NCBI GenBank assembly: GCA_036833455.1
Contig: DAITPU010000002.1
Coordinates: forward strand, 16,812-80,811
Origin: a bacterium
GTDB lineage: Archaea > Nanobdellota > Nanobdellia > Pacearchaeales > GW2011-AR1
Direction of reading: 5' to 3'
Length of the DNA stretch: 64,000 nucleotides
Under the pieces are notes generated by a model. The model was given only the letters and a program-made list of their open reading frames with translations. It did no database searches and was not told the origin of the DNA. A program made the translations under genes and the position numbers. Below, one piece after another: positions 1 to 64,000 of the stretch. Every line of letters begins with the position of its first letter. The first letter of the stretch is position 1.

Positions 1-435
1 TTCTTTTTCTTGTGATGTTCAACTAAAGGAGTTTTAATTTCTTTTATTTCTTTAATAATTATTTTTCCTCCGGCTTCGTTAACTTTTTCAATTGCAGATT
101 GTGATGCAGAAAGGCAAGTAACAATTAATTTTTCTTTTACTTCTCCCTCTCCCAGTATTTTATAATTTCTAAGATTTATTTCCCAGGAGTCCCCTTTCTT
201 TTTTGCATATTTTTCCAAATTTGTAGAAAGTTCCCTTAAATTTATTCTTTTTCTTATATCTCTTTTCGTTTTTTTAGAAGTTACTCCTTGTTTTCCAAAA
301 TAATTATGCCCATATAATTTTTGAACTAAAGTTTTTTTATGGTCTGCTCTTTTTCCTGAACCAGACATCCCTATTCCACCTTTATTTCCGGACTTCCTTT
401 TATTTTTTCTTGCTCCTGTTCCGGCAGTTCCCATT
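1..435 (-). CDS. rpl15: Ribosomal protein uL15 (3' end runs off window start)
   Basis: rc translation MGTAGTGARKNKRKSGNKGGIGMSG... then ...RNYKILGEGEVKEKLIVTCLSASQSAIEKVNEAGGKII, typical uL15; follows L30 in the conserved order. Confidence 0.75.
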
Positions 436-478
436 TTTCTTCCGTGTGCTCTAGAGTATTTTTTTCTTTTTTTTAATT

Positions 479-751
479 TCATCTTCTTGTTTTTCCATAA
501 TTTATTTTTCTTAATAATCCATAATATTCTGTAGGCTCTATAAATGCTCCTCCTTCTGGAATAATAATTCCTTCTCCTTCAACAGAATAATGGTCAATTG
601 CATAAAGTACCTCTAATCCTTCTTTAACTTTATGGGCAGTCGTTATTAAATCTCCTTCAATTTCCACAATTATTCCTAATCCCTTTCCTAAATCAACTCC
701 CAACTGGATTTCTTTATCAATTTTTATTTTATCTATTAAATTTCTTGGCAT
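479..751 (-). CDS. Small hypothetical protein (90 aa) inserted between L30 and L15
   Basis: Intact ORF in the same orientation as flanking r-protein genes, tight spacing; no recognisable family (weak beta-barrel/PRC-like look only). Confidence 0.35.
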   Translation of the reverse strand: MPRNLIDKIKIDKEIQLGVDLGKGLGIIVEIEGDLITTAHKVKEGLEVLYAIDHYSVEGEGIIIPEGGAFIEPTEYYGLLRKINYGKTRR

Positions 752-752
752 T

Positions 753-1106
753 TTATAACATCCTCAATATTAATTCATCCATTTTTTTATTTTCTCCCAA
801 AATTCCTTTTGGATAATGCGATTTAGTATTGGCTCCTCCTCTCGGGGGATGAAGCCTAAAAAAAGGTTTTAAATTTCCTTCTTTATCTTTCTCTCCTCTG
901 GCACTTAAAAGTTTCTTATGTGTTTCTTCTGAAATTTCTCCATAGGATATAAAATTTCTAGACTTTTTTATCATTCCCATTTGAGCTTCATTTGGATTTT
1001 CTAAAACAACACAAGAATATTTTTTTCTTAATCTAAGTCTAGATAAAGTTTCCTTTTGCTTTTCTTCAAGATTTATTTGCCCTCTAATTCTTATAATTGC
1101 TATCAT
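753..1106 (-). CDS. rpl30: Ribosomal protein uL30 (L30/L7 family)
   Basis: MIAIIRIRGQ... and C-terminal FRLHPPRGG...LILRML match archaeal L30; start trimmed to internal Met so it abuts the S5 stop. Confidence 0.8.
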   Translation of the reverse strand: MIAIIRIRGQINLEEKQKETLSRLRLRKKYSCVVLENPNEAQMGMIKKSRNFISYGEISEETHKKLLSARGEKDKEGNLKPFFRLHPPRGGANTKSHYPKGILGENKKMDELILRML

Positions 1107-1966
1107 TTTGATACTCCTTGATTTGTCTTGCTTAATGCATCTACACAAGCTTTTACTAAATTGAAAGTTGTTTGAACATTTCCCTCTGTCCTAGAATAAA
1201 CATCTTTGATTCCAGCCATCTTTAATATTTTTTTTAATTCACTTGCAACAACAAGTCCGGTTCCTTGAGGAGCAGGTATTAATTTTATTCTAACGCTTCC
1301 AGATTTTCCTTGTACTTCGAAAGGTATTGAGTGTAATTCATCACAAGAACAATCAAAAGCTGAACAAGCTCTTTTTATTCTTATAACATTTAATTTTGCT
1401 TTTCTTGTTGCTTTATCCCTAGCTGGTAAAGTTTCATTTGCTTTTCCAAAACCTATTCCAATATGGCCATTCTCATCTCCAACTATTGCCATTGCTGAGA
1501 AAGTTAAAACTCCTCCTTCTTTTTTTATTCTTTGTGTTTGTCTCCAAGCTCGCCTTTTACCCCCTCCAAACTTTCCTTTCGCTTGCCCTATTGAAATTAA
1601 ATCTGTCTTGGGTTTTAACAGAATATCTACAATTTCCTCTTCTAAAATTCTTTCTCCTTTATCCAATATTTCATCTATATTTTTAATTTCTCCAGATTGA
1701 ACTTTTCTCCCCAAATTAGTTTTTGGTCTCCAAGATTTAATTGCTTCTTCTCTTTCTTCTTCTTGTCTTGTAAGCCTTTTCTTTGGTTTTGGTTCTGTTA
1801 TTTCCATTATTTCTTCTTTTGAAATAATATCCCCTATAATTGAATCATCTTGGCTTTCTTTATTGATTTTTTCTTTTACTTTTTTAGTCTTCTTTCCTTC
1901 TTCCAATTTTTTTTCCTCTGGATTTTTATTTGGAAGTTTTGTTTCTTTTTTCATTTCTTCTTTCAT
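1103..1966 (-). CDS. rps5: Ribosomal protein uS5 with ~100-aa K/E-rich N-terminal extension
   Basis: S5 dsRBD and C-terminal domain motifs (GRKVQSGEIKNIDEIL..., FGKANETLPARDKA..., AGIKDV); position between L18 and L30. Confidence 0.85.
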   Translation of the reverse strand: MKEEMKKETKLPNKNPEEKKLEEGKKTKKVKEKINKESQDDSIIGDIISKEEIMEITEPKPKKRLTRQEEEREEAIKSWRPKTNLGRKVQSGEIKNIDEILDKGERILEEEIVDILLKPKTDLISIGQAKGKFGGGKRRAWRQTQRIKKEGGVLTFSAMAIVGDENGHIGIGFGKANETLPARDKATRKAKLNVIRIKRACSAFDCSCDELHSIPFEVQGKSGSVRIKLIPAPQGTGLVVASELKKILKMAGIKDVYSRTEGNVQTTFNLVKACVDALSKTNQGVSK

Positions 1967-2469
1967 TTTATCTTACCTATACTTAATTTAACTTTTTCAA
2001 AATCTTTTGCAAAATTTTCCTTTAGATGTTCTCCTTTAATTCTCCCTTCCTCAGGAAAAACCTCTGGTTTTGAATTCAATTTTAATCCGGAATCAATTAA
2101 TCCTTTTAAAAATGAAAAGACTCTTGACTTATATTTTGTTCTTAACATTCCAAAATCAACTATAGGCGTATCTAATTTTTCTTTTTTTATTTTATTTCCA
2201 ACTAAATATCCCGTTAAATAAGCAGAAGGAATTGATCTTAGACTCCCTTTAAAATTTTCCGGCCAGGAGTATTTTAGCAATTCTTTAGAAGTTATCCCAA
2301 ATAGGATTTTATCTTTTGCTTCTTCACTAATTACATATTGGACTATAAAATACTTATTCGTTCTTCTAAAAACTAATCTTGGCCTGTTGCTTTTTAAAAG
2401 TTTTATCCTTGTAGAATAATCCGTTTTGAATTCTCTTCTTCTTCTTTTTTGAACTTTTATTGCTTTCAT
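1963..2469 (-). CDS. rpl18: Ribosomal protein uL18
   Basis: RRRRREFKTDYSTRIKLLKSNRPRLVFRRTNKYFIVQ typical L18p; gene order. Confidence 0.8.
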   Translation of the reverse strand: MKAIKVQKRRRREFKTDYSTRIKLLKSNRPRLVFRRTNKYFIVQYVISEEAKDKILFGITSKELLKYSWPENFKGSLRSIPSAYLTGYLVGNKIKKEKLDTPIVDFGMLRTKYKSRVFSFLKGLIDSGLKLNSKPEVFPEEGRIKGEHLKENFAKDFEKVKLSIGKIK

Positions 2470-2873
2470 TTTCTAATTTCTCCTATATAAGATTTTAAAT
2501 TTGATTGGCTCTTAAATGCTTTGTTTCTAATTTTTTTTCTTATTTCTTTTACTTCTTCTTTTGAAATAACTCCTTTTGATTTTAATCCTTTAACATACGA
2601 CCTTAATTTTCTTGTCATTATAACGTAATTTCTTTTTCTAACATTAACTTTCTTTTTTATTTTTCCAGTTCCTCTTGGATTTCTTCTTTTTACATTTGTC
2701 TTCCTTCCCTTTACTGGAATAATTGAAATCGCTCCTTCTTCTTTAAGTGCCCTCATATCTTCTTTAGTTATTGCCTCTTTAATTTCGGCTAAACTATCTT
2801 TTTCAAATTTAACTCTTTCAATGCCGACCTTCAATGCTTTTGAAGCTAAATTCTTTTTAGATTTTAAATTCAT
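2466..2873 (-). CDS. rpl19e: Ribosomal protein eL19
   Basis: N-terminal LASKALKVGIERVKF and basic body typical of L19e; gene order. Confidence 0.8.
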   Translation of the reverse strand: MNLKSKKNLASKALKVGIERVKFEKDSLAEIKEAITKEDMRALKEEGAISIIPVKGRKTNVKRRNPRGTGKIKKKVNVRKRNYVIMTRKLRSYVKGLKSKGVISKEEVKEIRKKIRNKAFKSQSNLKSYIGEIRK

Positions 2874-3247
2874 TTTTTATTTTCTCCCTTCTTATCTTTA
2901 TCTTTCAAGAAAGTTTTAGGATTCATGTTAATTAATTTTACTTTTAATTCTATAGCTTTCTTTGCAATTTCAATTTTTTTCTTTAATCCTAAATTTCCTA
3001 CTTTACCTACATCATCTTTATTTAACTTTTCTAAATCTCTTATGTTTGAAATTGTAATTGGACTTTTTTCTTGTTTTTGTTTGTAACCTATTTTAACCAC
3101 CACCGGATAACCTTTTCTTTTTTCCCTCATTTTGTTATCTCTTCCAGTTGGTTTTCTCCATATTGCTTTCTTTCCTCTTCCCTTACCGAACTTTGAATAC
3201 CTTTTTGAATCTCTTCTTAAAAATTTCATTTTAAATTGCCCTTCCAT
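2870..3247 (-). CDS. rpl32e: Ribosomal protein eL32
   Basis: WRKPTGRDNKMR motif of L32e; gene order. Confidence 0.75.
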   Translation of the reverse strand: MEGQFKMKFLRRDSKRYSKFGKGRGKKAIWRKPTGRDNKMREKRKGYPVVVKIGYKQKQEKSPITISNIRDLEKLNKDDVGKVGNLGLKKKIEIAKKAIELKVKLINMNPKTFLKDKDKKGENKK

Positions 3248-3791
3248 CCTTTTCTATTATATAAATTCCGTCTTGAAAAATTCTTTTATCTCTTCCTCTT
3301 ATTTTAGTTATTGTTTCAAAATTTGCTGCAGCTTGACCTGCAATTTCTTTGCTTACCGATTTTATAGTTATAATATCTTTAGATATTTGGATTTCAGCTC
3401 CTAAAGGAATTTTTACTTTACGATCATGTTTTTCTCCAAGAAAATTTTTTATTATTGCTTGATTTCCTTCGTGCTTAACTGTGAAGGGGAAATGGCCTGA
3501 ACATATTTTTACTTTATACTCAAACTTATTTTGAACTCCTTTAATCATATTTTCAATATGAGCCTTAAAAGTATTTATTAATCTTTTATCATTTTTAGTT
3601 GCTTTTTTGAATCCAAGAATGATCTTATTTCCCTCTACTCTAAAATCAAATATACCTAGTTTTAAATTTTTTTTATTTTCTCCTTCCTTTCCCTTAACTA
3701 TTAATAAATCTCCTTCTAATCTTACTTCAACTCCAGAGGGAATTTCAATTTCGTGATATAATTCTTTTCTCATTTTAATAAAAATAAGCAA
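3231..3791 (-). CDS. rpl6: Ribosomal protein uL6
   Basis: Two-repeat L6 fold sequence (IPSGVEVRLEGDLLIVKG...), gene order. Confidence 0.85.
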   Translation of the reverse strand: MLIFIKMRKELYHEIEIPSGVEVRLEGDLLIVKGKEGENKKNLKLGIFDFRVEGNKIILGFKKATKNDKRLINTFKAHIENMIKGVQNKFEYKVKICSGHFPFTVKHEGNQAIIKNFLGEKHDRKVKIPLGAEIQISKDIITIKSVSKEIAGQAAANFETITKIRGRDKRIFQDGIYIIEKDGRAI

Positions 3792-4155
3792 TTAAGCAAC
3801 CCCCTATTTTTTCTATTTCAGCCTCTTCATGAGTTATTAAACCCTTATTTGTAGAAAGGATCATCGTTCCAGAATTTCTAGAAGGAAGATATCTTCTTCT
3901 GTATTTTTCTATTTGAGATTTATCACAACTAAATCTAGGTTTTATTGCCTTACAATCAATTAAATCCCCAATAGTTACTTCTAAAGATTTTTCTTTACTA
4001 TCTATTTTATATTTCTTTATAGCTCCCTTCTGTTTCATTATTTTTAAAACTTCTATCAATAAGTTCGAAATTATGTTAAATTTAACAATTTCTTTATTTG
4101 CTTTCTTAGCATTCCTTATCATGTTTAGTGCATCTGCAACAATATCGTGACTCAT
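3775..4155 (-). CDS. rps8: Ribosomal protein uS8
   Basis: MSHDIVADALNMIRNA... canonical S8 start; gene order. Confidence 0.85.
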   Translation of the reverse strand: MSHDIVADALNMIRNAKKANKEIVKFNIISNLLIEVLKIMKQKGAIKKYKIDSKEKSLEVTIGDLIDCKAIKPRFSCDKSQIEKYRRRYLPSRNSGTMILSTNKGLITHEEAEIEKIGGCLIAYFY

Positions 4156-4164
4156 TTTTTACTC

Positions 4165-4395
4165 CTATGAATATTTTTTAAAACCTATTTCTGTAGCAAC
4201 TTCTCTAAAACAATGCCTACAAAGATTGATCCCATAAGATTTTATGTGGGCACCGAATCTTCCGCACCTTTCACACTTTCTCTTTGTGATCCCTATTTTT
4301 CTATCTTTTGGTTTGCAATGTTTCAAGAACTTTGCTTTTATAGCTGGTTTCGCATTTAATTGTTTAAAATAATTTTTCCAATCGCTTGCTGGCAT
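4165..4395 (-). CDS. rps14: Ribosomal protein uS14 (Zn-ribbon type)
   Basis: [25 protein letters not shown] zinc-binding S14 signature; between S8 and L5. Confidence 0.8.
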
Positions 4396-4396
4396 T

Positions 4397-4897
4397 TTAG
4401 ATAAAACTTGTTTTAAAGTTTTCCTCCATAAATTTAATTATTTCTTCTTTTTTTATTACTTGCCTATCATGTATTTTTCCTTTCTTTATCTTTCTTAAAC
4501 TTATTCTTCTTGCTGCTCTTTTAAAAACAACAGTAACGTCAAATCCCATTATACCAATATCCCTTTGGTATTCTATTCCGGGTATCTCAATGTATTCTTT
4601 TATCCCAAACGAAAAATTATTTTCACTTATTTGTTTTTTCTTTAAAGTGTTATCTATTGTTATTAACATCTTTTTTAAAAATTCTTCTGAATCTTTTCTA
4701 AGAGTTACGACTGCTCCAACTTCTAAACCAGGTCTAACTCCTAAAGAAGGTATTCTTCTCCTAGCCTTAGTTTTAGCGGGTTTTCTTCCAGTTAATAATT
4801 TTAATAACTTGTATCCTTTTTCTAAAGTGTCTCCTACTCCTCCGACGTTAAGAACTACTTTCTCTATTTTTATTTCTCTCATCTTATTTTCTTCCAT
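4397..4897 (-). CDS. rpl5: Ribosomal protein uL5
   Basis: L5 sequence (NVGGVGDT..., [11 protein letters not shown]), gene order. Confidence 0.85.
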
Positions 4898-5532
4898 TAT
4901 TCAATCACCATTAATTGTTTAATTAAAACATTAAATTCTGACTCTTTTGTCTTTATCCTTACCATTTTTTTATCTAAAATTAATTCAATTATTTCTCCTC
5001 TTTTTCCAGTATGTTTTCCTCCGATAATTAAAACTTTAGATTTTTCTTTTAAAGGTAAAATTCTTTCTATTTTATTTGACTCCAAATTTATTGTTGCTGA
5101 ATCATTTACTTTGCAATTTAAGTTAGAAAGATAATTTCTTCCGTCATAAAGATTTAATTGGATATTTTTATTTTTTAGAATTTTTTTTCCTATTACCTTT
5201 GAACACTTTTGTTTGGAATTTTTAACTTCTTCTAAAGAAAATTTTCCGTTTTCTGAAAAAATTAATTGATAATTTTTTTTCTCTGGAATTATAGTCAAAA
5301 TATCCAAAAGTTGCATTTTTAATTTTTCGTCTACAATTGGTTTATTATTTAACAGTAATGCTCTTACATGTATTGCTTGTTTAACTTCCCTTCTTGTCTT
5401 AGCTATTTTTAAAATGTCTCTTAGTACTAATAGGATAGGTAAACTTTTTGAATTACCTTCTACTACAAAAGCTGTTCCCTTTCTTGGAATTGGCCAATTT
5501 TTTGGCATCGCTTGTCTTTTTTGATGTTTCAT
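4897..5532 (-). CDS. rps4e: Ribosomal protein eS4
   Basis: S4e N-terminal KRQAMPKNWPIPRKGTAFVV and KOW-like region; gene order. Confidence 0.8.
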   Translation of the reverse strand: MKHQKRQAMPKNWPIPRKGTAFVVEGNSKSLPILLVLRDILKIAKTRREVKQAIHVRALLLNNKPIVDEKLKMQLLDILTIIPEKKNYQLIFSENGKFSLEEVKNSKQKCSKVIGKKILKNKNIQLNLYDGRNYLSNLNCKVNDSATINLESNKIERILPLKEKSKVLIIGGKHTGKRGEIIELILDKKMVRIKTKESEFNVLIKQLMVIE

Positions 5533-5981
5533 TTTTTAGTCTCCTTTGATAATTTTCTTTTTGATTCTTCCTTTTTAATTTCTTGTGTTGGTTTATTCTT
5601 AATTCTTTTCTTATCTTCTAAATTTAACTCCAAAATTTGTAGATTTGAAGCTCTTATTGGAACGTTTACTTTTGAACCATCTTGTTTTGAAGTCTGTATT
5701 CCTTCTATATATATTTTTAAATTTTTCAAAAGTATTTCTGTTACTTTTCCTTGCTTGCCCTTAAATTTTCCTCTTAAAATTTTTACCTTGTCTCCTTTTC
5801 TTAGAGGAATGTTTCTCGTCTTTTGTTTTTCCCTTAAATCTTTTGATAAGTTTACGCTTATTAGTTTTGATTTTAAATGTAAAGGTAATTTTATAGAATA
5901 CTTTCTTTGCTTTCGGGGTTGTTTACTTCCTTTCCAAAATTTACTAAATTCTTTTTTCATTTTAATGTACTGATGAGGCAA
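5529..5981 (-). CDS. rpl24: Ribosomal protein uL24 (KOW) with K/E-rich C-terminal tail
   Basis: KGDKVKILRGKFKGKQGKVTEI KOW motif; between S4e and L14. Confidence 0.8.
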   Translation of the reverse strand: MPHQYIKMKKEFSKFWKGSKQPRKQRKYSIKLPLHLKSKLISVNLSKDLREKQKTRNIPLRKGDKVKILRGKFKGKQGKVTEILLKNLKIYIEGIQTSKQDGSKVNVPIRASNLQILELNLEDKKRIKNKPTQEIKKEESKRKLSKETKK

Positions 5982-6363
5982 TCTTAGCTACTGATGGCCA
6001 ACGTTCTAAAACCTCCTTTGCTATTGGTCCTTTAATCTGGGTTCCTTTTGGGTTACCTTTATCGTCTTTTAAAATTGCGACAGCATTATCTTCAAAAGCT
6101 ATTCTTTCTCCTGTTAATCTTCTCCAAGATTTTTTCTGTCTTACCACAACTGCATCAAATACTTTTCCTTTCATATCTGGAATACCTTTTTTTACAGCAA
6201 CTTTTACTTGGTCTGATATCTTTGCACAACCTTGTTTTCCTTTTCTTCCTTTTCCTCTTTTAACTGAGACTATCCTTACTATTTTAGCCCCGCTATTATC
6301 TGCAGAAACTACTCTTGCTCCTAAATTCAATCCTGCCGTCGCCTTTGCGGATATCGCTTTCAT
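5962..6363 (-). CDS. rpl14: Ribosomal protein uL14
   Basis: Highly conserved L14 sequence (LNLGARVVSADNSGAKIVRIVSV...). Confidence 0.9.
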   Translation of the reverse strand: MKAISAKATAGLNLGARVVSADNSGAKIVRIVSVKRGKGRKGKQGCAKISDQVKVAVKKGIPDMKGKVFDAVVVRQKKSWRRLTGERIAFEDNAVAILKDDKGNPKGTQIKGPIAKEVLERWPSVAKIASSVH

Positions 6364-6710
6364 TCTACTTTTTCCTCGCTATTTAATTTTTCCAATACGA
6401 CAAAATGAATTATTTTACTTAATGGTCTACACTCTTGAATTCTTATTAAATCACCAATTTGGATGTCTTTATCCATGCATCTTGGAAGTCTTGCGTGCAT
6501 TTTAGTCTTTGATTTTGAATATCTTTCATATTTTCTTACATAAACCATTCTTTCAAATTCAATTGCTACTCTTTTTTGATTCTTTGAAATTACTTTCCCT
6601 TTGAAAATTTTTCCCCTTGCTTTCAAATTTCCATGAATGGGGCAATCTCTATCATTACATAAGATTGTTTCGTTCTCAATTTTTTTTGATTCTTTTATTT
6701 TTGTTTTCAT
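6360..6710 (-). CDS. rps17: Ribosomal protein uS17
   Basis: S17 OB-fold sequence with CPIHG and KIFKGKVIS; gene order. Confidence 0.85.
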   Translation of the reverse strand: MKTKIKESKKIENETILCNDRDCPIHGNLKARGKIFKGKVISKNQKRVAIEFERMVYVRKYERYSKSKTKMHARLPRCMDKDIQIGDLIRIQECRPLSKIIHFVVLEKLNSEEKVE

Positions 6711-6711
6711 T

Positions 6712-7011
6712 TTAATCTTCTATTAAGTCTCCTTCAAATCCTAGCTTTATTAGTATTTCTTTAACTCGTTTTGTGTGATCTCCTTGTAATTCTATTATTC
6801 CGTCCTTTGAGGTTCCTCCGCAAGCCAGCTCATTTTTAAGATTTTTTGAAACTTGTTTTACATTTATTGCATTGTCGAATCCTTGGATTATTGTAACAAT
6901 TTTTCCGTATCTTTTTTTGTCCGTTGTTATCCTTATCCGTTGTGAACTCTTTGTCATACGTTCGCAAATGCACGCTGGTTGCGGTAAACCGCATTTTGGA
7001 CAAATTTCCAT
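6712..7011 (-). CDS. Translation initiation factor SUI1/eIF1 family
   Basis: CPKCGLP...RIRITTDKKRYGKIVTIIQGFD...ELACGGTSKDGIIELQGDH is the SUI1/YciH pattern; sits between L29 and S17. Confidence 0.8.
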   Translation of the reverse strand: MEICPKCGLPQPACICERMTKSSQRIRITTDKKRYGKIVTIIQGFDNAINVKQVSKNLKNELACGGTSKDGIIELQGDHTKRVKEILIKLGFEGDLIED

Positions 7012-7184
7012 TATCTTATTGTTTTTAACCTCGCTATTGTTCGTTTTATTTCTTTAACTTTATTGCTTCCACCTTGGCTAACTTTTCCTTTTTCTTTAAT
7101 TAGTTCCAATTTTAATTCATTTATTCTCTTTAATTTTTCTTCTTCCTTCATACTCCTTATTTCTTTTGATCTTAATATTGCCAT
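7011..7184 (-). CDS. rpl29: Ribosomal protein uL29 (57 aa, not in ORF track)
   Basis: rc translation MAILRSKEIRSMKEEEKLKRINELKLELIKEKGK...IKRTIARLKTIR; stop overlaps the SUI1 start (TAATG). Confidence 0.7.
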   Translation of the reverse strand: MAILRSKEIRSMKEEEKLKRINELKLELIKEKGKVSQGGSNKVKEIKRTIARLKTIR

Positions 7185-7186
7185 AT

Positions 7187-7867
7187 TTATTTTTTAACCA
7201 TCCTTTTTCTACCTGTCTTTTTTTGTTCAACTAATTCTTCTTTTTCTAAATTTTCTTTTAATTTTTTAATTAGTTCTTCGTTTACAGTAATTCTGTCTTT
7301 TAGAATAGTTCCTGGAGCTAAAATGCTAACTTTTACTCCAACAGTTCCTGGTTTTGTTTCTGCTCTTGCTTGAGCTCTATCTACAACACTTGCTGTGTCC
7401 CCGGTTTTCTTTAAATATCCTTGGGCAAATCTCCAAGATCTCGCTCTAGAACTAGGGAGTTTTCCTCCTAGTCTTATTTCGACCCCTAAAGCTCCTGCCT
7501 TAATTATTTTCTGAAGAGCCTTATAAGCAAGAACCTTGAATTTTAATGGACCAAATCTTTCTAATCCTAGTGCAAGTTCATCTGCAACTAATTGTGCATC
7601 AAATTCAGGTTGTTTAATTTCTTCAATCTCTATGTGGGGATTTTCTAATTTAAAATTTAATTTTATCATCTTTGTTAACTCCTCAATTTTTTCTCCTCCT
7701 CTTCCAATTATTAAACCTGGTTTACTAGTAGTTATTATTATTTTTTCTCCGATAGGTGTATATTCTATTCTAACTTTTGAAACCTTTCCTTTTCCAATAT
7801 TTTGTTTTATATCTTCCCTCATCCTAAATTCTTCTTTCTTGAACTTAACTGTATTTTTTTCTTCCAT
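7187..7867 (-). CDS. rps3: Ribosomal protein uS3 (KH domain) with K-rich C-terminus
   Basis: KH-domain S3 sequence (PGLIIGRGGEKIEEL), gene order. Confidence 0.9.
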   Translation of the reverse strand: MEEKNTVKFKKEEFRMREDIKQNIGKGKVSKVRIEYTPIGEKIIITTSKPGLIIGRGGEKIEELTKMIKLNFKLENPHIEIEEIKQPEFDAQLVADELALGLERFGPLKFKVLAYKALQKIIKAGALGVEIRLGGKLPSSRARSWRFAQGYLKKTGDTASVVDRAQARAETKPGTVGVKVSILAPGTILKDRITVNEELIKKLKENLEKEELVEQKKTGRKRMVKK

Positions 7868-8460
7868 TATTTCTTCTCCTTAGTTTTTTTAGTTTCTTTG
7901 GACTTTGCTACTAGCCTTACATTTGTTCTTTTTTTCTGAGTTCTTCCCCCTCTTCCTAAAGTAGTTGTTCCTTTATTTGCAATTGCGAGATAAATGAAAG
8001 GATCTTCTACTCCATGTTGGTTTGCATTTCCTTCTAATCCTTTTAACATACTAGTAAAAGGTTTTACTGCCCTAACTGGATATCTCCCTGACATTATTTT
8101 TCCTTTTCTGTGGGGAATTTCTCCTTTCATTGGTACTGCTAATTTTAATTTTGAAACTTTTTCCAAGTAAGATAAGGCATCTTCGATTCTTCTTCCCTGA
8201 ATAGCTCTACAAATTGCAATTGCTTTTTTTGTTGATACAGGAATATTAGTTGCATTTAATTCAACTTGATCTTTTATTACTTTCTTAGTTGGAATTTTCT
8301 TTTCTTCCTTTTTTGATTCTGTTTTTTCTTCAACTTTTTTTTCTTTTGGATCTATATTTTTTTGAACTTTCTCTTCAACAATTGGTTTTTGTGTATCTAC
8401 ATTTATAGATCTTTTTTTCTCTTGTTTTCCCATTGGTTTTTCAGTATTTGTTCCTGCCAT
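7867..8460 (-). CDS. rpl22: Ribosomal protein uL22 with ~45-aa K/E-rich N-terminal extension
   Basis: STKKAIAICRAIQGRRIEDALSYLEKV L22 core; gene order. Confidence 0.85.
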   Translation of the reverse strand: MAGTNTEKPMGKQEKKRSINVDTQKPIVEEKVQKNIDPKEKKVEEKTESKKEEKKIPTKKVIKDQVELNATNIPVSTKKAIAICRAIQGRRIEDALSYLEKVSKLKLAVPMKGEIPHRKGKIMSGRYPVRAVKPFTSMLKGLEGNANQHGVEDPFIYLAIANKGTTTLGRGGRTQKKRTNVRLVAKSKETKKTKEKK

Positions 8461-8462
8461 TT

Positions 8463-8873
8463 TTATCCTTTTTTAGATGATTTCTTTTTAGTTGATCCTG
8501 CCTTTTTATCTTTACTTACATGTTTTGCTTTTTGTCTTGTCAAAGAAAATTCTCCTAATTTGTGACCTAGCATTTCAAAACTAATATCTATTGGAATAAA
8601 TTCTCTTCCGTTATATACTTGAATCTTTGTTCCAACTAATTTGGGAATTATAACTAAATCCCTCTTATGGGTTTTAATCGCCTTTTTCCCTTCAGATAAT
8701 TTTTTTTCTACTCTTTTTAAAAAATTTTCATGTTCTTGAAAATTCCTAAGAACAGTTCTCTTTTGTCTTGTCTTTAGTAGTTTTGCAAATTCTCGAACTT
8801 CCAATACTTTTAATTCTTCAAGAGTTTTTCCTCTAAAAGTTGATTCTTTTTTTCTTACTTCCATTTCTGTCAT
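8463..8873 (-). CDS. rps19: Ribosomal protein uS19
   Basis: GHKLGEFSLTR and VYNGREFIPIDI S19 motifs; gene order. Confidence 0.85.
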   Translation of the reverse strand: MTEMEVRKKESTFRGKTLEELKVLEVREFAKLLKTRQKRTVLRNFQEHENFLKRVEKKLSEGKKAIKTHKRDLVIIPKLVGTKIQVYNGREFIPIDISFEMLGHKLGEFSLTRQKAKHVSKDKKAGSTKKKSSKKG

Positions 8874-8874
8874 T

Positions 8875-9576
8875 TTATTTTCTCTTCCCCGTTCTTCTTG
8901 GCCTTATTAATCCAACTCTTGCACCTGCAGGAGCATTTCTTTTAGCAATCTTTGGTTTAGGATTCTTTCCTCTACCTGAACCAAAAGGATGATCTATTGC
9001 ATTCATCTTAACTGCTGAAGTTCTTGGCCATAATTTACTTTTTGATTTTTTTATATGGTATTTTTTTCCTGCCTTCAAAACTGGTTTATCTAATCTTTGT
9101 GTTCCAGCAACAACTCCTACAATTGCCCGGCAATTAAGAGCAAATTCTTTTTCTTTTTTAGAAGGCATTGAGATGAAAACTTTATTTCCTACTAACCTTG
9201 TCACAGTTCCATAATTTCCTCCTGTCTTAATAAACTTTCCTCCGTCATTTGGTTTTGATTCCAAACAATAAACTTTAGTTTTTACAGGAATATCTTTAAT
9301 TTCCAAGATATCTCCATCACTTACTTGCTCTTTCTTTTCAAAATTTATTTTTTGGCCTTCATACATTTTGTCAAAAGCGGGTATGTAAAATGTTCCTTTG
9401 TTTGAATTTATCTTTGCTATTGGGGCTGAATGCGCCCTAGAATTCATTATTTTCAAGACAACTCCTTCTCCTTCTAATCCTCTTAAAAATTGAATTTTAT
9501 ATCGAAAGGCTTTCCTGCTAACTCTATAAGTGGAACTTCCGTGTCCTCTAGCTTGTTGAATTATTCTTTTTCCCAT
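8875..9576 (-). CDS. rpl2: Ribosomal protein uL2
   Basis: Canonical L2 (GGRKNPKP..., MNAIDHPFGSG-like HPFGGG motif). Confidence 0.9.
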   Translation of the reverse strand: MGKRIIQQARGHGSSTYRVSRKAFRYKIQFLRGLEGEGVVLKIMNSRAHSAPIAKINSNKGTFYIPAFDKMYEGQKINFEKKEQVSDGDILEIKDIPVKTKVYCLESKPNDGGKFIKTGGNYGTVTRLVGNKVFISMPSKKEKEFALNCRAIVGVVAGTQRLDKPVLKAGKKYHIKKSKSKLWPRTSAVKMNAIDHPFGSGRGKNPKPKIAKRNAPAGARVGLIRPRRTGKRK

Positions 9577-9577
9577 T

Positions 9578-9814
9578 TTACATTAATCCTAACTTACTTG
9601 CAACATCTATTGCAAGAGTATCTCCTTTTAATTTAACATAAACATATTTCTTGTTTTTTCTTACTAAAGTTCGCATTGATTTTATCTGAACTTTAAACAA
9701 AGATTCAATTTCTTTTTTTATTTCTTCTTTTTGTTTTATCATTGAAACTTGAAAAACCAGAGTGTTGTCTCTTTCAATCATCATTACTGCTTTTTCAGTC
9801 ATTAAAGGTTTCAT
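9578..9814 (-). CDS. rpl23: Ribosomal protein uL23
   Basis: Small L23 fold sequence, between L4 and L2. Confidence 0.8.
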   Translation of the reverse strand: MKPLMTEKAVMMIERDNTLVFQVSMIKQKEEIKKEIESLFKVQIKSMRTLVRKNKKYVYVKLKGDTLAIDVASKLGLM

Positions 9815-10608
9815 TTTAATTTTTCCTCTAAATCTTTAATTGCTTTTTCAGTATAAATTACTAGCCTTCCAACTCCTCCTTCGGCTAGATCTTTCACTCC
9901 TAGCTTTTGGACATTTTGTGTTTCAAATCTTTTTGTTTTGAATTTTTCATCTTTTCCTAATACTAATAAAAATCCTCTATTTTTCTTATATTTTCTTCCC
10001 CTCATTTTTCCTCTACCTGCTCTTTGAGTTTTTTCTGGTAAAGCAATTTCATAAAGATCTTTTCCTAAAATTTTACTTAAGGAATTTAAAAATTCTTTTA
10101 ACTTTAATTCAACAAATTTAGTTTCTAAGATAATTGGCAAATTTTCTATCTTTTTTCCTTCTAAACTTGCATATTTTTTCAAAACATATTTTTCATTTGC
10201 AGTTGCACTTAAAGAAGACATTAATCCTAACTTTGATTCTTTTTTGTTTAATCTTGCTAATCCTAACATAGAAAGTATTTTTGGAGGATGTGCTCTTCTA
10301 CCTCCTCGAGTATTTGGAACAGTTGCACCTACCCAATGGAATTGAGAACCTCTTCGAGTCATTTGTTTTCTTGGAACTCTTGACATTCCCCTACCATATT
10401 GAGATTTCCAAACTTTTCTATGATGTTTTAATTTACCGCTTGCAGAATATTGATTTCCTGCCAAAGGGCTTGGAGCATAAGGTTGCTTTATTTTTTTTGA
10501 TTCTACTATCTTTTGAATTAAATCTTCTCTAACTTTTGTAGAGAAAAAACTAGGTAAAGTTATTTCTTTTCCTTTCTTACCTTCAATTGTATATATTGCT
10601 GATTTCAT
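9811..10608 (-). CDS. rpl4: Ribosomal protein uL4
   Basis: L4 archaeal sequence (GRGMSRVPRKQ...), gene order. Confidence 0.85.
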   Translation of the reverse strand: MKSAIYTIEGKKGKEITLPSFFSTKVREDLIQKIVESKKIKQPYAPSPLAGNQYSASGKLKHHRKVWKSQYGRGMSRVPRKQMTRRGSQFHWVGATVPNTRGGRRAHPPKILSMLGLARLNKKESKLGLMSSLSATANEKYVLKKYASLEGKKIENLPIILETKFVELKLKEFLNSLSKILGKDLYEIALPEKTQRAGRGKMRGRKYKKNRGFLLVLGKDEKFKTKRFETQNVQKLGVKDLAEGGVGRLVIYTEKAIKDLEEKLK

Positions 10609-11546
10609 CTTAATTCAATTAATTCATATTTCTTTTTAATTTGTTTTTTAGTTGGTCTTAAGGCTTGGGTTAAAATAAGTTGTCTTTTAGCTGAACCTTG
10701 AACTGAACCTTGAACTAAAATATAATCCGAATTAACATCTCCATAATTTTTTAAATTTTTTATCTTATGCTCATCTGACTTTTTCATATCTAGAATTAAA
10801 TTATTATAAATTGCCCTTGTGAACATTCCTAATTGACCTGCCATAGGAACTCTAAAAGTAACTCTTGCTGGATGCCATGGTCCGATTGAACCTGGTCTTC
10901 TTCTTCCCTTTTCTGATTTTTGATTCTTTAATTGAATACCGAATCTTTTAACTGGACCTTGAAAACCTTTTCCTTTTGTTAAACCTCTTAAATCTACTAA
11001 TTGTCCTGATTCAAAAAAATCAAAAACTGAAAATTCTTTTGTTTGATTTTCTTTTATAAAATTTAATTTATCTTCATATGATCCGCTTAAACCAATTTCA
11101 ACTATATCTGGAGTTTTTTTCAATTCTGCTTTTTTAACATTTGAATAAAAGATAATTCTCAGGTCATCATATTCTTCAGTTTTTATGGAATCAATTTTTT
11201 TAGAAATTTTAGGGAGCTTTAATTTTCTTTTTAATTCCTTATCTAATTTTTCTGCAAGAATTTCTGTTCCCACGATTCCATTTTTATAAAACCTTATAGA
11301 AAGTATTTTCATATGGGGGCACTCAAGCACAGTCACCGGAATAGCTTTTCTTTTTCCCTTTGTCATAGAATGTTCAGTATCATCTTTCACTATTGCTGAA
11401 ACCATTCCTGCTTTATAGCAAATAAATCCCTTTATCTTTTTTGTAGAATTAATCGCATTCCAGTTCACGCTAGGTAAAAATTTCTTAGCCCTCTTTCTAG
11501 GCCAAAACTGCAAACTTCCTTTTCTCGGTGATTTTCTTGTAGGCAT
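10605..11546 (-). CDS. rpl3: Ribosomal protein uL3
   Basis: L3 sequence (FQGPVKRFGIQ..., PGSIGPWHPARV), first gene of cluster. Confidence 0.9.
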   Translation of the reverse strand: MPTRKSPRKGSLQFWPRKRAKKFLPSVNWNAINSTKKIKGFICYKAGMVSAIVKDDTEHSMTKGKRKAIPVTVLECPHMKILSIRFYKNGIVGTEILAEKLDKELKRKLKLPKISKKIDSIKTEEYDDLRIIFYSNVKKAELKKTPDIVEIGLSGSYEDKLNFIKENQTKEFSVFDFFESGQLVDLRGLTKGKGFQGPVKRFGIQLKNQKSEKGRRRPGSIGPWHPARVTFRVPMAGQLGMFTRAIYNNLILDMKKSDEHKIKNLKNYGDVNSDYILVQGSVQGSAKRQLILTQALRPTKKQIKKKYELIELR

Positions 11547-11643
11547 CTTTTATTATTGTTAATAATGCGGAACTCATTTTAGTTCTACCCTGGAATATTA
11601 ATGATAGAAATAGTTGGTTTATAAAGTTTTGGGGATGACCTTA

Positions 11644-12345
11644 TCAAGCTAAAAAATCATATTCTTTTTTGTCTTGTTTATCATCAATTTTTGTTATCCT
11701 TATTATCTTCCCACCTCGTTTTGCCATTTCACGTATTTTAGCAAAATCTTTTTCTTCAGTTTGAGGTAATTCTATTTTATCTATAATGAAATTATGCTTT
11801 ATTTCTGCTACTTTGAAATCTTCTACTTCAAATACAAAACTTCTTCCAATCTCTTTATCATTTGTAATTAATTTACAAAAATCCGCTTTTGGCTCTTCAT
11901 CCGTTTTTCCAGGTTTTCCTGATTTTGGTGCCTTTGGCTTTATCTTCAAAGAATTATTTTCATCTAAATTAAAACTTAATCCAAAAAAAGTCTTTGGAAA
12001 CTCATTTAATAAAGAAGTGATTTCATTTCCAGACATCTCCTTATCTATGATATAACTCTTTACTCCTTGAAATTGTTTTTTAGATTTAAAGTCTATTTTT
12101 CCAGTTAAATCAGAAGTTGAAACTATTGCCCCGGTAACCTTTGTTATTTTATCTCCTAATTTTTTAGATAAAATTAAAACCATTTCATTTGCAAATTCGG
12201 GACTAGAATTAATAGTAAATTTATCTTTTGATTTTTTTACTTTTAAAATTGCCCTATCTTTGAATTCTCCTTTTGAGAACCTCTGAAATTGAAGATGAAC
12301 TAATTCATCAAAATTTTTATCTGATATTTTTTTTATGAAGTTCAT
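11644..12345 (-). CDS. Hypothetical protein upstream of ribosomal cluster
   Basis: Intact 233-aa ORF, no family recognised. Confidence 0.4.
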   Translation of the reverse strand: MNFIKKISDKNFDELVHLQFQRFSKGEFKDRAILKVKKSKDKFTINSSPEFANEMVLILSKKLGDKITKVTGAIVSTSDLTGKIDFKSKKQFQGVKSYIIDKEMSGNEITSLLNEFPKTFFGLSFNLDENNSLKIKPKAPKSGKPGKTDEEPKADFCKLITNDKEIGRSFVFEVEDFKVAEIKHNFIIDKIELPQTEEKDFAKIREMAKRGGKIIRITKIDDKQDKKEYDFLA

Positions 12346-12431
12346 GCATTATAAAAATTAACTTCTCTTATAAACTTTTTTATGAGAAAAACTTTATTAA
12401 CTAAAGATTCCCTTTATGTTAGAGGTGTTAA

Positions 12432-13463
12432 ATGGATAAAGAAATTTGGAAAAATATAGCTCCGGTAATTATTCTTCTTACATTAATAACTCTTTCATTT
12501 TTATTAATAAAAGAAATTTTATTATCGATAATTTTAGGAATAATTCTTGCTTTTATATTTTTTCCAATTTATCAAAAAATAAATAAAATAATTCCTTCAA
12601 AAAACTTTTCTGCACTCGTGGTATGCTTACTTTCAATTGTACTCATAATTCTCCCTCTTTGGTTTATAGTCCCTATTTTGATAAATCAATCTATTTCAAT
12701 TTATTTGGCTGCACAATCAATTGATTTTGTTGGTCCTTTGGTAAAATACCTTCCTTCTTTCTTTAAGATTGAAGGCCTTTCAACTCAGATTGGAACAATA
12801 CTTTATACTTTTGTAACTAAAACGACAAATTCTATCATGAATTCTCTTGCAAATATAATTTATAACCTACCCCAAGTGTTCTTGCACACGCTTGTAGTTT
12901 TATTTACATTTTATTTTGTTTTAAGGGATAATGAAAAATTTGTAGGATATGTTCAAAGTCTAATTCCCTTTGATAAGGAAGTTGAAAATAAATTATTCAA
13001 ATCTTCTAGAGATATTACTTTTTCCGTTTTATATGGACAGATTATAATTGGAATTGCTCAAGGATTGGTAACCGGAATTGGTTTTTTTATTGCAGGGGTT
13101 AATAACGCTCTTTTCTTAACTATCCTTGCTGCACTTGCAGGAATATTCCCTATAATTGGTTCTTCAGTAGTTTGGATTCCTGTTGCGATTGTTTTATTTG
13201 CCGGAGGAAAAATATGGCCTGCTTTTATAGTAATTTTCTTTGGTATCATCGCTTCATTTTTTGAGAATGCCATAAAACCGGCCTTTGTTTCTAAAAGAAC
13301 TAATGTTCATACTGCAGTTGTTCTTCTTGGGATGATTGGAGGAATCTTTTTTGTAGGAGTTCTCGGAATAATTCTTGGGCCTTTGATTTTAGCTTATTTA
13401 CTAATTATCTTGGAAGTTTATAGAGATAAAAAATCCCCGGGATTAATTCATAAAAATCCTTAA
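12432..13463 (+). CDS. AI-2E family (UPF0118/PerM-like) membrane transporter
   Basis: ~8 TM segments and the conserved C-terminal block LVTGIGFFIAG...IFPIIGSSVVWIPVAIVLFAGG typical of AI-2E family. Confidence 0.65.
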   Translation: MDKEIWKNIAPVIILLTLITLSFLLIKEILLSIILGIILAFIFFPIYQKINKIIPSKNFSALVVCLLSIVLIILPLWFIVPILINQSISIYLAAQSIDFVGPLVKYLPSFFKIEGLSTQIGTILYTFVTKTTNSIMNSLANIIYNLPQVFLHTLVVLFTFYFVLRDNEKFVGYVQSLIPFDKEVENKLFKSSRDITFSVLYGQIIIGIAQGLVTGIGFFIAGVNNALFLTILAALAGIFPIIGSSVVWIPVAIVLFAGGKIWPAFIVIFFGIIASFFENAIKPAFVSKRTNVHTAVVLLGMIGGIFFVGVLGIILGPLILAYLLIILEVYRDKKSPGLIHKNP

Positions 13464-13469
13464 AATAAG

Positions 13470-14936
13470 ATGGAATTAAAAATCAAAGCTTCTAATTGGT
13501 CTGCAGGTTTTCCAGTTTGTATACTTAATGAAAAAACTTCTGAGAAAATTGGGGTTCATGCTGGGGATAGGATAAATATTAAAACTAAATCTAAAGAAAT
13601 TTCTAGCATTATAGACACTTCTTTTAAAGGTGTTGGGTTGGATGAAATTGAAATTTCTAATGAAATTAAGACTAGAATGAATTTAAAACCTGGTCAAAAA
13701 GTTAGTGTTAATATTGCTCCTCCTCCAGAAAGTGTCGTTCATATAAAGAAAAAACTTATTGGAAAAAAATTAGATAACAAAGAAATTCGCTGTATTATTC
13801 AGGATGTTGTTAAAAATAATTTATCTCAACCGGAAATTGCTATGTTCATAAGCGCCATGTATGATAAGGGGATGGACTTTAACGAAACTGTTTCTCTTGT
13901 AGAGGCAATCTCTGAAACTGGAAAAAAAATGTCTTTTAGAAATAAATACGTAGTGGATAAGCATTGTATTGGGGGAATTGCCGGAAACAGAACTACTCCA
14001 ATTGTTGTTTCAATATGTGCCGCTGCAGGACTTATTTTTCCAAAAACTTCTTCTAGGGCAATCACCAGCGCAGCTGGAACTGCAGATACAATTGAGGTTT
14101 TATCTCCTGTTGAATTTGAAATGGATAAATTAAAAAAAATTGTCCAAAAAACAAATGGTTGTCTAGCTTGGGGAGGGGGCCTAGGAATGGTTCCAGCAGA
14201 TTCTAAGATAATTAAGATTGAAAAGATTCTAAAAATTGATCCAACTTCTCAGCTTTTGGCCTCGATAATTTCAAAAAAATTGGCTTCAGGGAGTAAATAT
14301 GTCTTAATTGATATTCCTTATGGAAAAAACGCAAAAGTTTCTAGATTTAAGGGAATAATACTTAAAAGAAAATTTGAAAAATTGGGTAAACATTTTGGAT
14401 TAAAAATGAGAGTTGTATTAACCTCTGCTAGAGAACCTATAGGAAGGGGTGTTGGCCCAGCTTTGGAAATTAAAGATGTTATAAATGTTCTTAATCCAAA
14501 ACAAAAAGGGGAAGAAGATCTTAAAAATAAATCTATTTTTTTAGCTGGAGAAATCTTTGAAAGTGTGGGTATAACAAAAAAAGGAAGGGATATGGCAAGA
14601 GAAATATTAGAATCTGGAAAAGCTTTTGAAAAATTTAAAGAAATTATTGAAGCCCAGGGAGGGAAAATTAAAGAAATAGAAAATTCTGCAATAAAGAAAA
14701 ATATTTTCTCTTCAAAAAATGGGAGAGTTGTTGAAATACATAATAAAAAAATAAATGATTTAGCGAGAATTTCTGGATGCCCTGTTGATAAATTTGCAGG
14801 GGTTTATCTTCATAAAAAAACAAGAGAAAGGGTAAAGAAAGGTGAATTACTTTTAACAATTTATGCTGAATCAAAAAATAGATTAAGAGAAGCAGAAAAA
14901 TATTATCATTGTTCTAAACCAATAAAAATTAGATAA
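13470..14936 (+). CDS. AMP phosphorylase (thymidine phosphorylase family with N-terminal extension)
   Basis: 488 aa; DKHCIGGIAGNRTT (DKHSTGG-like) and TSSRAITSAAGTADTIE motifs of pyrimidine-nucleoside phosphorylase family; length and ~80-aa N-terminal domain fit archaeal AMPpase rather than TP. Confidence 0.7.
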   Translation: MELKIKASNWSAGFPVCILNEKTSEKIGVHAGDRINIKTKSKEISSIIDTSFKGVGLDEIEISNEIKTRMNLKPGQKVSVNIAPPPESVVHIKKKLIGKKLDNKEIRCIIQDVVKNNLSQPEIAMFISAMYDKGMDFNETVSLVEAISETGKKMSFRNKYVVDKHCIGGIAGNRTTPIVVSICAAAGLIFPKTSSRAITSAAGTADTIEVLSPVEFEMDKLKKIVQKTNGCLAWGGGLGMVPADSKIIKIEKILKIDPTSQLLASIISKKLASGSKYVLIDIPYGKNAKVSRFKGIILKRKFEKLGKHFGLKMRVVLTSAREPIGRGVGPALEIKDVINVLNPKQKGEEDLKNKSIFLAGEIFESVGITKKGRDMAREILESGKAFEKFKEIIEAQGGKIKEIENSAIKKNIFSSKNGRVVEIHNKKINDLARISGCPVDKFAGVYLHKKTRERVKKGELLLTIYAESKNRLREAEKYYHCSKPIKIR

Positions 14937-15605
14937 TTATTTTTTCTTATAAGAATATATAATCCAAAACATTGCTAAAACTAGATATAAAATTAGGATT
15001 ACTAAAAATGATTTGAATAGAATAGGGTAATTCTTTATTGAATTTCCTAAATAAGTTTGTAAAAAAGTTGCTGGAATTAATCCTAAAAGAGTAGCCAAAG
15101 TAAATTTAAAGAGCGAAATTTTTGAAATTCCGGCCACATAACTCCATAAATCCGTCGAAGTTAGAGGGTTCAATCTTAATAAGAAAATAGATAAGGTTCC
15201 ATGCTTCTTTGAAAAATGATCAAACTTTTTTAGTTTCTTTCTTGAGATCATTCTTTCAACATATCTTCTTCCAAGTTTTTCTGCTATCTTAAATGCAATT
15301 ATTCCTCCTATAACTCCTCCAGCAAGGGCTATGATTCCTGCTAAAAATGGACCAAATAAAATTGTTCCTGCAACATAAAAAGGAAAAGGGTGTATAGGGG
15401 CTAAGATTACTTCCAAAACCATAACTAAAAAATAAATCAAAAAAGCCCATCCTTTGTAAGGCTCAAAAAATCTAACTATTGAATCTGGATTTAAATTAAG
15501 AAAATTATAAATTATCCCTTTAGAAAAATAAGAATTTACTAAAAAAGTTATTAGAAATAAAAAAAGAGTAATTAAAATTATTTTTTTGAAATTCCTCTTT
15601 TCCAT
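14937..15605 (-). CDS. DedA/TVP38 (SNARE-associated) family membrane protein
   Basis: TM pattern and conserved G-rich loop (AGGVIGGIIAFKIAEKLGRRYVERMIS) typical of DedA. Confidence 0.6.
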   Translation of the reverse strand: MEKRNFKKIILITLFLFLITFLVNSYFSKGIIYNFLNLNPDSIVRFFEPYKGWAFLIYFLVMVLEVILAPIHPFPFYVAGTILFGPFLAGIIALAGGVIGGIIAFKIAEKLGRRYVERMISRKKLKKFDHFSKKHGTLSIFLLRLNPLTSTDLWSYVAGISKISLFKFTLATLLGLIPATFLQTYLGNSIKNYPILFKSFLVILILYLVLAMFWIIYSYKKK

Positions 15606-15683
15606 TTCTATTTGAAGATTTTAGAGTTTAAATAGGAAACTACTTCCTTATATTTGAAATATTAAATAGCAATAGATAAAAAT

Positions 15684-15953
15684 TTAAGACCCGAAGAAAA
15701 AAGCAATAAGAAATAAGAAAAAAATAATTAGAGAGATTATTAAAGAACTTAAAGCTAAATTTTTTCCAGGCATATTTCTTCTTTTTATTGAAATTAAATT
15801 TACTAATGAAAATATTGCTGAAATTAAAGGAAGTAAATAACTAAAGAATAGGATTTGCCATCCCCATAATCCAATAAACCCAAATAAACCCCCTAACATT
15901 ATTAATATAAATAAACCTAATAAACCAAAAGGCCAAAATAATCTTTTTTCCAT
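15684..15953 (-). CDS. Small membrane protein
   Basis: 89-aa ORF with 3 hydrophobic helices. Confidence 0.35.
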   Translation of the reverse strand: MEKRLFWPFGLLGLFILIMLGGLFGFIGLWGWQILFFSYLLPLISAIFSLVNLISIKRRNMPGKNLALSSLIISLIIFFLFLIAFFFGS

Positions 15954-16320
15954 ATGAAAATAAAGAAATTTAACTTTATAAATTATTTTAAAAATTTAAT
16001 TCTTATTTTAGAAAAAGCATACAGAAATTCTTAATTCCCTAAATTAAGCATTCTGTAAAAACAATTTAAAATCCAGAGTTTAATTTTTTTCTATTAGTTT
16101 ATATTCTATTCCAAATTTTGTCAATCCATTAAGGTATCTTGGCTCAACTAAAACATGGTTTACTTTATCTGTAAGATAAAATTTCATTTTGAATCTAAAC
16201 ATAGCTCTACGAGATTCTTCACTAATCTCAATTCTTTCCAAATTTTTTTCGTCAATTAACATAATGTCCTAGAGGATTATTTATTTAAAAATTTAACGTT
16301 AGAAAAAATATATTGGAAAA

Positions 16321-16400
16321 CGCCCCCGCCAGGAATCGAACCTGGTAGCCCAAAGGGCCCCGGTCTCAAGCCGGGTGCAATACCACTATGCGACGGAGGC
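16321..16400 (-). tRNA. tRNA-Ser (anticodon TGA), type II with 13-nt variable arm
   Basis: Hand-folded cloverleaf: acceptor GCCUCCG/CGGGGGC, anticodon stem CCCGG/CCGGG with loop CUUGAGA, T-arm CCAGG-UUCGAUU-CCUGG, variable GCCCUUUGGGCUA. Confidence 0.8.
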
Positions 16401-16454
16401 TTAAATTATATTAATCTATTGTTAGAATTGGTTTTAAAGATTTCTATTTATTAT

Positions 16455-17825
16455 TTAGCTACAAAACTGTCCAACTAATCCTGTATCTGGATAACCTACA
16501 AAATATTTCATTACTAATAAAGAATCTATTGAATTTATTGCCCCATCTCCATTAGAATCTATGCAACATATATTTGAAGGTCTTGGAGTTAAATCTACAA
16601 AAACTTTTGCAATAAGATGTGCATCTCCTGAATTTATTGATCCGTCTCCATTAGCATCCCCTATTAGTGATCCTGAAAAACATTCTACACATGGTTGAGG
16701 GGAAAATTTTTGAATTACATATTTAAAAGGAGGATAATTGTTTCCGGGTAATTCATAAACTGTAGGAAAGTAAACTTTTCCTAGACTATCTACAACAATT
16801 GATCTAAGGCTTCCATTTTCAAATTGCCACGTTGAAACTCCGTATGTATCCCAAGAATCAACTAAATTTCCGTTAAAATCATATTTGGATATTAATCTTT
16901 TTGAGGGGGAAGTGGCATATATGTTTCCATATCCGTCTAAAGCGATCCCATAAGAAGAATTTCCAAAACTAAAAATATGACTTAAATTTGAAGAAAATTT
17001 TTTGATTTGCTTCTCGTATTCAGATACATATACGTTTCCATAAATATCTGTTGCGATATCTAAAGGAGAATTTTCAAATTGATAATTTTCTGTGCCGAAA
17101 CCTCCTCCTTGACCAATTAAACTCATGTTTTGGTTGAATTTGAAAATCTTTCCTTCTGAGTAATCTAAAATATAAATATTTCCAAAATAATCTAAAGCTA
17201 TTTTATCTAAAGTTCCTAAAATGGAGATGTTCCAATAATTAATTAAACTTCCATTCGAATTAAATTTTTCTAATTTATTTAAAGAGGGGGTTACTGCAAA
17301 AATATTTCCTTGGTTATCTATCTCTAAATCTTTAGCTGAGCTAGAAAAAGACAAAAGATAATTTCCATTTGAATCAAATTTTTTTATCACCCCATTTGAA
17401 GCATCTGTTGCATATATATTTCCAAAATTATCTGTATCTATGCCTGAAGGAATCTCTCCAAATTGAGAATAACTTGTTCCGTACCCTCCCCATTGCGTTT
17501 CATAAATATAGGTTAAACAAGCGCCTTGAGGACCAATTGGTGTGCTTATCATTGTTGGAGAAAAATCTTCTTCTAAAATTTTTTCTTCTTCAGTTAAAAA
17601 AATTGTATCTTCTACTTCAGAAATTTTTTTCTTTTGATTGAAGTCTGCCTTATTAAAATTTTCTTCAAAAAAACATTTCCAAAAACTATTGCATTTTAAG
17701 TTTGAATTTAATTCTGATAATTGAGAGGAGTTTACTAAAGGAGATATTCCTAAAAGAATTATTAAAATTAAAAAATATGTCCTTAAAATAATTTTAAATT
17801 TTTTATTTTCCATATCTTCAACCAA
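16455..17825 (-). CDS. Secreted NHL-repeat beta-propeller protein with C-terminal dockerin-like module
   Basis: Signal peptide; repeated GNIYV(A/S)D..N.I.KF NHL-type blades; C-terminal GDANGDGSINSGDAHLIAKVF...DSNGDGAINSIDSLLVMKYF resembles duplicated Ca-binding dockerin type I repeats. Confidence 0.6.
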   Translation of the reverse strand: MVEDMENKKFKIILRTYFLILIILLGISPLVNSSQLSELNSNLKCNSFWKCFFEENFNKADFNQKKKISEVEDTIFLTEEEKILEEDFSPTMISTPIGPQGACLTYIYETQWGGYGTSYSQFGEIPSGIDTDNFGNIYATDASNGVIKKFDSNGNYLLSFSSSAKDLEIDNQGNIFAVTPSLNKLEKFNSNGSLINYWNISILGTLDKIALDYFGNIYILDYSEGKIFKFNQNMSLIGQGGGFGTENYQFENSPLDIATDIYGNVYVSEYEKQIKKFSSNLSHIFSFGNSSYGIALDGYGNIYATSPSKRLISKYDFNGNLVDSWDTYGVSTWQFENGSLRSIVVDSLGKVYFPTVYELPGNNYPPFKYVIQKFSPQPCVECFSGSLIGDANGDGSINSGDAHLIAKVFVDLTPRPSNICCIDSNGDGAINSIDSLLVMKYFVGYPDTGLVGQFCS

Positions 17826-17865
17826 TTAAAAGAATATTTAAACATTTATGTTTAATTTTATTTAA

Positions 17866-18162
17866 TTATTTTATACTCTTTCCCTTAAAAAGATATTTTA
17901 ATTTATCCCAAAATCCTAAAGGCTCTATATGAACTACCTGATTTTTTTCATCTAAAAGTTCATATTTTATAACTGGCTTTTCTTTCATAGAAGAGGCACT
18001 TTTTGCTAATTGATGATGTGCTTCTTTAAGAGCTTGCTCTACAATAACCCGAGAATAACTTTGCTTGAATAATGCAAACTTTAAAGATTCTTCAGAATAA
18101 CCCTTAGAAAGATTTCTTTTGAAATATTCTATCAATTGATCCTTATTATCTGGCCTTCTCAT
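17866..18162 (-). CDS. Hypothetical protein
   Basis: 98-aa ORF, no family recognised. Confidence 0.4.
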   Translation of the reverse strand: MRRPDNKDQLIEYFKRNLSKGYSEESLKFALFKQSYSRVIVEQALKEAHHQLAKSASSMKEKPVIKYELLDEKNQVVHIEPLGFWDKLKYLFKGKSIK

Positions 18163-18215
18163 TGATTTTAGAAGACTGTCGAGTTTAAAAAATTTATTCC
18201 ATACAAGAATATAGA

Positions 18216-20138
18216 TTAAATTCTTTCAAAGAACTCAATTACCCTTAAATCTGGGCTTAAAACGTTGACTTTATCTTCAAAAAATCTCAATCCCCTATAA
18301 AGTTTTTGCAATAACTCTCTTTTGGCCTTATCTCTATAAAACATCCAATAGTAATTTGGTTTGGTATTCATTAAAATTTTCCAAAAAGGGTCTTCTACAT
18401 TTGGATTTGGATACTTTGTAAAAACAATAGAATTGCACTCTTCACCAGGAAAATCTATTCCTCTTGAATCCTTAGTTGAAAATAAAAGATCTAAATTTCC
18501 TTCCTTAAAATCTTTAACTCTTCTTCCCGTTTTATCTTTGGATTGCATCTCAATTAGATCTTCTCTGGAAATAAGATTTTTTATAGAAAAATTTTCTTTT
18601 TCTCTATTCGTGGGAAGATCTTTAAAGGAATTTACATGAACTAAAATTGGTTTTGTTGCTTTTTCTATTGATTTATCTAAGGCCAAAAGATAATCTTCTC
18701 TAGTATAATTTTTACTAAAATTTGAATATTTGCAATCAAATTCCAAACCAGTTCTAACTACATTTATTTTACCTTGTTCTTTTGTTTCGGCTTCAACTAT
18801 TTTGAAATTTGTTATTCCAAAAATATTTTTTAACACTTCTTCTGAATGAAGGGTTCCGGACATTAAGACAAGTTTTTTATTTTTTTTTGTGAACTCTTCT
18901 AATTTTTTTGCAAGATTAGTCGTTACTAAATGAATAAAAAGAGAATTGTCTTTTTTTGAAAAAGTTAAATAAGTTTCTTCTAAAAAATTAGAAAAAATCA
19001 TTGCCGTTTCAAAAACTTCTAAAAGATAACTCTCTTCATCTATTTCTTCTAAAAAGTTTTTAGTTAAAAAAAGTTTTAGAATATCATAAATCCCTGTTTT
19101 CCTTAATTCAATTATCTGATTTGATTCAATAGCTCTCTGAATTCTTTTATCTTTTTTTAAATGTTTAATGAGTTCAAATATTTCTTCTATTGCTTCTCCT
19201 TTTCCTTCTCCAGATCCCAATGCCACTAACAAAGAATTTTGTAATCTTTCTAAATTAATTGTTCTTTCATTAGAAAGACTATCTAAAAATTCATCACATT
19301 CATCAATTATTTCAACTTCCGTTAAGGGTTTTCTGTTTAATATAGTCTCTAATTTGTACTTGAGTGAATTAAAAACGATTACATCTGATTCTATATAAGA
19401 ATTGAATTGCTCATAATAAGGACACCCTGGTTTTCTTTTGTATTGAATAAAATTTACATTATCCAGCCCTTTGTATGTTCTTTTATCTCCTTCTAAGTTT
19501 TTTAAATCATACTTATCTGGGAGAACTGGACTCCAATAAGGACAAACACTTGCAATAGAAATTCTTTTTACATCAGAAATTTTTTGAAAATTATTTGAAT
19601 TTATTTTTGGATTCTTTTTTAAATATTCTCTTAATTTATTCCAGTTTTTTTCTCGTATTTCTACCTTACAAGGAAGTTCATTATTGTCTGCGGATGGATC
19701 TTTTTCTTGAATTTCTTTGCCTTCTTTTTTTCCTTCAAAAATATCATGAAGTTTTAGATTAATTTCCTTTTTTATCTTGGGTATTAACTTTTCATTATCT
19801 TCTAAAAATTTACATTTATGGTTTTTTCTTCCAGTGATTATGCTTATCTTTAAGTTCTCTCCATTTTCTTTCTTTAAAAATTTTTTATCTTCATAATCTC
19901 TTTTGTATTGCGATTGTAAATTTTTTCCTGGAACAACAATTGAGGTTTTCCCTAATTTATTTGCAATATTTAGGGCTATTGCAGATTTTCCGGTTCCACA
20001 CATTCCGTGAATAAAGATTATTTTTTCATCTTTTTTTATTAAATCCAAAACTTCTTTAACTATGTCCTTTTGAGTCTTCCCGTTAGAAAAACATAAAGGT
20101 TCCAAAAATTTTCCATTTTCATAAAGATTCCATGTCAT
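18216..20138 (-). CDS. Rad3/XPD-family (DinG-like) FeS DNA helicase
   Basis: Walker A GTGKS, DExD-like IIDECDEF, SGTL motif, C-terminal RGIDFPGE; four Cys (incl. two CPY) between Walker A and B consistent with XPD 4Fe-4S domain. Confidence 0.55.
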   Translation of the reverse strand: MTWNLYENGKFLEPLCFSNGKTQKDIVKEVLDLIKKDEKIIFIHGMCGTGKSAIALNIANKLGKTSIVVPGKNLQSQYKRDYEDKKFLKKENGENLKISIITGRKNHKCKFLEDNEKLIPKIKKEINLKLHDIFEGKKEGKEIQEKDPSADNNELPCKVEIREKNWNKLREYLKKNPKINSNNFQKISDVKRISIASVCPYWSPVLPDKYDLKNLEGDKRTYKGLDNVNFIQYKRKPGCPYYEQFNSYIESDVIVFNSLKYKLETILNRKPLTEVEIIDECDEFLDSLSNERTINLERLQNSLLVALGSGEGKGEAIEEIFELIKHLKKDKRIQRAIESNQIIELRKTGIYDILKLFLTKNFLEEIDEESYLLEVFETAMIFSNFLEETYLTFSKKDNSLFIHLVTTNLAKKLEEFTKKNKKLVLMSGTLHSEEVLKNIFGITNFKIVEAETKEQGKINVVRTGLEFDCKYSNFSKNYTREDYLLALDKSIEKATKPILVHVNSFKDLPTNREKENFSIKNLISREDLIEMQSKDKTGRRVKDFKEGNLDLLFSTKDSRGIDFPGEECNSIVFTKYPNPNVEDPFWKILMNTKPNYYWMFYRDKAKRELLQKLYRGLRFFEDKVNVLSPDLRVIEFFERI

Positions 20139-20172
20139 GAAAAAGAATAAATAAACTAAGAGTTATAAAGTT

Positions 20173-23160
20173 TTATTTTGAACAAGGTGGAACGAACTTT
20201 TGAATAGAACGACTAGAAGTGTCTCCTACATAAACATTTCCAGAGGAATCAACAAAAAGACTTTGAGGGTTGCTTAATTGACCATCTCCTGTCCCTGAAG
20301 ATCCAATCTTATCTAAATAGTTTCCATTTGAATTAAATATTTGTACTCTCTTATTATTTAGATCCAGTACATAAACTTTCCCTTCTGAATCTAAAGCTAC
20401 TTTCTGCGGATTCTTTAATTGACCGTTTCCTACTCCATAAAATCCAAATTTCCTTAAGAAATTTCCATTTGAATCAAAAACTTGTATCCTATGGTTATTT
20501 GAATCAACTACATATAAATTTCCTATCGAGTCTGTAGCAAGACCTCTTGGATTATTTAATTGGCCGTCTCTAGATCCTCTTACTCCGAAACTTTTTATTA
20601 AATTTCCATTGGAGTCATATTTGTTTATCAAATTTTTATAATAATCTGAAGCATAAATATTTCCCGAAGCATCTATAGCTATTCCGCTTGGGGTTCCAAG
20701 TGAGAATTGTCCTTTTGCTCCTATAGTTGATATATAATTTCCATTTGAATCAAACTTTACAATGTTGTTATTTCCTGTATCTATAACATAAAGATTTCCT
20801 AATGAATCTGATGAAAAATCTATTGCAGCTCCTTTAAACTTTCCATTTTCGGTTCCATAAGATCCAAAACTTAAAAGATGATTTTTCTCTTTATCAAACT
20901 TTAAAATTTTGCTGTTACTTAGCATATAAAAATTTCCTAAAGAATCTATAAAAATTCCCATTGGAAAAAACTGTTCATTTAAGTTTGGAGAAGAAGTCCA
21001 CTTTGCTAAAAACTCGTAACCATTGTTTCCGCAATAATTAGGATCTCCTAAACTAAATCCAGTTATAACAGGAGGATTTATTATTGAAGGTTCTTGCTGA
21101 AAAAAAGAAAATTCTTGTATTCTTGTATTTCCTCTTTCTGCAACATAAACTCTATTTTCTGGACCTATTTCAACAGCAGACGGCATGTTGAATTTTCCAT
21201 CTTCTATTCCGTAAGAACCAAAACTTTTTAAGAAATTTCCATTTGAATCAAAAACTTGTATTCTGTTGTTGCTTGAATCTGCAATGTAAACTCTTCCATA
21301 TGAATCTAAAGAAATTCCCAAAGGAGAACTGAATTCTCCTTCTTCATAACCTTTAACTCCCCATTTAAGTAAATAATTTCCATTTGAATCAAATTTTTGA
21401 ACTCTATTATTGCTTGAATCCACTACATATAAATTATTATTTGCATCTATTGCTAATGTCCTGGCATAAATAAATTGTCCATCTCCAGAGCCTTTAGTTC
21501 CAAATTTAGAAATATATTTTCCATCTGGACCAAACTTTTGAACACGAAAGTCATTATCTAAAATATAAATATTCCCAAAATTATCTATTTCAATTCCCGA
21601 AGGATTTTTCAAATATCCTTCTCCAGAGCCTTTAGTTCCAATATTTCCTAAATAAACTCCCTCTGAATTGAACTTTACTATACGAGAATTATACTTATCT
21701 ACAACGTAAATATTATTTGAAAAATCTATTGCTAAATCAGATGCAAACTTAAATTGCCCATCTCCTGATCCAGAAGAACCAAAACTTATTAAAAAATTTC
21801 CATTTGAATCAAATTTCAAAACTTCGTCTTCCATACTTAAACTGTATATGTTTCCTGAAGAATCTATAACCATTGCTGAAGGCCCAAACATTTGAGATCC
21901 AGTTAATTTTTTATAAGGCCATTTTTTGACAAAAAAATATTCCAAACTAGAATTAGTCATATTAGTAGAATTTGTTACATTTGTAAAATTTGAATAATTT
22001 TGTTGTAACATTGAGCACGGAATTAAAAATTTCTTGATTAATTCATTTCCAGAATCTCCTACATAAACATTTCCTTGATTGTCTACTGCTACAGAATAAG
22101 GGTGGTTTGAAAACTGCTCATCATCTTCAGGGGATATTTTTTTAAGGTAGTTTCCATTTGAATCAAAAACTTGTATTCTGTTGTTGCTTGAATCTGCAAT
22201 GTAAACTCTTCCAGATGAATCTAAAGAAATTCCCCAAGGGTTATTGAACTGACCTTCTTCTGAACCAAGAGTTCCCCATTTAGTTAAATAATTTCCATTT
22301 GAATCAAATTTTTGAATTCTATGATTCCCAGTATCAACAACATAATAATTTCCTAAAGAATCTATTGCAATTCCTCTTGGAAAAGAAAAATATCCAGATA
22401 AAGATCCCCCTGTAAGAGCTTTAGAAGAAGATAAATAATTCCCTTCTAAATCAAATATTTGAATTCTATGATTATTTGTATCGGCAATATAAATTTTGTT
22501 TGAAGAATCTATTGCTATTCCTAAAGGAGATTTGAATTGTCCTTCTTTTACTCCTAACAAACCAAAATTTGAAACATACTCTCCTTTTGAATTATACTTA
22601 ACAATTCTATTGTTTCCTGTATCAACTACATAATAATTTCCTAATGAATCTAAAGCAAAATCCCTTGGGAATTTTAATTGCCCTTCTCCAGTTCCATAAG
22701 ACCCTATTGTTGTAAGATGTGCTCCTTCCGAATCAAATTTTATAATTTCATTGTTACTTAAAACATAGATATTCCCTAATGCATCTGTTTTTATTGAGAT
22801 AGGGAAGAAATTTCCATTTGAATTAGAAAGTTTGTCATATCCCCACTTTAATTTAAATTCATAATCTTCAGAAGAACTACATTCCGGATTTTGAATATAA
22901 CCTTCAGAATATACTATTTCATTTTTTTCTTCTATATTTCCTTCTTCAACTCTCTTTTGTTCTTCTATCCTCTTTTGTTCTTCTAATCGGGCTTGCTCTT
23001 TTTCAGCAACTTGTTTCATTAATAGACATTCAAAAAAACCTTTGCATTCTTTTTGTTCAGAAACTGCATAACCCGTTAATGAAGCTCCAATTATAAGAGA
23101 ACCAACTAAAAATAGAAACAGCACACTTAATGAAATGTAAAGATATGTTTTTCGTTTCAT
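20173..23160 (-). CDS. Giant (995 aa) membrane-anchored NHL-repeat surface protein
   Basis: N-terminal TM anchor, coiled-coil K/E/Q segment, then ~18 NHL-type repeats (GN.YV.D..N.RIQ.FDSNGN) forming probably three propellers. Confidence 0.65.
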   Translation of the reverse strand: MKRKTYLYISLSVLFLFLVGSLIIGASLTGYAVSEQKECKGFFECLLMKQVAEKEQARLEEQKRIEEQKRVEEGNIEEKNEIVYSEGYIQNPECSSSEDYEFKLKWGYDKLSNSNGNFFPISIKTDALGNIYVLSNNEIIKFDSEGAHLTTIGSYGTGEGQLKFPRDFALDSLGNYYVVDTGNNRIVKYNSKGEYVSNFGLLGVKEGQFKSPLGIAIDSSNKIYIADTNNHRIQIFDLEGNYLSSSKALTGGSLSGYFSFPRGIAIDSLGNYYVVDTGNHRIQKFDSNGNYLTKWGTLGSEEGQFNNPWGISLDSSGRVYIADSSNNRIQVFDSNGNYLKKISPEDDEQFSNHPYSVAVDNQGNVYVGDSGNELIKKFLIPCSMLQQNYSNFTNVTNSTNMTNSSLEYFFVKKWPYKKLTGSQMFGPSAMVIDSSGNIYSLSMEDEVLKFDSNGNFLISFGSSGSGDGQFKFASDLAIDFSNNIYVVDKYNSRIVKFNSEGVYLGNIGTKGSGEGYLKNPSGIEIDNFGNIYILDNDFRVQKFGPDGKYISKFGTKGSGDGQFIYARTLAIDANNNLYVVDSSNNRVQKFDSNGNYLLKWGVKGYEEGEFSSPLGISLDSYGRVYIADSSNNRIQVFDSNGNFLKSFGSYGIEDGKFNMPSAVEIGPENRVYVAERGNTRIQEFSFFQQEPSIINPPVITGFSLGDPNYCGNNGYEFLAKWTSSPNLNEQFFPMGIFIDSLGNFYMLSNSKILKFDKEKNHLLSFGSYGTENGKFKGAAIDFSSDSLGNLYVIDTGNNNIVKFDSNGNYISTIGAKGQFSLGTPSGIAIDASGNIYASDYYKNLINKYDSNGNLIKSFGVRGSRDGQLNNPRGLATDSIGNLYVVDSNNHRIQVFDSNGNFLRKFGFYGVGNGQLKNPQKVALDSEGKVYVLDLNNKRVQIFNSNGNYLDKIGSSGTGDGQLSNPQSLFVDSSGNVYVGDTSSRSIQKFVPPCSK

Positions 23161-23346
23161 ATAACCACCTAATTTTATTTAGAGTGTATCTTATTTAAAT
23201 GTTTTTAATTTATTTTGTTATAAAAAAATTTAAAAAATATTCAAGAAAATTAGATGAATTATCTTCCTAAAAATTTCTATTAAAATTAAGTTCGTGTTCC
23301 AACTAAAGAAGTTGGGATTGTCTACGCGGTTAAATTAAAAATAAAA

Positions 23347-23634
23347 TTATCCGAATAAAGCAGACAATCCTTCAGCTGCAGCAGCTTTCTTTTCTTCTTT
23401 CTTTGGTGCTTCTTCTTTCTTTTCAACTGCCGGCGCATTTGCTGGAGCAGAGGAAATTAAAGCCGCATTTTCTAATTCAGCTGCGATATTAACACCATTT
23501 AAGCTAACAATTAAGGATTTAACCTTAGACTCGTCAACTTTTTCGCCTGTAGCTGCAACTACGCTTTTTATTGCGTTTTCAGTTACTTCTTTTCCAAGTT
23601 TGTGCAACAATAAAGCTGCATATATGTATTCCAT
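23347..23634 (-). CDS. rpl12: Ribosomal stalk protein P1 (aL12)
   Basis: MEYIYAALLLH... start and acidic/Ala-rich tail ending GLSALFG. Confidence 0.85.
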   Translation of the reverse strand: MEYIYAALLLHKLGKEVTENAIKSVVAATGEKVDESKVKSLIVSLNGVNIAAELENAALISSAPANAPAVEKKEEAPKKEEKKAAAAEGLSALFG

Positions 23635-23661
23635 CTTCTTTTCCTTTATTTAATTAGTAGA

Positions 23662-24549
23662 TTAACCAAAAAGACTTGCAAGTCCTGCAGTTGAATCTAC
23701 TTTGGGCTCCTCCTTTTTATTTTCCAGAGGAGTTTTTTCTGAAGAATCTTCTAAAATTTCGTCTTCTTCTCCAGTTATTACTTTTATTAATCTTTTCTCT
23801 TGTCTTCCTGCTTTTTGAATCATTAATTTAATTGTTTCCGTACAGAAATAACTCAAATTTACTGCAAAAGATAATGCTTTCAAATGAGATTCTTTCAATT
23901 CCTTTAATGTTCCTTCTTTATCAATAATAATTTCAGAATAAAACATTCCTGATTCTTTATCTATAGCACAAAGCGGTTTGAATCCAATTGAAAAAGGCAT
24001 TATATTTAATTTACTTAAAATGTCTGCTGCTGCTTGAGTTATTGAGGCTCCTTTTTTTGCAACCACCTTAGATTGCTTTATATGGATCTTTCCTCCTTGG
24101 ATCTGTATTTGAATTCCTACTGCCCCTAATTCTGAAATTGCGGGTCCTGGAACTAAATCTGTCGGACCTTCAGGAATTTCTATATCTTCTGGAGCTATCT
24201 GTCCGGGTTTCGCTTTTGAAGGACTCTTGTTTTTTAATAAATCTCCTGCCAAATTAAAAGAATCTTCATTAGAAAATAATATTGCAAAAGCGCTTTCTTC
24301 TTTAATTCTTTTTTTCATTTCTTCTGAATTGCTTAACTTAACTTTATCCATTGCCATAAGGATTAAATTTTTTTTAGGAACTTTAATTGTAGATTTATTC
24401 CTCATTTTCTTCTTTATTTGTTCGTATTGAGTTCCAGGAATTCCGCTTATTGACGCCAATAGAATTGTTTTATTATTACTTAATAAGTCGATTAATTCTT
24501 TCAATGCTTTTGTTTTTTTCACAGGTATTTGTTCTACAACTTTTTTCAT
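23662..24549 (-). CDS. rpl10: Ribosomal stalk protein P0 (uL10)
   Basis: 295 aa with C-terminal GLASLFG stalk tail; between L1 and P1. Confidence 0.85.
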   Translation of the reverse strand: MKKVVEQIPVKKTKALKELIDLLSNNKTILLASISGIPGTQYEQIKKKMRNKSTIKVPKKNLILMAMDKVKLSNSEEMKKRIKEESAFAILFSNEDSFNLAGDLLKNKSPSKAKPGQIAPEDIEIPEGPTDLVPGPAISELGAVGIQIQIQGGKIHIKQSKVVAKKGASITQAAADILSKLNIMPFSIGFKPLCAIDKESGMFYSEIIIDKEGTLKELKESHLKALSFAVNLSYFCTETIKLMIQKAGRQEKRLIKVITGEEDEILEDSSEKTPLENKKEEPKVDSTAGLASLFG

Positions 24550-24550
24550 T

Positions 24551-25174
24551 TTACTTGATAGTTAATTTAATTGGTTTAGTCATTGTGAATTTTAATTCTA
24601 AATTTTTTACATTTTCTTTTCCTCTAGGGAGGTTTTTTATTATTTCGTGATAAATTGAAATAATGTTCTCAATTAAATCTTCATCTTTCATAGACTGTTT
24701 TCCAACAGGCAATTTTATTGAAGATTCTTTTACCCTTATTTTTACAGAAGTATTTATCTTTTGTTTAAGTTCATTTATTGTCTTTTCATCTGCATTCAAT
24801 ATAATTCCTAGTTGAGGAGAAGGCATTTTTCCAGTTGGACCTAAAACTCTTCCGAAAGTTGTCGCAACTTGAGGCATTATTTTTGCTTGAGAAATAAAAA
24901 AATCATATTTTCTAACCAAAGATTTTAATTTTTTCTTGTCTGAATATTTTTTAAAATCTTGAAAAGTTATTGTGTCAATTAATTCTGAATTTGATTCTAA
25001 AAAAGCGGCGACTTTTTTATCTTTAGTTTTATGAGGAACTGTGGCAAAAAGATTTATGGGATTTTTTTTAACAGAATATTTTTGAAGATTTACAATTAGG
25101 TCTAAAGTTTGGTCAAATTTTCTTTCTTTGTTTTTTCTTAGTTCTTCTAATGCTTTTTTTAATTCAGCTTCCAT
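24551..25174 (-). CDS. rpl1: Ribosomal protein uL1
   Basis: L1 sequence; start trimmed to MEAELKKALEEL (ORF extends 18 codons further upstream). Confidence 0.8.
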   Translation of the reverse strand: MEAELKKALEELRKNKERKFDQTLDLIVNLQKYSVKKNPINLFATVPHKTKDKKVAAFLESNSELIDTITFQDFKKYSDKKKLKSLVRKYDFFISQAKIMPQVATTFGRVLGPTGKMPSPQLGIILNADEKTINELKQKINTSVKIRVKESSIKLPVGKQSMKDEDLIENIISIYHEIIKNLPRGKENVKNLELKFTMTKPIKLTIK

Positions 25175-25289
25175 TGAATCTCCTCCTACAGTATGCTTGG
25201 AATCAGTCAAGAACTGTCGACTTACCAAGATGTAGTTAATTGGATATTCTTTTTATAAGAAAAAGGTTTATAAAAGTTTTGATTGCCTT

Positions 25290-25919
25290 TTAATTAAGAG
25301 ATGAAGGAGGTTCCTTAAGTCTATACCAGAATACCCATCCTTTATGGTAATAGGCATCTTTAGAAGGTTTATATTTAATTGCGCAATATCTAAAATCAAT
25401 TAAAGGATAATTAGAAGAATCTTCCTCGTAAATTTCCCCCGGAATAAGCTCTCCTTCTGTGCTCTCTCTTATAAGAGAGATTTCTTCTCCAGATTCAATT
25501 CTTTCTTTTATTTTGTTTTCTTCTAAATACCTTAAGATTTCCCCTTTAGCATATTCTTCATATTCTGTTAATTCTCCCTCATATTCTTTTATTAATTCAT
25601 TTTCTTTTACAAAACTTTTTATTTTTTCTGCACATTCTCCGTAAGTTTTATCAAATTCTTCTTCAGACATAAAACCTGTCCAATCCTTTTCCTCGTATCT
25701 TTTATTTTCAAAATTTAAATCTTCATTTTGTTCTGTGTTTTCTTCTTGAATTTTTTCTTGAGTTTGTTTCATGAATATACATTCAAACAAATTTGAACAA
25801 GATTTTTCCCCATTGCTTGAAATTACATTTCCTGTGATAACTGAACCAGCAATAAAAAACCCAAGAAAAAAAGCAAACACTGCAACTATTGCAATATAAA
25901 TATAAATTTGTTTTTTCAT
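25290..25919 (-). CDS. Membrane-anchored acidic hypothetical protein sharing N-terminal Cys module with NHL proteins
   Basis: N-terminal TM then CSNLFECIFMKQ, compare CKGFFECLLMKQ in 20173..23160 and CNSFWKCFFEEN in 16455..17825. Confidence 0.45.
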   Translation of the reverse strand: MKKQIYIYIAIVAVFAFFLGFFIAGSVITGNVISSNGEKSCSNLFECIFMKQTQEKIQEENTEQNEDLNFENKRYEEKDWTGFMSEEEFDKTYGECAEKIKSFVKENELIKEYEGELTEYEEYAKGEILRYLEENKIKERIESGEEISLIRESTEGELIPGEIYEEDSSNYPLIDFRYCAIKYKPSKDAYYHKGWVFWYRLKEPPSSLN

Positions 25920-26003
25920 TTCTTCACCTTAATTTGATTATTAAGAGAATTATTTAAATGTTTTTATGGATCAAAAGTCCATTTTTAAAATAAAAAAAAT
26001 AGT

Positions 26004-26375
26004 TTAATTAAAAGGACATTCTCCCGAGTTTTTATTTTGCTTATGCATTCCTTTTCCCTTGCCAAATTCCGATTTTAATTCTTGGATTTTTGAGTAATCT
26101 CCAGATTCTCTTGCTTCTTCCATAAGTAATCGAAATTCATTTCTTTCTTTATGCCTTTCTTGGATTTCTTTAAATCTTTCTTCTGAAATTTGAGATCTCT
26201 TCATTTCTGCCCAAGATTCATAATCTCCTTGCTCGATAGCTAATTTCATTGATTCTCTATCTTCTTCTGAAAGAGCTTTGTTTTTTAAACTTCCTCCAAA
26301 AGCAGAGACGAGCCCGATTCCTAAAAGCGCGACCATAAATAAAGCAAAAATTGTTAATGTTTTTTTATTCTTCAT
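26004..26375 (-). CDS. Secreted/anchored hypothetical protein
   Basis: Signal/anchor helix then charged helical region. Confidence 0.4.
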   Translation of the reverse strand: MKNKKTLTIFALFMVALLGIGLVSAFGGSLKNKALSEEDRESMKLAIEQGDYESWAEMKRSQISEERFKEIQERHKERNEFRLLMEEARESGDYSKIQELKSEFGKGKGMHKQNKNSGECPFN

Positions 26376-26484
26376 TTTATATACCTCCTTTCAGTTCTAT
26401 AATTAACTAAAAATTTTTCTATTTAAAAGAAAGATGGAATTTAAATCCATAATCCTTTAAATATTAGGATCTCTTGTTTAATTT

Positions 26485-27159
26485 ATGCCGCCGGGAATGA
26501 TTGGGTCTTTTGCCCAAATTGGAGCCAGTAGTGAAATTCTTTATTCATTTGTAATTATAATTTTTAGCTTAATGATCTATCTTGGAACTAAAGAAATTTA
26601 TAATCTTAGTTCGGATAAAGGAATTGGATATTTTCGAGATGCTTTTTTATTTTTTTCTGTTGCATACTTTTTGAGAGCAATAATTAAATTAGCCCTAATT
26701 AATTTTAATCTTCGTCCGAAAAATTTTGAATATTTCTTTTTAATACAAGAGATTTCTATTTTATTATTCATGTTCTTTAGTTCTATTGCTATTTTTTCAC
26801 TTCTACAAGGAGTTTTAGTTAAAAAGTTTAAATCTCTAAATACTTCAATCTATTCTTATTTATTTGCTTTTTTAATTTCCTTTGTTGTTTTTTTCTCTAA
26901 GGTAAAAGAGGTTTACTTTGGAATAAATCTTTTTTTACTATTGATTGTCTTATTTGTTATTTTTTATTCCCATAATTATTCTGAATCTAAAGATAATCTT
27001 TTCTATATAGTTTACATTTTATTATCCTTTTTTTGGATTTTGAATATTTTGGACACTTTGATTCCTCAATTTTTACAAAACCTTCAACTCTTAATTTATA
27101 CTTTATCTACACTGACTTTTTCATTTATCGCATATAAAGTTTTAAGGAAGGTGGGTTAA
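26485..27159 (+). CDS. Polytopic membrane protein, unknown function
   Basis: 224 aa, ~6 TM helices; stop overlaps start of next gene (ATGA). Confidence 0.45.
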   Translation: MPPGMIGSFAQIGASSEILYSFVIIIFSLMIYLGTKEIYNLSSDKGIGYFRDAFLFFSVAYFLRAIIKLALINFNLRPKNFEYFFLIQEISILLFMFFSSIAIFSLLQGVLVKKFKSLNTSIYSYLFAFLISFVVFFSKVKEVYFGINLFLLLIVLFVIFYSHNYSESKDNLFYIVYILLSFFWILNILDTLIPQFLQNLQLLIYTLSTLTFSFIAYKVLRKVG

Positions 27160-27431
27160 TGACAAAAAGAGAAAGATTAGAAATAATAAGGGATATTTTG
27201 AAAATAATAAAAGAAAATAATAATTCAATAAAACCAACTCCTCTTCTAAGAAAATCTAACCTTTCTTCTGAGAGATTTAAGGAATATTACTTGGATTTAG
27301 TTTCAAAAAAAATGATAGTTAAAAGAGTTGACTTTAGAGGAGAAAAAATTATTTCTCTGACAGAAAAAGGATTTAAATTTTTGGAGAAATATAATATTAT
27401 AGTTTCTTTCATAGAAGAGTTTGATTTGTAA
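27159..27431 (+). CDS. Small winged-helix-like DNA-binding protein (putative regulator)
   Basis: 90 aa, helix-rich basic pattern; translationally coupled to the preceding membrane protein. Confidence 0.4.
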   Translation: MTKRERLEIIRDILKIIKENNNSIKPTPLLRKSNLSSERFKEYYLDLVSKKMIVKRVDFRGEKIISLTEKGFKFLEKYNIIVSFIEEFDL

Positions 27432-27469
27432 TTAGAAAGCCTTAAATAGATTAAATTGTCCTTATTTTT

Positions 27470-27763
27470 GTAAGTCAGGGAGCTAACTTTCGAGAATTTG
27501 ACATTAAATTGTCAAGCAATGAAATATGATTGCTGATTCTTGAGGAAGGTCCGCGCACCTCCGACTTTTGTTGGAACAAAACTACGAAGGAAATCTTCGG
27601 CCTCGTGAGGGGTAGCTCTGGTATAGAAACGATCCTATTAAGTTAGGCTGGAACGAGCATCTTGGTTGGTGCAAGGGTAACAAATGTACGCCCGCTTAGT
27701 TAGATGTTAGCACATTCCGTCTGAAAACAGGGAATGACAGAACGTGGCCTACTCTGACTTACT
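27470..27763 (+). ncRNA. rnpB: Candidate RNase P RNA (reduced, ~294 nt)
   Basis: GC-rich island in AT-rich DNA; termini pair (GUAAGUCAG.. / ..CUGACUUAC, P1); GAGGAAGGUCCGCGCA (P4 5' strand-like) and GACAGAACGUGGCCUAC (ACAGAA + P4 3' strand-like); P3-like hairpins. Confidence 0.5.
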
Positions 27764-27815
27764 TTTTTCTTTTAACAAACTTTAAAAAAGAGATTCTTTT
27801 GTTATTTCTATATAA

Positions 27816-27887
27816 GGGAGTGTAGCTCAGGGGGAGAGCACATGACTGAAGATCATGGTGTCGAGGGTTCGAGTCCCTCCACTCCCA
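27816..27887 (+). tRNA. tRNA-Phe (anticodon GAA)
   Basis: Cloverleaf by hand: acceptor GGGAGUG/CACUCCC, anticodon loop CUGAAGA, T-arm GAGGG-UUCGAGU-CCCUC, 72 nt. Confidence 0.85.
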
Positions 27888-27934
27888 TATTAAGAAAAGA
27901 GTAATCTTATAAATATATTTTTCTTGAGTTTAAT

Positions 27935-28474
27935 ATGAGAAAGAATAAAGAGGGTAGTTTTAGAATAATAGCAATAGTGTTCTTTTTAACTATGCTTATT
28001 GCAATTAATTGGGAAAAATGGACTTGGATGAAAAACGGAATACATTCTATTTTAGATCCCACCTTAGGAGCTATGCTTAATTGGAATTTGGCCATTGGTA
28101 TGACTATTGCGGTTTTTTTAATTTCTTTAATCATAACTCTTGTTCAAAAATATACTACAGATCAAGAAGAGCTTAAAAGATTGAAAAAAGAACAGAAAGA
28201 AATTCAGAAAAAGATGAAGGAATTTAAAGACAATCCAAAAAAAATGAGCGAAATACAAAAAGAAAATTGGCCTTTGATGATTAAACAATTTAAACTTGGA
28301 TTGGGAACTATAATTTATACCGGTATTCCTTTTGTTTTATTATTTCGTTGGTTTTATGATTTTTTTGCCCTAATCGGTAGTACAAAAGTTTTAGGAATGC
28401 ATTGGTTCTTATTTTACTTTATAGCGACACTTATTTTCTCAAGTATTCTAAAAAAGAAGTTGGATGTTGCTTAG
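27935..28474 (+). CDS. DUF106 family membrane protein (archaeal Oxa1/YidC/EMC3-like insertase candidate)
   Basis: 179 aa, three TMs flanking a charged coiled-coil (KRLKKEQKEIQKKMKEFK), architecture of DUF106. Confidence 0.5.
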   Translation: MRKNKEGSFRIIAIVFFLTMLIAINWEKWTWMKNGIHSILDPTLGAMLNWNLAIGMTIAVFLISLIITLVQKYTTDQEELKRLKKEQKEIQKKMKEFKDNPKKMSEIQKENWPLMIKQFKLGLGTIIYTGIPFVLLFRWFYDFFALIGSTKVLGMHWFLFYFIATLIFSSILKKKLDVA

Positions 28475-28508
28475 AAAGACTTAAAAACAAATTTAATCTG
28501 AAGGAAAT

Positions 28509-28976
28509 ATGAATCAAGATTTGGAAAGAAAGTTTAAAGTTTTTGAAAGGCAAATAATGCAAATTCAAGAGCAATTACAAGCTGTGGAACAAGCAGTTGA
28601 AGACATGAATAAAGTTTCTAAAGGAATTCTTGAATTGGAAGGTAAAACTGGGGAAGAAATTTTTGCACCAATAGGAAGGGGTATTTACGTTAAAGCAAAA
28701 TTGTTAGAAGAAAATCTTTTAGTAGATGTTGGAGAAAAAAATCTTGTTAATAAAAGCATAAAAGAAACTGAAAAAATAATTTCTGATCAAAGAGTTAAAT
28801 TAGAAGAAATTCATGAGGAACTTCAAAAAGAATTGGAGTCGATTAATGAAGAATTGACTAAAACATTTATGGAATATCAAAATAAGCACGGGCACGTGCA
28901 TAATTCTGATTGCGAATGTGAAGAAGAGTGTGATTGTTCAGAAGAAGATAATTGCGGTTGCGGACATTTGCATTAA
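28509..28976 (+). CDS. pfdA: Prefoldin alpha subunit with Cys/His-rich C-terminal tail
   Basis: coiled coil - two beta hairpins (FAPIGRGIYVKAKLLEEN..LVDVGEKNLVNKS) - coiled coil; tail HGHVHNSDCECEEECDCSEEDNCGCGHLH. Confidence 0.6.
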   Translation: MNQDLERKFKVFERQIMQIQEQLQAVEQAVEDMNKVSKGILELEGKTGEEIFAPIGRGIYVKAKLLEENLLVDVGEKNLVNKSIKETEKIISDQRVKLEEIHEELQKELESINEELTKTFMEYQNKHGHVHNSDCECEEECDCSEEDNCGCGHLH

Positions 28977-29794
28977 TTTTTCTTAATAACCCTTAAAAAG
29001 GTTTTATATTTCATTAATCCGAGTTCGGTGATTATTCCTTTTATGTATTTTCTCTGAATAAGTTCAAAAGCGGGATTTCTTATTTTAATATTAGATTTTT
29101 TAGGAATCTTTTCCCAAACTTCATGAAAATTTCTCTCTTCAATCTTCAAATCTTTAGGAGAATACTTCCAAGAATCTGCAACGATATATAAAGGAATTCG
29201 GTTTATTTTTGCAAGTTTTGAAATTGTCCCACTTCCAACTTTATTTATGACTCCTTTTTTTAAAAGCGCATCTGCTCCCAAAAATATTTTTGTGACTTTT
29301 TTTGTGTCTTGTTTTTTTGAGAGTGCTATGTCCATTGCAGAATCTACGAACATTGTAGTTTTGATTCCTGCAGCCCTTAATTCTTTTGCGGTTTTTCTTC
29401 CTTGAAATAAGGGACGTGTTTCAGTATTATAAACTTCAAATTTTTTTCCCTTTCTCTTAGAATAAATTAGAGCATTGACTACATTTGTTGAATGGCAATG
29501 AGTGTAAATTATGTCTCCATCCTCGATTATTTCAAAAACTTCTTCATTTATTTTTGACTGAGCCAAATCAAAATGAGCCAATAAATCTGAAAAATTTTCC
29601 TTATTAGCTTTTTTTAAAACATTGACTAACATGGGTTCAGTTGGCCTTAGAGAGATTAATTTCCTTTTTGAATTTTCAGTTGGAATTAAAGAATAAGCAT
29701 AAAGTGCATTTTTAGCTATGTTTCTGGCACCTTGAATTTTTATTGACTTTATATCTTTTGAAATCCTATTAAACTCTTTTATTTTTTTCTTCAT
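28973..29794 (-). CDS. eIF-2B alpha/beta/delta family protein (possible ribose-1,5-bisphosphate isomerase)
   Basis: Family signature around THCHSTNV...TETRPLFQGR...GADALLKKGVINKVGS; 273 aa; AMP phosphorylase present at 13470. Confidence 0.55.
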   Translation of the reverse strand: MKKKIKEFNRISKDIKSIKIQGARNIAKNALYAYSLIPTENSKRKLISLRPTEPMLVNVLKKANKENFSDLLAHFDLAQSKINEEVFEIIEDGDIIYTHCHSTNVVNALIYSKRKGKKFEVYNTETRPLFQGRKTAKELRAAGIKTTMFVDSAMDIALSKKQDTKKVTKIFLGADALLKKGVINKVGSGTISKLAKINRIPLYIVADSWKYSPKDLKIEERNFHEVWEKIPKKSNIKIRNPAFELIQRKYIKGIITELGLMKYKTFLRVIKKN

Positions 29795-29828
29795 TCAATT
29801 ATAAGTTTAAAGATATTTAAAAAACTCT

Positions 29829-30824
29829 CTAAAAGAAAATTATGAATCCTAAAACAATTATTATTAATTGGAAGAGATTAATTACAATAGGAACTTCCCA
29901 TTCGTAAGCTTTTCCTTTTATTTTCTTAAGAATAACTATTGCAAGGTGTTCTAATCCATATATCTTATCGTATCTTAAATCTAAACTTCCATCTTTTCTT
30001 ATTTTTCCAAAGCTTTCTTTTTTTAATTTCCCTCTTAATTTCAAAATAACTTCAAGAACATATGGAATAAAAAAGAAGATTGTTATTAATTCTACATTTC
30101 CAATTATGGCTATGCAAGCAATTAATGCCCCTACTGGATAAGTTAAAATGTCTCCTGGGAAAACTTTTGAAGGGTATTTATTAAATATCCAAAATGCAAG
30201 TAAACTTGCAACCATGCATGCAGAAATTAAACTTAACCAAGGATTTCCAGTTATAAAAGTCACTATTGAAAGTGCAGAAAGAAAAAGTATTCCTTGGCTT
30301 GCTTCCAATCCATTATATCCTGCTAAAAAATTAAATGTGGATGTTGCACCAACTATTCCTATCGGAACTAAAACAAGAGGAAACCACAATCCAAAATTAA
30401 TTCCTAAAATATTTGGATCCCCCAAATTTAAAACCATAATTGGAACTGCTGTGAAGATTAGAAATATTATTCTTGATCTATTGCTTAATCCTCTTTTCCA
30501 ACCTAATAAGTCATCGAAGATTCCTATAAATCCTGCAAGAGTTAAAACTCCCAAAATTGCGAGTATTTCTATTATGTGTGTTCTATCATCAAAAATAAAA
30601 GTTCTCAAAGCAATGTAAAGCATGATTGCGATTACGAATCCCATTAGAACTGCAATTCCTCCTCCCTCGGCAACTTCTCTTCCATCTAGCTTATGGATAT
30701 CTTTTCCCACTAATTTTTCTTCTTTTGCCCTTTTGATCCAAGCCGGAATAAATAAAACTGTTATTAAAAATGAAATCATAAGAATCGGTCCAAATAGAAA
30801 ACCTAAAAAAGTTAAATTATCCAT
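29829..30824 (-). CDS. aglH: Glycosyltransferase family 4 polyprenyl-phosphate HexNAc-1-P transferase (AglH/WecA/MraY-like)
   Basis: 10-11 TM, conserved DDxxG (IFDDLLGWKRGL) and NxxNxxDGxDGL-like region; heads the glycosylation locus. Confidence 0.7.
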   Translation of the reverse strand: MDNLTFLGFLFGPILMISFLITVLFIPAWIKRAKEEKLVGKDIHKLDGREVAEGGGIAVLMGFVIAIMLYIALRTFIFDDRTHIIEILAILGVLTLAGFIGIFDDLLGWKRGLSNRSRIIFLIFTAVPIMVLNLGDPNILGINFGLWFPLVLVPIGIVGATSTFNFLAGYNGLEASQGILFLSALSIVTFITGNPWLSLISACMVASLLAFWIFNKYPSKVFPGDILTYPVGALIACIAIIGNVELITIFFFIPYVLEVILKLRGKLKKESFGKIRKDGSLDLRYDKIYGLEHLAIVILKKIKGKAYEWEVPIVINLFQLIIIVLGFIIFF

Positions 30825-30863
30825 GGATTTTAATCAAAGCTCAAGTATTTAAATTTAATTACA

Positions 30864-31742
30864 CTAAAAAAAAGCAGGAGTTAAATATACTTCCATTATT
30901 GCTGCAATTATTAAAATTGATATTGCTAAAAATATTAAAAGGATCATATTTTCCAAAACATGATAAAATCTTTTTCCCCTAAATCCGTTTCTAATGATTC
31001 CAACTCCCAAAATTCCTCCAGCTAAAGCGGCTATGAAATAAGCCGCAATTTCAGGAACTCCGTGAAGCATGTATCTTGCCACTCCAAGTGGGATTTTACT
31101 TAGTTGATATTCACTAAATATTCCTATTGCTCCCGCAATTACACTTGCGTTCCAGGCTAAAATAAAAATTGCTCCTGCACCAAAAATTATTGAAAAAATT
31201 AGGGTGAAAATTAAAACATAAACATTGTTTTCTAGAATTAACATTAATCTTGATCCCTTTGTAATTCCTCCAGTTATTGATGAAGAAGATCCTCCCGAAT
31301 ATTGGTTGACACAATCTTCAACATTTGAAGGGTAATTTATTGAACAATAAGTTTCTATTTGGGCGTTAAGCAAATTGTGATCATGGAGAGCTATGTGCCA
31401 GAAAGAGAAGGCGATAACAAATCCAACGAAAAGCCATATAAGAGCATAAATGGCATCTTTATGAACTTTCCAAACATCTCTAAATCCCTCTATAACCTCG
31501 TCTCTTTTTTCTTCTTTCTTTATAATGTAATACATAAAAGGTAAGGAGAACATAACACAAAAAGTCACAACTATTAAACCTGAAAATTTAGACAAAACTT
31601 GGTCTTGAGTGAAAAAAAGATGGGCCAAAATTAAAGAAAGTGATCCGTAAAGTAACCCGACAAGTAACATTTTCCAGGGTGCTTTTTCTGCTCTTTTTGG
31701 ATTTATTAAGGCCTCTAACATATTTCTATTAGACCAAGACAT
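30864..31742 (-). CDS. Polytopic membrane protein, unknown function
   Basis: 292 aa, 6-7 TM. Confidence 0.4.
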   Translation of the reverse strand: MSWSNRNMLEALINPKRAEKAPWKMLLVGLLYGSLSLILAHLFFTQDQVLSKFSGLIVVTFCVMFSLPFMYYIIKKEEKRDEVIEGFRDVWKVHKDAIYALIWLFVGFVIAFSFWHIALHDHNLLNAQIETYCSINYPSNVEDCVNQYSGGSSSSITGGITKGSRLMLILENNVYVLIFTLIFSIIFGAGAIFILAWNASVIAGAIGIFSEYQLSKIPLGVARYMLHGVPEIAAYFIAALAGGILGVGIIRNGFRGKRFYHVLENMILLIFLAISILIIAAIMEVYLTPAFF

Positions 31743-31771
31743 TTTTTAAATGTTCTTTAATTTAAAATATA

Positions 31772-33136
31772 ATGGACTTTATTCATGAAGGAGGAAAAGA
31801 TTTGAAGGGTCTTTTTAATCGTTTTAAAAAAAGAGATTTTTCTGGAGATACCGGACAAACTATAAAAAATTCTAGCTATCAACTTGCTCAAAATTTAGTT
31901 TTTAAACTTGGAAGTTTAATTTTTACCATAATTGTTGCTAGAATATTACTTCCGGATTTAATGGGATTATATAACTTGGCTTTAACTACGATAATTTTAA
32001 TTTCTTCGTTTAGTGATTTGGGAATTGGGTCTGCATTAATTACTTTTTGTTCTAAAAATATTGGAAATAAAAAATATGGTAAAGCTAAAGGTTATTTGAA
32101 AAAACTATTTGAATGGAAGATTTATCTTCTATTAATTTCTTCTTTAATGATACTAGGGGGGGCTTATTTTATAAGTGAATTTTATTACCAAAAACCTATA
32201 TTTTATGCTCTTTTAGTTGGAGGAATTTATATTCCTGTTTTGGGTTTAATTGGGTTTTTTGAACAAGTTTTCAAATCTGAACAAAATTTTAGAATTCCTC
32301 TATTTAAAGAGATTCTTTTTCAAATTTCAAGGATGGTTATTGTTCCTTTAGCTATTCTCTTATTCATTAGTTCAAGTATTTCTCCAGAAAAATTAATTCC
32401 TGTCGTTTTATTATCTTTAATTTTTGCTTATTCTTTGAGCCTCCTATATTTATTTAAATTTTTGAAAAGAGTTAAATTTTTGAAAACGAAATCTGAAAAA
32501 TTGAACTCTTTGGAAATTAAAGAATTGAAGAAATTTATTTACCCTTTAAGTGCTACCGCAATGACTGGTTTGTTTTTTGGTTACACAGATACTTTGATGT
32601 TAGGTCATTTTATTAGTGCTAAATTTATTGCGTATTACATAGCTGCTTTTAGTTTAGTTGGGGGGGCTACTGCAATTATAGGATTTATGGCTTCGGCAAT
32701 GATCCCTATATTTGCAAGAAAACAAGGTAAAGAATTGGAAAATATTTTCAAAAAGACTCGAAATTTTAGTATTTTTATTTCGCTCTTGGCAGGTATTTTT
32801 ACTTATTTTGTTTCTTGGTATGTTGTTAAATTGACTTATGGTGTAGAGTATCTTCCTGCAAGCCAGGTTTTAAAATTGTTTAGTGTTTTGGTTTTCTTAT
32901 TGCCTATATCTGGGATATATGAAGGTTACTTTACAACTCAAAAAAGAACAAAAGAGCTTGCGATTTTGCTTGTTGGTAGCACAATTTTAAATGTTATTTT
33001 AAATTTTATTGGAATAACTTATGGTTTGAATAATTTTGGAGAAATGGGTGCTGTTTATGGAGCATGCTTTGCAACTATTTTAAGTAGGATTATATATTTA
33101 GGAGGGTTGGTTATTTGGAGAGGAAGAGTGTTTTGA
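31772..33136 (+). CDS. Oligosaccharide flippase (Wzx/MOP superfamily polysaccharide biosynthesis protein)
   Basis: 454 aa, ~12-14 TM, typical polysaccharide-biosynthesis-protein layout in glycan cluster. Confidence 0.65.
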   Translation: MDFIHEGGKDLKGLFNRFKKRDFSGDTGQTIKNSSYQLAQNLVFKLGSLIFTIIVARILLPDLMGLYNLALTTIILISSFSDLGIGSALITFCSKNIGNKKYGKAKGYLKKLFEWKIYLLLISSLMILGGAYFISEFYYQKPIFYALLVGGIYIPVLGLIGFFEQVFKSEQNFRIPLFKEILFQISRMVIVPLAILLFISSSISPEKLIPVVLLSLIFAYSLSLLYLFKFLKRVKFLKTKSEKLNSLEIKELKKFIYPLSATAMTGLFFGYTDTLMLGHFISAKFIAYYIAAFSLVGGATAIIGFMASAMIPIFARKQGKELENIFKKTRNFSIFISLLAGIFTYFVSWYVVKLTYGVEYLPASQVLKLFSVLVFLLPISGIYEGYFTTQKRTKELAILLVGSTILNVILNFIGITYGLNNFGEMGAVYGACFATILSRIIYLGGLVIWRGRVF

Positions 33137-33155
33137 GAATTTTATTTTTTTAAAT

Positions 33156-33740
33156 TTATAATAAATTTTCTTTTTTGAATTTTTCTTTTAAAAAATAAGC
33201 AACCGAATGTAAAATTAACATATGTAAATCTTCTACACACCCATAATGTTCTTTTGGGATGTGTATACTTAAATCTGCTAATTCTTTTAACATTCCCCCT
33301 TTAAAACCCGACAATCCTATAACAAATAATTTTCCTTCTTTTGCTGTTTTGACTGCTTTAATTATATTGGGAGAATTTCCACTTGAAGACACTGCAACCA
33401 GAATATCCCCCGGATTCATTAAATTTTTTAATTGTTCCGAAAATATGTTTTCATAACCCAAATCATTTCCATAAGCAGAAATTAAAGGTATATTTTCCGA
33501 AAGAGAATTCACCTTAAATCTTTTATTTTTATTTGAAAAAAAGTTATTGATTGTTCCTTTTCCCAAATCACAAGCAAAATGAGATGCAATGGACGCTGAA
33601 CCTCCATTACCTATAATGAATATATTTTTATCTTTAAAATAAGCCTCTTCTAGAAGGGATGCAAATTTTTCAATTGAATCTAGACTTATTGAATGAAAAA
33701 TTTCGTTGAATTCCTTAAAATAATCCTTTATCGATTCCAT
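33156..33740 (-). CDS. gmhA: SIS-domain sedoheptulose-7-phosphate isomerase (GmhA-like)
   Basis: IIGNGGSASIASHFACDLGKG and VAVSSSGNSPNI motifs of GmhA. Confidence 0.7.
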   Translation of the reverse strand: MESIKDYFKEFNEIFHSISLDSIEKFASLLEEAYFKDKNIFIIGNGGSASIASHFACDLGKGTINNFFSNKNKRFKVNSLSENIPLISAYGNDLGYENIFSEQLKNLMNPGDILVAVSSSGNSPNIIKAVKTAKEGKLFVIGLSGFKGGMLKELADLSIHIPKEHYGCVEDLHMLILHSVAYFLKEKFKKENLL

Positions 33741-34718
33741 TTAAATTTCATAAATAATTTTTGAACCTTCCTTTTCAAATTCTATTTTAAACTCCTTTAG
33801 ATGAGATAAACTCTCTCTTAATTTTTCCTGGAATTTTTTTTCACAATAAAATAAGATAAATCCTCCTCCTCCTGCTCCCAATACTTTTCCTCCTGATGCT
33901 CCCGCGGATAATCCTTTATCATATATTTCATCAATAAATTTATCCGAAATAGAATTTGTTAACTCCCTTTTAATTTTCCAACTTTCTCCCAATTTTTTCC
34001 CAAAATTTTCTAAATTGTTATTTTCTAGATCTTCCTTCATTTTTAGCGTTATTTCTTTTAACTTTTTTAAAGATTCAAATTTTTCTACTTTAGACTCTAT
34101 TTCAGAAGATTGTTCTTTTAAAATATCTGAAGCATTTCTTACTTTATTTAAATAAAAAAGAACCAAATTATTTTGAATTATCTCTTTATTTTTTTCTGAA
34201 ATATTTAGGGGAGATATTTCAACCGAATCATCTTCATTAAACTTAATAAAATTAAATCCTCCAAATGCAGCTGCATATTGATCTTGTTTTCCAATTGGTT
34301 CTTTTAAATTTTTTATTTCTATTTCGCAAGCTTTTTCAGCAAAAAACCTTTTTGATTTTTTCTCACGATTAAAATGGCAGATTAAATTAATTAAACCAAC
34401 TGTAAAAGAGCTACTAGATCCAAGTCCTGTGCCATGAGGGACTTCTCCAATTGAATATAATTCAAATCCTTTATCTAACTTAAGTTCCTTAAATGCTTCT
34501 TTTACCCTAGTATTTTTTATTTGATTTATTGAATCAACAATTTCCGTTATATTGTAATGAATTTTATAATTCCCTTCAAAAGATTTGTGCCCAATTAAAT
34601 GAACATACTTATTTATGCTCGTGCTAATTACACAACCATATTCCCTTTTATAAAAAGAAGGTAAATCTGTTCCCCCTCCAAAAAAACTAATTCTTAAAGG
34701 AGTTCTTGAAATAATCAT
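33741..34718 (-). CDS. hddA: GHMP sugar kinase, D-glycero-D-manno-heptose-7-phosphate kinase-like (HddA)
   Basis: RTPLRISFFGGGTD N-terminus and GTGLGSSSS ATP motif; adjacent to gmhA. Confidence 0.65.
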   Translation of the reverse strand: MIISRTPLRISFFGGGTDLPSFYKREYGCVISTSINKYVHLIGHKSFEGNYKIHYNITEIVDSINQIKNTRVKEAFKELKLDKGFELYSIGEVPHGTGLGSSSSFTVGLINLICHFNREKKSKRFFAEKACEIEIKNLKEPIGKQDQYAAAFGGFNFIKFNEDDSVEISPLNISEKNKEIIQNNLVLFYLNKVRNASDILKEQSSEIESKVEKFESLKKLKEITLKMKEDLENNNLENFGKKLGESWKIKRELTNSISDKFIDEIYDKGLSAGASGGKVLGAGGGGFILFYCEKKFQEKLRESLSHLKEFKIEFEKEGSKIIYEI

Positions 34719-34762
34719 AAAACTAATAAACTTGATTTCTTTTTAAGATTTACCATAGAAAA

Positions 34763-35458
34763 ATGAAAGCTTTACTTTTATCTGCCGGATTTGGAACTAG
34801 ATTATCTCCCCTTACAGACAAAATTCCTAAAGTGATGGTTCCAATTAACAAAAAACCTTGTATTGAATATTGTATAGAAAATTTAAAGAAACAAGGGATA
34901 AAAGAGTTTTTAATAAATACCCATTATCTACCTGAAGAAATTAAAAAGTATTTTGGCAATGGAAAAAAATTTGGAATTAAAATAAATTATTCTTTTGAAA
35001 AGCAAATTTTAGGGACAGCTGGTTCTCTAAATAATTTTAAAACTCAACTTAATGAAACATTTTTAGTTGTATGCGCAGATGTTCTTGCAAATTTTAATAT
35101 TAAAAAAGCAATAAATATTCATAAAAAAAACAAAGCGGATATTACCCTCTTTTTAGATAAAAAAAGAAGTTTTAAAGATAAAGGTTTAGTAATAAAAGAA
35201 AAAAATCTTGTTAAAATGTTTGTCGAAAAACCTCAAAAAAAAATCTCTAAAGCATATATTAATTCTGGATTTTATATTGTAGAGCCAAGTATATTATCTG
35301 AAATTCCCCCTGGATTTTATGACTTTGGAAAAGATTTATTTCCTAAAATTATCAATAAGAAAAAAATTTGTTGTGTAGACCACGAAGGGTATATTTTTGA
35401 TATTGGAACCTTAGAAGATTTAAAAAAAGCAGAAGAATTTCTACAAAAGAATTTATAA
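34763..35458 (+). CDS. hddC: Sugar-1-phosphate nucleotidyltransferase (HddC/GDP-heptose pyrophosphorylase-like)
   Basis: MKALLLSAGFGTRLSPLT nucleotidyltransferase signature, 231 aa. Confidence 0.65.
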   Translation: MKALLLSAGFGTRLSPLTDKIPKVMVPINKKPCIEYCIENLKKQGIKEFLINTHYLPEEIKKYFGNGKKFGIKINYSFEKQILGTAGSLNNFKTQLNETFLVVCADVLANFNIKKAINIHKKNKADITLFLDKKRSFKDKGLVIKEKNLVKMFVEKPQKKISKAYINSGFYIVEPSILSEIPPGFYDFGKDLFPKIINKKKICCVDHEGYIFDIGTLEDLKKAEEFLQKNL

Positions 35459-35480
35459 AAAGTAGATAATACTTAATCTT

Positions 35481-36590
35481 ATGAAAATTTGTTTTGTATT
35501 GCCAGGGATGACTAAAACTGGAGGGGTTCAGTATATTTTTGAGATATGTAATAAATTGAAAAAAAGAGGGTATGATGTATCTATAGTTTCTTTAGGAAAT
35601 TATAGAAAAAAATGGTTTGATTTGAATCACGAGATAAATATAATTTTGCCTGAAAAAAAATACTCTATTCTTCTTCCATTTAAAGGGTATGTTTCTTTAA
35701 CTTCAATTTTAAATAAATTATTTAAAATTTCTAATCTTCCCTACAAGATAGATTTATCTCGTATTTTGGCAAACGCAATACCTCCTTCAGATGTAGTTAT
35801 AGCTACAGCGTATAATACTGCTTATTCTGTTTTTTTAAGTGAATCTAAAAAGAAATTTTATTGCATTCAACATGATGAATCTACTTTTTCTAAAGACCAA
35901 TTAGAAATTAATATTGCAAAAAATAGCTACCTTTTACCTCTAAAACAATTTGCTGCTTCTAGGTGGATAGTTAAAAGAATAAATTTAATAGGAGGCCAAA
36001 ATCCAATTTACTTAATGAATCCTGTGGATGCAAAAACATTTTGTTTAAAATCAAAAAAAGAAAACATGAGTGTTATGGGTTTTTTAAGAGGGATAGAGTG
36101 GAAAGGGGATGATGATATGCTAAAGGCTTTTGAAATAGTTAATAAGAACATCAAAGACGTTAAATTTAATATTGTTGATCCAAAAGGATTATTGCAAAAA
36201 AAAATGAAAAAGTTAAAAATTAAATTAAATAAATTTGAAGTTTTAGGCAAACATAATAAGGAAGAACTTTCTCAATTTTATTCCAAATCAGAAATTTTTG
36301 TTTTTGCTTCACATTTAGAAGGTTTTGGATTGCCCCCTTTAGAAGCAATGGCTTGTAAATGTGCCGTAGTTATGACTGATTCTGGGGGAATAAATGATTA
36401 TGGAAAACATGAAAAAAATTGCTTAATAAGCAAACCAAAAGATTATAAATCCCTTGCAAATAATATTATTAAGTTACTTAAAGATGAAGAATTTAAGAAA
36501 AAAATAGGAAATGAAGGTCTTTTAACTGCAAAAAAATTAAGTAAATGGGATCAAGTGATAAATACGTTGGAAAAAGAATTTAAAAAATGA
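35481..36590 (+). CDS. Glycosyltransferase family 4 (GT-B)
   Basis: EGFGLPPLEAMACKCAVV motif. Confidence 0.7.
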   Translation: MKICFVLPGMTKTGGVQYIFEICNKLKKRGYDVSIVSLGNYRKKWFDLNHEINIILPEKKYSILLPFKGYVSLTSILNKLFKISNLPYKIDLSRILANAIPPSDVVIATAYNTAYSVFLSESKKKFYCIQHDESTFSKDQLEINIAKNSYLLPLKQFAASRWIVKRINLIGGQNPIYLMNPVDAKTFCLKSKKENMSVMGFLRGIEWKGDDDMLKAFEIVNKNIKDVKFNIVDPKGLLQKKMKKLKIKLNKFEVLGKHNKEELSQFYSKSEIFVFASHLEGFGLPPLEAMACKCAVVMTDSGGINDYGKHEKNCLISKPKDYKSLANNIIKLLKDEEFKKKIGNEGLLTAKKLSKWDQVINTLEKEFKK

Positions 36591-37654
36591 AAATAATAAA
36601 GAGATTTAAAAAAGGTATGTTTTTGGCAATTTCTGCACCAAAAAATATTTTCTTTCGAAGAACATCTCGTCCTTTATATCCTGAATTTATGGTCTTTGAA
36701 ATAACAAGTTTATGTAATTCAAGATGTACCCATTGTAGTATTTGGAAACATCCTGGAAATATTAAAGAAGAGATTACAAGAAAAGAAATAAAAAAAGCCC
36801 TTCAGGATAAAGTATTCAAAAAACTTAAATTTGTTTTAATTACGGGGGGAGAGGCCTTATTAAAAAAAGATTTAAAGGAAATTATTCATGATATGAATGA
36901 AATATTTCCAGGGATACACATTTACTTAAGTACAAATGGATTGCTACCGGATAAGGCGATAGATTTGATTAAATTTTCAAAAGAAAAAGGAATTAATATA
37001 GGTATTGGGATTTCTTTAGATGCGTTAGGAGAAAAACACGATTTAATAAGAGGTGTTCCTGGAAATTTTAAAAAAATAGAATATTTGTTAAAAGAATTAG
37101 TAAAAATTAGAGAAAAATATGGTTGTGACATGCCTATTGGGTTGGGATTTACTTTATCTAAATATACCGCTAAAGATTATATTGCTGTTAAAAAATATGC
37201 AGAAAAATTTGATGTTGGTTTTTTAAGCCAGACCTATAATGAAGCAGAATATTACAAAAATGACTTAAAAGAAAAAGATAAAAAAATTGATTCTCAAGGG
37301 AACGAGGAACTTATAAATGTAATCAATCAGTTACCTGCCTCTCTATTAAAAAAACTTTCCATAAAATCTTTAAAAGGAGAGAATATGAAATTTTCTTGCT
37401 ATGCTTTACAAAAGTTTTTTCTTTTAAGACCCAATGGAGATGTTGCACCCTGCTTGAACTGGTGTAACTCTACTATTGGCAACATTAAATATAATTCCCC
37501 TTCAGAAGTTTGGAAAAGTAAAAAAGCTAAAGAAGTTAGGAAGAAGATTTTAAAATGTGATGGCTGTTTAAATGATTGGTGCACAAATAAAAGTTTTGAA
37601 GCTTCCTTTTATCCCATGATTCCTTATTACCTAAGGAAATTGATTCAAAAATGA
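36587..37654 (+). CDS. Radical SAM enzyme with C-terminal SPASM/twitch Cys-rich domain
   Basis: CNSRCTHC (CxxxCxxC) near N-terminus; C-terminal CYALQ...CLNWCNS...CDGCLNDWC cysteine cluster. Confidence 0.7.
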   Translation: MKIIKRFKKGMFLAISAPKNIFFRRTSRPLYPEFMVFEITSLCNSRCTHCSIWKHPGNIKEEITRKEIKKALQDKVFKKLKFVLITGGEALLKKDLKEIIHDMNEIFPGIHIYLSTNGLLPDKAIDLIKFSKEKGINIGIGISLDALGEKHDLIRGVPGNFKKIEYLLKELVKIREKYGCDMPIGLGFTLSKYTAKDYIAVKKYAEKFDVGFLSQTYNEAEYYKNDLKEKDKKIDSQGNEELINVINQLPASLLKKLSIKSLKGENMKFSCYALQKFFLLRPNGDVAPCLNWCNSTIGNIKYNSPSEVWKSKKAKEVRKKILKCDGCLNDWCTNKSFEASFYPMIPYYLRKLIQK

Positions 37655-37659
37655 AAAAA

Positions 37660-38292
37660 TTATTTTATTAACTCTTTTTTAAAATATAATCTATATGATA
37701 ATTTGGGAAAATAATATGTTAAGTACCCAAATAAAAAACAAATAATTTGAGAGATTAATTCCGGGGAATATTTGTAACTTCCATTGTCTCTTTTTAAAAA
37801 CTTAAATCCGTCAATTCCATAAACTTTATATCCTAATTCTCTTAATTCGTCTGTTTCCCATCCTGAAATATGTTTTTCTTCGGGATTATCCTCTTTTGTA
37901 GGGTGTAAATCAATCATTAATCCATTTGGAGTAGTCAAAATGACTTTATTAATAGCGACTCTTTCCATTTCATTTAATAAATTTAATCCATCTTCTTTTG
38001 ATAAATGTTCTATAACTTCTGTGCAGATAATAACTTCAAATGAATTTTCTTGAAAAGGCAATTTTCTAGTAATATCGTGTAAAAGGTATTTATTATGTAT
38101 TTTTTCTGATTTACTTTTATTAATATAAGGTTCATAATAATCTATTCCAACAGAATAGATGGGCCTATTAATTCCTTTTAAAATGGAATCTCTTCCGCAT
38201 CCGACATCTAATACAGATTTTACATTTTTTAATTCTTTCTCAATTAAATTTTTTGTTCTAAATTTTCTTTTTATTGATCTTGGAGGCTTCAT
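37660..38292 (-). CDS. Class I SAM-dependent methyltransferase
   Basis: VLDVGCGRDSIL motif I. Confidence 0.65.
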   Translation of the reverse strand: MKPPRSIKRKFRTKNLIEKELKNVKSVLDVGCGRDSILKGINRPIYSVGIDYYEPYINKSKSEKIHNKYLLHDITRKLPFQENSFEVIICTEVIEHLSKEDGLNLLNEMERVAINKVILTTPNGLMIDLHPTKEDNPEEKHISGWETDELRELGYKVYGIDGFKFLKRDNGSYKYSPELISQIICFLFGYLTYYFPKLSYRLYFKKELIK

Positions 38293-38324
38293 TTGTCATT
38301 TAAATGATTACCTTATTTAAAAAA

Positions 38325-39149
38325 TTATTGATTTAATTTTCCAAACTTTCCTTTTTTAAAATCCCTGTATCCTCTCCAAATCATCTTTAAATTTTCAACC
38401 TTATTTTTTTCAAAAAGAATTATTTTCAACACTAACCTATATATAAAAAAGAGATCCTTCTGATATTCTGGGAATACTTTTTTTAATTCCAAATAATTTC
38501 TAGCAATATAATATTTAACATTTGGATTTTCATTTATCCTTAAGATTATTTTTTTTCTTAAAATTTTTTTTGTTTTATAATCATCAAATACATTCCATTT
38601 CATTTTAATGTTTTTTATTTGATACTGCATAAATCCTTCTCTTTTTAAAGAATATCCAAAAAAAGTATCAACGAGATAAATAAATAATTTTTCGTTGAAC
38701 TTTCCTATTTTTTTCCAAGCATCTAGTTTTAATAAATTTCCGCTTGTGATTACAGAATCAACTTTTTCATTTTTTTTTATGGGGCTTGAGTTCCAATTTG
38801 GAGAAAAACTTACACTTTTATTATCCTTTTTGTGGATTCTTTTGGCTTCTTTAAAATATCCGACTATTTCTTTTTTTTCAAAATAGCAATCTTGATCCAT
38901 TGTTAAAACCCAATCAAATTTCATTTTTTGTGCTAATTCACACCCCTGATTTAGAGCTTTGGCAATTCCAAAATTATCCTTGTTAGTAATATAAATTATC
39001 TTTTTAATTTCAGATTTTATTAGATTTATATTACTTCTTTTTGAGTTATCTACTATTATGCACTTATTTACAAAAGGCAAATATCTTTCTATATTTTTCC
39101 ACATATTTTCATTTGGATTATACCAAATAACTATCGCGCATATCTTCAT
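38325..39149 (-). CDS. Glycosyltransferase family 2
   Basis: GT-A N-terminus, DxD-like TMDQD. Confidence 0.65.
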   Translation of the reverse strand: MKICAIVIWYNPNENMWKNIERYLPFVNKCIIVDNSKRSNINLIKSEIKKIIYITNKDNFGIAKALNQGCELAQKMKFDWVLTMDQDCYFEKKEIVGYFKEAKRIHKKDNKSVSFSPNWNSSPIKKNEKVDSVITSGNLLKLDAWKKIGKFNEKLFIYLVDTFFGYSLKREGFMQYQIKNIKMKWNVFDDYKTKKILRKKIILRINENPNVKYYIARNYLELKKVFPEYQKDLFFIYRLVLKIILFEKNKVENLKMIWRGYRDFKKGKFGKLNQ

Positions 39150-39753
39150 TTTCCAACTCCATAATTAATGTTTGATTAAAAAAACTTTTATTTTTAAATG
39201 GAAAATAATTTGTCCACCTAAATTCAGGAAAATCAGAGCAATATTTTATTTTCTTTATTTTTACATTAGAGGGTAAAACCTTCTTAAAAGAACTTAATTT
39301 CCAATGATGCAAGTGAGAGGTTAATTCTACCGGGGGGTTTTCTAATTTTGGAAATAACCTGTAAAGAAAAAAATTAAGATTGGGTATTGATACTATGCAT
39401 TTATTTGTATGTTTAAAGGCATCTCCTAAAATTTTTTGGGGATTCTCTAAATGTTCTAAAACATCTGCAAAAATTATATAATCAAATTTTTCTTTAAATG
39501 GGAAGTTATTAGATTTAGTTACTTTCCTGTATTTGAAATTTTTATGTTTAAAATCGGATTTATTTATTAAATCGCAACCTATAACTTTTGCATTCTTTCT
39601 TTCAATTAATATTCTTGATAAATCTCCTTGCCAACATCCAAAATCAAGAACTTTACTATCTTTTTCTATTAAACCTGCAATTTTAAAATACTTAGGTAAG
39701 GTTTTGGAATTATTAATTAATTTTCTCCTTATTTTTTTAATTAAAATTTTCAT
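39118..39753 (-). CDS. Class I SAM-dependent methyltransferase
   Basis: VLDFGCWQGDLS motif I, ADVLEHL motif. Confidence 0.6.
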   Translation of the reverse strand: MKILIKKIRRKLINNSKTLPKYFKIAGLIEKDSKVLDFGCWQGDLSRILIERKNAKVIGCDLINKSDFKHKNFKYRKVTKSNNFPFKEKFDYIIFADVLEHLENPQKILGDAFKHTNKCIVSIPNLNFFLYRLFPKLENPPVELTSHLHHWKLSSFKKVLPSNVKIKKIKYCSDFPEFRWTNYFPFKNKSFFNQTLIMELENEDMRDSYLV

Positions 39754-40439
39754 TCCTTCCTCCTATATTCTTGTTTTCCTTTGAAAAAAGCTTTCCAAAA
39801 TTCTTTTCCGTATGAAAAAGGATACATAAAGCACAAAATTAATGCTTTAAACCATTTAGGATTTTTAATCCCCCATCTTCTGAATAAAGCTCCATTTATA
39901 CTTCCATTCTGTTTCTTTTTTTCAATAGTTTTGTTTCCTTTGTAATTTGGATGCATATGTAAAAGTCCGGTATTGACTTTAATTATTTTTCCTCTCTTCT
40001 TTAATTTTAACCAAAGATCAACATCTTCTCCTCCAGTAAAAAAAGTTTTCTCATCAAAAAATCCGACTTTTTCTAAAATAGATTTTCTAAATGCGTTGAA
40101 TTTCCCATCCGGTGCAAAAGGATAATACTTTTTTCTTACGTCTTCTTCCATAATCCATGAATAAGTTAAAACAACTTCTTTATTTTTAAAGGGTTTAATT
40201 AATTTTTTAATAGAATCTTTTTCTAAAGGAATACAGTCTTGATGAAGAGTTATTATTATATCTCCTTTTGATTTTTTTATTCCTTCATTATATGCATTTG
40301 AAAGTCCTTTTGTTCCTTGAATCTCAATTATTTCTATTCCTTCTGCATTTTGTTTCAAATAATCTTTTAATCTCGAATAAATTTCTTTTTTAGGTTTATA
40401 TAATGGGATTATTATAGATATCTCTTTTCTATTTTTCAT
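39750..40439 (-). CDS. Glycosyltransferase family 2
   Basis: ISIIIPLYK...LSNAYNEG...LHQD GT-A pattern. Confidence 0.65.
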   Translation of the reverse strand: MKNRKEISIIIPLYKPKKEIYSRLKDYLKQNAEGIEIIEIQGTKGLSNAYNEGIKKSKGDIIITLHQDCIPLEKDSIKKLIKPFKNKEVVLTYSWIMEEDVRKKYYPFAPDGKFNAFRKSILEKVGFFDEKTFFTGGEDVDLWLKLKKRGKIIKVNTGLLHMHPNYKGNKTIEKKKQNGSINGALFRRWGIKNPKWFKALILCFMYPFSYGKEFWKAFFKGKQEYRRKE

Positions 40440-41530
40440 TTCCTTGCTTCCTCATAAATTTTTTTCAATTTTTTATTTCTTTCTTTAATAGAAAACTTTC
40501 CTTCTTTAATAACTTTTATGCAATTTTTAGATATCTTTTCTCTAAGAGATTTATTTTCTATTAATTTTGAAGTAGATTTTACTAAATTATTTATTACCTC
40601 TTCTTCTCTTTTTCCTATTTTTTTAAAGTCTAGAGGTTTTCCAACTTCAAGGATGAAACCAGTTTGATTATTTTCAATTATTTCTTTTCGCGACATTGTC
40701 CATTCAGTATTGATGGTTATTATTGGTAAACCAAAAGCCATTGCTTCTAATAATGAGAAACCGAATGTATCTACTGAGCTAGGATACAAGAATAAATCTG
40801 AGCTTTCTAATAATTTGCATAATTCCTTATGAGGCATTAAACCATGAATTTTTAGTTTAGGGTATTTTTTCTTTAAATTTTCAGAAACATTTGAGATTAC
40901 TATTCCTTCAATTTCGTATTTTTTCCTTAATTTTTCTAAAACCTCTAGAGCTATTAACCCTCCTTTAATATCAAAATATCTCGCAACAAATATTATTCTT
41001 AATTTTTTGTTTTTTGGTTTTTTCAGATCTTTTATTTCAGGTACTGTAGGATATACTACCTCTATTTTTTTTTCTATTTCCGGATAAAATTGGATTAATT
41101 CTCTTTTTATTGAATTTGTCCAAGGAATTATTTTTTTACAGTTTTTTCTTAAAAGTATTTTTTTTATTTTCTCTCTTCCTTTTTTTGTTTCTCCTCCAGA
41201 AATCGCTAAAGAGGGCAACATTTCTACATCTGCAACCCAAGGTTTATCTTTATTTTTTGATAAACAATGGGCACAATGTATTAAATCATAATTTCCTTTG
41301 GGGCTTAAATGTGCATTTGGTATATTGAAATTAAACTTATTTGTGCATCTACGAATATTTCTCTTCAAAAAATTTGAAAACCAAAAAAATCTTTTATTTG
41401 TAATCACTCCTTTTTGCTTTTTAGTATTTAGGTATTCGATTCCTTTCGGATGATCTTCTAAAAGATATTTGTAGTAAGGACTATCTGGAAATTTCCAAGG
41501 ATATTGTAGATATATTTTTATTGGATCCAT
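40436..41530 (-). CDS. Glycosyltransferase family 4 (GT-B)
   Basis: FGFSLLEAMAFGLPII motif. Confidence 0.65.
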   Translation of the reverse strand: MDPIKIYLQYPWKFPDSPYYKYLLEDHPKGIEYLNTKKQKGVITNKRFFWFSNFLKRNIRRCTNKFNFNIPNAHLSPKGNYDLIHCAHCLSKNKDKPWVADVEMLPSLAISGGETKKGREKIKKILLRKNCKKIIPWTNSIKRELIQFYPEIEKKIEVVYPTVPEIKDLKKPKNKKLRIIFVARYFDIKGGLIALEVLEKLRKKYEIEGIVISNVSENLKKKYPKLKIHGLMPHKELCKLLESSDLFLYPSSVDTFGFSLLEAMAFGLPIITINTEWTMSRKEIIENNQTGFILEVGKPLDFKKIGKREEEVINNLVKSTSKLIENKSLREKISKNCIKVIKEGKFSIKERNKKLKKIYEEARK

Positions 41531-41566
41531 AATAAATCTTATAAATAGCCTTCCTTTTTATTAATT

Positions 41567-42580
41567 GTGGAAAAGAAAAATATTTTTATTACTGGTGTGG
41601 CTGGATTTTTAGGAAGCCATTTGGCAGAGGCTTTAATTAAAGAAGGCCATAACGTTTCAGGATGCGATAGTTTAATTGGAGGTTATATTGATAATATCCC
41701 TGATGGAGTAGATTTCCATCAAGTAGATTGTAAATACCTTAATACGATGAAAAAATTATTAAAAGGGGTTGATATTGTTTATCATTGTGCTTGTACTGCA
41801 TACGAAGGGTTAAGTGTCTTTTCTCCTCATTTAGTTTGTGAAAATACCGGACAAATAACCGTTACTGTTGCAACTGCTGCAGCAGAAAATAAAGTTAAGA
41901 GATTCGTTTATTGTTCTAGTATGGCAAGATATGGAGTTCAAGATAAAATTCCTTTTACTGAAGACATGATTCCAAAACCTCAAGATCCTTATGGAATTTC
42001 TAAACTTTATTCAGAGAAAATTATAAAGAATTTATCTGAGGTACATGGAATGGAATATGTAATTGCAGTTCCACATAATATTATTGGACCAAAACAAAAA
42101 TATGACGATCCTTATAGAAATGTGGCTTCAATAATGATTAACTTGATGCTTCAAGGAAGGCAACCGATCATTTACGGAGATGGTGAACAAAAAAGATGTT
42201 TCTCTTTTGTTCAAGATGACATTGATTGCTTAGTGAAATTAGGATTTCAAGAAAATGTTATAGGAGAAATCATTAATATTGGTCCAGATGAAGAATTTGT
42301 AACAATTAACGAATTAGCAAAAAAAATTGCAGAATTATTGGATTTTAATTTAAAACCTATCTATAAAAAAGGTAGACCGCAAGAAGTTAAATTGGCTACT
42401 TGTTCAGCGAATAAAGCAAGAAAGCTTTTAGGTTATGAAACGAAAACTTCCTTAGAAGAAGGATTAAAAGAAATGATTGAATATATTAAAAAGAGAGGGA
42501 CAAAACAATTTAGGTACCATTTAGCTTTGGAAATAATTAATGAAAAGACTCCTGAAACATGGAAAGATAAATTATTTTAA
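41567..42580 (+). CDS. NAD-dependent nucleotide-sugar epimerase/dehydratase (SDR family)
   Basis: ITGVAGFLGSHL Rossmann motif, YxxxK (YGISKLY). Confidence 0.75.
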   Translation: MEKKNIFITGVAGFLGSHLAEALIKEGHNVSGCDSLIGGYIDNIPDGVDFHQVDCKYLNTMKKLLKGVDIVYHCACTAYEGLSVFSPHLVCENTGQITVTVATAAAENKVKRFVYCSSMARYGVQDKIPFTEDMIPKPQDPYGISKLYSEKIIKNLSEVHGMEYVIAVPHNIIGPKQKYDDPYRNVASIMINLMLQGRQPIIYGDGEQKRCFSFVQDDIDCLVKLGFQENVIGEIINIGPDEEFVTINELAKKIAELLDFNLKPIYKKGRPQEVKLATCSANKARKLLGYETKTSLEEGLKEMIEYIKKRGTKQFRYHLALEIINEKTPETWKDKLF

Positions 42581-43431
42581 TTTTTATAAGGGAACTCTAT
42601 TTTAACTTTTTTTCTATTTAGATACCCTTCTTTATATGCATTGAATAAATCTTTAAAATAAATCTTTTTTCTTGCTCTGAATGAATCCGTTAAAAATCTG
42701 AGAATAAAACCTAAAAGAAGGTATTTAGAAAAAAATCTTGCACGATTTTTATAAAAAACCAAATTAAAATTTATTCTTTTTTCTTTCTTTGAATCTTCAC
42801 CTCCCTTGTGAAAGAAAATAGATTTCGGAGAATGTATTATTTTAAAACCTTTTTTTATCATTCTTTTCTCCCAATCTGATTCTTCATAATAAATAGGGGA
42901 ATACATTTCGTCCAATAAACCAACTTTCTTTATTGCTTCTTTTTTTACTAAAAAACCTGCTCCTGAAACCCAACCAACTTCTTTTTCTTTGTTTCCCCAA
43001 TAATACTTCACTCCAAATGCATTTATCCAACCTGCGGAAATTGCTGGTTTTTTTTCAAAAGTAAATTGTTTTGAGCCAACTATTCCAACATATCCATATT
43101 TCTCAGAAGTTTTTACTGCTTCATTTAACCAATTTTTTTCTACAAGAGTATCATTGTTTAATAAATAAAAATAATCTGAATTGAAATTTTTTATTGCATA
43201 TTTTATTCCAGAATTATTTGCTTTAGAAAAACCTTCATTATTTTTATTTTCTATTATATCTACCCAATTATACTTTGATTTAATCATTTCTTGCGTCCCA
43301 TCATTAGAACCATTATCAACAAGAATAACATTATAATTTTTATAAGAAGTATTTTTTTTAATTGAATTCAAACAATTTTTTGTATATCTTTTTCCATTTA
43401 AATTTATGATGATTATTGAAACATGCTTCAT
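42577..43431 (-). CDS. Glycosyltransferase family 2
   Basis: VSIIIINLNG...VDNGSNDGT GT-A pattern. Confidence 0.7.
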   Translation of the reverse strand: MKHVSIIIINLNGKRYTKNCLNSIKKNTSYKNYNVILVDNGSNDGTQEMIKSKYNWVDIIENKNNEGFSKANNSGIKYAIKNFNSDYFYLLNNDTLVEKNWLNEAVKTSEKYGYVGIVGSKQFTFEKKPAISAGWINAFGVKYYWGNKEKEVGWVSGAGFLVKKEAIKKVGLLDEMYSPIYYEESDWEKRMIKKGFKIIHSPKSIFFHKGGEDSKKEKRINFNLVFYKNRARFFSKYLLLGFILRFLTDSFRARKKIYFKDLFNAYKEGYLNRKKVKIEFPYKN

Positions 43432-43432
43432 T

Positions 43433-44566
43433 TCATCTCCTTAAAATCTCCGCTATTTTTTTACTAACTCCTACTTCTCCATATGGATTTTTGAAATTTT
43501 TTATTTTAAATTTGGGATCTAAATATTCTTCTATTTTTTGTTTTGTTTTTTCAACATCTAATTTAGAAAGAAACTGAAAATTTGTTTCTAAACCCTCTTG
43601 CCTTTCAGTTGCCATTCTTAAAACCACACAAGGTTTGCCAAAAATTAAAGATTCCTCTTGCATTGAACCTCCATCGCAAACTATAAGAGAGCATTTAGAA
43701 ATTTGAAAAATAAATTCTGGATAATCTAACGGAGGTAAAATGTTTATTTTTTTATTTTCCATTAGTTTTTTATAAAGTCCAAATTCTTTTAATTTTTCCT
43801 CTGTATTTGAATGCATCGCAAAAAAAGAAGTTATCGGAATTGAATTTAAAATATCTACAATTTTTGAAAGTCTTTCTTTAGATTTTAAATTTTCATGCCT
43901 GTGGACTGTAATTAAGGCAAACTTTCCTGAATATAATTTTTTTATCTTCTTTTTCTTAGCTAATTCTAATGCATAATTGGCTGAATCAACAATTGTGTTT
44001 CCAACTACGTGCAATTCTTTGAATTTTTTTCTTCTTAAATTGTATTTTGAAAATTCAGAAGGAGCGAATAAAACTTTTGAAAAGGTTCCTGCTATTCTTC
44101 GAGAAATTTCTTCTGGAAAAGGCTCAAAAATATTAAAACTTCTTAGCCCAGCTTCTAAATGAACATTTTTGTATTTTTTGAATAAATTAAATAATCTAGA
44201 AGAAGCGAAAGAAGCAGAGGCCGTAGTCATAGTATCTCCGTGATATAAAACATATTTAAGGGATTTTAATTTTTTCAAATTTCTTCGTATTTTAAATATT
44301 AATTTTAAATTCCAAAAAATGGCTTTTCTTTCATTTGAATTAAACTTAGAAGACTTTTCTGGTTCTTTTGACAAAATTATATCCGGTTTTTTTACTCCAA
44401 ATTTTTCACATAAATCTCCTAATGAATGCTGTCCCGTATGTATAAAATAATAAGAAATTTTTCTCTTTTCAAATTCTTTCATCAAAGGAAATGTCTTTAT
44501 TAGCTCCGCCCTTGTTCCGATTATTATTGCAAACTCATAATCTTTCATTTTAAATTTGATTGGCAA
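43433..44566 (-). CDS. wecB: UDP-N-acetylglucosamine 2-epimerase (non-hydrolysing, WecB-like)
   Basis: IIGTRAELIK...HTGQH N-terminus and overall 377-aa length typical of WecB/MnaA. Confidence 0.7.
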   Translation of the reverse strand: MPIKFKMKDYEFAIIIGTRAELIKTFPLMKEFEKRKISYYFIHTGQHSLGDLCEKFGVKKPDIILSKEPEKSSKFNSNERKAIFWNLKLIFKIRRNLKKLKSLKYVLYHGDTMTTASASFASSRLFNLFKKYKNVHLEAGLRSFNIFEPFPEEISRRIAGTFSKVLFAPSEFSKYNLRRKKFKELHVVGNTIVDSANYALELAKKKKIKKLYSGKFALITVHRHENLKSKERLSKIVDILNSIPITSFFAMHSNTEEKLKEFGLYKKLMENKKINILPPLDYPEFIFQISKCSLIVCDGGSMQEESLIFGKPCVVLRMATERQEGLETNFQFLSKLDVEKTKQKIEEYLDPKFKIKNFKNPYGEVGVSKKIAEILRR

Positions 44567-44589
44567 ATTAATTATTTAAAGATATAGTT

Positions 44590-47223
44590 TTATTTTTTAA
44601 TGAATTCCAAATTGTCCAATTCTCCGAAAATTCCGTCAGTTGCTAAAAATTCTTGATTAATTAGTATTTCTTCTGTTGGAGTAAATTTATAGATATTAAT
44701 AGGCCCATTAAATCCTCCATAATTAAAATTAAAAGGATATGTGCTTTGGGAATTTACTAGTTCTAACTCAGGATATTCTTCAAGCGGATCTCCTAATAAA
44801 TAAAGTTTAACTACTAAACTATCTTTTATTTTAGGTGAAAGATAAATTAAAGCTCCATCCATATCTAAGTTAGGCCCAGAGGAAGCCCCATAAACATTAG
44901 GATAGATATATGCTCCTGCCTCGAATCCTCTTCCAAAATCAATATAATCCCCCATAGTTGAAAGGTATCTCAAAGGTACTTGATATTGTTCTCCATTTAA
45001 ATAATAAACTCCGACTGGTTGATTATAGCCTTCACTTCCTTTTGAAACAATGAATCCTGCAACTATAGCTTTATTTTTTGGAAAATATACTTTCTTTCCA
45101 TCAAATTCGTAAAAGAAATCTTCATCCACATAAATTCCTCCCTGATAATATCTAATAGTTGAATTCGCTGTTTCTTGCGTTGTTTTTGGATCAGAAACGA
45201 AACTTACTAAAGCTGAAGCTCTATCTGAAGAATCATTATCGTCCGCTATAGAAGAGTACGCAGAATATTTCCCTATATCTGTTGGATCGATTAGAAGATA
45301 TGAAACGTTATGGGTTTTCATGTAACTCTTTGCTATTTCTGGACGAGGAGTAGTTAAAACATATCGTGCAATCAAGTGGTCCCAATATCCATTAAAATGT
45401 CCTCCGTCTGTAAGGGTTGCCCTTTTACCTCCTGTTTGAACCCAATATCCGTAGTCCCACCAATGCAAAAATATTGCATCTTCAGAAGTATTTTCTCTAA
45501 CCCAAGCCATAGATTTTTGCCAATCGGAATTATAAGGGGGTGTGCTGTACTTAGCTTGCGCAAAAGAGGCTTTTCCGAAGTTCATAGAAGCGAAAATTAA
45601 ATTTATTAATAAAAATAAAATTAAAGCGACTAAAAATATTTTTAACAAATCATCTTTTGATTTTCTTAGATAAGAATATAATTCAAATAACAATAAAACT
45701 GAAATTAAAGTCACAAAAGGGACTATAACAAAAAATACTCTTATTGCAGATCTAACGGATAAAATCATAACTATTGCAATTATTCCCAAAAAAATCCATT
45801 TTAAATCTACTTTCCATTCAGATTTATTGTAAATATAAATAGAACAAACTAAAAATAAAAAAAATCCTAAAAAGAAAAAAGCTTTACTTATGAAATTTTC
45901 TCCATTAAAAATAGAGGAAGAAGAAAATCTTGAAAATAACATTCCGGAAATGAAAAGAATAAAACTTAAGGAAAATAAGTAATGTAAATTCTTTTTAGAT
46001 ATTCCTTTAGAAATTTGATATCCTATTGCAAAGCATCCTAAGAAAAAACTCCAAAAAAGAGTTTTACCAAGCTGAGCGATTAAATCTGTTAAATAAGGTT
46101 GCCTGTTTTCAGCAACTGTTAAACCAACTCTTCCAGTTCCAAAAGGAGTTATTATTGTTCGCAATAAATTAAAAACCATTTCAAAAACATGGCCCACGAA
46201 AATCTGATAAAATAAAATTCCTGCAACAATTGTTAATCCAAAGGAAATTAATCTAGGATTTTTTTTAATTCTTTCATCAAGATTAGAATATTTTTTTAAT
46301 ATTAATTCAAAACCGGCATAAAAAAGAGCAAAAAAAGTTAAAATTCCAGATATTCCCAACATATATCCTTCCAAAATTCCCTTTGGAGAATAATTAAAAA
46401 TAAAACTAGAAACTAAAGTTCCTAATATAAAAAATAGATAGAATAAAAAGTTTTGAAGATGATTTTCTTTTTTATTAAGAAACCAATTTAAAAAGAATAA
46501 AAGAGGCAAAATCATAAACAAATATTTTCCACTTCCTCCCCAAGAAGTAATAGAAAACATTGTAAAAAAACCAGCAATTAAACCGTATAAAATAGACTTA
46601 GTCAAATTTATTTTTTTTTCTTGCACTCGAGAAAATAGCCAATAAAATATTAAGAGTGCTAGAAAAAATCCGAACATTCCAAATGAATCGTGATCTGAAG
46701 AACCAACTAAATTTCTATAAAGATAAGGAGGTAAAATTGAAACTAAAAAAGAGGCAAAGAGTGCTAACCATTTATTTTTTGTTACTAAATAAAATAAAAA
46801 GAAAAAAGCTATTAGGCCCATAAGAAAAAAGATTAAAGGACTCATTACATTTGCGTACATTAAAGTTCGAGATCCATCAAGGGAATTTATTATCTTATAT
46901 AAAATAGCTACTGCATAAGGCATTGTTTCTGGAGAGAAAGCTGGATTTAAAGTAGGATAACGCATTAAATCTATTTCAGGGTACTTCCAATTATTTTCTA
47001 ATAAAACTTGAGAGTGCCTCAAAAAATAATAAGAATCTAAATCTAAAGGAGTATAATCTTCTGTAGTTGAATCTATTAAGTTTGGAAGAGTTTGCAATCT
47101 TATCCAACTAGACAAAATTAAAATTCCTAATGCTAAGATGATAAAAATTGCCCACTGAACTCGCTTATCTAAAAAAAATTTTTTTGTTTTATTTAGATAT
47201 TCTTTAGCTTGACTCTTCATCAA
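44590..47223 (-). CDS. aglB: Archaeal oligosaccharyltransferase AglB (STT3 family)
   Basis: 13-TM N-terminal domain and WWDYGYW catalytic motif; 877 aa. Confidence 0.85.
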   Translation of the reverse strand: MMKSQAKEYLNKTKKFFLDKRVQWAIFIILALGILILSSWIRLQTLPNLIDSTTEDYTPLDLDSYYFLRHSQVLLENNWKYPEIDLMRYPTLNPAFSPETMPYAVAILYKIINSLDGSRTLMYANVMSPLIFFLMGLIAFFFLFYLVTKNKWLALFASFLVSILPPYLYRNLVGSSDHDSFGMFGFFLALLIFYWLFSRVQEKKINLTKSILYGLIAGFFTMFSITSWGGSGKYLFMILPLLFFLNWFLNKKENHLQNFLFYLFFILGTLVSSFIFNYSPKGILEGYMLGISGILTFFALFYAGFELILKKYSNLDERIKKNPRLISFGLTIVAGILFYQIFVGHVFEMVFNLLRTIITPFGTGRVGLTVAENRQPYLTDLIAQLGKTLFWSFFLGCFAIGYQISKGISKKNLHYLFSLSFILFISGMLFSRFSSSSIFNGENFISKAFFFLGFFLFLVCSIYIYNKSEWKVDLKWIFLGIIAIVMILSVRSAIRVFFVIVPFVTLISVLLLFELYSYLRKSKDDLLKIFLVALILFLLINLIFASMNFGKASFAQAKYSTPPYNSDWQKSMAWVRENTSEDAIFLHWWDYGYWVQTGGKRATLTDGGHFNGYWDHLIARYVLTTPRPEIAKSYMKTHNVSYLLIDPTDIGKYSAYSSIADDNDSSDRASALVSFVSDPKTTQETANSTIRYYQGGIYVDEDFFYEFDGKKVYFPKNKAIVAGFIVSKGSEGYNQPVGVYYLNGEQYQVPLRYLSTMGDYIDFGRGFEAGAYIYPNVYGASSGPNLDMDGALIYLSPKIKDSLVVKLYLLGDPLEEYPELELVNSQSTYPFNFNYGGFNGPINIYKFTPTEEILINQEFLATDGIFGELDNLEFIKK

Positions 47224-47243
47224 AATAACAAGATAAATCGTTT

Positions 47244-47699
47244 TTAAAATCTTTCTAACTTTGAAAATAGAAAAAGATCGTAAATTATTGAAATCTTTGA
47301 AGGATATTTATAGAAAAGTAGTCTATCTATTTGATCTAAAACTAAATGGAATAAAACTCCAATAGAAACAAAATAGAAAACCTTGTGTAAAAAATGGCCC
47401 ATTATTAATAAAATAAAAACTGATTCTATTCCGTGGAAAATATAAATTCCTCTTGAAATTTTTTTTCTTCTGTTTTTTGGAAGTTTTTTTAATAGATTTA
47501 TTTTTTTCTTGAAGTAGACGAAAGAATTTTTTAAAGAAAAATCTTTTTTATGGAAGATATAATAAAGATAATGGTCAAAATCTATTAAAAAGCTTGAAAT
47601 AAATATTGCAAAAACATAAATTAGGGGTGTTTTAGGAAAAATTATATAAAAAAATAAAGAAAATAAGAATCCATAGATTATATGGGCTTTGGGAAACAT
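47244..47699 (-). CDS. Small polytopic membrane protein
   Basis: 151 aa, 4 TM. Confidence 0.4.
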   Translation of the reverse strand: MFPKAHIIYGFLFSLFFYIIFPKTPLIYVFAIFISSFLIDFDHYLYYIFHKKDFSLKNSFVYFKKKINLLKKLPKNRRKKISRGIYIFHGIESVFILLIMGHFLHKVFYFVSIGVLFHLVLDQIDRLLFYKYPSKISIIYDLFLFSKLERF

Positions 47700-47700
47700 T

Positions 47701-49227
47701 TTATTCTTTTTTTAGACCCTTTATCATGTCTGAGAATGCAGGTCTAGTTATAAAAACTCCTACAGAAATTCCTATCATTGTTGTTATTGCAAATCCTTTC
47801 AATAATCCTGCTCCTGCCCATATAAGAGGAAGTAGAGAAGCAAAAGTTGTAAAATAGGCTCCCATAATAATTACAAATCCTCTCTTTAATCTTTGCTTTA
47901 AACTTAGAATTACTTTTTGATTCGACTCATCTAAAAGGATGATTAAATCATCAACTCCTGTTCCAAGAGTTGCTAAAATTCCTGCGATTCCCGGAAGATC
48001 TATGTTCCACCTTATCATCGCTGCAACCCCCAAAATTATTATAACTTCTGAAATTGTAGTTGCTACTAAAGCCAAAGAAGATTTGAAACTTTTATATCTA
48101 AAAAACAAAGTTAATGCTACAATTAAAATTATTCCTAATGCAGTAAAAATAATCGTTTTTATAATTTCTTTTCCTAGAGTGGGGGAAATTGTATCTAATT
48201 TGACAATTTCTAATTTATAAGGTAAACTTCCCGTCATAAGAATAGTTTGAAGTTTTTTCATATTTTCTTTTGCGGAATTTAGAGCATCATCATAAGTCTG
48301 TCCTGTTCCAGATCCGGAAATAGAAATTTGGGTTGTTAATTGACCCTTTAATCCTTCACTAATTAACAAACTATCCACTAAATTTCCATCTAAGATTAGA
48401 TCTAACTTTTCAGAGAGATAATTTCCTTGAGAAGTCATATTTACTCCAAGATTAGAAGTTATATCTGCGTGTTTTTTTGCGGCTTCTGGACTAAGAGTTA
48501 TTGTAAAACTAAAAGTACAATAATAAGTCCCGTCTGAACTTTGATCACATGATTCTATCCTTGCATTTTGTGCATCTCTTCCTACTGAAGCTATATCTCT
48601 TTCTCCCCCTGTGAAGACAGTCTTATTTCCAATTCTTGCTTCAAATTCTCCTTGCTCTGAGATTAAATTTCTCAAATCCTTAGGAGTTGCACCCGCTATT
48701 TCGATTAACATAAAATTATTTCCGGATAAATCTGAAACAGAAGTTACAAAAAGATCAGTTAATCCAAAAGCATTTAGTCTGTTTGCAGTTATTGTCGCTA
48801 AATCTGAAGCTTCCTCAGAAGTTAGGGATTTATTTTCTGCTTTAATTAAAGCCCTTGAACCTCCCGCAAGATCTAATCCTAACTCTATATTTGTTTGAGG
48901 AATTTTAGAAATAGATATTGGGGGAAATTCTTTTTCAAAAACAATTATCTCTTTTTTATTTTGAGTTAAAAAAGTTATTCTCTCTTCATTTAATTTGGGA
49001 TATTCTGAAACTATTTGAGAATAATCTTCTAAATTTTTTATCGAATTTCCATTTACAGATATTAAAATATCTCCTGCCCTAAGTCCTTGTTCAAAAACGC
49101 TGCTTGATTTTTCAACATCTGTTATTAAAACTCCGGATTGAATTGCTTTTGGGGGAATTCCAAAAATAGCTACTAGTGAAAAGAAAACTAAAATTAATAA
49201 AATCCAAATTTTAAAAGTCAATTTCAT
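47701..49227 (-). CDS. secD: Protein-export membrane protein SecD
   Basis: Large periplasmic-type domain then 6-TM SecD/SecF core (ILATLGTGVDDLIIL). Confidence 0.75.
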   Translation of the reverse strand: MKLTFKIWILLILVFFSLVAIFGIPPKAIQSGVLITDVEKSSSVFEQGLRAGDILISVNGNSIKNLEDYSQIVSEYPKLNEERITFLTQNKKEIIVFEKEFPPISISKIPQTNIELGLDLAGGSRALIKAENKSLTSEEASDLATITANRLNAFGLTDLFVTSVSDLSGNNFMLIEIAGATPKDLRNLISEQGEFEARIGNKTVFTGGERDIASVGRDAQNARIESCDQSSDGTYYCTFSFTITLSPEAAKKHADITSNLGVNMTSQGNYLSEKLDLILDGNLVDSLLISEGLKGQLTTQISISGSGTGQTYDDALNSAKENMKKLQTILMTGSLPYKLEIVKLDTISPTLGKEIIKTIIFTALGIILIVALTLFFRYKSFKSSLALVATTISEVIIILGVAAMIRWNIDLPGIAGILATLGTGVDDLIILLDESNQKVILSLKQRLKRGFVIIMGAYFTTFASLLPLIWAGAGLLKGFAITTMIGISVGVFITRPAFSDMIKGLKKE

Positions 49228-50096
49228 TTTTTTCTTTCAGCGTACCATTTAATTATTGAAACGTTTGTAATCCATGTATTAATTAAATCAAAACCTAACC
49301 CAATTACTAAAATTGAAAAAATTTGTGTTAAAACATTTGAAAAAGACTTTACTAAAAATAAAGCAAATAAAAAAGCAAATAGAGAAGTTAGAGTCATAGT
49401 CATTCCAGTTTTAAAAGCACCAAAAATTCTTTGGTTTATTGTTCCTTCTTTTCTTTTAAGAACTCTGTTTGTTAACAGAATATCCGTGTCTACAGAATAA
49501 CCGATAAGCATTAAGAAAGCTACAATTCCAGCTGTAGACATTTTCATTCCAATTAGATTTACAAAAACCAAAGTCATAAGAATATTTGCAAACGCAGAAA
49601 TTATTACTGCTAAAGAAGGTATTGCCGTTCTAAAAATAATGAACACAACTACCGCCATTAAAATAAAAGCCAATAAAATTGCGAATAAAAGTTGTTTATA
49701 AAAATTTTCGCTTAAACTTGAACCAGTAAATTCAAAATCAAAATTCTCTCCTTCTGTGAGTTCGTATCCTAAAAATTCTTCTATTAAATTAAGAGAATAT
49801 TCTCCTTCAGAAGTTGTTTCAATTATGATTGCTTTTTGTTCACGTGTAGTAAAATCATAAACTTGTCTTGTGTTTAGATCTTCTAATTTTCCTAGAAGAA
49901 AACTCTCTAATTCGGCTTGATTTATTTCTCCATAAATCGTTATTGTTGTTCCTCCTGTTAAAGAAATATCTTTGTAAATAAAATCTCCATTTATTGTATT
50001 GAAATTTATTAAATAAATTAAAGAGATAATAATTAAAATTGCGGGAAATATTAGTATTTTTTTATAATATTTATCATGTAATTTTGCAATCTTCAT
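49224..50096 (-). CDS. secF: Protein-export membrane protein SecF
   Basis: SecF core (LIGYSVDTDILLTNRVLKRKEG); archaeal secF-secD order. Confidence 0.75.
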   Translation of the reverse strand: MKIAKLHDKYYKKILIFPAILIIISLIYLINFNTINGDFIYKDISLTGGTTITIYGEINQAELESFLLGKLEDLNTRQVYDFTTREQKAIIIETTSEGEYSLNLIEEFLGYELTEGENFDFEFTGSSLSENFYKQLLFAILLAFILMAVVVFIIFRTAIPSLAVIISAFANILMTLVFVNLIGMKMSTAGIVAFLMLIGYSVDTDILLTNRVLKRKEGTINQRIFGAFKTGMTMTLTSLFAFLFALFLVKSFSNVLTQIFSILVIGLGFDLINTWITNVSIIKWYAERKK

Positions 50097-50131
50097 TATT
50101 TAAGGAAAATTTAGCTATATATAAAGATTTT

Positions 50132-50246
50132 TAAAATGAAATGCGCCGGAATGTTCGCACTCCTGTCGTCAAAACATTTGTAATGGAGGATGTCAGAAGA
50201 TACCCAGATTCGAAGTTATCATCCCGCCTAAAATGAAATGCGCCGG
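50132..50246. repeat. 18-bp perfect direct repeat (taaaatgaaatgcgccgg) at 50132-50149 and 50229-50246 with degenerate T-arm-like copy between
   Basis: Second copy contains last 8 nt of tRNA-Gly plus 10 nt trailer; 79-nt spacer carries GGAGUGCGAACAUUCCGGCGCA resembling the tRNA T-arm/acceptor. Confidence 0.6.
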
Positions 50247-50310
50247 CCGGGATTCGAACCCGGGTCAACTGGGTGGAAGCCAATTATACTAACCACTATA
50301 CTACCGACGC
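50239..50310 (-). tRNA. tRNA-Gly (anticodon TCC)
   Basis: Cloverleaf: acceptor GCGUCGG/CCGGCGC (one G-U), anticodon stem AUUGG/CCAGU loop CUUCCAC, T-arm CCGGG-UUCGAAU-CCCGG. Confidence 0.75.
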
Positions 50311-50395
50311 CTATACTTATTTTTTGATGGCTTATTTAATAAACCTTACTATTTTGGTTAATAAGATTTATTAATAAGTTTTATTTGTTTTATAT

Positions 50396-50869
50396 ATGGA
50401 TAAAAAGAAAACCTTTCTTTTTCTTGAATTAATTATTTTTTTCTCAATGGGAATTATTACTTTTTTAGAAATTATTAAATTTGAATTATTTGAAAAGACA
50501 TTTAGTTTTTTACAACCATATATCGGTTGGTTTATAGGACTTAGTTTTGGTTTTGTTTTTTTAGGTTTTCTTAATACCCTAACAAGGAAATTTAAAATAG
50601 GCCTTATTGAAAAAAGAAAAGAATATTTTTCTATATTTCTTATAAATTTATGTCTTTCTTTTACTCTCGTTACATTCATAAAGGTTATTGCAATTTCTTT
50701 TTTTAGTAAATTTTTTATTTATTTTCATGTTCTTTTTTTGCAATGGATTTTAATTTTATATGTGATGTTTAAATTAAAAAATAATTACGAAATTTCTCAA
50801 AATTATTTAATAATAAATGAGTTGATTGTTCTTTTTTATACGGTTATAATTATGATTTTTGTGCTTTAA
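50396..50869 (+). CDS. Hypothetical membrane protein (overlaps an alternative minus-strand ORF)
   Basis: 157 aa with 4 hydrophobic helices; very AT-rich, weak support. Confidence 0.3.
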   Translation: MDKKKTFLFLELIIFFSMGIITFLEIIKFELFEKTFSFLQPYIGWFIGLSFGFVFLGFLNTLTRKFKIGLIEKRKEYFSIFLINLCLSFTLVTFIKVIAISFFSKFFIYFHVLFLQWILILYVMFKLKNNYEISQNYLIINELIVLFYTVIIMIFVL

Positions 50870-50870
50870 T

Positions 50871-50945
50871 GCCCGGGACAGGATTTGAACCTGCGACTTC
50901 CACCTTAGGAGGGTGGCACTCTAATCCAGGCTGAGTTACCCGAGC
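50871..50945 (-). tRNA. tRNA-Arg (anticodon CCT)
   Basis: Acceptor GCUCGGG/CCCGGGC, anticodon stem CCACC/GGUGG loop CUCCUAA, T-arm GCAGG-UUCAAAU-CCUGU. Confidence 0.8.
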
Positions 50946-50958
50946 AAGTTTGTTTTAT

Positions 50959-51040
50959 GCAAGGGACAGGATTCGAACCTGCGTAGGCATACACCACTGG
51001 AGCCTTAATCCAGCCCATTTGACCACTCTGGCACCCCTGC
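50959..51040 (-). tRNA. tRNA-Leu type II; anticodon loop UUAAGGC reads as AAG (unusual)
   Basis: Acceptor GCAGGGG/CCCUUGC, D-loop GAGUGGUCAAA, anticodon stem CUGGA/UCCAG, variable arm GGUGUAUGCC, T-arm GCAGG-UUCGAAU-CCUGU. Confidence 0.7.
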
Positions 51041-51104
51041 ATATTAACATTATAGAAAAAGAGCAGTATAAAAAACTTTATAAATGAAACATTACCTTTA
51101 ATTT

Positions 51105-51221
51105 TGAAGACGGCCATAGTAGGTTGGAAACACCTGTTCCCTTTCCGAACACAGAAGTTAAGCTTCCTACGTTGTTGGCAAGTAGTGTCCGACAAGACGC
51201 GAAACCTTCAAGTCGTCTTTC
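51105..51221 (+). rRNA. rrf: 5S rRNA
   Basis: GACGGCCAUAG...CACCUGUUCCCUUUCCGAACACAGAAGUUAAGC...GUAGUGU 5S consensus; helix I between 51106-51113 and 51213-51219. Confidence 0.8.
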
Positions 51222-51963
51222 ACCCTTTTAATTTTGAAAATTTATTTAATATTTTTAGGTAATCTTTATTTATTCCTTCTAATCTGAAGATTACAACTTT
51301 TTTGAATCCTGTCTTTTTTATAAATTCTAAATCTTTTTCTAAATTCTCTGGAGAAAGAATGGGCTCATTTCCCAAGATCCCTATTGCAATTGTTCCCAAA
51401 GATATTGAATAGTTTGATTTACTATTTAATTTTATCAGATTTTTCTTAACAAGACTATTTATTCTTCTTTTCATCATACTAGAATACCACATTATACTTC
51501 TCTCATAATCAATATTATAATTCAATCCCATGATCCTCATAAATTTTGAAATAAAAATAAAAGGATATTCCGCAGTAGTTATTCTTCTTTTATTTTTCTC
51601 TAGAAAATGTTTTATCAATTTCTTATTTTTTCTAAATGAAAAAAAATTCTTAAAATACATTTTCCACCTTTTTCTTAAGGGCAACTCCAAATCAATTAAA
51701 AGGTGATTTCTGATTGTGTTTAATTCTTCGAACAATTCTGACAAATCCTTATTATTTGAAAAAGGGGATATCCAATAAGAATTTTTAATTATTGGCCAAT
51801 AGGCTACCTCTAAATCTTTTTTATATGACTTTGCCATTTTTTCATGGCGTTGAAATTCTTCTAGAGATTTTGCTGCAATAAAGATTTTGGTTGGAAATTT
51901 TATTGTTTTGAGTTTCTTAAGGTTTTTTTCATTTGGAAACTCTTCATAAAATTCTATTTCCAT
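51220..51963 (-). CDS. Hypothetical protein
   Basis: 247-aa ORF, no family recognised. Confidence 0.4.
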   Translation of the reverse strand: MEIEFYEEFPNEKNLKKLKTIKFPTKIFIAAKSLEEFQRHEKMAKSYKKDLEVAYWPIIKNSYWISPFSNNKDLSELFEELNTIRNHLLIDLELPLRKRWKMYFKNFFSFRKNKKLIKHFLEKNKRRITTAEYPFIFISKFMRIMGLNYNIDYERSIMWYSSMMKRRINSLVKKNLIKLNSKSNYSISLGTIAIGILGNEPILSPENLEKDLEFIKKTGFKKVVIFRLEGINKDYLKILNKFSKLKG

Positions 51964-51987
51964 AAGAAGATAAATCCAAAAAGGTAT

Positions 51988-52185
51988 TTAAGACTTTTTG
52001 AATTTAGAAACAAGTTCAATCGTGTCAGCTTGGCCTAAAAAAACACTTCTGCAACAAAATCTCTCCAATCCTAAATCATCCAAAACTGATTTTTTAGATT
52101 CTCCTTCAGAAGTTCTCTTTTTGAATTCTTCCCAAAGGTGACCAATAGGTTTTCCACAAGAAAAACATCTAACTGGAATTATCAT
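51988..52185 (-). CDS. rpoN: DNA-directed RNA polymerase subunit N (Rpb10)
   Basis: MIIPVRCFSCGKPIG...LGLERFCCRSVFL canonical RpoN. Confidence 0.85.
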   Translation of the reverse strand: MIIPVRCFSCGKPIGHLWEEFKKRTSEGESKKSVLDDLGLERFCCRSVFLGQADTIELVSKFKKS

Positions 52186-52297
52186 ATTATAGTTCGCAAT
52201 TATGAGTTTTTAAAAGTTGTGTTTATCCAAAAGTTGGCATTTTATTTACATAAATATTTAAAAACTAAAAGAAATTCAAAATGAGGTGAGGTGAAAA

Positions 52298-52465
52298 ATG
52301 TCCAAAAAATGTATTTATTGTAAAACTGCCATTTCGGATGACAGCGTTATCGATTTTTGTGATAGATGCGGAACACGTGTTTGGGGAGACAAGATGTTCA
52401 AAGCAATAGTTGATAACATGGAATCTGCTAGGAATAATGGGGACCTTTGTCATTCTCGAAATTAA
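52298..52465 (+). CDS. Small zinc-ribbon protein (55 aa, below ORF-track cutoff)
   Basis: MSKKCIYCKTAISDDSVIDFCDRCGTRVWG... two CxxC pairs; GGTGAGGTGA SD-like sequence upstream. Confidence 0.35.
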   Translation: MSKKCIYCKTAISDDSVIDFCDRCGTRVWGDKMFKAIVDNMESARNNGDLCHSRN

Positions 52466-52523
52466 ACCTTTCTTTTTATTTCTAAAAGAGAAGTTTTTTA
52501 AAGGGGCTTTTTTTCAGTTAATC

Positions 52524-52778
52524 ATGGTAATGAGAAAGCAAATTAGAACTAGGGGAAAGATTCCTTTAAGTAAATATTTTCAAAAACTTGAGAAAGGAGA
52601 TAGTGTTGCAGTTGTTTTAGAGAGATCCTTGACCTCTAACGTTCCAAAAAGAATGCAAGGAAGAACAGGAGTTATTAAGGGGAAACAAGGAGATTTTCAG
52701 GTAGTAAACTTAAAAGATCAATCTAAAGAAAAAACATATTTAATTCATCCAGTACACTTAAAAAAAATAAAACAATAA
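52524..52778 (+). CDS. rpl21e: Ribosomal protein eL21
   Basis: MRKQIRTRGKIPLSKYFQKLEKGDSVAV...RMQGRTGVIKG matches L21e; start trimmed to internal Met. Confidence 0.8.
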   Translation: MVMRKQIRTRGKIPLSKYFQKLEKGDSVAVVLERSLTSNVPKRMQGRTGVIKGKQGDFQVVNLKDQSKEKTYLIHPVHLKKIKQ

Positions 52779-52779
52779 A

Positions 52780-53079
52780 ATGATAAAATCAAGACAACCT
52801 TTAAGCTTTCCGGAATCATTAGAATATATTAAAGATTCTAGTAGTAACGAAGTTAAAACATTTATAAAGAGTTTTAATATCCTTAGTGCTAAGGAAGGAA
52901 AAGAACTTAGAGAAAAAATTAGGAAATTAAATATCCTTAAATTGAATGAAAATTCAATAACTAAGATAATTGATCTTCTTCCAGATAGTAAAGAAGAACT
53001 TCAAAAAATAACTCAACAAATAAACCTTGATGAAAACGAGATCAACCATGTTTTGGACACAATTAAACAATATAAATAA
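52780..53079 (+). CDS. rpoF: RNA polymerase subunit F (Rpb4-like)
   Basis: C-terminal KIIDLLPDSKEELQKI...NHVLDTIKQYK resembles archaeal RpoF (LVDLLPED...IIKVIDEYR); conserved L21e-RpoF-DUF655 neighbourhood. Confidence 0.55.
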   Translation: MIKSRQPLSFPESLEYIKDSSSNEVKTFIKSFNILSAKEGKELREKIRKLNILKLNENSITKIIDLLPDSKEELQKITQQINLDENEINHVLDTIKQYK

Positions 53080-53084
53080 AGAAA

Positions 53085-53618
53085 ATGAAAGAAGATTATG
53101 CAGTAATACTCGAATATTTGCCAAACGGTTATCCTTTGGAGAAAAAAAGAATGCCTATAGCTCAAGCTATTGGTAAAAACAATTTTACTCTTCTAGAATT
53201 AGTACCTAGGAGAGGAGAAGCACTTGAGATTGGAGAAGAAGTCTACATCGGAGAGGGTAAGAGAGATAAAGTTTATTATATCCTCGGAAGACTTAAGAGA
53301 GAAAAACTTACTGAAGCTGGAAAAAATCAACTTCAAGAAGTAATATCTAAGGTTGTGAAAGAACAAGAAGAAAAACTTATAAAGTTTTTTAATGAATCTC
53401 TTGCAATAAATAAAAGACTTCACCAGATTGAGCTTTTACCTGGAATCGGAAAAAAGCACATGCAAGAAATTTTGCGTGTAAGGGAAGAAAAACCTTTCAC
53501 TTCATTTCAAGAAATGAAAGAAAGAATTTCTAATCTTCCGGATCCTGAAAAAGCAGTTGAAAAACGGATATTTCAAGAATTAACAAATATGGAAAGATAT
53601 AATCTATTTACAAAATGA
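53085..53618 (+). CDS. DUF655-family putative RNA-binding protein
   Basis: AVILEYLPNGYP..., LELVPRRGEALEIGEEVY and HhH-like LLPGIGKK; conserved partner of rpoF. Confidence 0.55.
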   Translation: MKEDYAVILEYLPNGYPLEKKRMPIAQAIGKNNFTLLELVPRRGEALEIGEEVYIGEGKRDKVYYILGRLKREKLTEAGKNQLQEVISKVVKEQEEKLIKFFNESLAINKRLHQIELLPGIGKKHMQEILRVREEKPFTSFQEMKERISNLPDPEKAVEKRIFQELTNMERYNLFTK

Positions 53619-54124
53619 AAAAACAAGAAGAACCTAAAAAAAATGAAAAAGTGGCAAGGCCTGAAAATGTTAGGCCAGCCGTTAAGCAAGAGTATAAAGA
53701 TAGAGTTGTAAGAATTCTTTCTAAAGATATAGAGGGTAAAACAAAGGTTTATGCCGGCTTAACAAAAATAAAAGGAGTTTCTTGGTCTATCTCTAATGCA
53801 ACTTGTAAAAAATTGAATATTCCTGAATCAAAAAAAATAGGAGAACTTAGTGAAACTGAAATAAAAAAAATAGAATCTTTTTTAAAAAATCCAGAGATTC
53901 CAAGGTATTTATACAATAGAAAAAATGATTTTGAAAGTGGAAAAGAAAATCATATGGTTGGAACTGATTTAGAATTGAAAAGTGAGTTTGATATAAAAAG
54001 ATTAAAAAAAATAAGAAGTTATAGGGGAATAAGGCACACTCTTAAATTGCCTTTGAGAGGTCAAAGAACTAAATCTAATTTCAGACCTAATAGAAGGAAA
54101 GGATCTGGGATAAAAAAGAAATAA
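53615..54124 (+). CDS. rps13: Ribosomal protein uS13
   Basis: GIRHTLKLPLRGQRTKSNFRPNRRKGSG C-terminus. Confidence 0.85.
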   Translation: MKKQEEPKKNEKVARPENVRPAVKQEYKDRVVRILSKDIEGKTKVYAGLTKIKGVSWSISNATCKKLNIPESKKIGELSETEIKKIESFLKNPEIPRYLYNRKNDFESGKENHMVGTDLELKSEFDIKRLKKIRSYRGIRHTLKLPLRGQRTKSNFRPNRRKGSGIKKK

Positions 54125-54125
54125 A

Positions 54126-54608
54126 ATGAAAAGAAAACACAAACAATATTCAAGACCAAAAAGACCATTTGATAAAGCTAGAATCGAAGAAGAAGCTGAA
54201 ATTAAAAAGAAATACGGACTAAAAAATAAAAAAGAAATTTGGAAATCTGATGCTAAAGTTAGATTTATAAGAAGAAAGGCTAAAAAATTAATTAAAGCAA
54301 GTTCCGAGGATCAAAAAGCACTTTTTATTCAACTTCAAAAAATTGGGCTTAAGGTCAATTCAATTGCAGAAGCGTTAAGTTTGGATAAAACAGATTATTT
54401 GAATAGAAGATTACAAACAATAGTTTATGAAAAAAAATTAGCTCCTACTGTTAAAACAGCTAGACAAATGATTGTGCATAAAAAAATTTTAGTTAATGGA
54501 AAAACAGTTAGCGTCCCCTCTTACATCGTGCCTGTTGAATTTGAAGATAGTATTTCAATAAAAAAACAAAATAAAAAAGGAGTGAAAGAACATGCCAAAG
54601 AAGAGTGA
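54126..54608 (+). CDS. rps4: Ribosomal protein uS4
   Basis: YSRPKRPFDKARIEEE N-terminus and S4 domain. Confidence 0.85.
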   Translation: MKRKHKQYSRPKRPFDKARIEEEAEIKKKYGLKNKKEIWKSDAKVRFIRRKAKKLIKASSEDQKALFIQLQKIGLKVNSIAEALSLDKTDYLNRRLQTIVYEKKLAPTVKTARQMIVHKKILVNGKTVSVPSYIVPVEFEDSISIKKQNKKGVKEHAKEE

Positions 54609-55056
54609 GGAAATTGTTGAAGAAATTGTTGAAGAAAGCACAGAAGAAATAAAAAATGTTTCTAAAAAACCTGTTGCTAGCAAAGAATCTGAAGCAATAA
54701 TTAATATTTATACTTCATTCAATAATACAATTGCGCATGTTACAGATATGGCTGGAAAAACCATAACTAAAGTTTCTGGAGGGATGGTTACAAAACATAG
54801 TCGATTAAAAGCAAATCCTACTGTTGCTATGTTTATCTCTAAAAGAATTTCGGAAGAAGTTAAGGATTTGGGAATTAAGGCTTTTTATATTCGAATTAGA
54901 GCTAAGACTAGAAATCCGGGCCCTGGACCAGGAGCAAATACAATAGTTAAAAGTCTTACTAGGGAAGGATTTAAAATTTTAAACATACTTGATACAACTA
55001 GGATACCTCGAGGAGGACCAAAAAAGAAAGGGGGGCGTAGAGGTAGAAGGCCATAA
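54592..55056 (+). CDS. rps11: Ribosomal protein uS11
   Basis: S11 core (INIYTSFNNTIAHVTDMAG...) with acidic N-terminal extension. Confidence 0.85.
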   Translation: MPKKSEEIVEEIVEESTEEIKNVSKKPVASKESEAIINIYTSFNNTIAHVTDMAGKTITKVSGGMVTKHSRLKANPTVAMFISKRISEEVKDLGIKAFYIRIRAKTRNPGPGPGANTIVKSLTREGFKILNILDTTRIPRGGPKKKGGRRGRRP

Positions 55057-55087
55057 GCCTTAAATAACTAAAAAAACAAAAAGTAAA

Positions 55088-55798
55088 ATGGAAATTATAA
55101 AAAAAACAGATGAAAAATTAGTTTTTTCTGCAAATGTGGGAATTGAATTGGCTAATGCAATTAGAAGAAGTGTTTCGGAAATCTCTACAATTGCTATTGA
55201 TGAATTAGAAATTTCAAAAAATGATTCTGCTTTATACGATGAAACTATTGCTCATAGGATTGGCTTGATTCCTCTCAAAATGGATAAGAGCTACAAAGAA
55301 GGAGAAAGTTTTAATTTAAAATTAAGCTCCAATAAAAAAGGATTTGTTTATTCTGGGGATTTAAAGGGAGATGTTGAAGTTGTATTCGATAAAATACCCA
55401 TAACTCTTCTTGAAGAAAATCAAGAAATAAAATTAAAGTGTAAAACTAAAATTGGAACAGGAAAAGAACACTCTAAATTCAGTCCTGGTTTTATAAGTTA
55501 TAGAGAATCTTTAGAATTAAGCATGGATAAAATCTTTGAAGAAGAATTGCGAAGAGTTTTTCCAGATATTGAAATTAAGAAAAAAGGTGAAAAGATTTTG
55601 GTTTATGATAAAGGAGAGAGATCTATTGTAGATTTTTGTGAGGGAATTAGCACTAAAAATAAAAAAGAATTTTCAGCTAAAGAAAATGGAGAAATGATTT
55701 TTGTTATTGAATCTTTTGGTCAAATGAAAGCAGAAGAAATTTTTAAAAAATCTGTTGAAGTTTTAGAAAAAAATTTGAAGAAAATAAAATTAAAATAA
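55088..55798 (+). CDS. rpoD: DNA-directed RNA polymerase subunit D (Rpb3-like), no Cys-rich insert
   Basis: Follows S13-S4-S11 as in archaea; Rpb3 fold sequence (ELANAIRRS..., HRIGLIPLK). Confidence 0.7.
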   Translation: MEIIKKTDEKLVFSANVGIELANAIRRSVSEISTIAIDELEISKNDSALYDETIAHRIGLIPLKMDKSYKEGESFNLKLSSNKKGFVYSGDLKGDVEVVFDKIPITLLEENQEIKLKCKTKIGTGKEHSKFSPGFISYRESLELSMDKIFEEELRRVFPDIEIKKKGEKILVYDKGERSIVDFCEGISTKNKKEFSAKENGEMIFVIESFGQMKAEEIFKKSVEVLEKNLKKIKLK

Positions 55799-55901
55799 TT
55801 CTTTTTTTTTTTCTTTTAAGAGTATGGTTGTTTTTTTGCAGTTCTTTTTGAAAAAAAATATCTTCAAATCTTTTTAGGGATAGGAAGATATTTTCGTAAT
55901 T

Positions 55902-56075
55902 TTTACTCCTTTCTTCTTTTTTGGAAAAGAGATTTGATCCCAATTCCTATGATTAGAAAAAAAGACACGATTCCTCCTACTGCTAGAAAGAATCCTTCCC
56001 ATTTTACTACCTTGATCACCCAATAAAGGAAAATCAAAATGGCAATGAGAATTAGGAAAAAGGTTAGTGTGCTCA
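55902..56075 (-). CDS. Small (57 aa) membrane protein, not in ORF track
   Basis: rc translation MSTLTFFLILIAILIFLYWVIKVVKWEGFFLAVGGIVSFFLIIGIGIKSLFQKRRKE. Confidence 0.25.
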
Positions 56076-56090
56076 TTGTTTTTGTTTTTT

Positions 56091-56477
56091 TTAGTTAAAG
56101 GTTTTCTTTCCCCAGAATTGTCCGAGAACTATTCCAAGAATAAGTGCTAAAAAGGAAACTAGGATGCTTCTGAAAATGATTCCTTCTTTTAGTCCCAATA
56201 ATATGAAAACTACCATACAGATTGCGGCCATGCTTATCCAAATATACCAAAAAAAGGCTATCAGGAATCCTTCCGTTCCAAGAGGATAATCTCTTTTTAG
56301 GATGAAGGCAATTATTCCTGCAAGAGATATTCCTGTAAGAATGTATGGCCAGACATTAGGATCCTTTGAGAGATCTTCTGTTCCCCCAAAAACATTTAAG
56401 GCAAAAAGTATGCCAAAAATAAATAATAAAGCAAGTTCTTTTTTCATAGTTGTGATTTTTGTTTTTTTGTTTGACAT
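56091..56477 (-). CDS. Small membrane protein, first gene downstream of repeat element copy A
   Basis: 128 aa, 3-4 TM; higher-GC codon usage than left part of window. Confidence 0.45.
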   Translation of the reverse strand: MSNKKTKITTMKKELALLFIFGILFALNVFGGTEDLSKDPNVWPYILTGISLAGIIAFILKRDYPLGTEGFLIAFFWYIWISMAAICMVVFILLGLKEGIIFRSILVSFLALILGIVLGQFWGKKTFN

Positions 56478-56487
56478 TAAAAAATAA

Positions 56488-56548
56488 ATAGCACTCGCAT
56501 CATAGCAGTGCTCTTACCAACTTCGCTTGTCGTTCTCAATTAAGAGTT
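56488..56548. repeat. Structured intergenic repeat element, copy A (~60 nt)
   Basis: ATAGCACTCGCATCATAGCAGTGCTCTTACCAACTTCGCTTGTCGTTCTCAATTAAGAGTT; near-identical to copies at 59405, 61482, 62924. Confidence 0.75.
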
Positions 56549-56558
56549 TGGAAATTCT

Positions 56559-58040
56559 TTATTCTATCTGGATAAACATTGTTTGTATTGATCCAGATGT
56601 AGCCGTTATAGGAGTTCCAGCCGGAACAAAGATGACTGCCACATAGCTTCCCGGAAGGGCAACATAATTCCCTCCGTACAGATTTGCTGCAGCATACATC
56701 TCTTGGGCCTTTGTAGTCAGGGCCGGAACACCGCCTAAGGGCAGTCCATTCCATTGGGGTACATCAAAAAGCCATAGGGCTTGTTGCAAATCCCACCAGG
56801 AGTACGACCCAAAATAATCCAGGTGATTATAAAGCCAATTTATTTTCTTCCACCTTTCTTCCCCCCGAGCGAACAGCGGCAACTTGTCTTGATACAGCGA
56901 TGAGTACACATCCATGTTATACGCCACTCCTATGTAAATTAAAGTGGAGTGATCGGCGCAATTGGAAGGATATACTCCATTTTGCAAAATATATCCCGTC
57001 GGTATATTGCTCAATGTTGCATCCACATACCCCCCCATTGTGGATGGTTGAGCAGTAATGGTGTATGTGCACGTGGAGGGCAAATTCATATACTCCGGGA
57101 TTATTACGTCCGGCGGAGTGGCAGGATCATAGCATCCTCCTAAAACAAAATCAACTACTCCGTCGTTTCCTTGAGGAATGTTGGATACATCGTTAAAGGA
57201 AAATTCTTTGAATAGGACATATCCGAACGTTGTTCCTGTCTTCACATAGATGAAGAGTTTAAAGATAAATTCCTCATTTTCATCTAGATAATCTCCATAA
57301 TTCACTGCTAGCTTTTCTCCCTGGACGGAATTCAGAAAAGTGTTCTGCAATACTCCGTTTCTCCACACCTCGACTTTAAATATCGCCGGTACATCGATAT
57401 ACGGTCCGGGGGAAAGACTCCAATTTGCTTGCTGAGAATATAAAGACCCCACGTATTCCGACTTATTTCTGATACAGAAATTTCCGAAAAACCACTGCTC
57501 GCGGATAACCACCTGGTTTAACTGGAAGTACACAAACCCGAAATTTGCGTGGGTTGCAGGATCATAACAAGCAACATCCATTTTGAGTTCATTTTTTTTG
57601 TCTGTGGATACTTGAAAAGTTTTTTCCAAAGGTGTCGTGACGTAGCCGGCAAACGCGCTTCCAATATGAGGTGTAGCAAATATTAAAACATCATCACCCA
57701 AATTATTTGGTGTGTTGTTGTTGTTATACACAAGGAATTCACTTATGAGGTGTGTTCCGGCAGGTAATTTTATTGAGGATGTGTATTTGTTCCCCCCTAC
57801 ATTAAAAATCGGAATCTCCTGAAAATTCCCCTGGTTTATTCTCAACCGGACATAATCCGCTCTCAAACCAGAGCAGATGACAGTATCGATCTTTGTGATT
57901 GGGCCAGATTTCTGAGAAAGGTTATTAGTTCTGTTCTCCACTTCAATTGAAACTTCAAAAAGTTCTGAAAGTGGAGTATCTTCCTTTTTGCATCCAAAAA
58001 GCAAAAGGAATGGAACAAGCAAAAAAAGTTTTGTTTTCAT
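56559..58040 (-). CDS. Lipoprotein with bacterial-type lipobox (LLLFGC), 493 aa, unknown function
   Basis: MKTKLFLLVPFLLLFGCKKED signal/lipobox; GC-richer codon usage; conserved start-proximal motif AAAAAACTTTTAACAC-ATG. Confidence 0.55.
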   Translation of the reverse strand: MKTKLFLLVPFLLLFGCKKEDTPLSELFEVSIEVENRTNNLSQKSGPITKIDTVICSGLRADYVRLRINQGNFQEIPIFNVGGNKYTSSIKLPAGTHLISEFLVYNNNNTPNNLGDDVLIFATPHIGSAFAGYVTTPLEKTFQVSTDKKNELKMDVACYDPATHANFGFVYFQLNQVVIREQWFFGNFCIRNKSEYVGSLYSQQANWSLSPGPYIDVPAIFKVEVWRNGVLQNTFLNSVQGEKLAVNYGDYLDENEEFIFKLFIYVKTGTTFGYVLFKEFSFNDVSNIPQGNDGVVDFVLGGCYDPATPPDVIIPEYMNLPSTCTYTITAQPSTMGGYVDATLSNIPTGYILQNGVYPSNCADHSTLIYIGVAYNMDVYSSLYQDKLPLFARGEERWKKINWLYNHLDYFGSYSWWDLQQALWLFDVPQWNGLPLGGVPALTTKAQEMYAAANLYGGNYVALPGSYVAVIFVPAGTPITATSGSIQTMFIQIE

Positions 58041-58182
58041 GTGTTAAAAGTTTTTTGTGAAAAGGATTAAAACTCTTCTGCAACATAGACTTAACTTACT
58101 AAATTCCGTCACAGTGGTTCCCTATTTTTTTATAGCGATTGGATTCAACGCTCACAATTTCTTCTCAATTAAGAGTAAAGAG

Positions 58183-58212
58183 GTTGGCGACGAGATTCGA
58201 ACTCGTACCTTT
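58183..58212 (-). other. tRNA 3'-half-like fragment (T-arm + acceptor 3' strand), no 5' half found
   Basis: rc GGUACGAG-UUCGAAU-CUCGU-CGCCAACC; upstream sequence does not fold into D/anticodon arms. Confidence 0.35.
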
Positions 58213-58304
58213 TCTTCTCTCCGTGCGTGGGATCTCTGCCGTAAAAAGAAAAACGCTAGGGAGGAAGAGAGAAGAAAACTTCTACTTAAAATACGCCAAC
58301 CATT

Positions 58305-58634
58305 TCAATCACATAAATTCACCCTGTTCTTTTCATCCTCTTCTTTCATTCTGGATATCCAGCCCGAAAGAGGAGAAAGTTCTGAATCTAAAACCATCTT
58401 ATGATCCGCACGATAAAGAATAATTCTGCCACATTTGCAGAATTTTATCCTGTCGTCGTACCAATCTGTTCTGGAATTTGCCTTTCTTCCAGACCGAACT
58501 AGGACTTTTAGTCCGTCCGGGTCGGAAACTTCATAGTATGTTTTTGATCCTTGGTTCTCAAAAACAAACCTTATTTTCCGAATTGAATACTTCATTGGAT
58601 CTCCAATCCTAACACACTCTTTTAAAATATTCAT
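58305..58634 (-). CDS. Hypothetical protein (island)
   Basis: 109-aa ORF, overlaps next gene start/stop (operon-like). Confidence 0.4.
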   Translation of the reverse strand: MNILKECVRIGDPMKYSIRKIRFVFENQGSKTYYEVSDPDGLKVLVRSGRKANSRTDWYDDRIKFCKCGRIILYRADHKMVLDSELSPLSGWISRMKEEDEKNRVNLCD

Positions 58635-58891
58635 TCTGCCCTCCTTTCCAGTTTGAAGTTAAAGATGTGTTGGCCTTCTTTCCGGCGTGAAGCCTTTTTG
58701 TCAAACTCCAGGGAGAAAGAGTCGGCCGGAAATATCTTGGAGAGTTCTTTCACAAGAGAGCTCTTTGAGCTCACTCTCTTAATGAAATTTCCTCTTTCTT
58801 CAAAAGGAACTATGCTCAAAGAGGACGACTCGGGGTGGAGCTGAAAAGATCCCTCTCTTTTTAGGAGGACGAATTCATTTTTCTTTCCCAT
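58631..58891 (-). CDS. Hypothetical protein (island)
   Basis: 86-aa ORF in tight tandem array. Confidence 0.4.
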   Translation of the reverse strand: MGKKNEFVLLKREGSFQLHPESSSLSIVPFEERGNFIKRVSSKSSLVKELSKIFPADSFSLEFDKKASRRKEGQHIFNFKLERRAE

Positions 58892-58902
58892 GATTTTAAT
58901 TT

Positions 58903-59214
58903 TTAGTTGATTGTAATAGCTGATTTGTTTAAAGGGGTTAAGAAATAAATTACTTTTCCGTCTTCCGACGAAAAGGAAGAAACTCTTCGCAATTTTTCCT
59001 CTAAAAGAAAAATTATTTCTTCTATTGCCTCGTTTGGATTTCCGTTCCTTTTAAGAGTGGTTTTTCCAAAGATAGAAGTTAAACTTTTCTTTATTTCCTC
59101 TTTAGAGAGAAAAATTCCTTGAGAAAGGATTGATATGAGATAGGCCATTTCTTCTTGATAAGGAGAAGATGGATGCCTTTCCTGTAAAAAAATTCTAAAA
59201 TTTTGCTTTTCCAT
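58903..59214 (-). CDS. Hypothetical protein (island)
   Basis: 103-aa ORF. Confidence 0.4.
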   Translation of the reverse strand: MEKQNFRIFLQERHPSSPYQEEMAYLISILSQGIFLSKEEIKKSLTSIFGKTTLKRNGNPNEAIEEIIFLLEEKLRRVSSFSSEDGKVIYFLTPLNKSAITIN

Positions 59215-59226
59215 AATTAATTTCGA

Positions 59227-59367
59227 TTAATCTTCCAAACAGCATTTTTTTCGGGCCCAGGCATTCCTTTTTTGAAGAGAAAGTATTGCTCTCCTATATT
59301 GAGCTGCCTCTTTTTTTTCGAGACATTTTTGGCGAAGGGCCTCAATTTTTTTTTGAATTTTTTTCAT
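59227..59367 (-). CDS. Small basic protein (46 aa) directly downstream of repeat copy B
   Basis: MKKIQKKIEALRQKCLEKKEAAQYRRAILSLQKRNAWARKKCCLED; start preceded by AAAAAACTTTTAACAC. Confidence 0.35.
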   Translation of the reverse strand: MKKIQKKIEALRQKCLEKKEAAQYRRAILSLQKRNAWARKKCCLED

Positions 59368-59404
59368 GTGTTAAAAGTTTTTTTGTTAAACATAAAATTA
59401 AAAA

Positions 59405-59464
59405 ATAGCACTCGCTCACAGCAGTGCTCTTACCAACTTCGCTTGTCGTTCTCAATTAAGAGTT
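59405..59464. repeat. Structured intergenic repeat element, copy B
   Basis: ATAGCACTCGCTCACAGCAGTGCTCTTACCAACTTCGCTTGTCGTTCTCAATTAAGAGTT; overlaps stop of 59452..59703. Confidence 0.75.
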
Positions 59465-59703
59465 GGCTGCATCTTAGATTGAATTATTATAAGATTCCTC
59501 TTGAACCTCTTGCGATTAAAGGTCCAGAGAAAACTTTCAAACAAGAAGTGCATTGCTGCAAATCCATAATGGGCGATTCCGGTTAGGAAAATTACGAGAA
59601 AGAAAGTTAAAAAATTAGCTCTCTTCTCTTTCAAACCTTTCCAGGTTCTTCTCCAGAAAATCTTTTCTTTCTGAAGGACAATTTTGAGCAGGCTTGTCTT
59701 CAT
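59452..59703 (-). CDS. Small membrane protein (island)
   Basis: 83 aa, one TM. Confidence 0.4.
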   Translation of the reverse strand: MKTSLLKIVLQKEKIFWRRTWKGLKEKRANFLTFFLVIFLTGIAHYGFAAMHFLFESFLWTFNRKRFKRNLIIIQSKMQPTLN

Positions 59704-60290
59704 GATTTTTTCCTCCTCATGTTCTGGACAATAGCAAAATGAACTGAATCTTTTGGAAGATGCAGATTATATTTCTTATTGATCTTTGGCATTCCTAATG
59801 TTGAACACCAAATGTTTGGAGCTTTCACTGCCTCTTCCTTTGTTATTTCATAATACGGAAGGGGTGAATGAATCTCGGTCACAATAGTTTTTCTGTCTAC
59901 CTCTGAAGAGGAGTCCAGCTTCAAGGAATTACTATCTCTTTCAAAGAAATGGATATTTATCTCTTCATAAGAGAAAGAAAGAGTGCCTCCTTTTGTTCGA
60001 ATTAGAATATTGCTATCCTCTCTCAATAGAGCAAAGTGAGGTGTGACACGGACCATACTATCATTTACCTGAACTGAATCCCCCTCGACAGGCGATAAAA
60101 TTCTTGTTCTCATAATAACTGTCTCTCGCTCTGCGGATTTTGCTCCAACTGCATTTAAGACTGCCATCGGAACGAATGCTATGCCTGCAGCAAGAAGAAT
60201 GATAGTAAACTTCTTCTGGTATGCCCTTTTTCCGAACACCATCGCAATCACGATGATTGCAATTAAGGTGGAAACTAGATATGTTGCCAT
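59700..60290 (-). CDS. Membrane-anchored hypothetical protein (island)
   Basis: 196 aa, two N-terminal TMs. Confidence 0.45.
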   Translation of the reverse strand: MATYLVSTLIAIIVIAMVFGKRAYQKKFTIILLAAGIAFVPMAVLNAVGAKSAERETVIMRTRILSPVEGDSVQVNDSMVRVTPHFALLREDSNILIRTKGGTLSFSYEEINIHFFERDSNSLKLDSSSEVDRKTIVTEIHSPLPYYEITKEEAVKAPNIWCSTLGMPKINKKYNLHLPKDSVHFAIVQNMRRKKS

Positions 60291-60302
60291 TTTTCTTCCT
60301 CC

Positions 60303-61442
60303 TTATTTATCTTGTTTCCACTCTATTCCGGGGCAGTAATCTGTGTAAGCACTTCCAAAATATTCTCCGAATATTCCTAGAAATCCCAGGAAACCCTTCC
60401 AAAAGATTTCGCATCCATTTGCGATAAGACCCACGCAAAGAATATTCCAGAAGAAACTTACGGCCAAAATCTTAACAAAGAACCCATAGATTAACCATTC
60501 CCATAATAGTTTGACCAGAAGATAATAAAAGGGAGTTATAAATATTCCCTTAAGCAATTTCCCATACCAGGATTCTGGGTTAAAAGAATAATATATGCCT
60601 CTGAAAAGTAGGAAAATTAGATAACCCGCGGTTAAAAACGCCGCAATAAGGCCAAATACTTCTCCAAAAACGATTAAGAAACGAATTATTTCTTGACCAT
60701 CCCAGATATAAACTATCCAGGTAATTCCTCTTGTGAGAAAAGTTAACACAAAATAGAGCCCAACAAAAAGGATTGTTGAAACGATGAATCCCGTCACTCT
60801 TTTGGTCCATTTAATGAGCTTGGCCTGTCGACGAATCTTATCTGCTGCAGAATTGCGTGCAGCGGATATCTTTTCTCCAAATTCTTCGAAGATAGGTCTA
60901 AATTGTTTCCTGGGCTTGGGAGGATTTTTCTTCGATATTTCTTCGAGCCTCTTGTTTCTTTTTTCAATCAGTTCGTTTCGTAGAATTATCCAATGTTTTC
61001 CTTTTTTCTCTGCCTCTTTTTTAAGCCAAGAATACATTTTTGAATCCTGCTCGAAAGTTATCCTTCCTCCAAAAATCTCTTTTTGACAAGGTCCTCCTTT
61101 TTCACACCAAGCATCAAATTCTCTCCAAAAGAATTCTCTTTCTTCCCTCATCTGCCTGTCCCATTTTTCATACATTGGTTCCATGAGGTATTTTTCCTGA
61201 AGGAGGAGGAGGTAATTGAAAAATTTTGCGAATAACTTCAGAATGTTCCAAAGAAGAAGAAGAATTAGTTTCACCGGCCCCCATGTAAAGAAAAGGAGTC
61301 CAGATAGGATAGTTAACCAGAAGTAGGGACAAAGATTCCGCATTGTCTCTGGATCTGGAGCCAGATTTCCCAGAATAAACTGGTTCATTCTGTAATGCCA
61401 AGACTTTGTGCTTAGCGTGATTAAATTTATGTGTTCTTCCAT
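60303..61442 (-). CDS. Polytopic membrane protein (island), 379 aa
   Basis: multiple TMs with W/F-rich helices; preceded by repeat copy C. Confidence 0.45.
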   Translation of the reverse strand: MEEHINLITLSTKSWHYRMNQFILGNLAPDPETMRNLCPYFWLTILSGLLFFTWGPVKLILLLLWNILKLFAKFFNYLLLLQEKYLMEPMYEKWDRQMREEREFFWREFDAWCEKGGPCQKEIFGGRITFEQDSKMYSWLKKEAEKKGKHWIILRNELIEKRNKRLEEISKKNPPKPRKQFRPIFEEFGEKISAARNSAADKIRRQAKLIKWTKRVTGFIVSTILFVGLYFVLTFLTRGITWIVYIWDGQEIIRFLIVFGEVFGLIAAFLTAGYLIFLLFRGIYYSFNPESWYGKLLKGIFITPFYYLLVKLLWEWLIYGFFVKILAVSFFWNILCVGLIANGCEIFWKGFLGFLGIFGEYFGSAYTDYCPGIEWKQDK

Positions 61443-61481
61443 GATTGAAAAAGTTTTTTTGTTGATACTAAGTTAATAAAA

Positions 61482-61541
61482 ATAGCACTCGCTCACAGCA
61501 GTGCTCTTACCAACTTCGCTTGTCGTTCTCAATTAAGAGTT
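61482..61541. repeat. Structured intergenic repeat element, copy C
   Basis: ATAGCACTCGCTCACAGCAGTGCTCTTACCAACTTCGCTTGTCGTTCTCAATTAAGAGTT, identical to copy B; overlaps stop of 61533..62006. Confidence 0.75.
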
Positions 61542-62006
61542 GGGGATTTTTTTCTTTCTTTTGAACTCAAAAAGAAGTCCAAGAGAAATTCCTAATATTG
61601 TGAAAAAAGGGATAATCCATTTCCACAACGCAAACGATGGATCAAAATCTGGAAGTTCGTGGAGGGCAGATGTATTTTGAAATGCCGGAATTAGGAATCC
61701 CGGAATAAATCCAAGGAAAAAAAAACTTCCGCTCCAAGAGAGATAGCCCCCTTCTACTTTTACTCTTTTGAAAAAGAGGATTAGAAAGAAGTGGAATATT
61801 ATTCCTATCCCACAACCAACTAAAAGGTAAGGTAGAAATCTAAAATTGGGAACTTCTTCCCAAGGGAAGAGAAGTTTCCAGTTTCCTAATTCTATTCCTG
61901 CTCTTCGAATTAAAAGGTTGAAGGCTAGTGCGCTCCAAAGGAGGCACATGATGGCGATTAAAGAACGAAACTTTGTTTCGTTCAAAAATAGAATCATCCT
62001 TTTCAT
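61533..62006 (-). CDS. Membrane protein (island)
   Basis: 157 aa, 4 TM. Confidence 0.45.
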   Translation of the reverse strand: MKRMILFLNETKFRSLIAIMCLLWSALAFNLLIRRAGIELGNWKLLFPWEEVPNFRFLPYLLVGCGIGIIFHFFLILFFKRVKVEGGYLSWSGSFFFLGFIPGFLIPAFQNTSALHELPDFDPSFALWKWIIPFFTILGISLGLLFEFKRKKKIPNS

Positions 62007-62443
62007 TTTTCCTCCTTTCTTATTTGGATTACTTCCAACATAACTCCTAGAATAGAAAAACAGATTCCTCCGAACCCCAGGAGATAGGAAGTTCCTACTT
62101 TTGCGTTATGGAGAAACTTTGAAAAATGGGTTAAGGAATCTTCAGGATTCACTTCCCATCTGTATTCAAGGTTCATTAAAAGGAACAGAAGATAAATCCC
62201 CAAGATAAATAGGAGATACTTGTATCCTTTTAAGAATGTATACCCCATTCCCTTTCTATTGTAAGGGAGAATCTCCCGCTTGAAGAGGAGCCAGAAGAGC
62301 ACAGTAAAAATGTTCAGGGAAAGGGCAAATCCCCCTGTGCTTAGAAGTCCACGTTCCATTCTTAGGAAAAAAATCATTCCTACGAAAGAAATAATTACTC
62401 CTAGAAGGAGAAAAATTTCGGTTAAATTCTTTTTTGTTTTCAT
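62003..62443 (-). CDS. Membrane protein (island)
   Basis: 146 aa, 4 TM; start preceded by AAAAAACTTTTAACAC. Confidence 0.45.
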   Translation of the reverse strand: MKTKKNLTEIFLLLGVIISFVGMIFFLRMERGLLSTGGFALSLNIFTVLFWLLFKREILPYNRKGMGYTFLKGYKYLLFILGIYLLFLLMNLEYRWEVNPEDSLTHFSKFLHNAKVGTSYLLGFGGICFSILGVMLEVIQIRKEEK

Positions 62444-62465
62444 GTGTTAAAAGTTTTTTTGTTTG

Positions 62466-62882
62466 CTAAATTTTTTCTTTTAAGAAAAGTCTCCTTATGG
62501 GAGGGATCTTTTCAAGGATCCAACTTCCTCCCCAGATAAGGATAAAGACAATTAGTAAGTCCTTCAAAAAGGTAGGGTCCTTGAACATGTAATATGTCCA
62601 GACCATCATTAGAATGGTCATTATTAATAGTGTCAAGAAAAAAATATTTTTTACTTTTCTGTAATTTTCTTTCTCTCTTGACATTGCCCGGACTAGTATT
62701 CCCATTCCAAATAAAAAGATCACAAGTGGGGCTCCTGAAATGCGATAGATATCTCTTTTGGAAAATCCCTCTTGTTCTGCTGCAGAGTCAAATTCCGAAA
62801 ACTTTATTTGCTTTCTGCTCATAGCTTCCGTCGAGCAAGAAAACAAAATTAATGAAATTAAAAAGACAAATAATTTTTTCAT
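62466..62882 (-). CDS. Lipoprotein/membrane protein with lipobox LFSC
   Basis: MKKLFVFLISLILFSCSTEA then 2 TM; start preceded by conserved motif and truncated repeat copy D. Confidence 0.5.
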   Translation of the reverse strand: MKKLFVFLISLILFSCSTEAMSRKQIKFSEFDSAAEQEGFSKRDIYRISGAPLVIFLFGMGILVRAMSREKENYRKVKNIFFLTLLIMTILMMVWTYYMFKDPTFLKDLLIVFILIWGGSWILEKIPPIRRLFLKEKI

Positions 62883-62923
62883 GTGTTAAAAGTTTTTTTT
62901 GTTTAACATAAAATTAAAATAAA

Positions 62924-62959
62924 TAACACTCGCTCACAGCAGTGCTCTTACCAACTTCT
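62924..62959. repeat. Structured intergenic repeat element, copy D (truncated)
   Basis: ATAACACTCGCTCACAGCAGTGCTCTTACCAACTTC then abuts stop of 62968..63747. Confidence 0.65.
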
Positions 62960-62967
62960 TAAAAAAA

Positions 62968-63747
62968 TTATTTCAATTTGAGGATTTGACCCACCCTCAA
63001 TTTGTTCGGATTATCAAGACTATTCAAAACCTGGATTTCCCTCCAGGAAAGCCCGTATTTTTGGGCTATACTTCCCAGAGTTTCTCCTGATTTTACGATG
63101 TGGGAAGTGGGAATCTCTGAGGGGGCAGAGGGGACAGGTGAATCCGACGAAGAAGGCTGTACCTTCCGCTTTGAATAGAGACGGGTATTAGCTATCCAAA
63201 CTCCATCTTGTCCCTCTTTTGATTGGACAAATAAGTTGAGAGTGTAGTTATCATACACCTCATCGAACTTTCCCTGTTCAAAGAGATAAACAAAAATTCC
63301 TCTTTGGAACACAAGGAAATTTCTTTTTCCCAATTTTATTGGGAAGGTGTGATTTCCCGCACTTTCACGGTAATCTCTGTTCTTTAGAGTTTTGATCTCT
63401 TTCTCTTTGTCGAACAGAGGGGAAACTTTTGTGTTTCTTGCGATCAATACTCGTTCGTTTGTTTTTTCAAAAAAGAACATTCTATCCTCGTCCCAAATCA
63501 TCTTCCCTTTTTTCTTCCCTTCTTTGAGAGTAAGGGTAAAACGTTTATTGATCCCCCAGATTTGATCTTCTTCAAACTGGAGAATAAAATCTCCCTGTCC
63601 GTCAAGGTGGATAACATCATATTCCCCCAAAGGAGCTTCTTTAGAAATTCCTCTTTCGATCTTGGAAGTGTTTTCCAACTTCTGGGGGGAGGAGCAACTG
63701 GCGATCATAAAAAAGATCGCGATGGAACAAATTTGTTGTGTTTTCAT
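62968..63747 (-). CDS. Lipoprotein with C-terminal LysM domain
   Basis: MKTQQICSIAIFFMIASCSS lipobox; C-terminal VKSGETLGSIAQKYGLSWREIQVLNSL...LRVGQILKL LysM signature. Confidence 0.6.
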   Translation of the reverse strand: MKTQQICSIAIFFMIASCSSPQKLENTSKIERGISKEAPLGEYDVIHLDGQGDFILQFEEDQIWGINKRFTLTLKEGKKKGKMIWDEDRMFFFEKTNERVLIARNTKVSPLFDKEKEIKTLKNRDYRESAGNHTFPIKLGKRNFLVFQRGIFVYLFEQGKFDEVYDNYTLNLFVQSKEGQDGVWIANTRLYSKRKVQPSSSDSPVPSAPSEIPTSHIVKSGETLGSIAQKYGLSWREIQVLNSLDNPNKLRVGQILKLK

Positions 63748-64000
63748 GGTTGAAAAGTGATTTGGGTTTTGTGAAAAAATTTATTGAATTTCAAGGTTAT
63801 TTCAAGGTATTTCACTTGAAAAATATATTATCGTCTAGCTTATGCTTGACTGTTATTTCTTTCCTAAAAGGTATTTCGCTTCGGAATTTTCATTTCGAAG
63901 GTTTTTCACTTAATCTCTTTGTCGAGTTTAAGTTTTTTCAGTTATTTTCTTTTTCGAAATCAACTTTTTTAGATATTTCAAATACGAATCTTGTTAAAGA

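Follow-up and report, generated by a model that had tools for sequence, protein, structure and literature searches.

T4-type phages carry regulatory cassettes termed PeSL (promoter-early stem-loop) elements (Arbiol et al. 2010, PMC2839356; Comeau et al. 2014, PMC4122927). They are composite modules that lead from the stop codon of one gene through a stem-loop terminator and a promoter to the start codon of the next. Many copies recur in variable regions rich in small genes of unknown function, where genes are inserted or replaced one by one between close relatives. Integrons, and attC clusters that lack an integrase, have been reported from archaea, DPANN lineages among them (Ghaly et al. 2022, PMC9668308). 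The REP/BIME and Correia families of bacteria are short intergenic repeats that form hairpins, are nearly identical from copy to copy and lie at gene 3' ends. They are able to serve as terminators or mRNA stabilisers, and occur in tens to hundreds of copies across a genome, in either orientation. A hairpin at the 3' end of an RNA is a classic protection from 3' exonucleases, as in the REP/BIME elements. Termination itself is signalled intrinsically in bacteria by a hairpin and a U-run, and for archaeal RNA polymerase a T-tract alone is enough.

Here we describe a family of repeats in a 64-kb window (the whole stretch of DNA analysed) of an uncultivated small-genome archaeon. The repeats lie in a ~8-kb gene island of foreign origin (55900..64000, minus strand), which sits inside an archaeal ribosomal-protein operon between rpoD and tRNA-Leu/rpl18e and extends ~100 nt past the window end. 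The island is higher in GC than its surroundings (38% vs 28%; GC3 0.27-0.51 vs 0.16-0.20) and both of its junctions were found again in independent assemblies, which shows that it is not a chimera. It contains ~14 genes, mostly for lipoproteins and membrane proteins. These had been taken for one island operon in an earlier note on this DNA; they instead form ~7 units of up to 4 genes, in which only the internal genes are preceded by GGAGG ribosome-binding sites. Relatives of one of the lipoproteins, p493, come almost solely from Bacteroidales; an unrelated organism of low GC has a copy that is 83% identical. The locus adjoins tRNA-Leu and a gene for a HerA/Ced-like DNA-translocating ATPase. 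No transposase gene was found in the island and no recombinase gene in or beside it; the nearest tyrosine recombinase, of 278 aa and Xer type, is encoded in a cluster of host genes at a distance of ~6-7 kb.

Repeat finding and a pattern search (3 matches at one mismatch or fewer; 0 expected from 100 shuffles) confirmed that the island has four near-identical copies of a 66-nt element and a fifth, degenerate one. All five are on the minus strand, in a single orientation, and each is at the 3' end of a unit. Copies c2 (59401..59466; hairpin 59407-59428, followed by T6) and c3 (61478..61543; hairpin 61484-61505, followed by T5) agree at every one of the 66 nt (100% identity) and end sharply (CCAAC...GCTATTTTT), and their flanks differ. 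Downstream of the p493 gene, c1 (56485..56550; hairpin 56490-56512, T-tract 56479-56489) differs from these by G>A and a 1-nt insertion in the hairpin apex and by CCAAC>CAAAC. The 25-nt 5' segment, ACTCTTAATTGAGAACGACAAGCG, is conserved in c1-c3. The fourth copy, c4 (62919..62958), follows the LysM lipoprotein gene; its hairpin (62925-62946) shows one G-C>G-U change. As had been noticed earlier, c4 is truncated: it retains the 3' 40 nt only. It is conserved in the sister strain L068. A deletion-derivative had also been proposed, and the 5' 15-mer ACTCTTAATTGAGAA does recur at 58162-58176. With TGTGAGCG and GCTAT it makes up the degenerate c5 (~58128..58176), which has neither the putative terminator hairpin nor the T-run. 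This copy is directly 3' of a tRNA-like structured RNA (58180..58301, minus strand), located between p109 and p493 at the position held in other junctions by the 66-nt element. Overlap with the upstream stop codon, earlier ascribed to every copy, holds for two of the four. The TGA of an 83-aa ORF lies inside the 5' end of c2 and, in a different frame, the TAA of p157 inside that of c3, whereas the p493 stop precedes the start of c1 by 8 nt (the 15-mer by 12 nt) and the LysM stop precedes the retained part of c4 by 9 nt.

The five island copies are the only ones in the 64 kb and ~8 kb of flank, bearing out the view that the other 56 kb holds nothing comparable. The core has no exact copy in 185,579 species genomes, JGI metagenomes or IMG/VR, all of which were scanned for exact matches only; a blastn search of phage and plasmid records gave no match to the element. 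Rfam returned no match at gathering score in the island and only chance snoRNA/lncRNA matches at E<=10. The collections searched yielded neither a family nor further copies. The repeats are also present in other assemblies, where contigs break inside them (L003, L005, L006, L071, L072).

The earlier note described each copy as two hairpins followed by a U-run. As written these hairpins are mutually exclusive, CUCUUA/UAAGAG and AGCACU/AGUGCU overlapping by 2 nt, and RNAfold favours CCAACU/AGUUGG together with the 3' hairpin. The 3' hairpin with its T-run stands in c1-c4, whereas the first is not established, being ambiguous (the CCAACU/AGUUGG pairing competes with it), weakened in c1 and lost in c4. 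Indeed, the sole feature common to c1-c4 is the 3' hairpin (-8 to -10.9 kcal/mol; z -1.7 to -3.9) with T-runs directly after it. It has a 9-bp GC-containing stem, one bulge and a 3-nt loop, and is followed by A and T5-6 in c2 and c3 and by interrupted T-runs in c1 and c4. The stem is kept in c1, c4 and L068, whose changes either affect the loop or turn a pair into G-U. Folds of the whole element are unexceptional (z -1.0 to -1.6). The covariation that had been proposed as a check on the structure is absent, with 0 compensatory pairs and one G-C>G-U, in copies too alike for covariation to show. The sequence of c1-c4 has the make-up that defines an intrinsic terminator, a GC-containing stem-loop and then a U-tract downstream of a gene; the hairpins of these copies were not listed by a generic terminator scan.

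After each element come an AT-rich box, TATA-like and with its centre ~27-33 nt before the next ATG, and a second shared motif on the same strand, the leader AACAAAAAAACTTTTAACAC-ATG. This leader forms the downstream half of the c2 junction, ahead of p46 (59365..59387), and of the c4 junction, ahead of p138 (62880..62903). A diverged AT box and leader take its place after c3, ahead of p379 (AACAAAAAAACTTTTTCAATC-ATG; 61440..61477), and after c1, before a gene for a 118-aa membrane protein (AACAAAAAAACAAAAATCACAACT-ATG; 56445..56484). The leader is also found before p493 (58038..58060) and p146 (62441..62463, in a 22-nt junction without the 66-nt element), two units with no intact element at the upstream junction. 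Host genes with an upstream gap have TTTAAATA/TTTATAAA boxes ~26-33 nt before the ATG; the island boxes (TTTTATG, TTTTAATC or ATTTAGC) stand at a host-like distance and are poorer than the host TATA boxes. Shine-Dalgarno sequences are absent before the first genes of units. In archaea the usual pattern is a leaderless first gene with Shine-Dalgarno-led internal genes. A sigma-70 scan found sites no more numerous than in shuffles, and the modules contained no site of quality. The leader motif, the tRNA-like RNA and the recombinational mosaicism of the island were all absent from the earlier note.

Comparison with the sister strain L068 shows that this mosaicism proceeds gene by gene. The flanks are 99-100% identical between the strains (dS 0.02-0.04), whereas successive island genes differ from those of the window by dS values of 0.77 (LysM), 0.17 (p138) and 0.70 (p146). 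Two of the four breakpoints fall at modules, one next to c4 and one at the leader motif, and two fall elsewhere; the breakpoints are not precise at the element.

We propose that the element makes up the upstream half of a composite junction module, terminator and promoter in one, between units of a horizontally acquired surface-protein island, a reading to which we assign a probability of about 50%. On the coding strand the module runs from a 5' segment with stops in all three frames, through the 9-bp bulged hairpin and the T5-6 tract, to the TATA-like box, the shared leader and the ATG of the next unit. The hairpin and T-tract would end the transcript of the upstream unit, the AT box and leader would start a leaderless or nearly leaderless transcript of the next, and the module would thereby insulate the units from each other. 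Among the functions suggested earlier, a terminator or insulator fits the anatomy best, given that the hairpin and T-run are always downstream of a gene, in one orientation and ahead of an AT box and leader; a MITE-like origin is weakened. Downstream of the 83%-identical p493 ortholog in the other organism the element is absent and an ordinary hairpin-and-T terminator is present at its position, which indicates that the element stands where a terminator belongs. Its 3' half (9-bp stem, 3-nt loop, AUUUUU(U)) resembles intrinsic and archaeal oligo-T terminators. Unlike the element, ordinary terminators do not recur as identical blocks of 66 nt after unrelated genes, and have no conserved 5' extension of 25 nt. 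Several features count against the proposed reading: this 5' segment is unexplained by a terminator role, the sharp-edged identity of c2 and c3 would also suit a small mobile element, the hairpins escaped the generic terminator scan, the AT boxes are poorer than those of the host, two of the four strain breakpoints fall away from the modules, and the element shows neither exceptional folding as a whole nor covariation.

In this reading the junction module would act much as the PeSL cassettes of T4-type phages do. The two share the order of stop codon, stem-loop, promoter and next start (the promoter here being a resemblance to the host TATA position) and the recurrence in a variable region full of small genes. 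PeSLs are associated with gene-wise insertion and replacement between relatives; the counterpart here is the gene-wise jumps in dS, with two of the four breakpoints at modules. They differ in that PeSLs belong to phages, have sigma-70 -35/-10 boxes and Shine-Dalgarno sequences, and often have the stem-loop within the promoter. The modules described here belong to a chromosomal island of an archaeon, have no convincing sigma-70 promoter and are followed by starts that look leaderless; the hairpin precedes the T-tract and TATA-like box, and there is no sequence similarity to PeSLs. The recurrence of the 66-nt and ~20-nt blocks at most junctions would, moreover, supply homology for recombination and gene conversion. 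Such recombination would keep the blocks near-identical and permit unit-by-unit gene replacement, and we infer that the repeats act as its anchors.

Other explanations account for part of these observations. A small non-autonomous or selfish repeat of the REP, Correia or MITE kind could have spread through intergenic sites of the island or of a donor genome, any terminator effect being incidental. This would explain the sharp-ended 66-nt identity of c2 and c3 between unlike flanks, the existence of a truncated c4 and a degenerate c5, and a conserved 5' segment without an evident terminator role. We nevertheless consider it unlikely. Terminal inverted repeats and TA duplications mark the Correia elements, whereas the ends of the island element, CCAACTCTTAATTGAG and AGCGAGTGCTATTTTT, are not complementary, the flanks have no target-site duplication and the island has no transposase. 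Moreover, the known families are dispersed in both orientations, whereas the 64 kb and ~8 kb of flank have five copies that share one orientation in one island, each at a unit end, with none in the other 56 kb, no exact copy of the core in the genome and metagenome collections and no blastn match in phage and plasmid records. Slightly more doubtful still is an RNA-level role, in which the element would stabilise 3' UTRs, mark a processing site or give rise to a small RNA derived from the 3' UTR. The hairpin fits the known 3'-end protection by REP/BIME hairpins, the 5' segment is conserved, and a tRNA-like structure followed by the element's 5' 15-mer holds the equivalent junction position, where RNase P/Z cleavage of the tRNA-like RNA would give equivalent punctuation at the fifth junction. 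This role overlaps in part with termination; against it are the lack of covariation and of an Rfam relative, and a first hairpin that is ambiguous and lost in c4.

The repeats could also be site-specific recombination sites, attC-like or Xer/dif-like, in a cassette array that captures foreign genes. The layout is suggestive of attC/CALIN arrays: short, unrelated same-strand genes of foreign, cross-domain affinity are separated by ~60-nt elements more alike within the genome than outside it, genes are replaced one at a time between strains, and CCAAC...GTTGG, a short inverted pair, looks like R''/R' core sites. The element itself argues the other way, and we regard this explanation as very improbable. 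On both strands the DNA of c2 and c3 folds into two separate short hairpins and not into one long imperfect hairpin, and there is no valid R''-L''...L'-R' layout. CCAAC and GTTGG are only 22 nt apart, or 34 nt in all with a mostly unpaired interior, whereas attC sites measure at least 57 nt (about 57-141 nt). By eye, AGCCAAC, CCCCAAC and TCCAAAC each have 1-2 mismatches to RYYYAAC, and GTTGGTA has 2 to GTTRRRY; c4 lacks the whole left, R''-like half. In addition, the units have their own promoter-like leaders and putative terminators and up to 4 genes, and the strain breakpoints are imprecise at the element. No IntI or attI adjoins the array, which is not decisive alone since a CALIN needs no IntI.

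The terminator-promoter reading admits a bolder extension, in which the junction modules would be the working parts of a gene-capture platform not described before. In this small-genome archaeon the platform would recruit foreign genes, p493 among them, into the one locus beside tRNA-Leu and the HerA/Ced-like ATPase gene, and would be analogous in function to integrons or PeSLs while working across domains. Each captured gene would be 'formatted' by the addition of a terminator and a leaderless promoter of standard type, and recombination at the identical modules would let units be captured, excised and exchanged between strains. We think this improbable.

Given the gene-by-gene divergence between two otherwise near-identical strains, the locus is a compact natural case of modular surface-protein gene exchange in an uncultivated small-genome archaeon, and the repeats are obvious candidate exchange points. 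Such islands are expected to be under-represented in genome bins, because the repeats break short-read assemblies (contigs end inside them in three other datasets). If the modules do stop and restart transcription, they would offer a route by which foreign genes, partly of bacterial affinity, become expressible in an archaeal genome. Each unit would then come with a standard 3' stop signal and start region, and the core ribosomal-protein/RNA-polymerase cluster around the island would be left undisturbed.

Repeat finding over 54-64 kb and over the whole window returned one family of four 66-nt copies on the minus strand: c1 (56485-56550), c2 (59401-59466), c3 (61478-61543) and c4, which was returned as 62919-62984 and is homologous only in its 3' 40 nt (62919-62958). 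The four near-identical intergenic copies described in an earlier note are borne out by this and by a pattern search with the 34-nt core, which gave three matches at ≤1 mismatch against 0.00 expected from 100 shuffles. Copies c2 and c3 match at all 66 nt, with a sharp end of identity on both sides. c1 differs by CCAAC to CAAAC and, at the hairpin apex, by G to A and one inserted base; c4 has a single C to T change, by which a G-C pair becomes G-U. The 5' 15-mer ACTCTTAATTGAGAA has a fifth occurrence at 58162-58176, followed by TGTGAGCG and GCTAT, and this degenerate copy, c5, is the deletion derivative that had been suspected near 58149-58176. Nothing comparable had been noticed in the remaining 56 kb of the window, and pattern search, 15-mer search and repeat finding likewise found no copies there. 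The family is real, statistically secure and private to its lineage. As a separate observation, a host gene at 20200-22700 carries diverged 141-nt (47 aa) coding repeats at 60-85% identity in up to nine copies, which indicates a repeat-domain protein.

The element had been proposed to form two hairpins, CUCUUA/UAAGAG and AGCACU/AGUGCU. The 3' hairpin stands, and is the sole structure common to all four main copies; the pair cannot both form completely, as they have two bases in common. For c2 and c3, RNAfold prefers CCAACU/AGUUGG together with the 3' hairpin, and c1 and c4 fold differently. Folds of the whole element are unexceptional (z -1.0 to -1.6), and the 3' hairpin alone reaches -8 to -10.9 kcal/mol (z -1.7 to -3.9). 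The suggested covariation check, run on five distinct, nearly identical sequences (four from the window and the sister-strain c4), gave one G-C to G-U change, other differences in the loop and no compensatory pair, the copies being too alike to give the test power. The structure is compatible with these data, which demonstrate no more than sequence identity. The search for an Rfam relative returned no relevant family at gathering or E≤10 thresholds.

On the coding strand, a full junction runs from CCAAC through a 5' segment, TCTTAATTGAGAACGACAAGCGAAGTTGGTAAG, and the hairpin AGCACUGCU-GUG-AGC(G)AGUGCU to A+T5-6; in the junction alignment these are followed by a variable AT-rich stretch of 15-20 nt, then AACAAAAAAACTTTTAACAC and the ATG. 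This last block before the ATG, the leader AACAAAAAAACTTTTAACAC, constitutes a second repeat family. Its exact 18-mer (n=4) is found also ahead of p146 and p493 (island genes are named by length in aa), whose upstream junctions are without an intact 66-nt element, and a diverged leader precedes p379, the 118-aa gene and the LysM gene. At 56445-56477 a mechanical 128-aa ORF begins at an ATG within the c1 junction; the gene caller's 118-aa start, at the position of the other junctions' ATG, is the more likely one. GGAGG sites are confined to the internal genes p157, p196, p83 and p109, from which it follows that the island consists of about seven units, not of the single operon assumed in the earlier note. 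Overlap with an upstream stop codon, claimed there for each copy, holds for two, in different frames (TAA of p157, TGA of the 83-aa ORF), and fails for the rest; on inspection, the element carries stops in all three frames.

The anatomy of the family is that of a terminator and a start region, both reiterated and joined to each other, and from it we infer function. Our main reading, to which we give a probability of about 0.5, is that the element makes up the terminator half of a composite junction module in which terminator and promoter are combined. A hairpin with a U-tract is a bacterial-type intrinsic terminator, and archaeal RNA polymerase is terminated by an oligo-T tract alone, so the upstream unit should end at the element by either route. 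Host genes with an upstream gap have TTTAAATA/TTTATAAA boxes ~26-33 nt before the ATG, and the island junctions have AT boxes at the same distance that are weaker than the host's. These weaker boxes, with SD sites at internal genes only, point to an archaeal pattern with a leaderless first gene; AT box and leader would then serve as the start region for the first gene of the next unit, and the shared leader may act as an initiator region or as an operator. The closest described system is the PeSL cassette of T4-type phages, which is tied to variable regions of small unknown genes (PMC2839356). The resemblance would be one of function, not membership: parts and association with variable small-gene regions are the same, and the consequence would be so too, but the module here has no sigma-70 promoter and no SD, lies in another host domain and has no sequence similarity to PeSL.

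The sharp 66-nt identity would also suit a selfish REP/MITE-like repeat, as would the conserved 5' segment, for which the terminator reading has no explanation; the single orientation, the placement at junctions only and the absence from the searched collections make such a repeat unlikely. Exact-match scans with the core found 0 copies in IMG/VR and 0 in 185,579 GTDB species genomes, and the one match in JGI metagenomes is a 21-mer that occurs by chance within high-GC coding sequence (L001). The leader motif had 0 matches in IMG/VR, the whole island had no blastn match among phage and plasmid records, and protein-guided scans with p379 and the HerA-like ATPase found no viral contigs. The element does not look like a typical MITE, there being no terminal inverted repeats, target duplications or transposase. 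That the copies are sites for site-specific recombination is very improbable, although a novel type of site is conceivable. As attC sites they fail: neither DNA strand gives a single long hairpin, CCAAC/GTTGG span just 34 nt, the core sites depart from the consensus, and one side is absent from c4. A host cluster ~6-7 kb away holds the one tyrosine recombinase gene nearby, which is of Xer type (278 aa). Also rejected were a DGR template/variable repeat (on inspection, no reverse transcriptase and no adenine-specific differences) and a C/D-box small RNA (no box C/D pattern, and as sole Rfam hint an 18-bit match on the opposite strand).

A role at the RNA level, in stability or processing or as a small RNA from the 3'-UTR, would find support in a tRNA-like RNA at an equivalent junction, and we regard this reading as rather unlikely. 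The tRNA-like RNA lies between p109 and p493 (58180-58301, minus strand; counterpart at L007:1676-1760) and comprises an 8-bp acceptor stem (GGTTGGCG/CGCCAACC) and a canonical T-arm (ACGAG-TTCGAAT-CTCGT), with a 12-13-bp hairpin enclosed by them, and has a fold of -40 kcal/mol (z -3.0). ARAGORN makes only a weak call of tRNA-Leu(GAG), with a 48-nt 'intron', and this only if introns are allowed; the Rfam tRNA model makes no call on it. In another organism the central hairpin is also present upstream of the 83% p493 ortholog, conserved but with a compensatory change at the stem base from UUUU/AAAA to CCC/GGG. The RNA could be a small RNA or leader that is conserved and travels with p493. The idea that the element is a duplicated 3' end of this gene (serial att sites) was rejected, as only CCAAC(C)TCTT is in common and copies flank the tRNA-like RNA on both sides.

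The source contig is 161 kb long (ENA ERZ724101 NODE_25). The locus around the island is an archaeal core cluster, as indicated by the gene order S13-S4-S11-rpoD-[island]-tRNA-Leu(CAA)-L18e-L13-S9 and by Rpb4, L21e, RpoN and STT3 nearby. GC rises to 34-41%, from 25-33% elsewhere, between ~55.9 kb and a point just beyond the end of the window, and GC3 in the island is 0.27-0.51 against 0.16-0.20. The left junction (rpoD, 118-aa gene, c1) recurs in independent assemblies L005 and L006, the right junction (HerA-like ATPase, intergenic region, LysM) recurs in L068 and L069, and contigs of other samples end within the repeats (L003, L071, L072). These recurrences establish the island as a genuine insertion and the repeats as genuine multi-copy sequence, and they rule out a chimeric assembly. 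Between island and tRNA-Leu(CAA), just past the window end (L002:1554-3972), lie a coiled-coil protein of 148 aa and a HerA/DUF87 ATPase of 656 aa, in a stretch whose GC is like the host's. Below threshold, the ATPase matches NCBIfam 'DNA-translocating ATPase CedD' (E 9e-18) and a PHROG terminase family, and it may be a mobile-element remnant or DNA-uptake component adjoining the island. Upstream of LysM, an intergenic region of 320 nt (window ~63780-64000 and beyond, L002:4030-4260) holds 5-6 copies of a GAAATAnCTT-type motif (GTGAAAAACCTTCGAAAT, GCGAAATACCTTTTAGG, GTGAAATACCTTGAAATAACCTTGAAAT). The sister strain retains this region almost perfectly until the LysM cassette begins to diverge, and the motif copies may serve as iterons or operator sites. 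Some 2.6 kb beyond rps9 (L070:2701-4703), the 278-aa Xer-type recombinase and a 140-aa PF07508 'Recombinase'-domain fragment cluster with HAD hydrolase and ZIP transporter genes and are probably the host Xer and a serine-recombinase remnant.

All of the ~14 island genes are on the minus strand. Their products comprise three lipoproteins with a lipobox (p138, p493 and p259, the last with LysM as its C-terminal domain), the multi-pass membrane proteins p146, p157, p379, p196 and p128/118, and four small soluble proteins; except for LysM, Pfam, NCBIfam and PHROG gave no substantial assignment. p493 (56559-58040) is modelled as a chain of Ig-like beta-sandwich domains, with a Bacteroides surface protein as best PDB match. 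Its 149 relatives (loci L007, L009-L016 and L017-L067 were compared) are, in species-representative genomes, nearly all from Bacteroidales/Bacteroidota at ≤52% identity. Unrelated contigs of low GC carry the closest, at 83% and 69%, as isolated patches of higher GC; sigma-70-type promoters are present in one of these contigs, and dS against the window copy is ~0.8. p493 appears to move between very different small-genome organisms. At 61 p493-homolog loci no other island gene is syntenic, so the island is a collection of genes with separate histories, not one donor-locus block. Those loci, the 83% and 69% orthologs among them, have neither the element, which is ruled out as part of a p493 transfer unit, nor a repeat family of their own; the 83% ortholog has an ordinary hairpin+T terminator downstream, in the element's position. 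The island leader AAACTTTTAACACATG (58038-58055) resembles the pre-start sequence of the two closest Bacteroidales p493 orthologs, AAACTTTTGACAAC[C/T]ATG (L017:~1180-1200; L018:~3940-3960), a likeness that may be ancestry or chance; the 83% ortholog is without leader-like sequence.

Compared with the sister strain from other samples (L068/L069), identity is 98-100% per 100-nt window from tRNA-Leu, across the 148-aa and HerA-like genes, through most of the LysM-upstream intergenic region, and the two flank genes have dS 0.02-0.04. LysM has dS 0.77 and dN 0.08, the c4 module with p138 has dS 0.17, p146 has dS 0.70 and dN 0.24, and in p157 the sequence climbs back to near identity. The high dS excludes simple diversifying selection as the source of this gene-by-gene divergence, so the genes were replaced by recombination. 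One of the four breakpoints falls within the promoter region of LysM; a second, ~45 nt short of the LysM stop, adjoins c4; a third comes directly after the leader motif and first codons of p146; and the last is ~30 nt short of the p146 stop. Two of these four coincide with repeated modules. That the locus is a platform for gene capture across domains is an improbable reading with circumstantial support. The island that hosts the element carries surface-protein genes, was acquired horizontally, is a recombinational mosaic and lies within an archaeal core operon. Intergenic regulatory cassettes and repeats are a known kind of thing, of which this repeat family is a new form; gene conversion would keep its copies alike, and identical modules, present at most junctions, would provide homology for the exchange of units.

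Follow-up and report, generated by a model that had tools for sequence, protein, structure and literature searches.

Start-adjacent repeats and terminator modules in a gene island of a DPANN archaeal chromosome, a possible analogue of phage promoter-early stem-loop cassettes

The window, a 64-kb stretch of DNA, belongs to a Pacearchaeota-type (DPANN) archaeal chromosome and carries a foreign-looking island of about 8 kb with a higher GC content, inserted between rpoD and tRNA-Leu/L18e. Identical pieces of the island were found in three independent runs, hence an assembly chimera is excluded. The ORFs of the island are intact, and several strains retain it. Ten of its 14 proteins have no Pfam match at E <= 0.01, and LysM alone passes the curated cut-off. 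The family of the 493-aa lipoprotein includes Bacteroidota MAG proteins with 40-45% identity, and its closest relatives (69-83%) are located on low-GC contigs with archaeal-type TATA spacing. Homologs of a module of 379-, 196- and 83-aa proteins are found in Bacteroidota-type (T4-like) phage loci (L009, L010 and L012). The island tRNA gene contains a 56-nt insertion in the anticodon loop, an archaeal trait, and in one relative the same chromosomal locus holds a tyrosine recombinase. The features relevant to the expression of island genes are as follows.

56074..56101, minus strand: motif variant H, CCTTTAACT-A8-CAAAAACA-ATG, start of a 57-aa TM protein
56091..56447, minus strand: 118-aa gene, a strain-variable cassette between motif half-copies (AAC-A7-C)
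56445..56475, minus strand: motif variant A, GTCAAAC-A7-CAAAAATCACAACT-ATG, start of the 118-aa membrane protein, behind a terminator module
56485..56550, minus strand: terminator module, a 79% copy with an altered hairpin loop, after the 493-aa gene
58038..58063, minus strand: motif copy B, exact core, ttttCACAAAAAACTTTTAACAC-ATG, start of the 493-aa lipoprotein gene
59365..59391, minus strand: motif copy C, exact core, GTTTAAC-A7-CTTTTAACAC-ATG, start of a 46-aa gene, the first in a four-gene unit; 35 nt behind a terminator module
59401..59466, minus strand: terminator module with palindrome CTCTTAATTGAG, GAAGTTGGTAAG, hairpin AGCACTGCTGTGAGCGAGTGCT and a T-run
61440..61467, minus strand: motif variant D, TATCAAC-A7-CTTTTTCAATC-ATG, start of a 379-aa membrane protein, the first gene of the 379/196/83-aa unit; behind a terminator module
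61478..61543, minus strand: terminator module, 100% identical to the copy at 59401..59466
62007..62020, minus strand: Shine-Dalgarno (SD) site aaaggaggaaaa-ATG, serving the operon-internal 157-aa gene; the ATGs at 60290, 59703 and 58634 have equivalent sites upstream
62441..62465, minus strand: motif copy E, exact core, start of a 146-aa gene
62880..62907, minus strand: motif copy F, exact core with A8, GTTAAAC-A8-CTTTTAACAC-ATG, start of a 138-aa lipoprotein/TM gene, behind the truncated terminator module
62919..62962, minus strand: terminator module, truncated copy from GAAGTTGG on, after the LysM gene
63745..63773, minus strand: motif variant G, CACAAAACCCAAATCACTTTTCAACC-ATG, start of the LysM lipoprotein gene

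Read on the plus strand, the motif CATGTGTTAAAAGTTTTTT, about 22 bases long, is present in four exact copies at 58038, 59365, 62441 and 62880, while shuffled versions searched with up to three mismatches gave a mean of 0.29 matches and none of 100 shuffles reached four or more. A preliminary description had reported its recurrence exactly at the start codons of minus-strand genes, which is confirmed here, and three of its four positions were right, with the fourth given as 62881 and thus off by one. The variants it listed at 61440 (catgattgaaaaagttttttt) and 63745 (catggttgaaaagtgattt) are real, and two more degenerate copies were recognized, one at 56445 before the 118-aa gene and one at 56074 before the 57-aa gene. 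All eight copies stand directly against the true ATG of a minus-strand gene, the CAT in each copy being the reverse complement of that ATG. Wrongly placed starts, with the motif falling inside longer ORFs, had been named as the outcome that could overturn this observation; the starts are, however, correct, as judged from in-frame stops, N-termini and homologs. The motif carries an in-frame TAA (cTTT TAA CAC ATG), making an upstream extension of the ORF impossible, signal peptides or lipoboxes begin right at the motif-adjacent Met in several products, and the start of the 493-aa gene is common to 12 homologs with an invariant lipobox Cys17 (alignment A1). Neither the motif nor the terminator module occurs in the rest of the 64-kb window. 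The exact 19-mer yields five single matches in GTDB representative genomes, which is the chance level, and one in IMG/VR, located within a coding region. None of the close relatives of the island carries the motif, hence a phylogenetic footprint is lacking. The distance from CTTTTAA to ATG varies among copies from 1 to 5 nt, and the RNA of the motif region is predicted to be single-stranded in all folds.

The motif is found at all eight island genes that follow a terminator or a gap of at least 22 nt, is limited to the first gene after such a non-coding gap and never occurs together with an SD site. The earlier remark that the motif leaves no room for an SD sequence is indeed correct: GGAGG is absent from all eight motif genes, and it is present 8-14 nt upstream of four of the six short-gap or overlapping genes (P about 1e-4). 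Copy E occupies all of the 22 nt that separate the 138-aa gene (TAG) from the 146-aa gene (ATG), with no terminator ahead of it. First genes of the host are likewise devoid of an SD; their TATA box keeps a constant position at -30..-22 relative to the ATG (T 54-80% at -30..-27, A 69% at -24 and -22), a leaderless arrangement, and SD sites are found on internal genes. The chromosomal region around the island is thus a textbook match to GeneMarkS-2 'group D', in which the promoter box lies about 22-26 nt ahead of the start and internal genes have an RBS (PMC6028130). Island units resemble 'group D' in that first genes lack an SD and probably a leader and internal genes have GGAGG; they differ in that the conserved part is -20..-1 instead of the -22..-35 BRE/TATA region, and in the weakness and variable distance of the TATA-like stretch where the box is expected. 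Because four operon-internal island genes carry GGAGG and host first genes are SD-less, this architecture is common to island and host, contrary to the proposal that island starts differ from those of the archaeal part.

In four cases the motif follows, after about 35 nt, a module made of a conserved bulged hairpin and a T-run, hence a promoter must sit within that interval. The palindrome CTCTTAATTGAG of the module at 59401..59466 provides the TGA of the 83-aa ORF, and that at 61478..61543, read in a different frame, provides the TAA that ends the 157-aa ORF. The island is enriched for hairpin plus T-run sites (23 vs 7.0 expected), and the host is not (9 vs 9.5). Terminator and motif are conserved independently of each other: the terminators ahead of C and D show 100% identity across 66 nt although motifs C and D differ, and motifs B, C, E and F are identical in spite of different upstream contexts. 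The adjoining genes are independent as well. A duplicated 5' gene module, as once suggested, is contradicted by similarity that stops within the first two or three codons, and by the 493-aa gene, whose 81.7% DNA homology to its closest relative (L013) runs exactly from the ATG (58040) to the stop codon. In strains L021 and L023, with a backbone identity of 95-98%, the 118-aa gene is absent and a single terminator-plus-motif junction replaces the two motif copies that surround this gene in the window, the 57-aa gene starting with AACT-A7-CTTTTAAG-ATG directly behind the terminator module.

A conserved -20..-1 region is not known to be required by archaeal promoters. Scored at the canonical archaeal register with a host BRE/TATA PWM, built from host promoters and rebuilt from 22 clear ones (host mean 9.7), island promoters reach -4.7 to 1.1. 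TTTWAT-like A/T stretches are present at -24..-38 in all motif copies. The -10 box of a leaderless sigma-70 promoter of the group C type (TANNNT, 6-8 nt from the start, with an optional -35) is not matched by the motif, which reads AACTTT at -12..-7, and sigma-70-like sites in the island occur at chance level (19 vs 18.4 expected), with no -35/-10 consensus.

The best explanation, held with about even confidence, is that the motif constitutes the 3' half of composite terminator-promoter cassettes which direct leaderless or very-short-leader mRNAs and are analogous to the promoter-early stem-loop (PeSL) elements of phages, here in a DPANN chromosome. Each island transcription unit would end in the conserved hairpin plus oligo-T module and the next would restart within about 35 nt, its first gene having a leader of zero or few nt and its promoter-distal genes relying on GGAGG. 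With so short a leader, the ribosome is proposed to start at the 5'-terminal AUG without an SD. The A/T-rich stretch at about -24..-38, at the same time the T-tail of the terminator, may serve as the TBP/TFB site, and the conserved AAC-A6-8-CTTTTAACAC as an easily melted promoter-proximal or initiator region, possibly also as an operator for an island-encoded regulator. The AF2 model of a 103-aa island protein has a pLDDT of 56, and no DNA-binding regulator has been shown in the island. As the same modules of 20-66 bp recur beside unrelated genes, they are further proposed to act as homology patches, and recombination between them would add, remove and shuffle gene cassettes as with the PeSL of T4-type phages. 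The preliminary idea of a shared promoter or leaderless-start cassette fits a motif confined to first genes, behind terminators in four copies and never with an SD. Counting against the composite-cassette reading are the low PWM scores of the island promoters at the canonical register, with the best match too close to the ATG, the lack of a known requirement for a conserved -20..-1 region, the variable distance from CTTTTAA to the ATG and the absence of the motif from close relatives of the island.

PeSLs are described as mobile regulatory cassettes of T4-type phages (Arbiol et al. 2010, PMC2839356; Comeau et al. 2014, PMC4122927). Like them, the island modules are small composite repeats of terminator hairpin plus promoter ending at the downstream start codon, and each of the four hairpin plus T-run modules has a motif-ATG within about 35 nt. 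In both systems the repeats lie in a single orientation between ORFans and bound indels between close relatives, the 118-aa cassette being the one such event observed in the island. In addition, T4-like (Bacteroidota-type) phages contain homologs of one island gene module. The modules differ from PeSL in lacking a sigma-70 -35/-10 consensus, in lacking an SD, because the ATG adjoins the repeat, and in having the hairpin upstream of the promoter instead of inside it. Further, they reside between rpoD and tRNA-Leu of an archaeal chromosome and not in a phage hyperplastic region.

A Bacteroidota- or phage-type leaderless promoter imported with the genes, with AACTTTTA at -12..-5 as a donor relic instead of an archaeal signal, is unlikely. 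It would put the TSS on the A of the ATG, 4-5 nt after a -7-like box, with further AT-rich tracts upstream at -18 and -28. The TAnnTTTG element of Bacteroidota, proposed initially, was a reasonable lead, since relatives of the 379/196/83-aa module sit in phages using it: these phages place TAnnTTTG 4 nt before the ATG, and the register is the same as in TAtaTTTGtaac-ATG and TAcaTTTGtcac-ATG of L009/L010/L012. Promoters of sigma-ABfr (-7/-33 type) have near-invariant T-12, A-11, T-8, T-7, T-6 and G-5, with 4-5 nt to the TSS (PMC6847099), and the motif shares this box position relative to the ATG, A-11, the TTT at -8..-6 and upstream AT-rich tracts, the latter at -18/-28 as described for F. johnsoniae (PMC6847099). 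The Bacteroidota members of the 493-aa family, the lipoboxes and LysM domain of the products and the island-specific enrichment of hairpin plus T-run sites also speak for it. However, in the leaderless register the motif is A A C T T T T A, with a wrong base for both T-12 and G-5 in all copies, its distance from the ATG changes by as much as 4 nt, the host belongs to the Archaea, and strong SD use at the four internal genes is foreign to Bacteroidota (PMC6847099). The low-GC, archaeal-type-TATA contigs of the closest 493-aa relatives and the insertion in the island tRNA likewise argue against a Bacteroidota signal. Leadered mRNAs, with a TSS in or before the A-run and the motif acting as an SD-independent translation initiation region in an unstructured A/U-rich leader, are quite unlikely. 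Such a leader would tolerate the variable ATG spacing and agrees with the predicted lack of RNA structure and with copy E substituting for an SD in an intercistronic gap without a terminator; moreover, A-rich leaders raise initiation in SD-poor organisms (PMC6847099). Yet an unstructured leader has no need of 20 identical bases, seven of the eight copies stand at unit starts and not at internal genes, and the internal genes of the same element have canonical SDs. Ribosomal protein S1 is not known from Archaea, which also counts against this mode of initiation.

The motif could instead itself be an archaeal BRE/TATA element (A-run as BRE, CTTTTAAC as TATA) with transcription from about 20 nt inside the ORFs, which appears distinctly unlikely. 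This would imply mis-expressed foreign cargo, or an element driving something besides these proteins. The best PWM match is the motif itself in six of the eight upstream regions (7.0-9.2), offset by +19/+20 and hence 19-20 nt too close to the ATG, and host promoters such as acaaCTTTTAAAAAc resemble it. However, the TATA-only score is modest (4.1 vs host mean 7.2), a start codon near +20 is absent in every copy, signal peptides and the N-termini of homologs confirm the ATGs as true starts, and the ORFs are intact in an island kept in several strains. Least likely, finally, are recombination sites (integron-attC-like or other) or recent neutral duplications without a role in expression. The ORFs running into the terminator module in two different frames, the indel bounded by motif half-copies and the tyrosine recombinase of a relative at the same locus are in accord with them. 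In contrast, units carry up to four genes, no R''/R' pair (RYYYAAC/GTTRRRY) with L boxes is present, GTTAAAC fitting copy F only, and neither an integrase nor, specifically, a tyrosine recombinase was found in the 21.5 kb of L001. After neutral duplication the flanks should be co-conserved, which they are not, and the position at first-gene ATGs behind terminators is what an expression signal predicts. When compared with an integron attC (RYYYAAC-L''...L'-GTTRRRY, at least 57 nt, IntI nearby), the repeats show only CCAAC/GTTGG 25 nt apart, with GTTAAAC in one copy.

The promoter grammar of DPANN archaea is poorly known. If the composite-cassette reading is true, foreign genes for cell-surface proteins are domesticated and reshuffled by an archaeon with a reduced genome and a host-dependent life, via a plug-in promoter/start plus terminator, the concept of mobile regulatory cassettes extends from phages to archaeal chromosomes, and a short concrete DNA element becomes available for testing this grammar with respect to the TATA-to-start region and leaderless initiation. 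If it fails, these are ordinary leaderless promoters made conspicuous by recent duplication. A broader and tentative proposal, which we consider possible but doubtful, is that DPANN archaea have a PeSL analogue, a terminator plus leaderless-promoter module grafted onto surface-protein genes of mixed origin, making them expressible and shuffling them in a hotspot by the ribosomal-protein/RNAP operon, the -20..-1 box being an archaeal promoter-proximal or operator element of a new type. The surface-protein genes of mixed origin include families common to Bacteroidota and their T4-like phages.

All 14 ORFs of the island lie on the same strand and are grouped in units, each opened by a ~22-base motif abutting the start codon, and four of the units are closed by a conserved terminator module. 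In the direction of the genes (minus strand) the motif reads (G)TTWAAC-A6-8-CTTTTAACAC-ATG, and the stretch from terminator through motif to ATG comprises an A-run, CTTTTAAC and an A/T box at -24..-38. On the + strand of the 64-kb window, CATGTGTTAAAAGTTTTTT occurs in four exact copies, at 58038, 59365, 62441 and 62880, which bears out the preliminary description as to exact copies at start codons, except that the last position is 62880 and not 62881. When 100 dinucleotide-preserving shuffles were searched with <=3 mismatches allowed, a mean of 0.29 matches per shuffle was obtained and none of the 100 contained four. Degenerate copies were observed as follows.

61442, minus strand: degenerate motif copy of the 379-aa gene, ...CAAC-A7-CTTTTTCAATC-ATG
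63747, minus strand: degenerate motif copy of the LysM gene, ...ATCACTTTTCAACC-ATG
56447, minus strand: degenerate motif copy of the 118-aa gene, ...CAAAC-A7-CAAAAATCACAACT-ATG
56076, minus strand: degenerate motif copy of the 57-aa gene, CCTTTAACT-A8-CAAAAACA-ATG

No further occurrence of the motif or the linked terminator module was found within the 64-kb window, and the modules matched no known RNA family. The exact 19-mer of the motif gave chance-level matches only in GTDB representatives and IMG/VR, and the terminator 21-mer was absent from IMG/VR and matched JGI metagenomes once, by chance, within a coding region of L020. The motif might have fallen within the coding part of longer upstream ORFs with wrongly placed starts, but this was ruled out by the in-frame TAA inside the motif (cTTT TAA CAC ATG), the Lys-rich signal peptides with lipobox beginning at the Met of several motif-gene products, and the agreeing N-termini of homologs, 12 of which share the start residue of the 493-aa protein in an alignment with invariant lipobox Cys17. 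Thus, the annotated start codons are correct.

The terminator module consists, in order, of a perfect palindrome (CTCTTAATTGAG), GAAGTTGGTAAG, a bulged hairpin AGCACTGCT-GTG-AGCGAGTGCT and a T-run, with the palindrome supplying stop codons in different frames, TGA for the 83-aa ORF and TAA for the 157-aa ORF. Sites with a hairpin and T-run are enriched at 55800-64000 of the window (23 vs 7.0 +/- 2.4 in shuffles) and not in a 20-kb host stretch (12000-31999; 9 vs 9.5), which hints at a termination style differing from that of the host. Within units, GGAGG is located 8-14 nt upstream in four of the six island genes with a gap of <=12 nt to the preceding gene (binomial P about 1e-4), as compared to none of the eight motif genes. 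Shine-Dalgarno (SD) sequences are hence limited to promoter-distal island genes, and the proposed lack of such a sequence at motif starts holds.

Leaderless starts are commonplace in archaea. Host genes that follow intergenic gaps carry a fixed box with an A-rich stretch ahead of it (T in 54-80% at -30..-27, A in 69% at -24 and -22), and operon-internal host genes have GGAG or GGTG. Such leaderless first genes with SD-led internal genes match the archaeal architecture described for the 'group D' genomes of GeneMarkS-2 (PMC6028130). Since this split is common to island and host, the contrast in start signals initially drawn between the island and the archaeal part fails.

The reading that we prefer, with about an even chance of being right, is that the motif serves as a standard start cassette of leaderless or very-short-leader transcripts, and forms the 3' half of terminator-promoter modules that also give recombination homology. 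All motif copies have TTTWAT-like stretches at -24..-38, overlapped in four by the terminator T-tail. In the native register (TATA ~-26), a host-promoter PWM scored island promoters at -4.7 to 1.1, against a mean of 9.7 over the 22 clear host promoters used to rebuild it. Its best match was the motif itself (7.0-9.2), as if the motif were a mis-registered TATA, yet this match is 19-20 nt too near the ATG, and a start codon near +20 is lacking. A relic promoter of Bacteroidota or phage type is unlikely: with the motif placed in the leaderless register as AACTTTTA, every copy matches four of the six near-invariant bases of the Bacteroidota -7 box, T-12 A-11 T-8 T-7 T-6 G-5 (PMC6847099), but not the other two, and SD sequences are in use in the island. 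The suggested comparison with TAnnTTTG therefore ended in rejection of membership. Sigma-70 promoters were likewise discarded, with site numbers no higher than chance. Ranking below the relic promoter, an SD-independent leader would be consistent with the predicted lack of structure in the motif RNA, and the mis-registered TATA is more doubtful again. The CTTTTAA-to-ATG spacing varies from 1 to 5 nt between copies, which argues against any box fixing the transcription start to the nucleotide. The 20 identical bases could reflect recent gene conversion, a role as initiator or promoter-proximal element, or an operator bound by a regulator of the island; for the 103-aa island protein, a regulator candidate, the AF2 model (pLDDT 56) was too poor for searching.

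The motif behaves independently of the genes that it precedes. The 493-aa gene and its 83%-identical homolog on comparison contig L013 align by blastn (81.7%), beginning exactly at 58040, the A of the ATG, and ending at the stop codon (56560), and upstream no alignment was found save a 30-nt piece of structured RNA. The motif is absent from the closer 493-aa homologs (L013, L015, L017) and from phage homologs of the 379-aa gene. The terminator copies ahead of the 46-aa and 379-aa genes are 100% identical across 66 nt and the motifs beside them are not; conversely, the identical motifs of the 493-, 46-, 146- and 138-aa genes have differing upstream contexts. Taken together, these findings identify the motif as a discrete element set before unrelated genes rather than the outcome of a single segmental duplication, and they do not support the duplicated 5' gene module envisaged earlier. 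Phylogenetic footprinting is precluded, since the island pieces in other samples are 100% identical and the motif is missing from homologs further away.

In the related strains L021/L023 (SRR27710297, SRR27676559), ...GAGCGAGTGCTATTTATTTAATCTCCTTAACT-A7-CTTTTAAG-ATG lies directly ahead of the 57-aa gene, whereas the window has, behind this terminator, the motif copy of the 118-aa gene, then that gene, a second half-copy (TTAACT-A8-C) and the 57-aa gene. These arrangements bear the mark of gain or loss of the 118-aa gene through recombination between two motif copies. The composite terminator-promoter modules would thereby double as homology patches for cassette shuffling; that the repeats are neutral or serve recombination only is the least probable of the readings. 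Among described systems, the PeSL of T4-type phages comes closest: a composite repeat of stem-loop terminator and early promoter that ends at an ORFan's SD and start codon, drives modular shuffling and forms mini-circles (PMC2839356, PMC4122927). An integron attC or a MITE was rejected, as R/L boxes and terminal inverted repeats are lacking and no integrase was found over 21 kb. What is new is an element-specific, gene-independent 22-bp box with PeSL-like behaviour in a DPANN chromosome, leaderless starts in archaea being already known.

The cargo is mixed, and at least part of it is common to DPANN-like archaea and to Bacteroidota or phages of the latter. About 130 homologs of the 379-aa membrane protein are known at roughly 30% identity; on three long contigs (L009, L010, L012) they accompany homologs of the 196-aa and 83-aa proteins near genes for RNA ligase, CCA-adding enzyme, DenV, T4 Y10B, NAD-ligase and topoisomerase; from their gene content these contigs look like large T4-like phages. 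Many of their genes have TAnnTTTG boxes just 4-5 nt ahead of the ATG, e.g., cgTAtaTTTGtaac-ATG, which marks them as Bacteroidota-type phages with leaderless promoters; such short spacing implies that mRNAs of Bacteroidota-type jumbo phages lack leaders. A second motif abutting starts, ATTATATTAGCWAY-ATG, is present in L009. The 493-aa lipoprotein (window 56559-58040, minus strand; 149 matches) has family members in Bacteroidota MAGs at 40-45% identity, and its closest relatives (69-83%) are on 24-34% GC contigs with archaeal-style TATA spacing, making it a candidate inter-domain transferred surface protein. The lipobox Cys is invariant in this family, as are many Trp, Cys and Asp residues, and the family has no Pfam counterpart. 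The 379-aa protein had no tblastn match in INPHARED, the 146-aa and 138-aa proteins no relatives in IMG/VR, and the island DNA no blastn match in phage and plasmid collections.

A tRNA-model match at window 58182-58300 (minus strand), obtained in a focused Rfam search only (37.3 bits; gathering 29), carries 56 inserted nt in its anticodon loop, and an 11-bp perfect helix lengthens the anticodon stem; it shows no clear anticodon or bulge-helix-bulge motif and is negative in ARAGORN. The insertion core CTTCTCTCTTCCTsCCTwGCG...GAGAGAAG is kept ahead of the lipoprotein gene with 83% identity (L013:1640-1760; L014:1-110), with other helices in place of acceptor and T-arm. These segments are probably a structured RNA, unexplained at present.

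The window belongs to the 161-kb metagenomic contig ENA ERZ724101 NODE_25, which carries archaeal ribosomal-protein and RNA-polymerase genes, its RpoD being 55-62% identical to proteins labelled Pacearchaeota or Nanoarchaeota. GC content in the window is ~28% outside 55.8-63.8 kb and 36-46% inside it. The island (window 55799-64000; L001:1255-12243), together with a low-GC gene pair outside the window, separates S13-S4-S11-RpoD from tRNA-Leu-L18e-L13-S9 in what is canonically one conserved cluster, and is transcribed antisense to that cluster. At the same site, a relative (L024) whose RpoD is 61% identical carries another insert, which includes a tyrosine recombinase (Phage_integrase), so that the site looks like an insertion hotspot. 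Island pieces are 100% identical on contigs of two other runs (runs with the island: SRR6007447, SRR26719225 and the ERZ724101 source), and the repeated module recurs at contig ends of strains with 95-98% backbone identity. An assembly chimera was thus dismissed, as independent assemblies and related strains have the module at the same junction.

Just past the window end (L001:1554-3972) are genes for a 148-aa coiled-coil protein and a 656-aa DUF87/HerA-like ATPase (weak Zot and Pox_A32 matches), of host-like GC and with a host-type TATA 22-31 nt ahead of the 148-aa ATG; the pair is a possible backbone of an integrated plasmid or virus carrying higher-GC cassettes. A nearly identical direct repeat, AAAACCTTTAAyTAAAAAA (18/19 identical), is located on the tRNA-Leu side (L001:1445-1463) and where the 118-aa gene ends (L001:11936-11954; window about 56088-56106), and could represent att sites of a 10.5-kb element, which we do not claim, or just a pair of TATA-like boxes. 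At window 63790-63915 (= L001:4085-4250), three to four iteron-like direct repeats, (G)YGAAAWACCTT, sit in a 320-nt non-coding stretch from the DUF87 ATPase gene to the LysM gene and could be a replication origin or regulator array of an integrated element.
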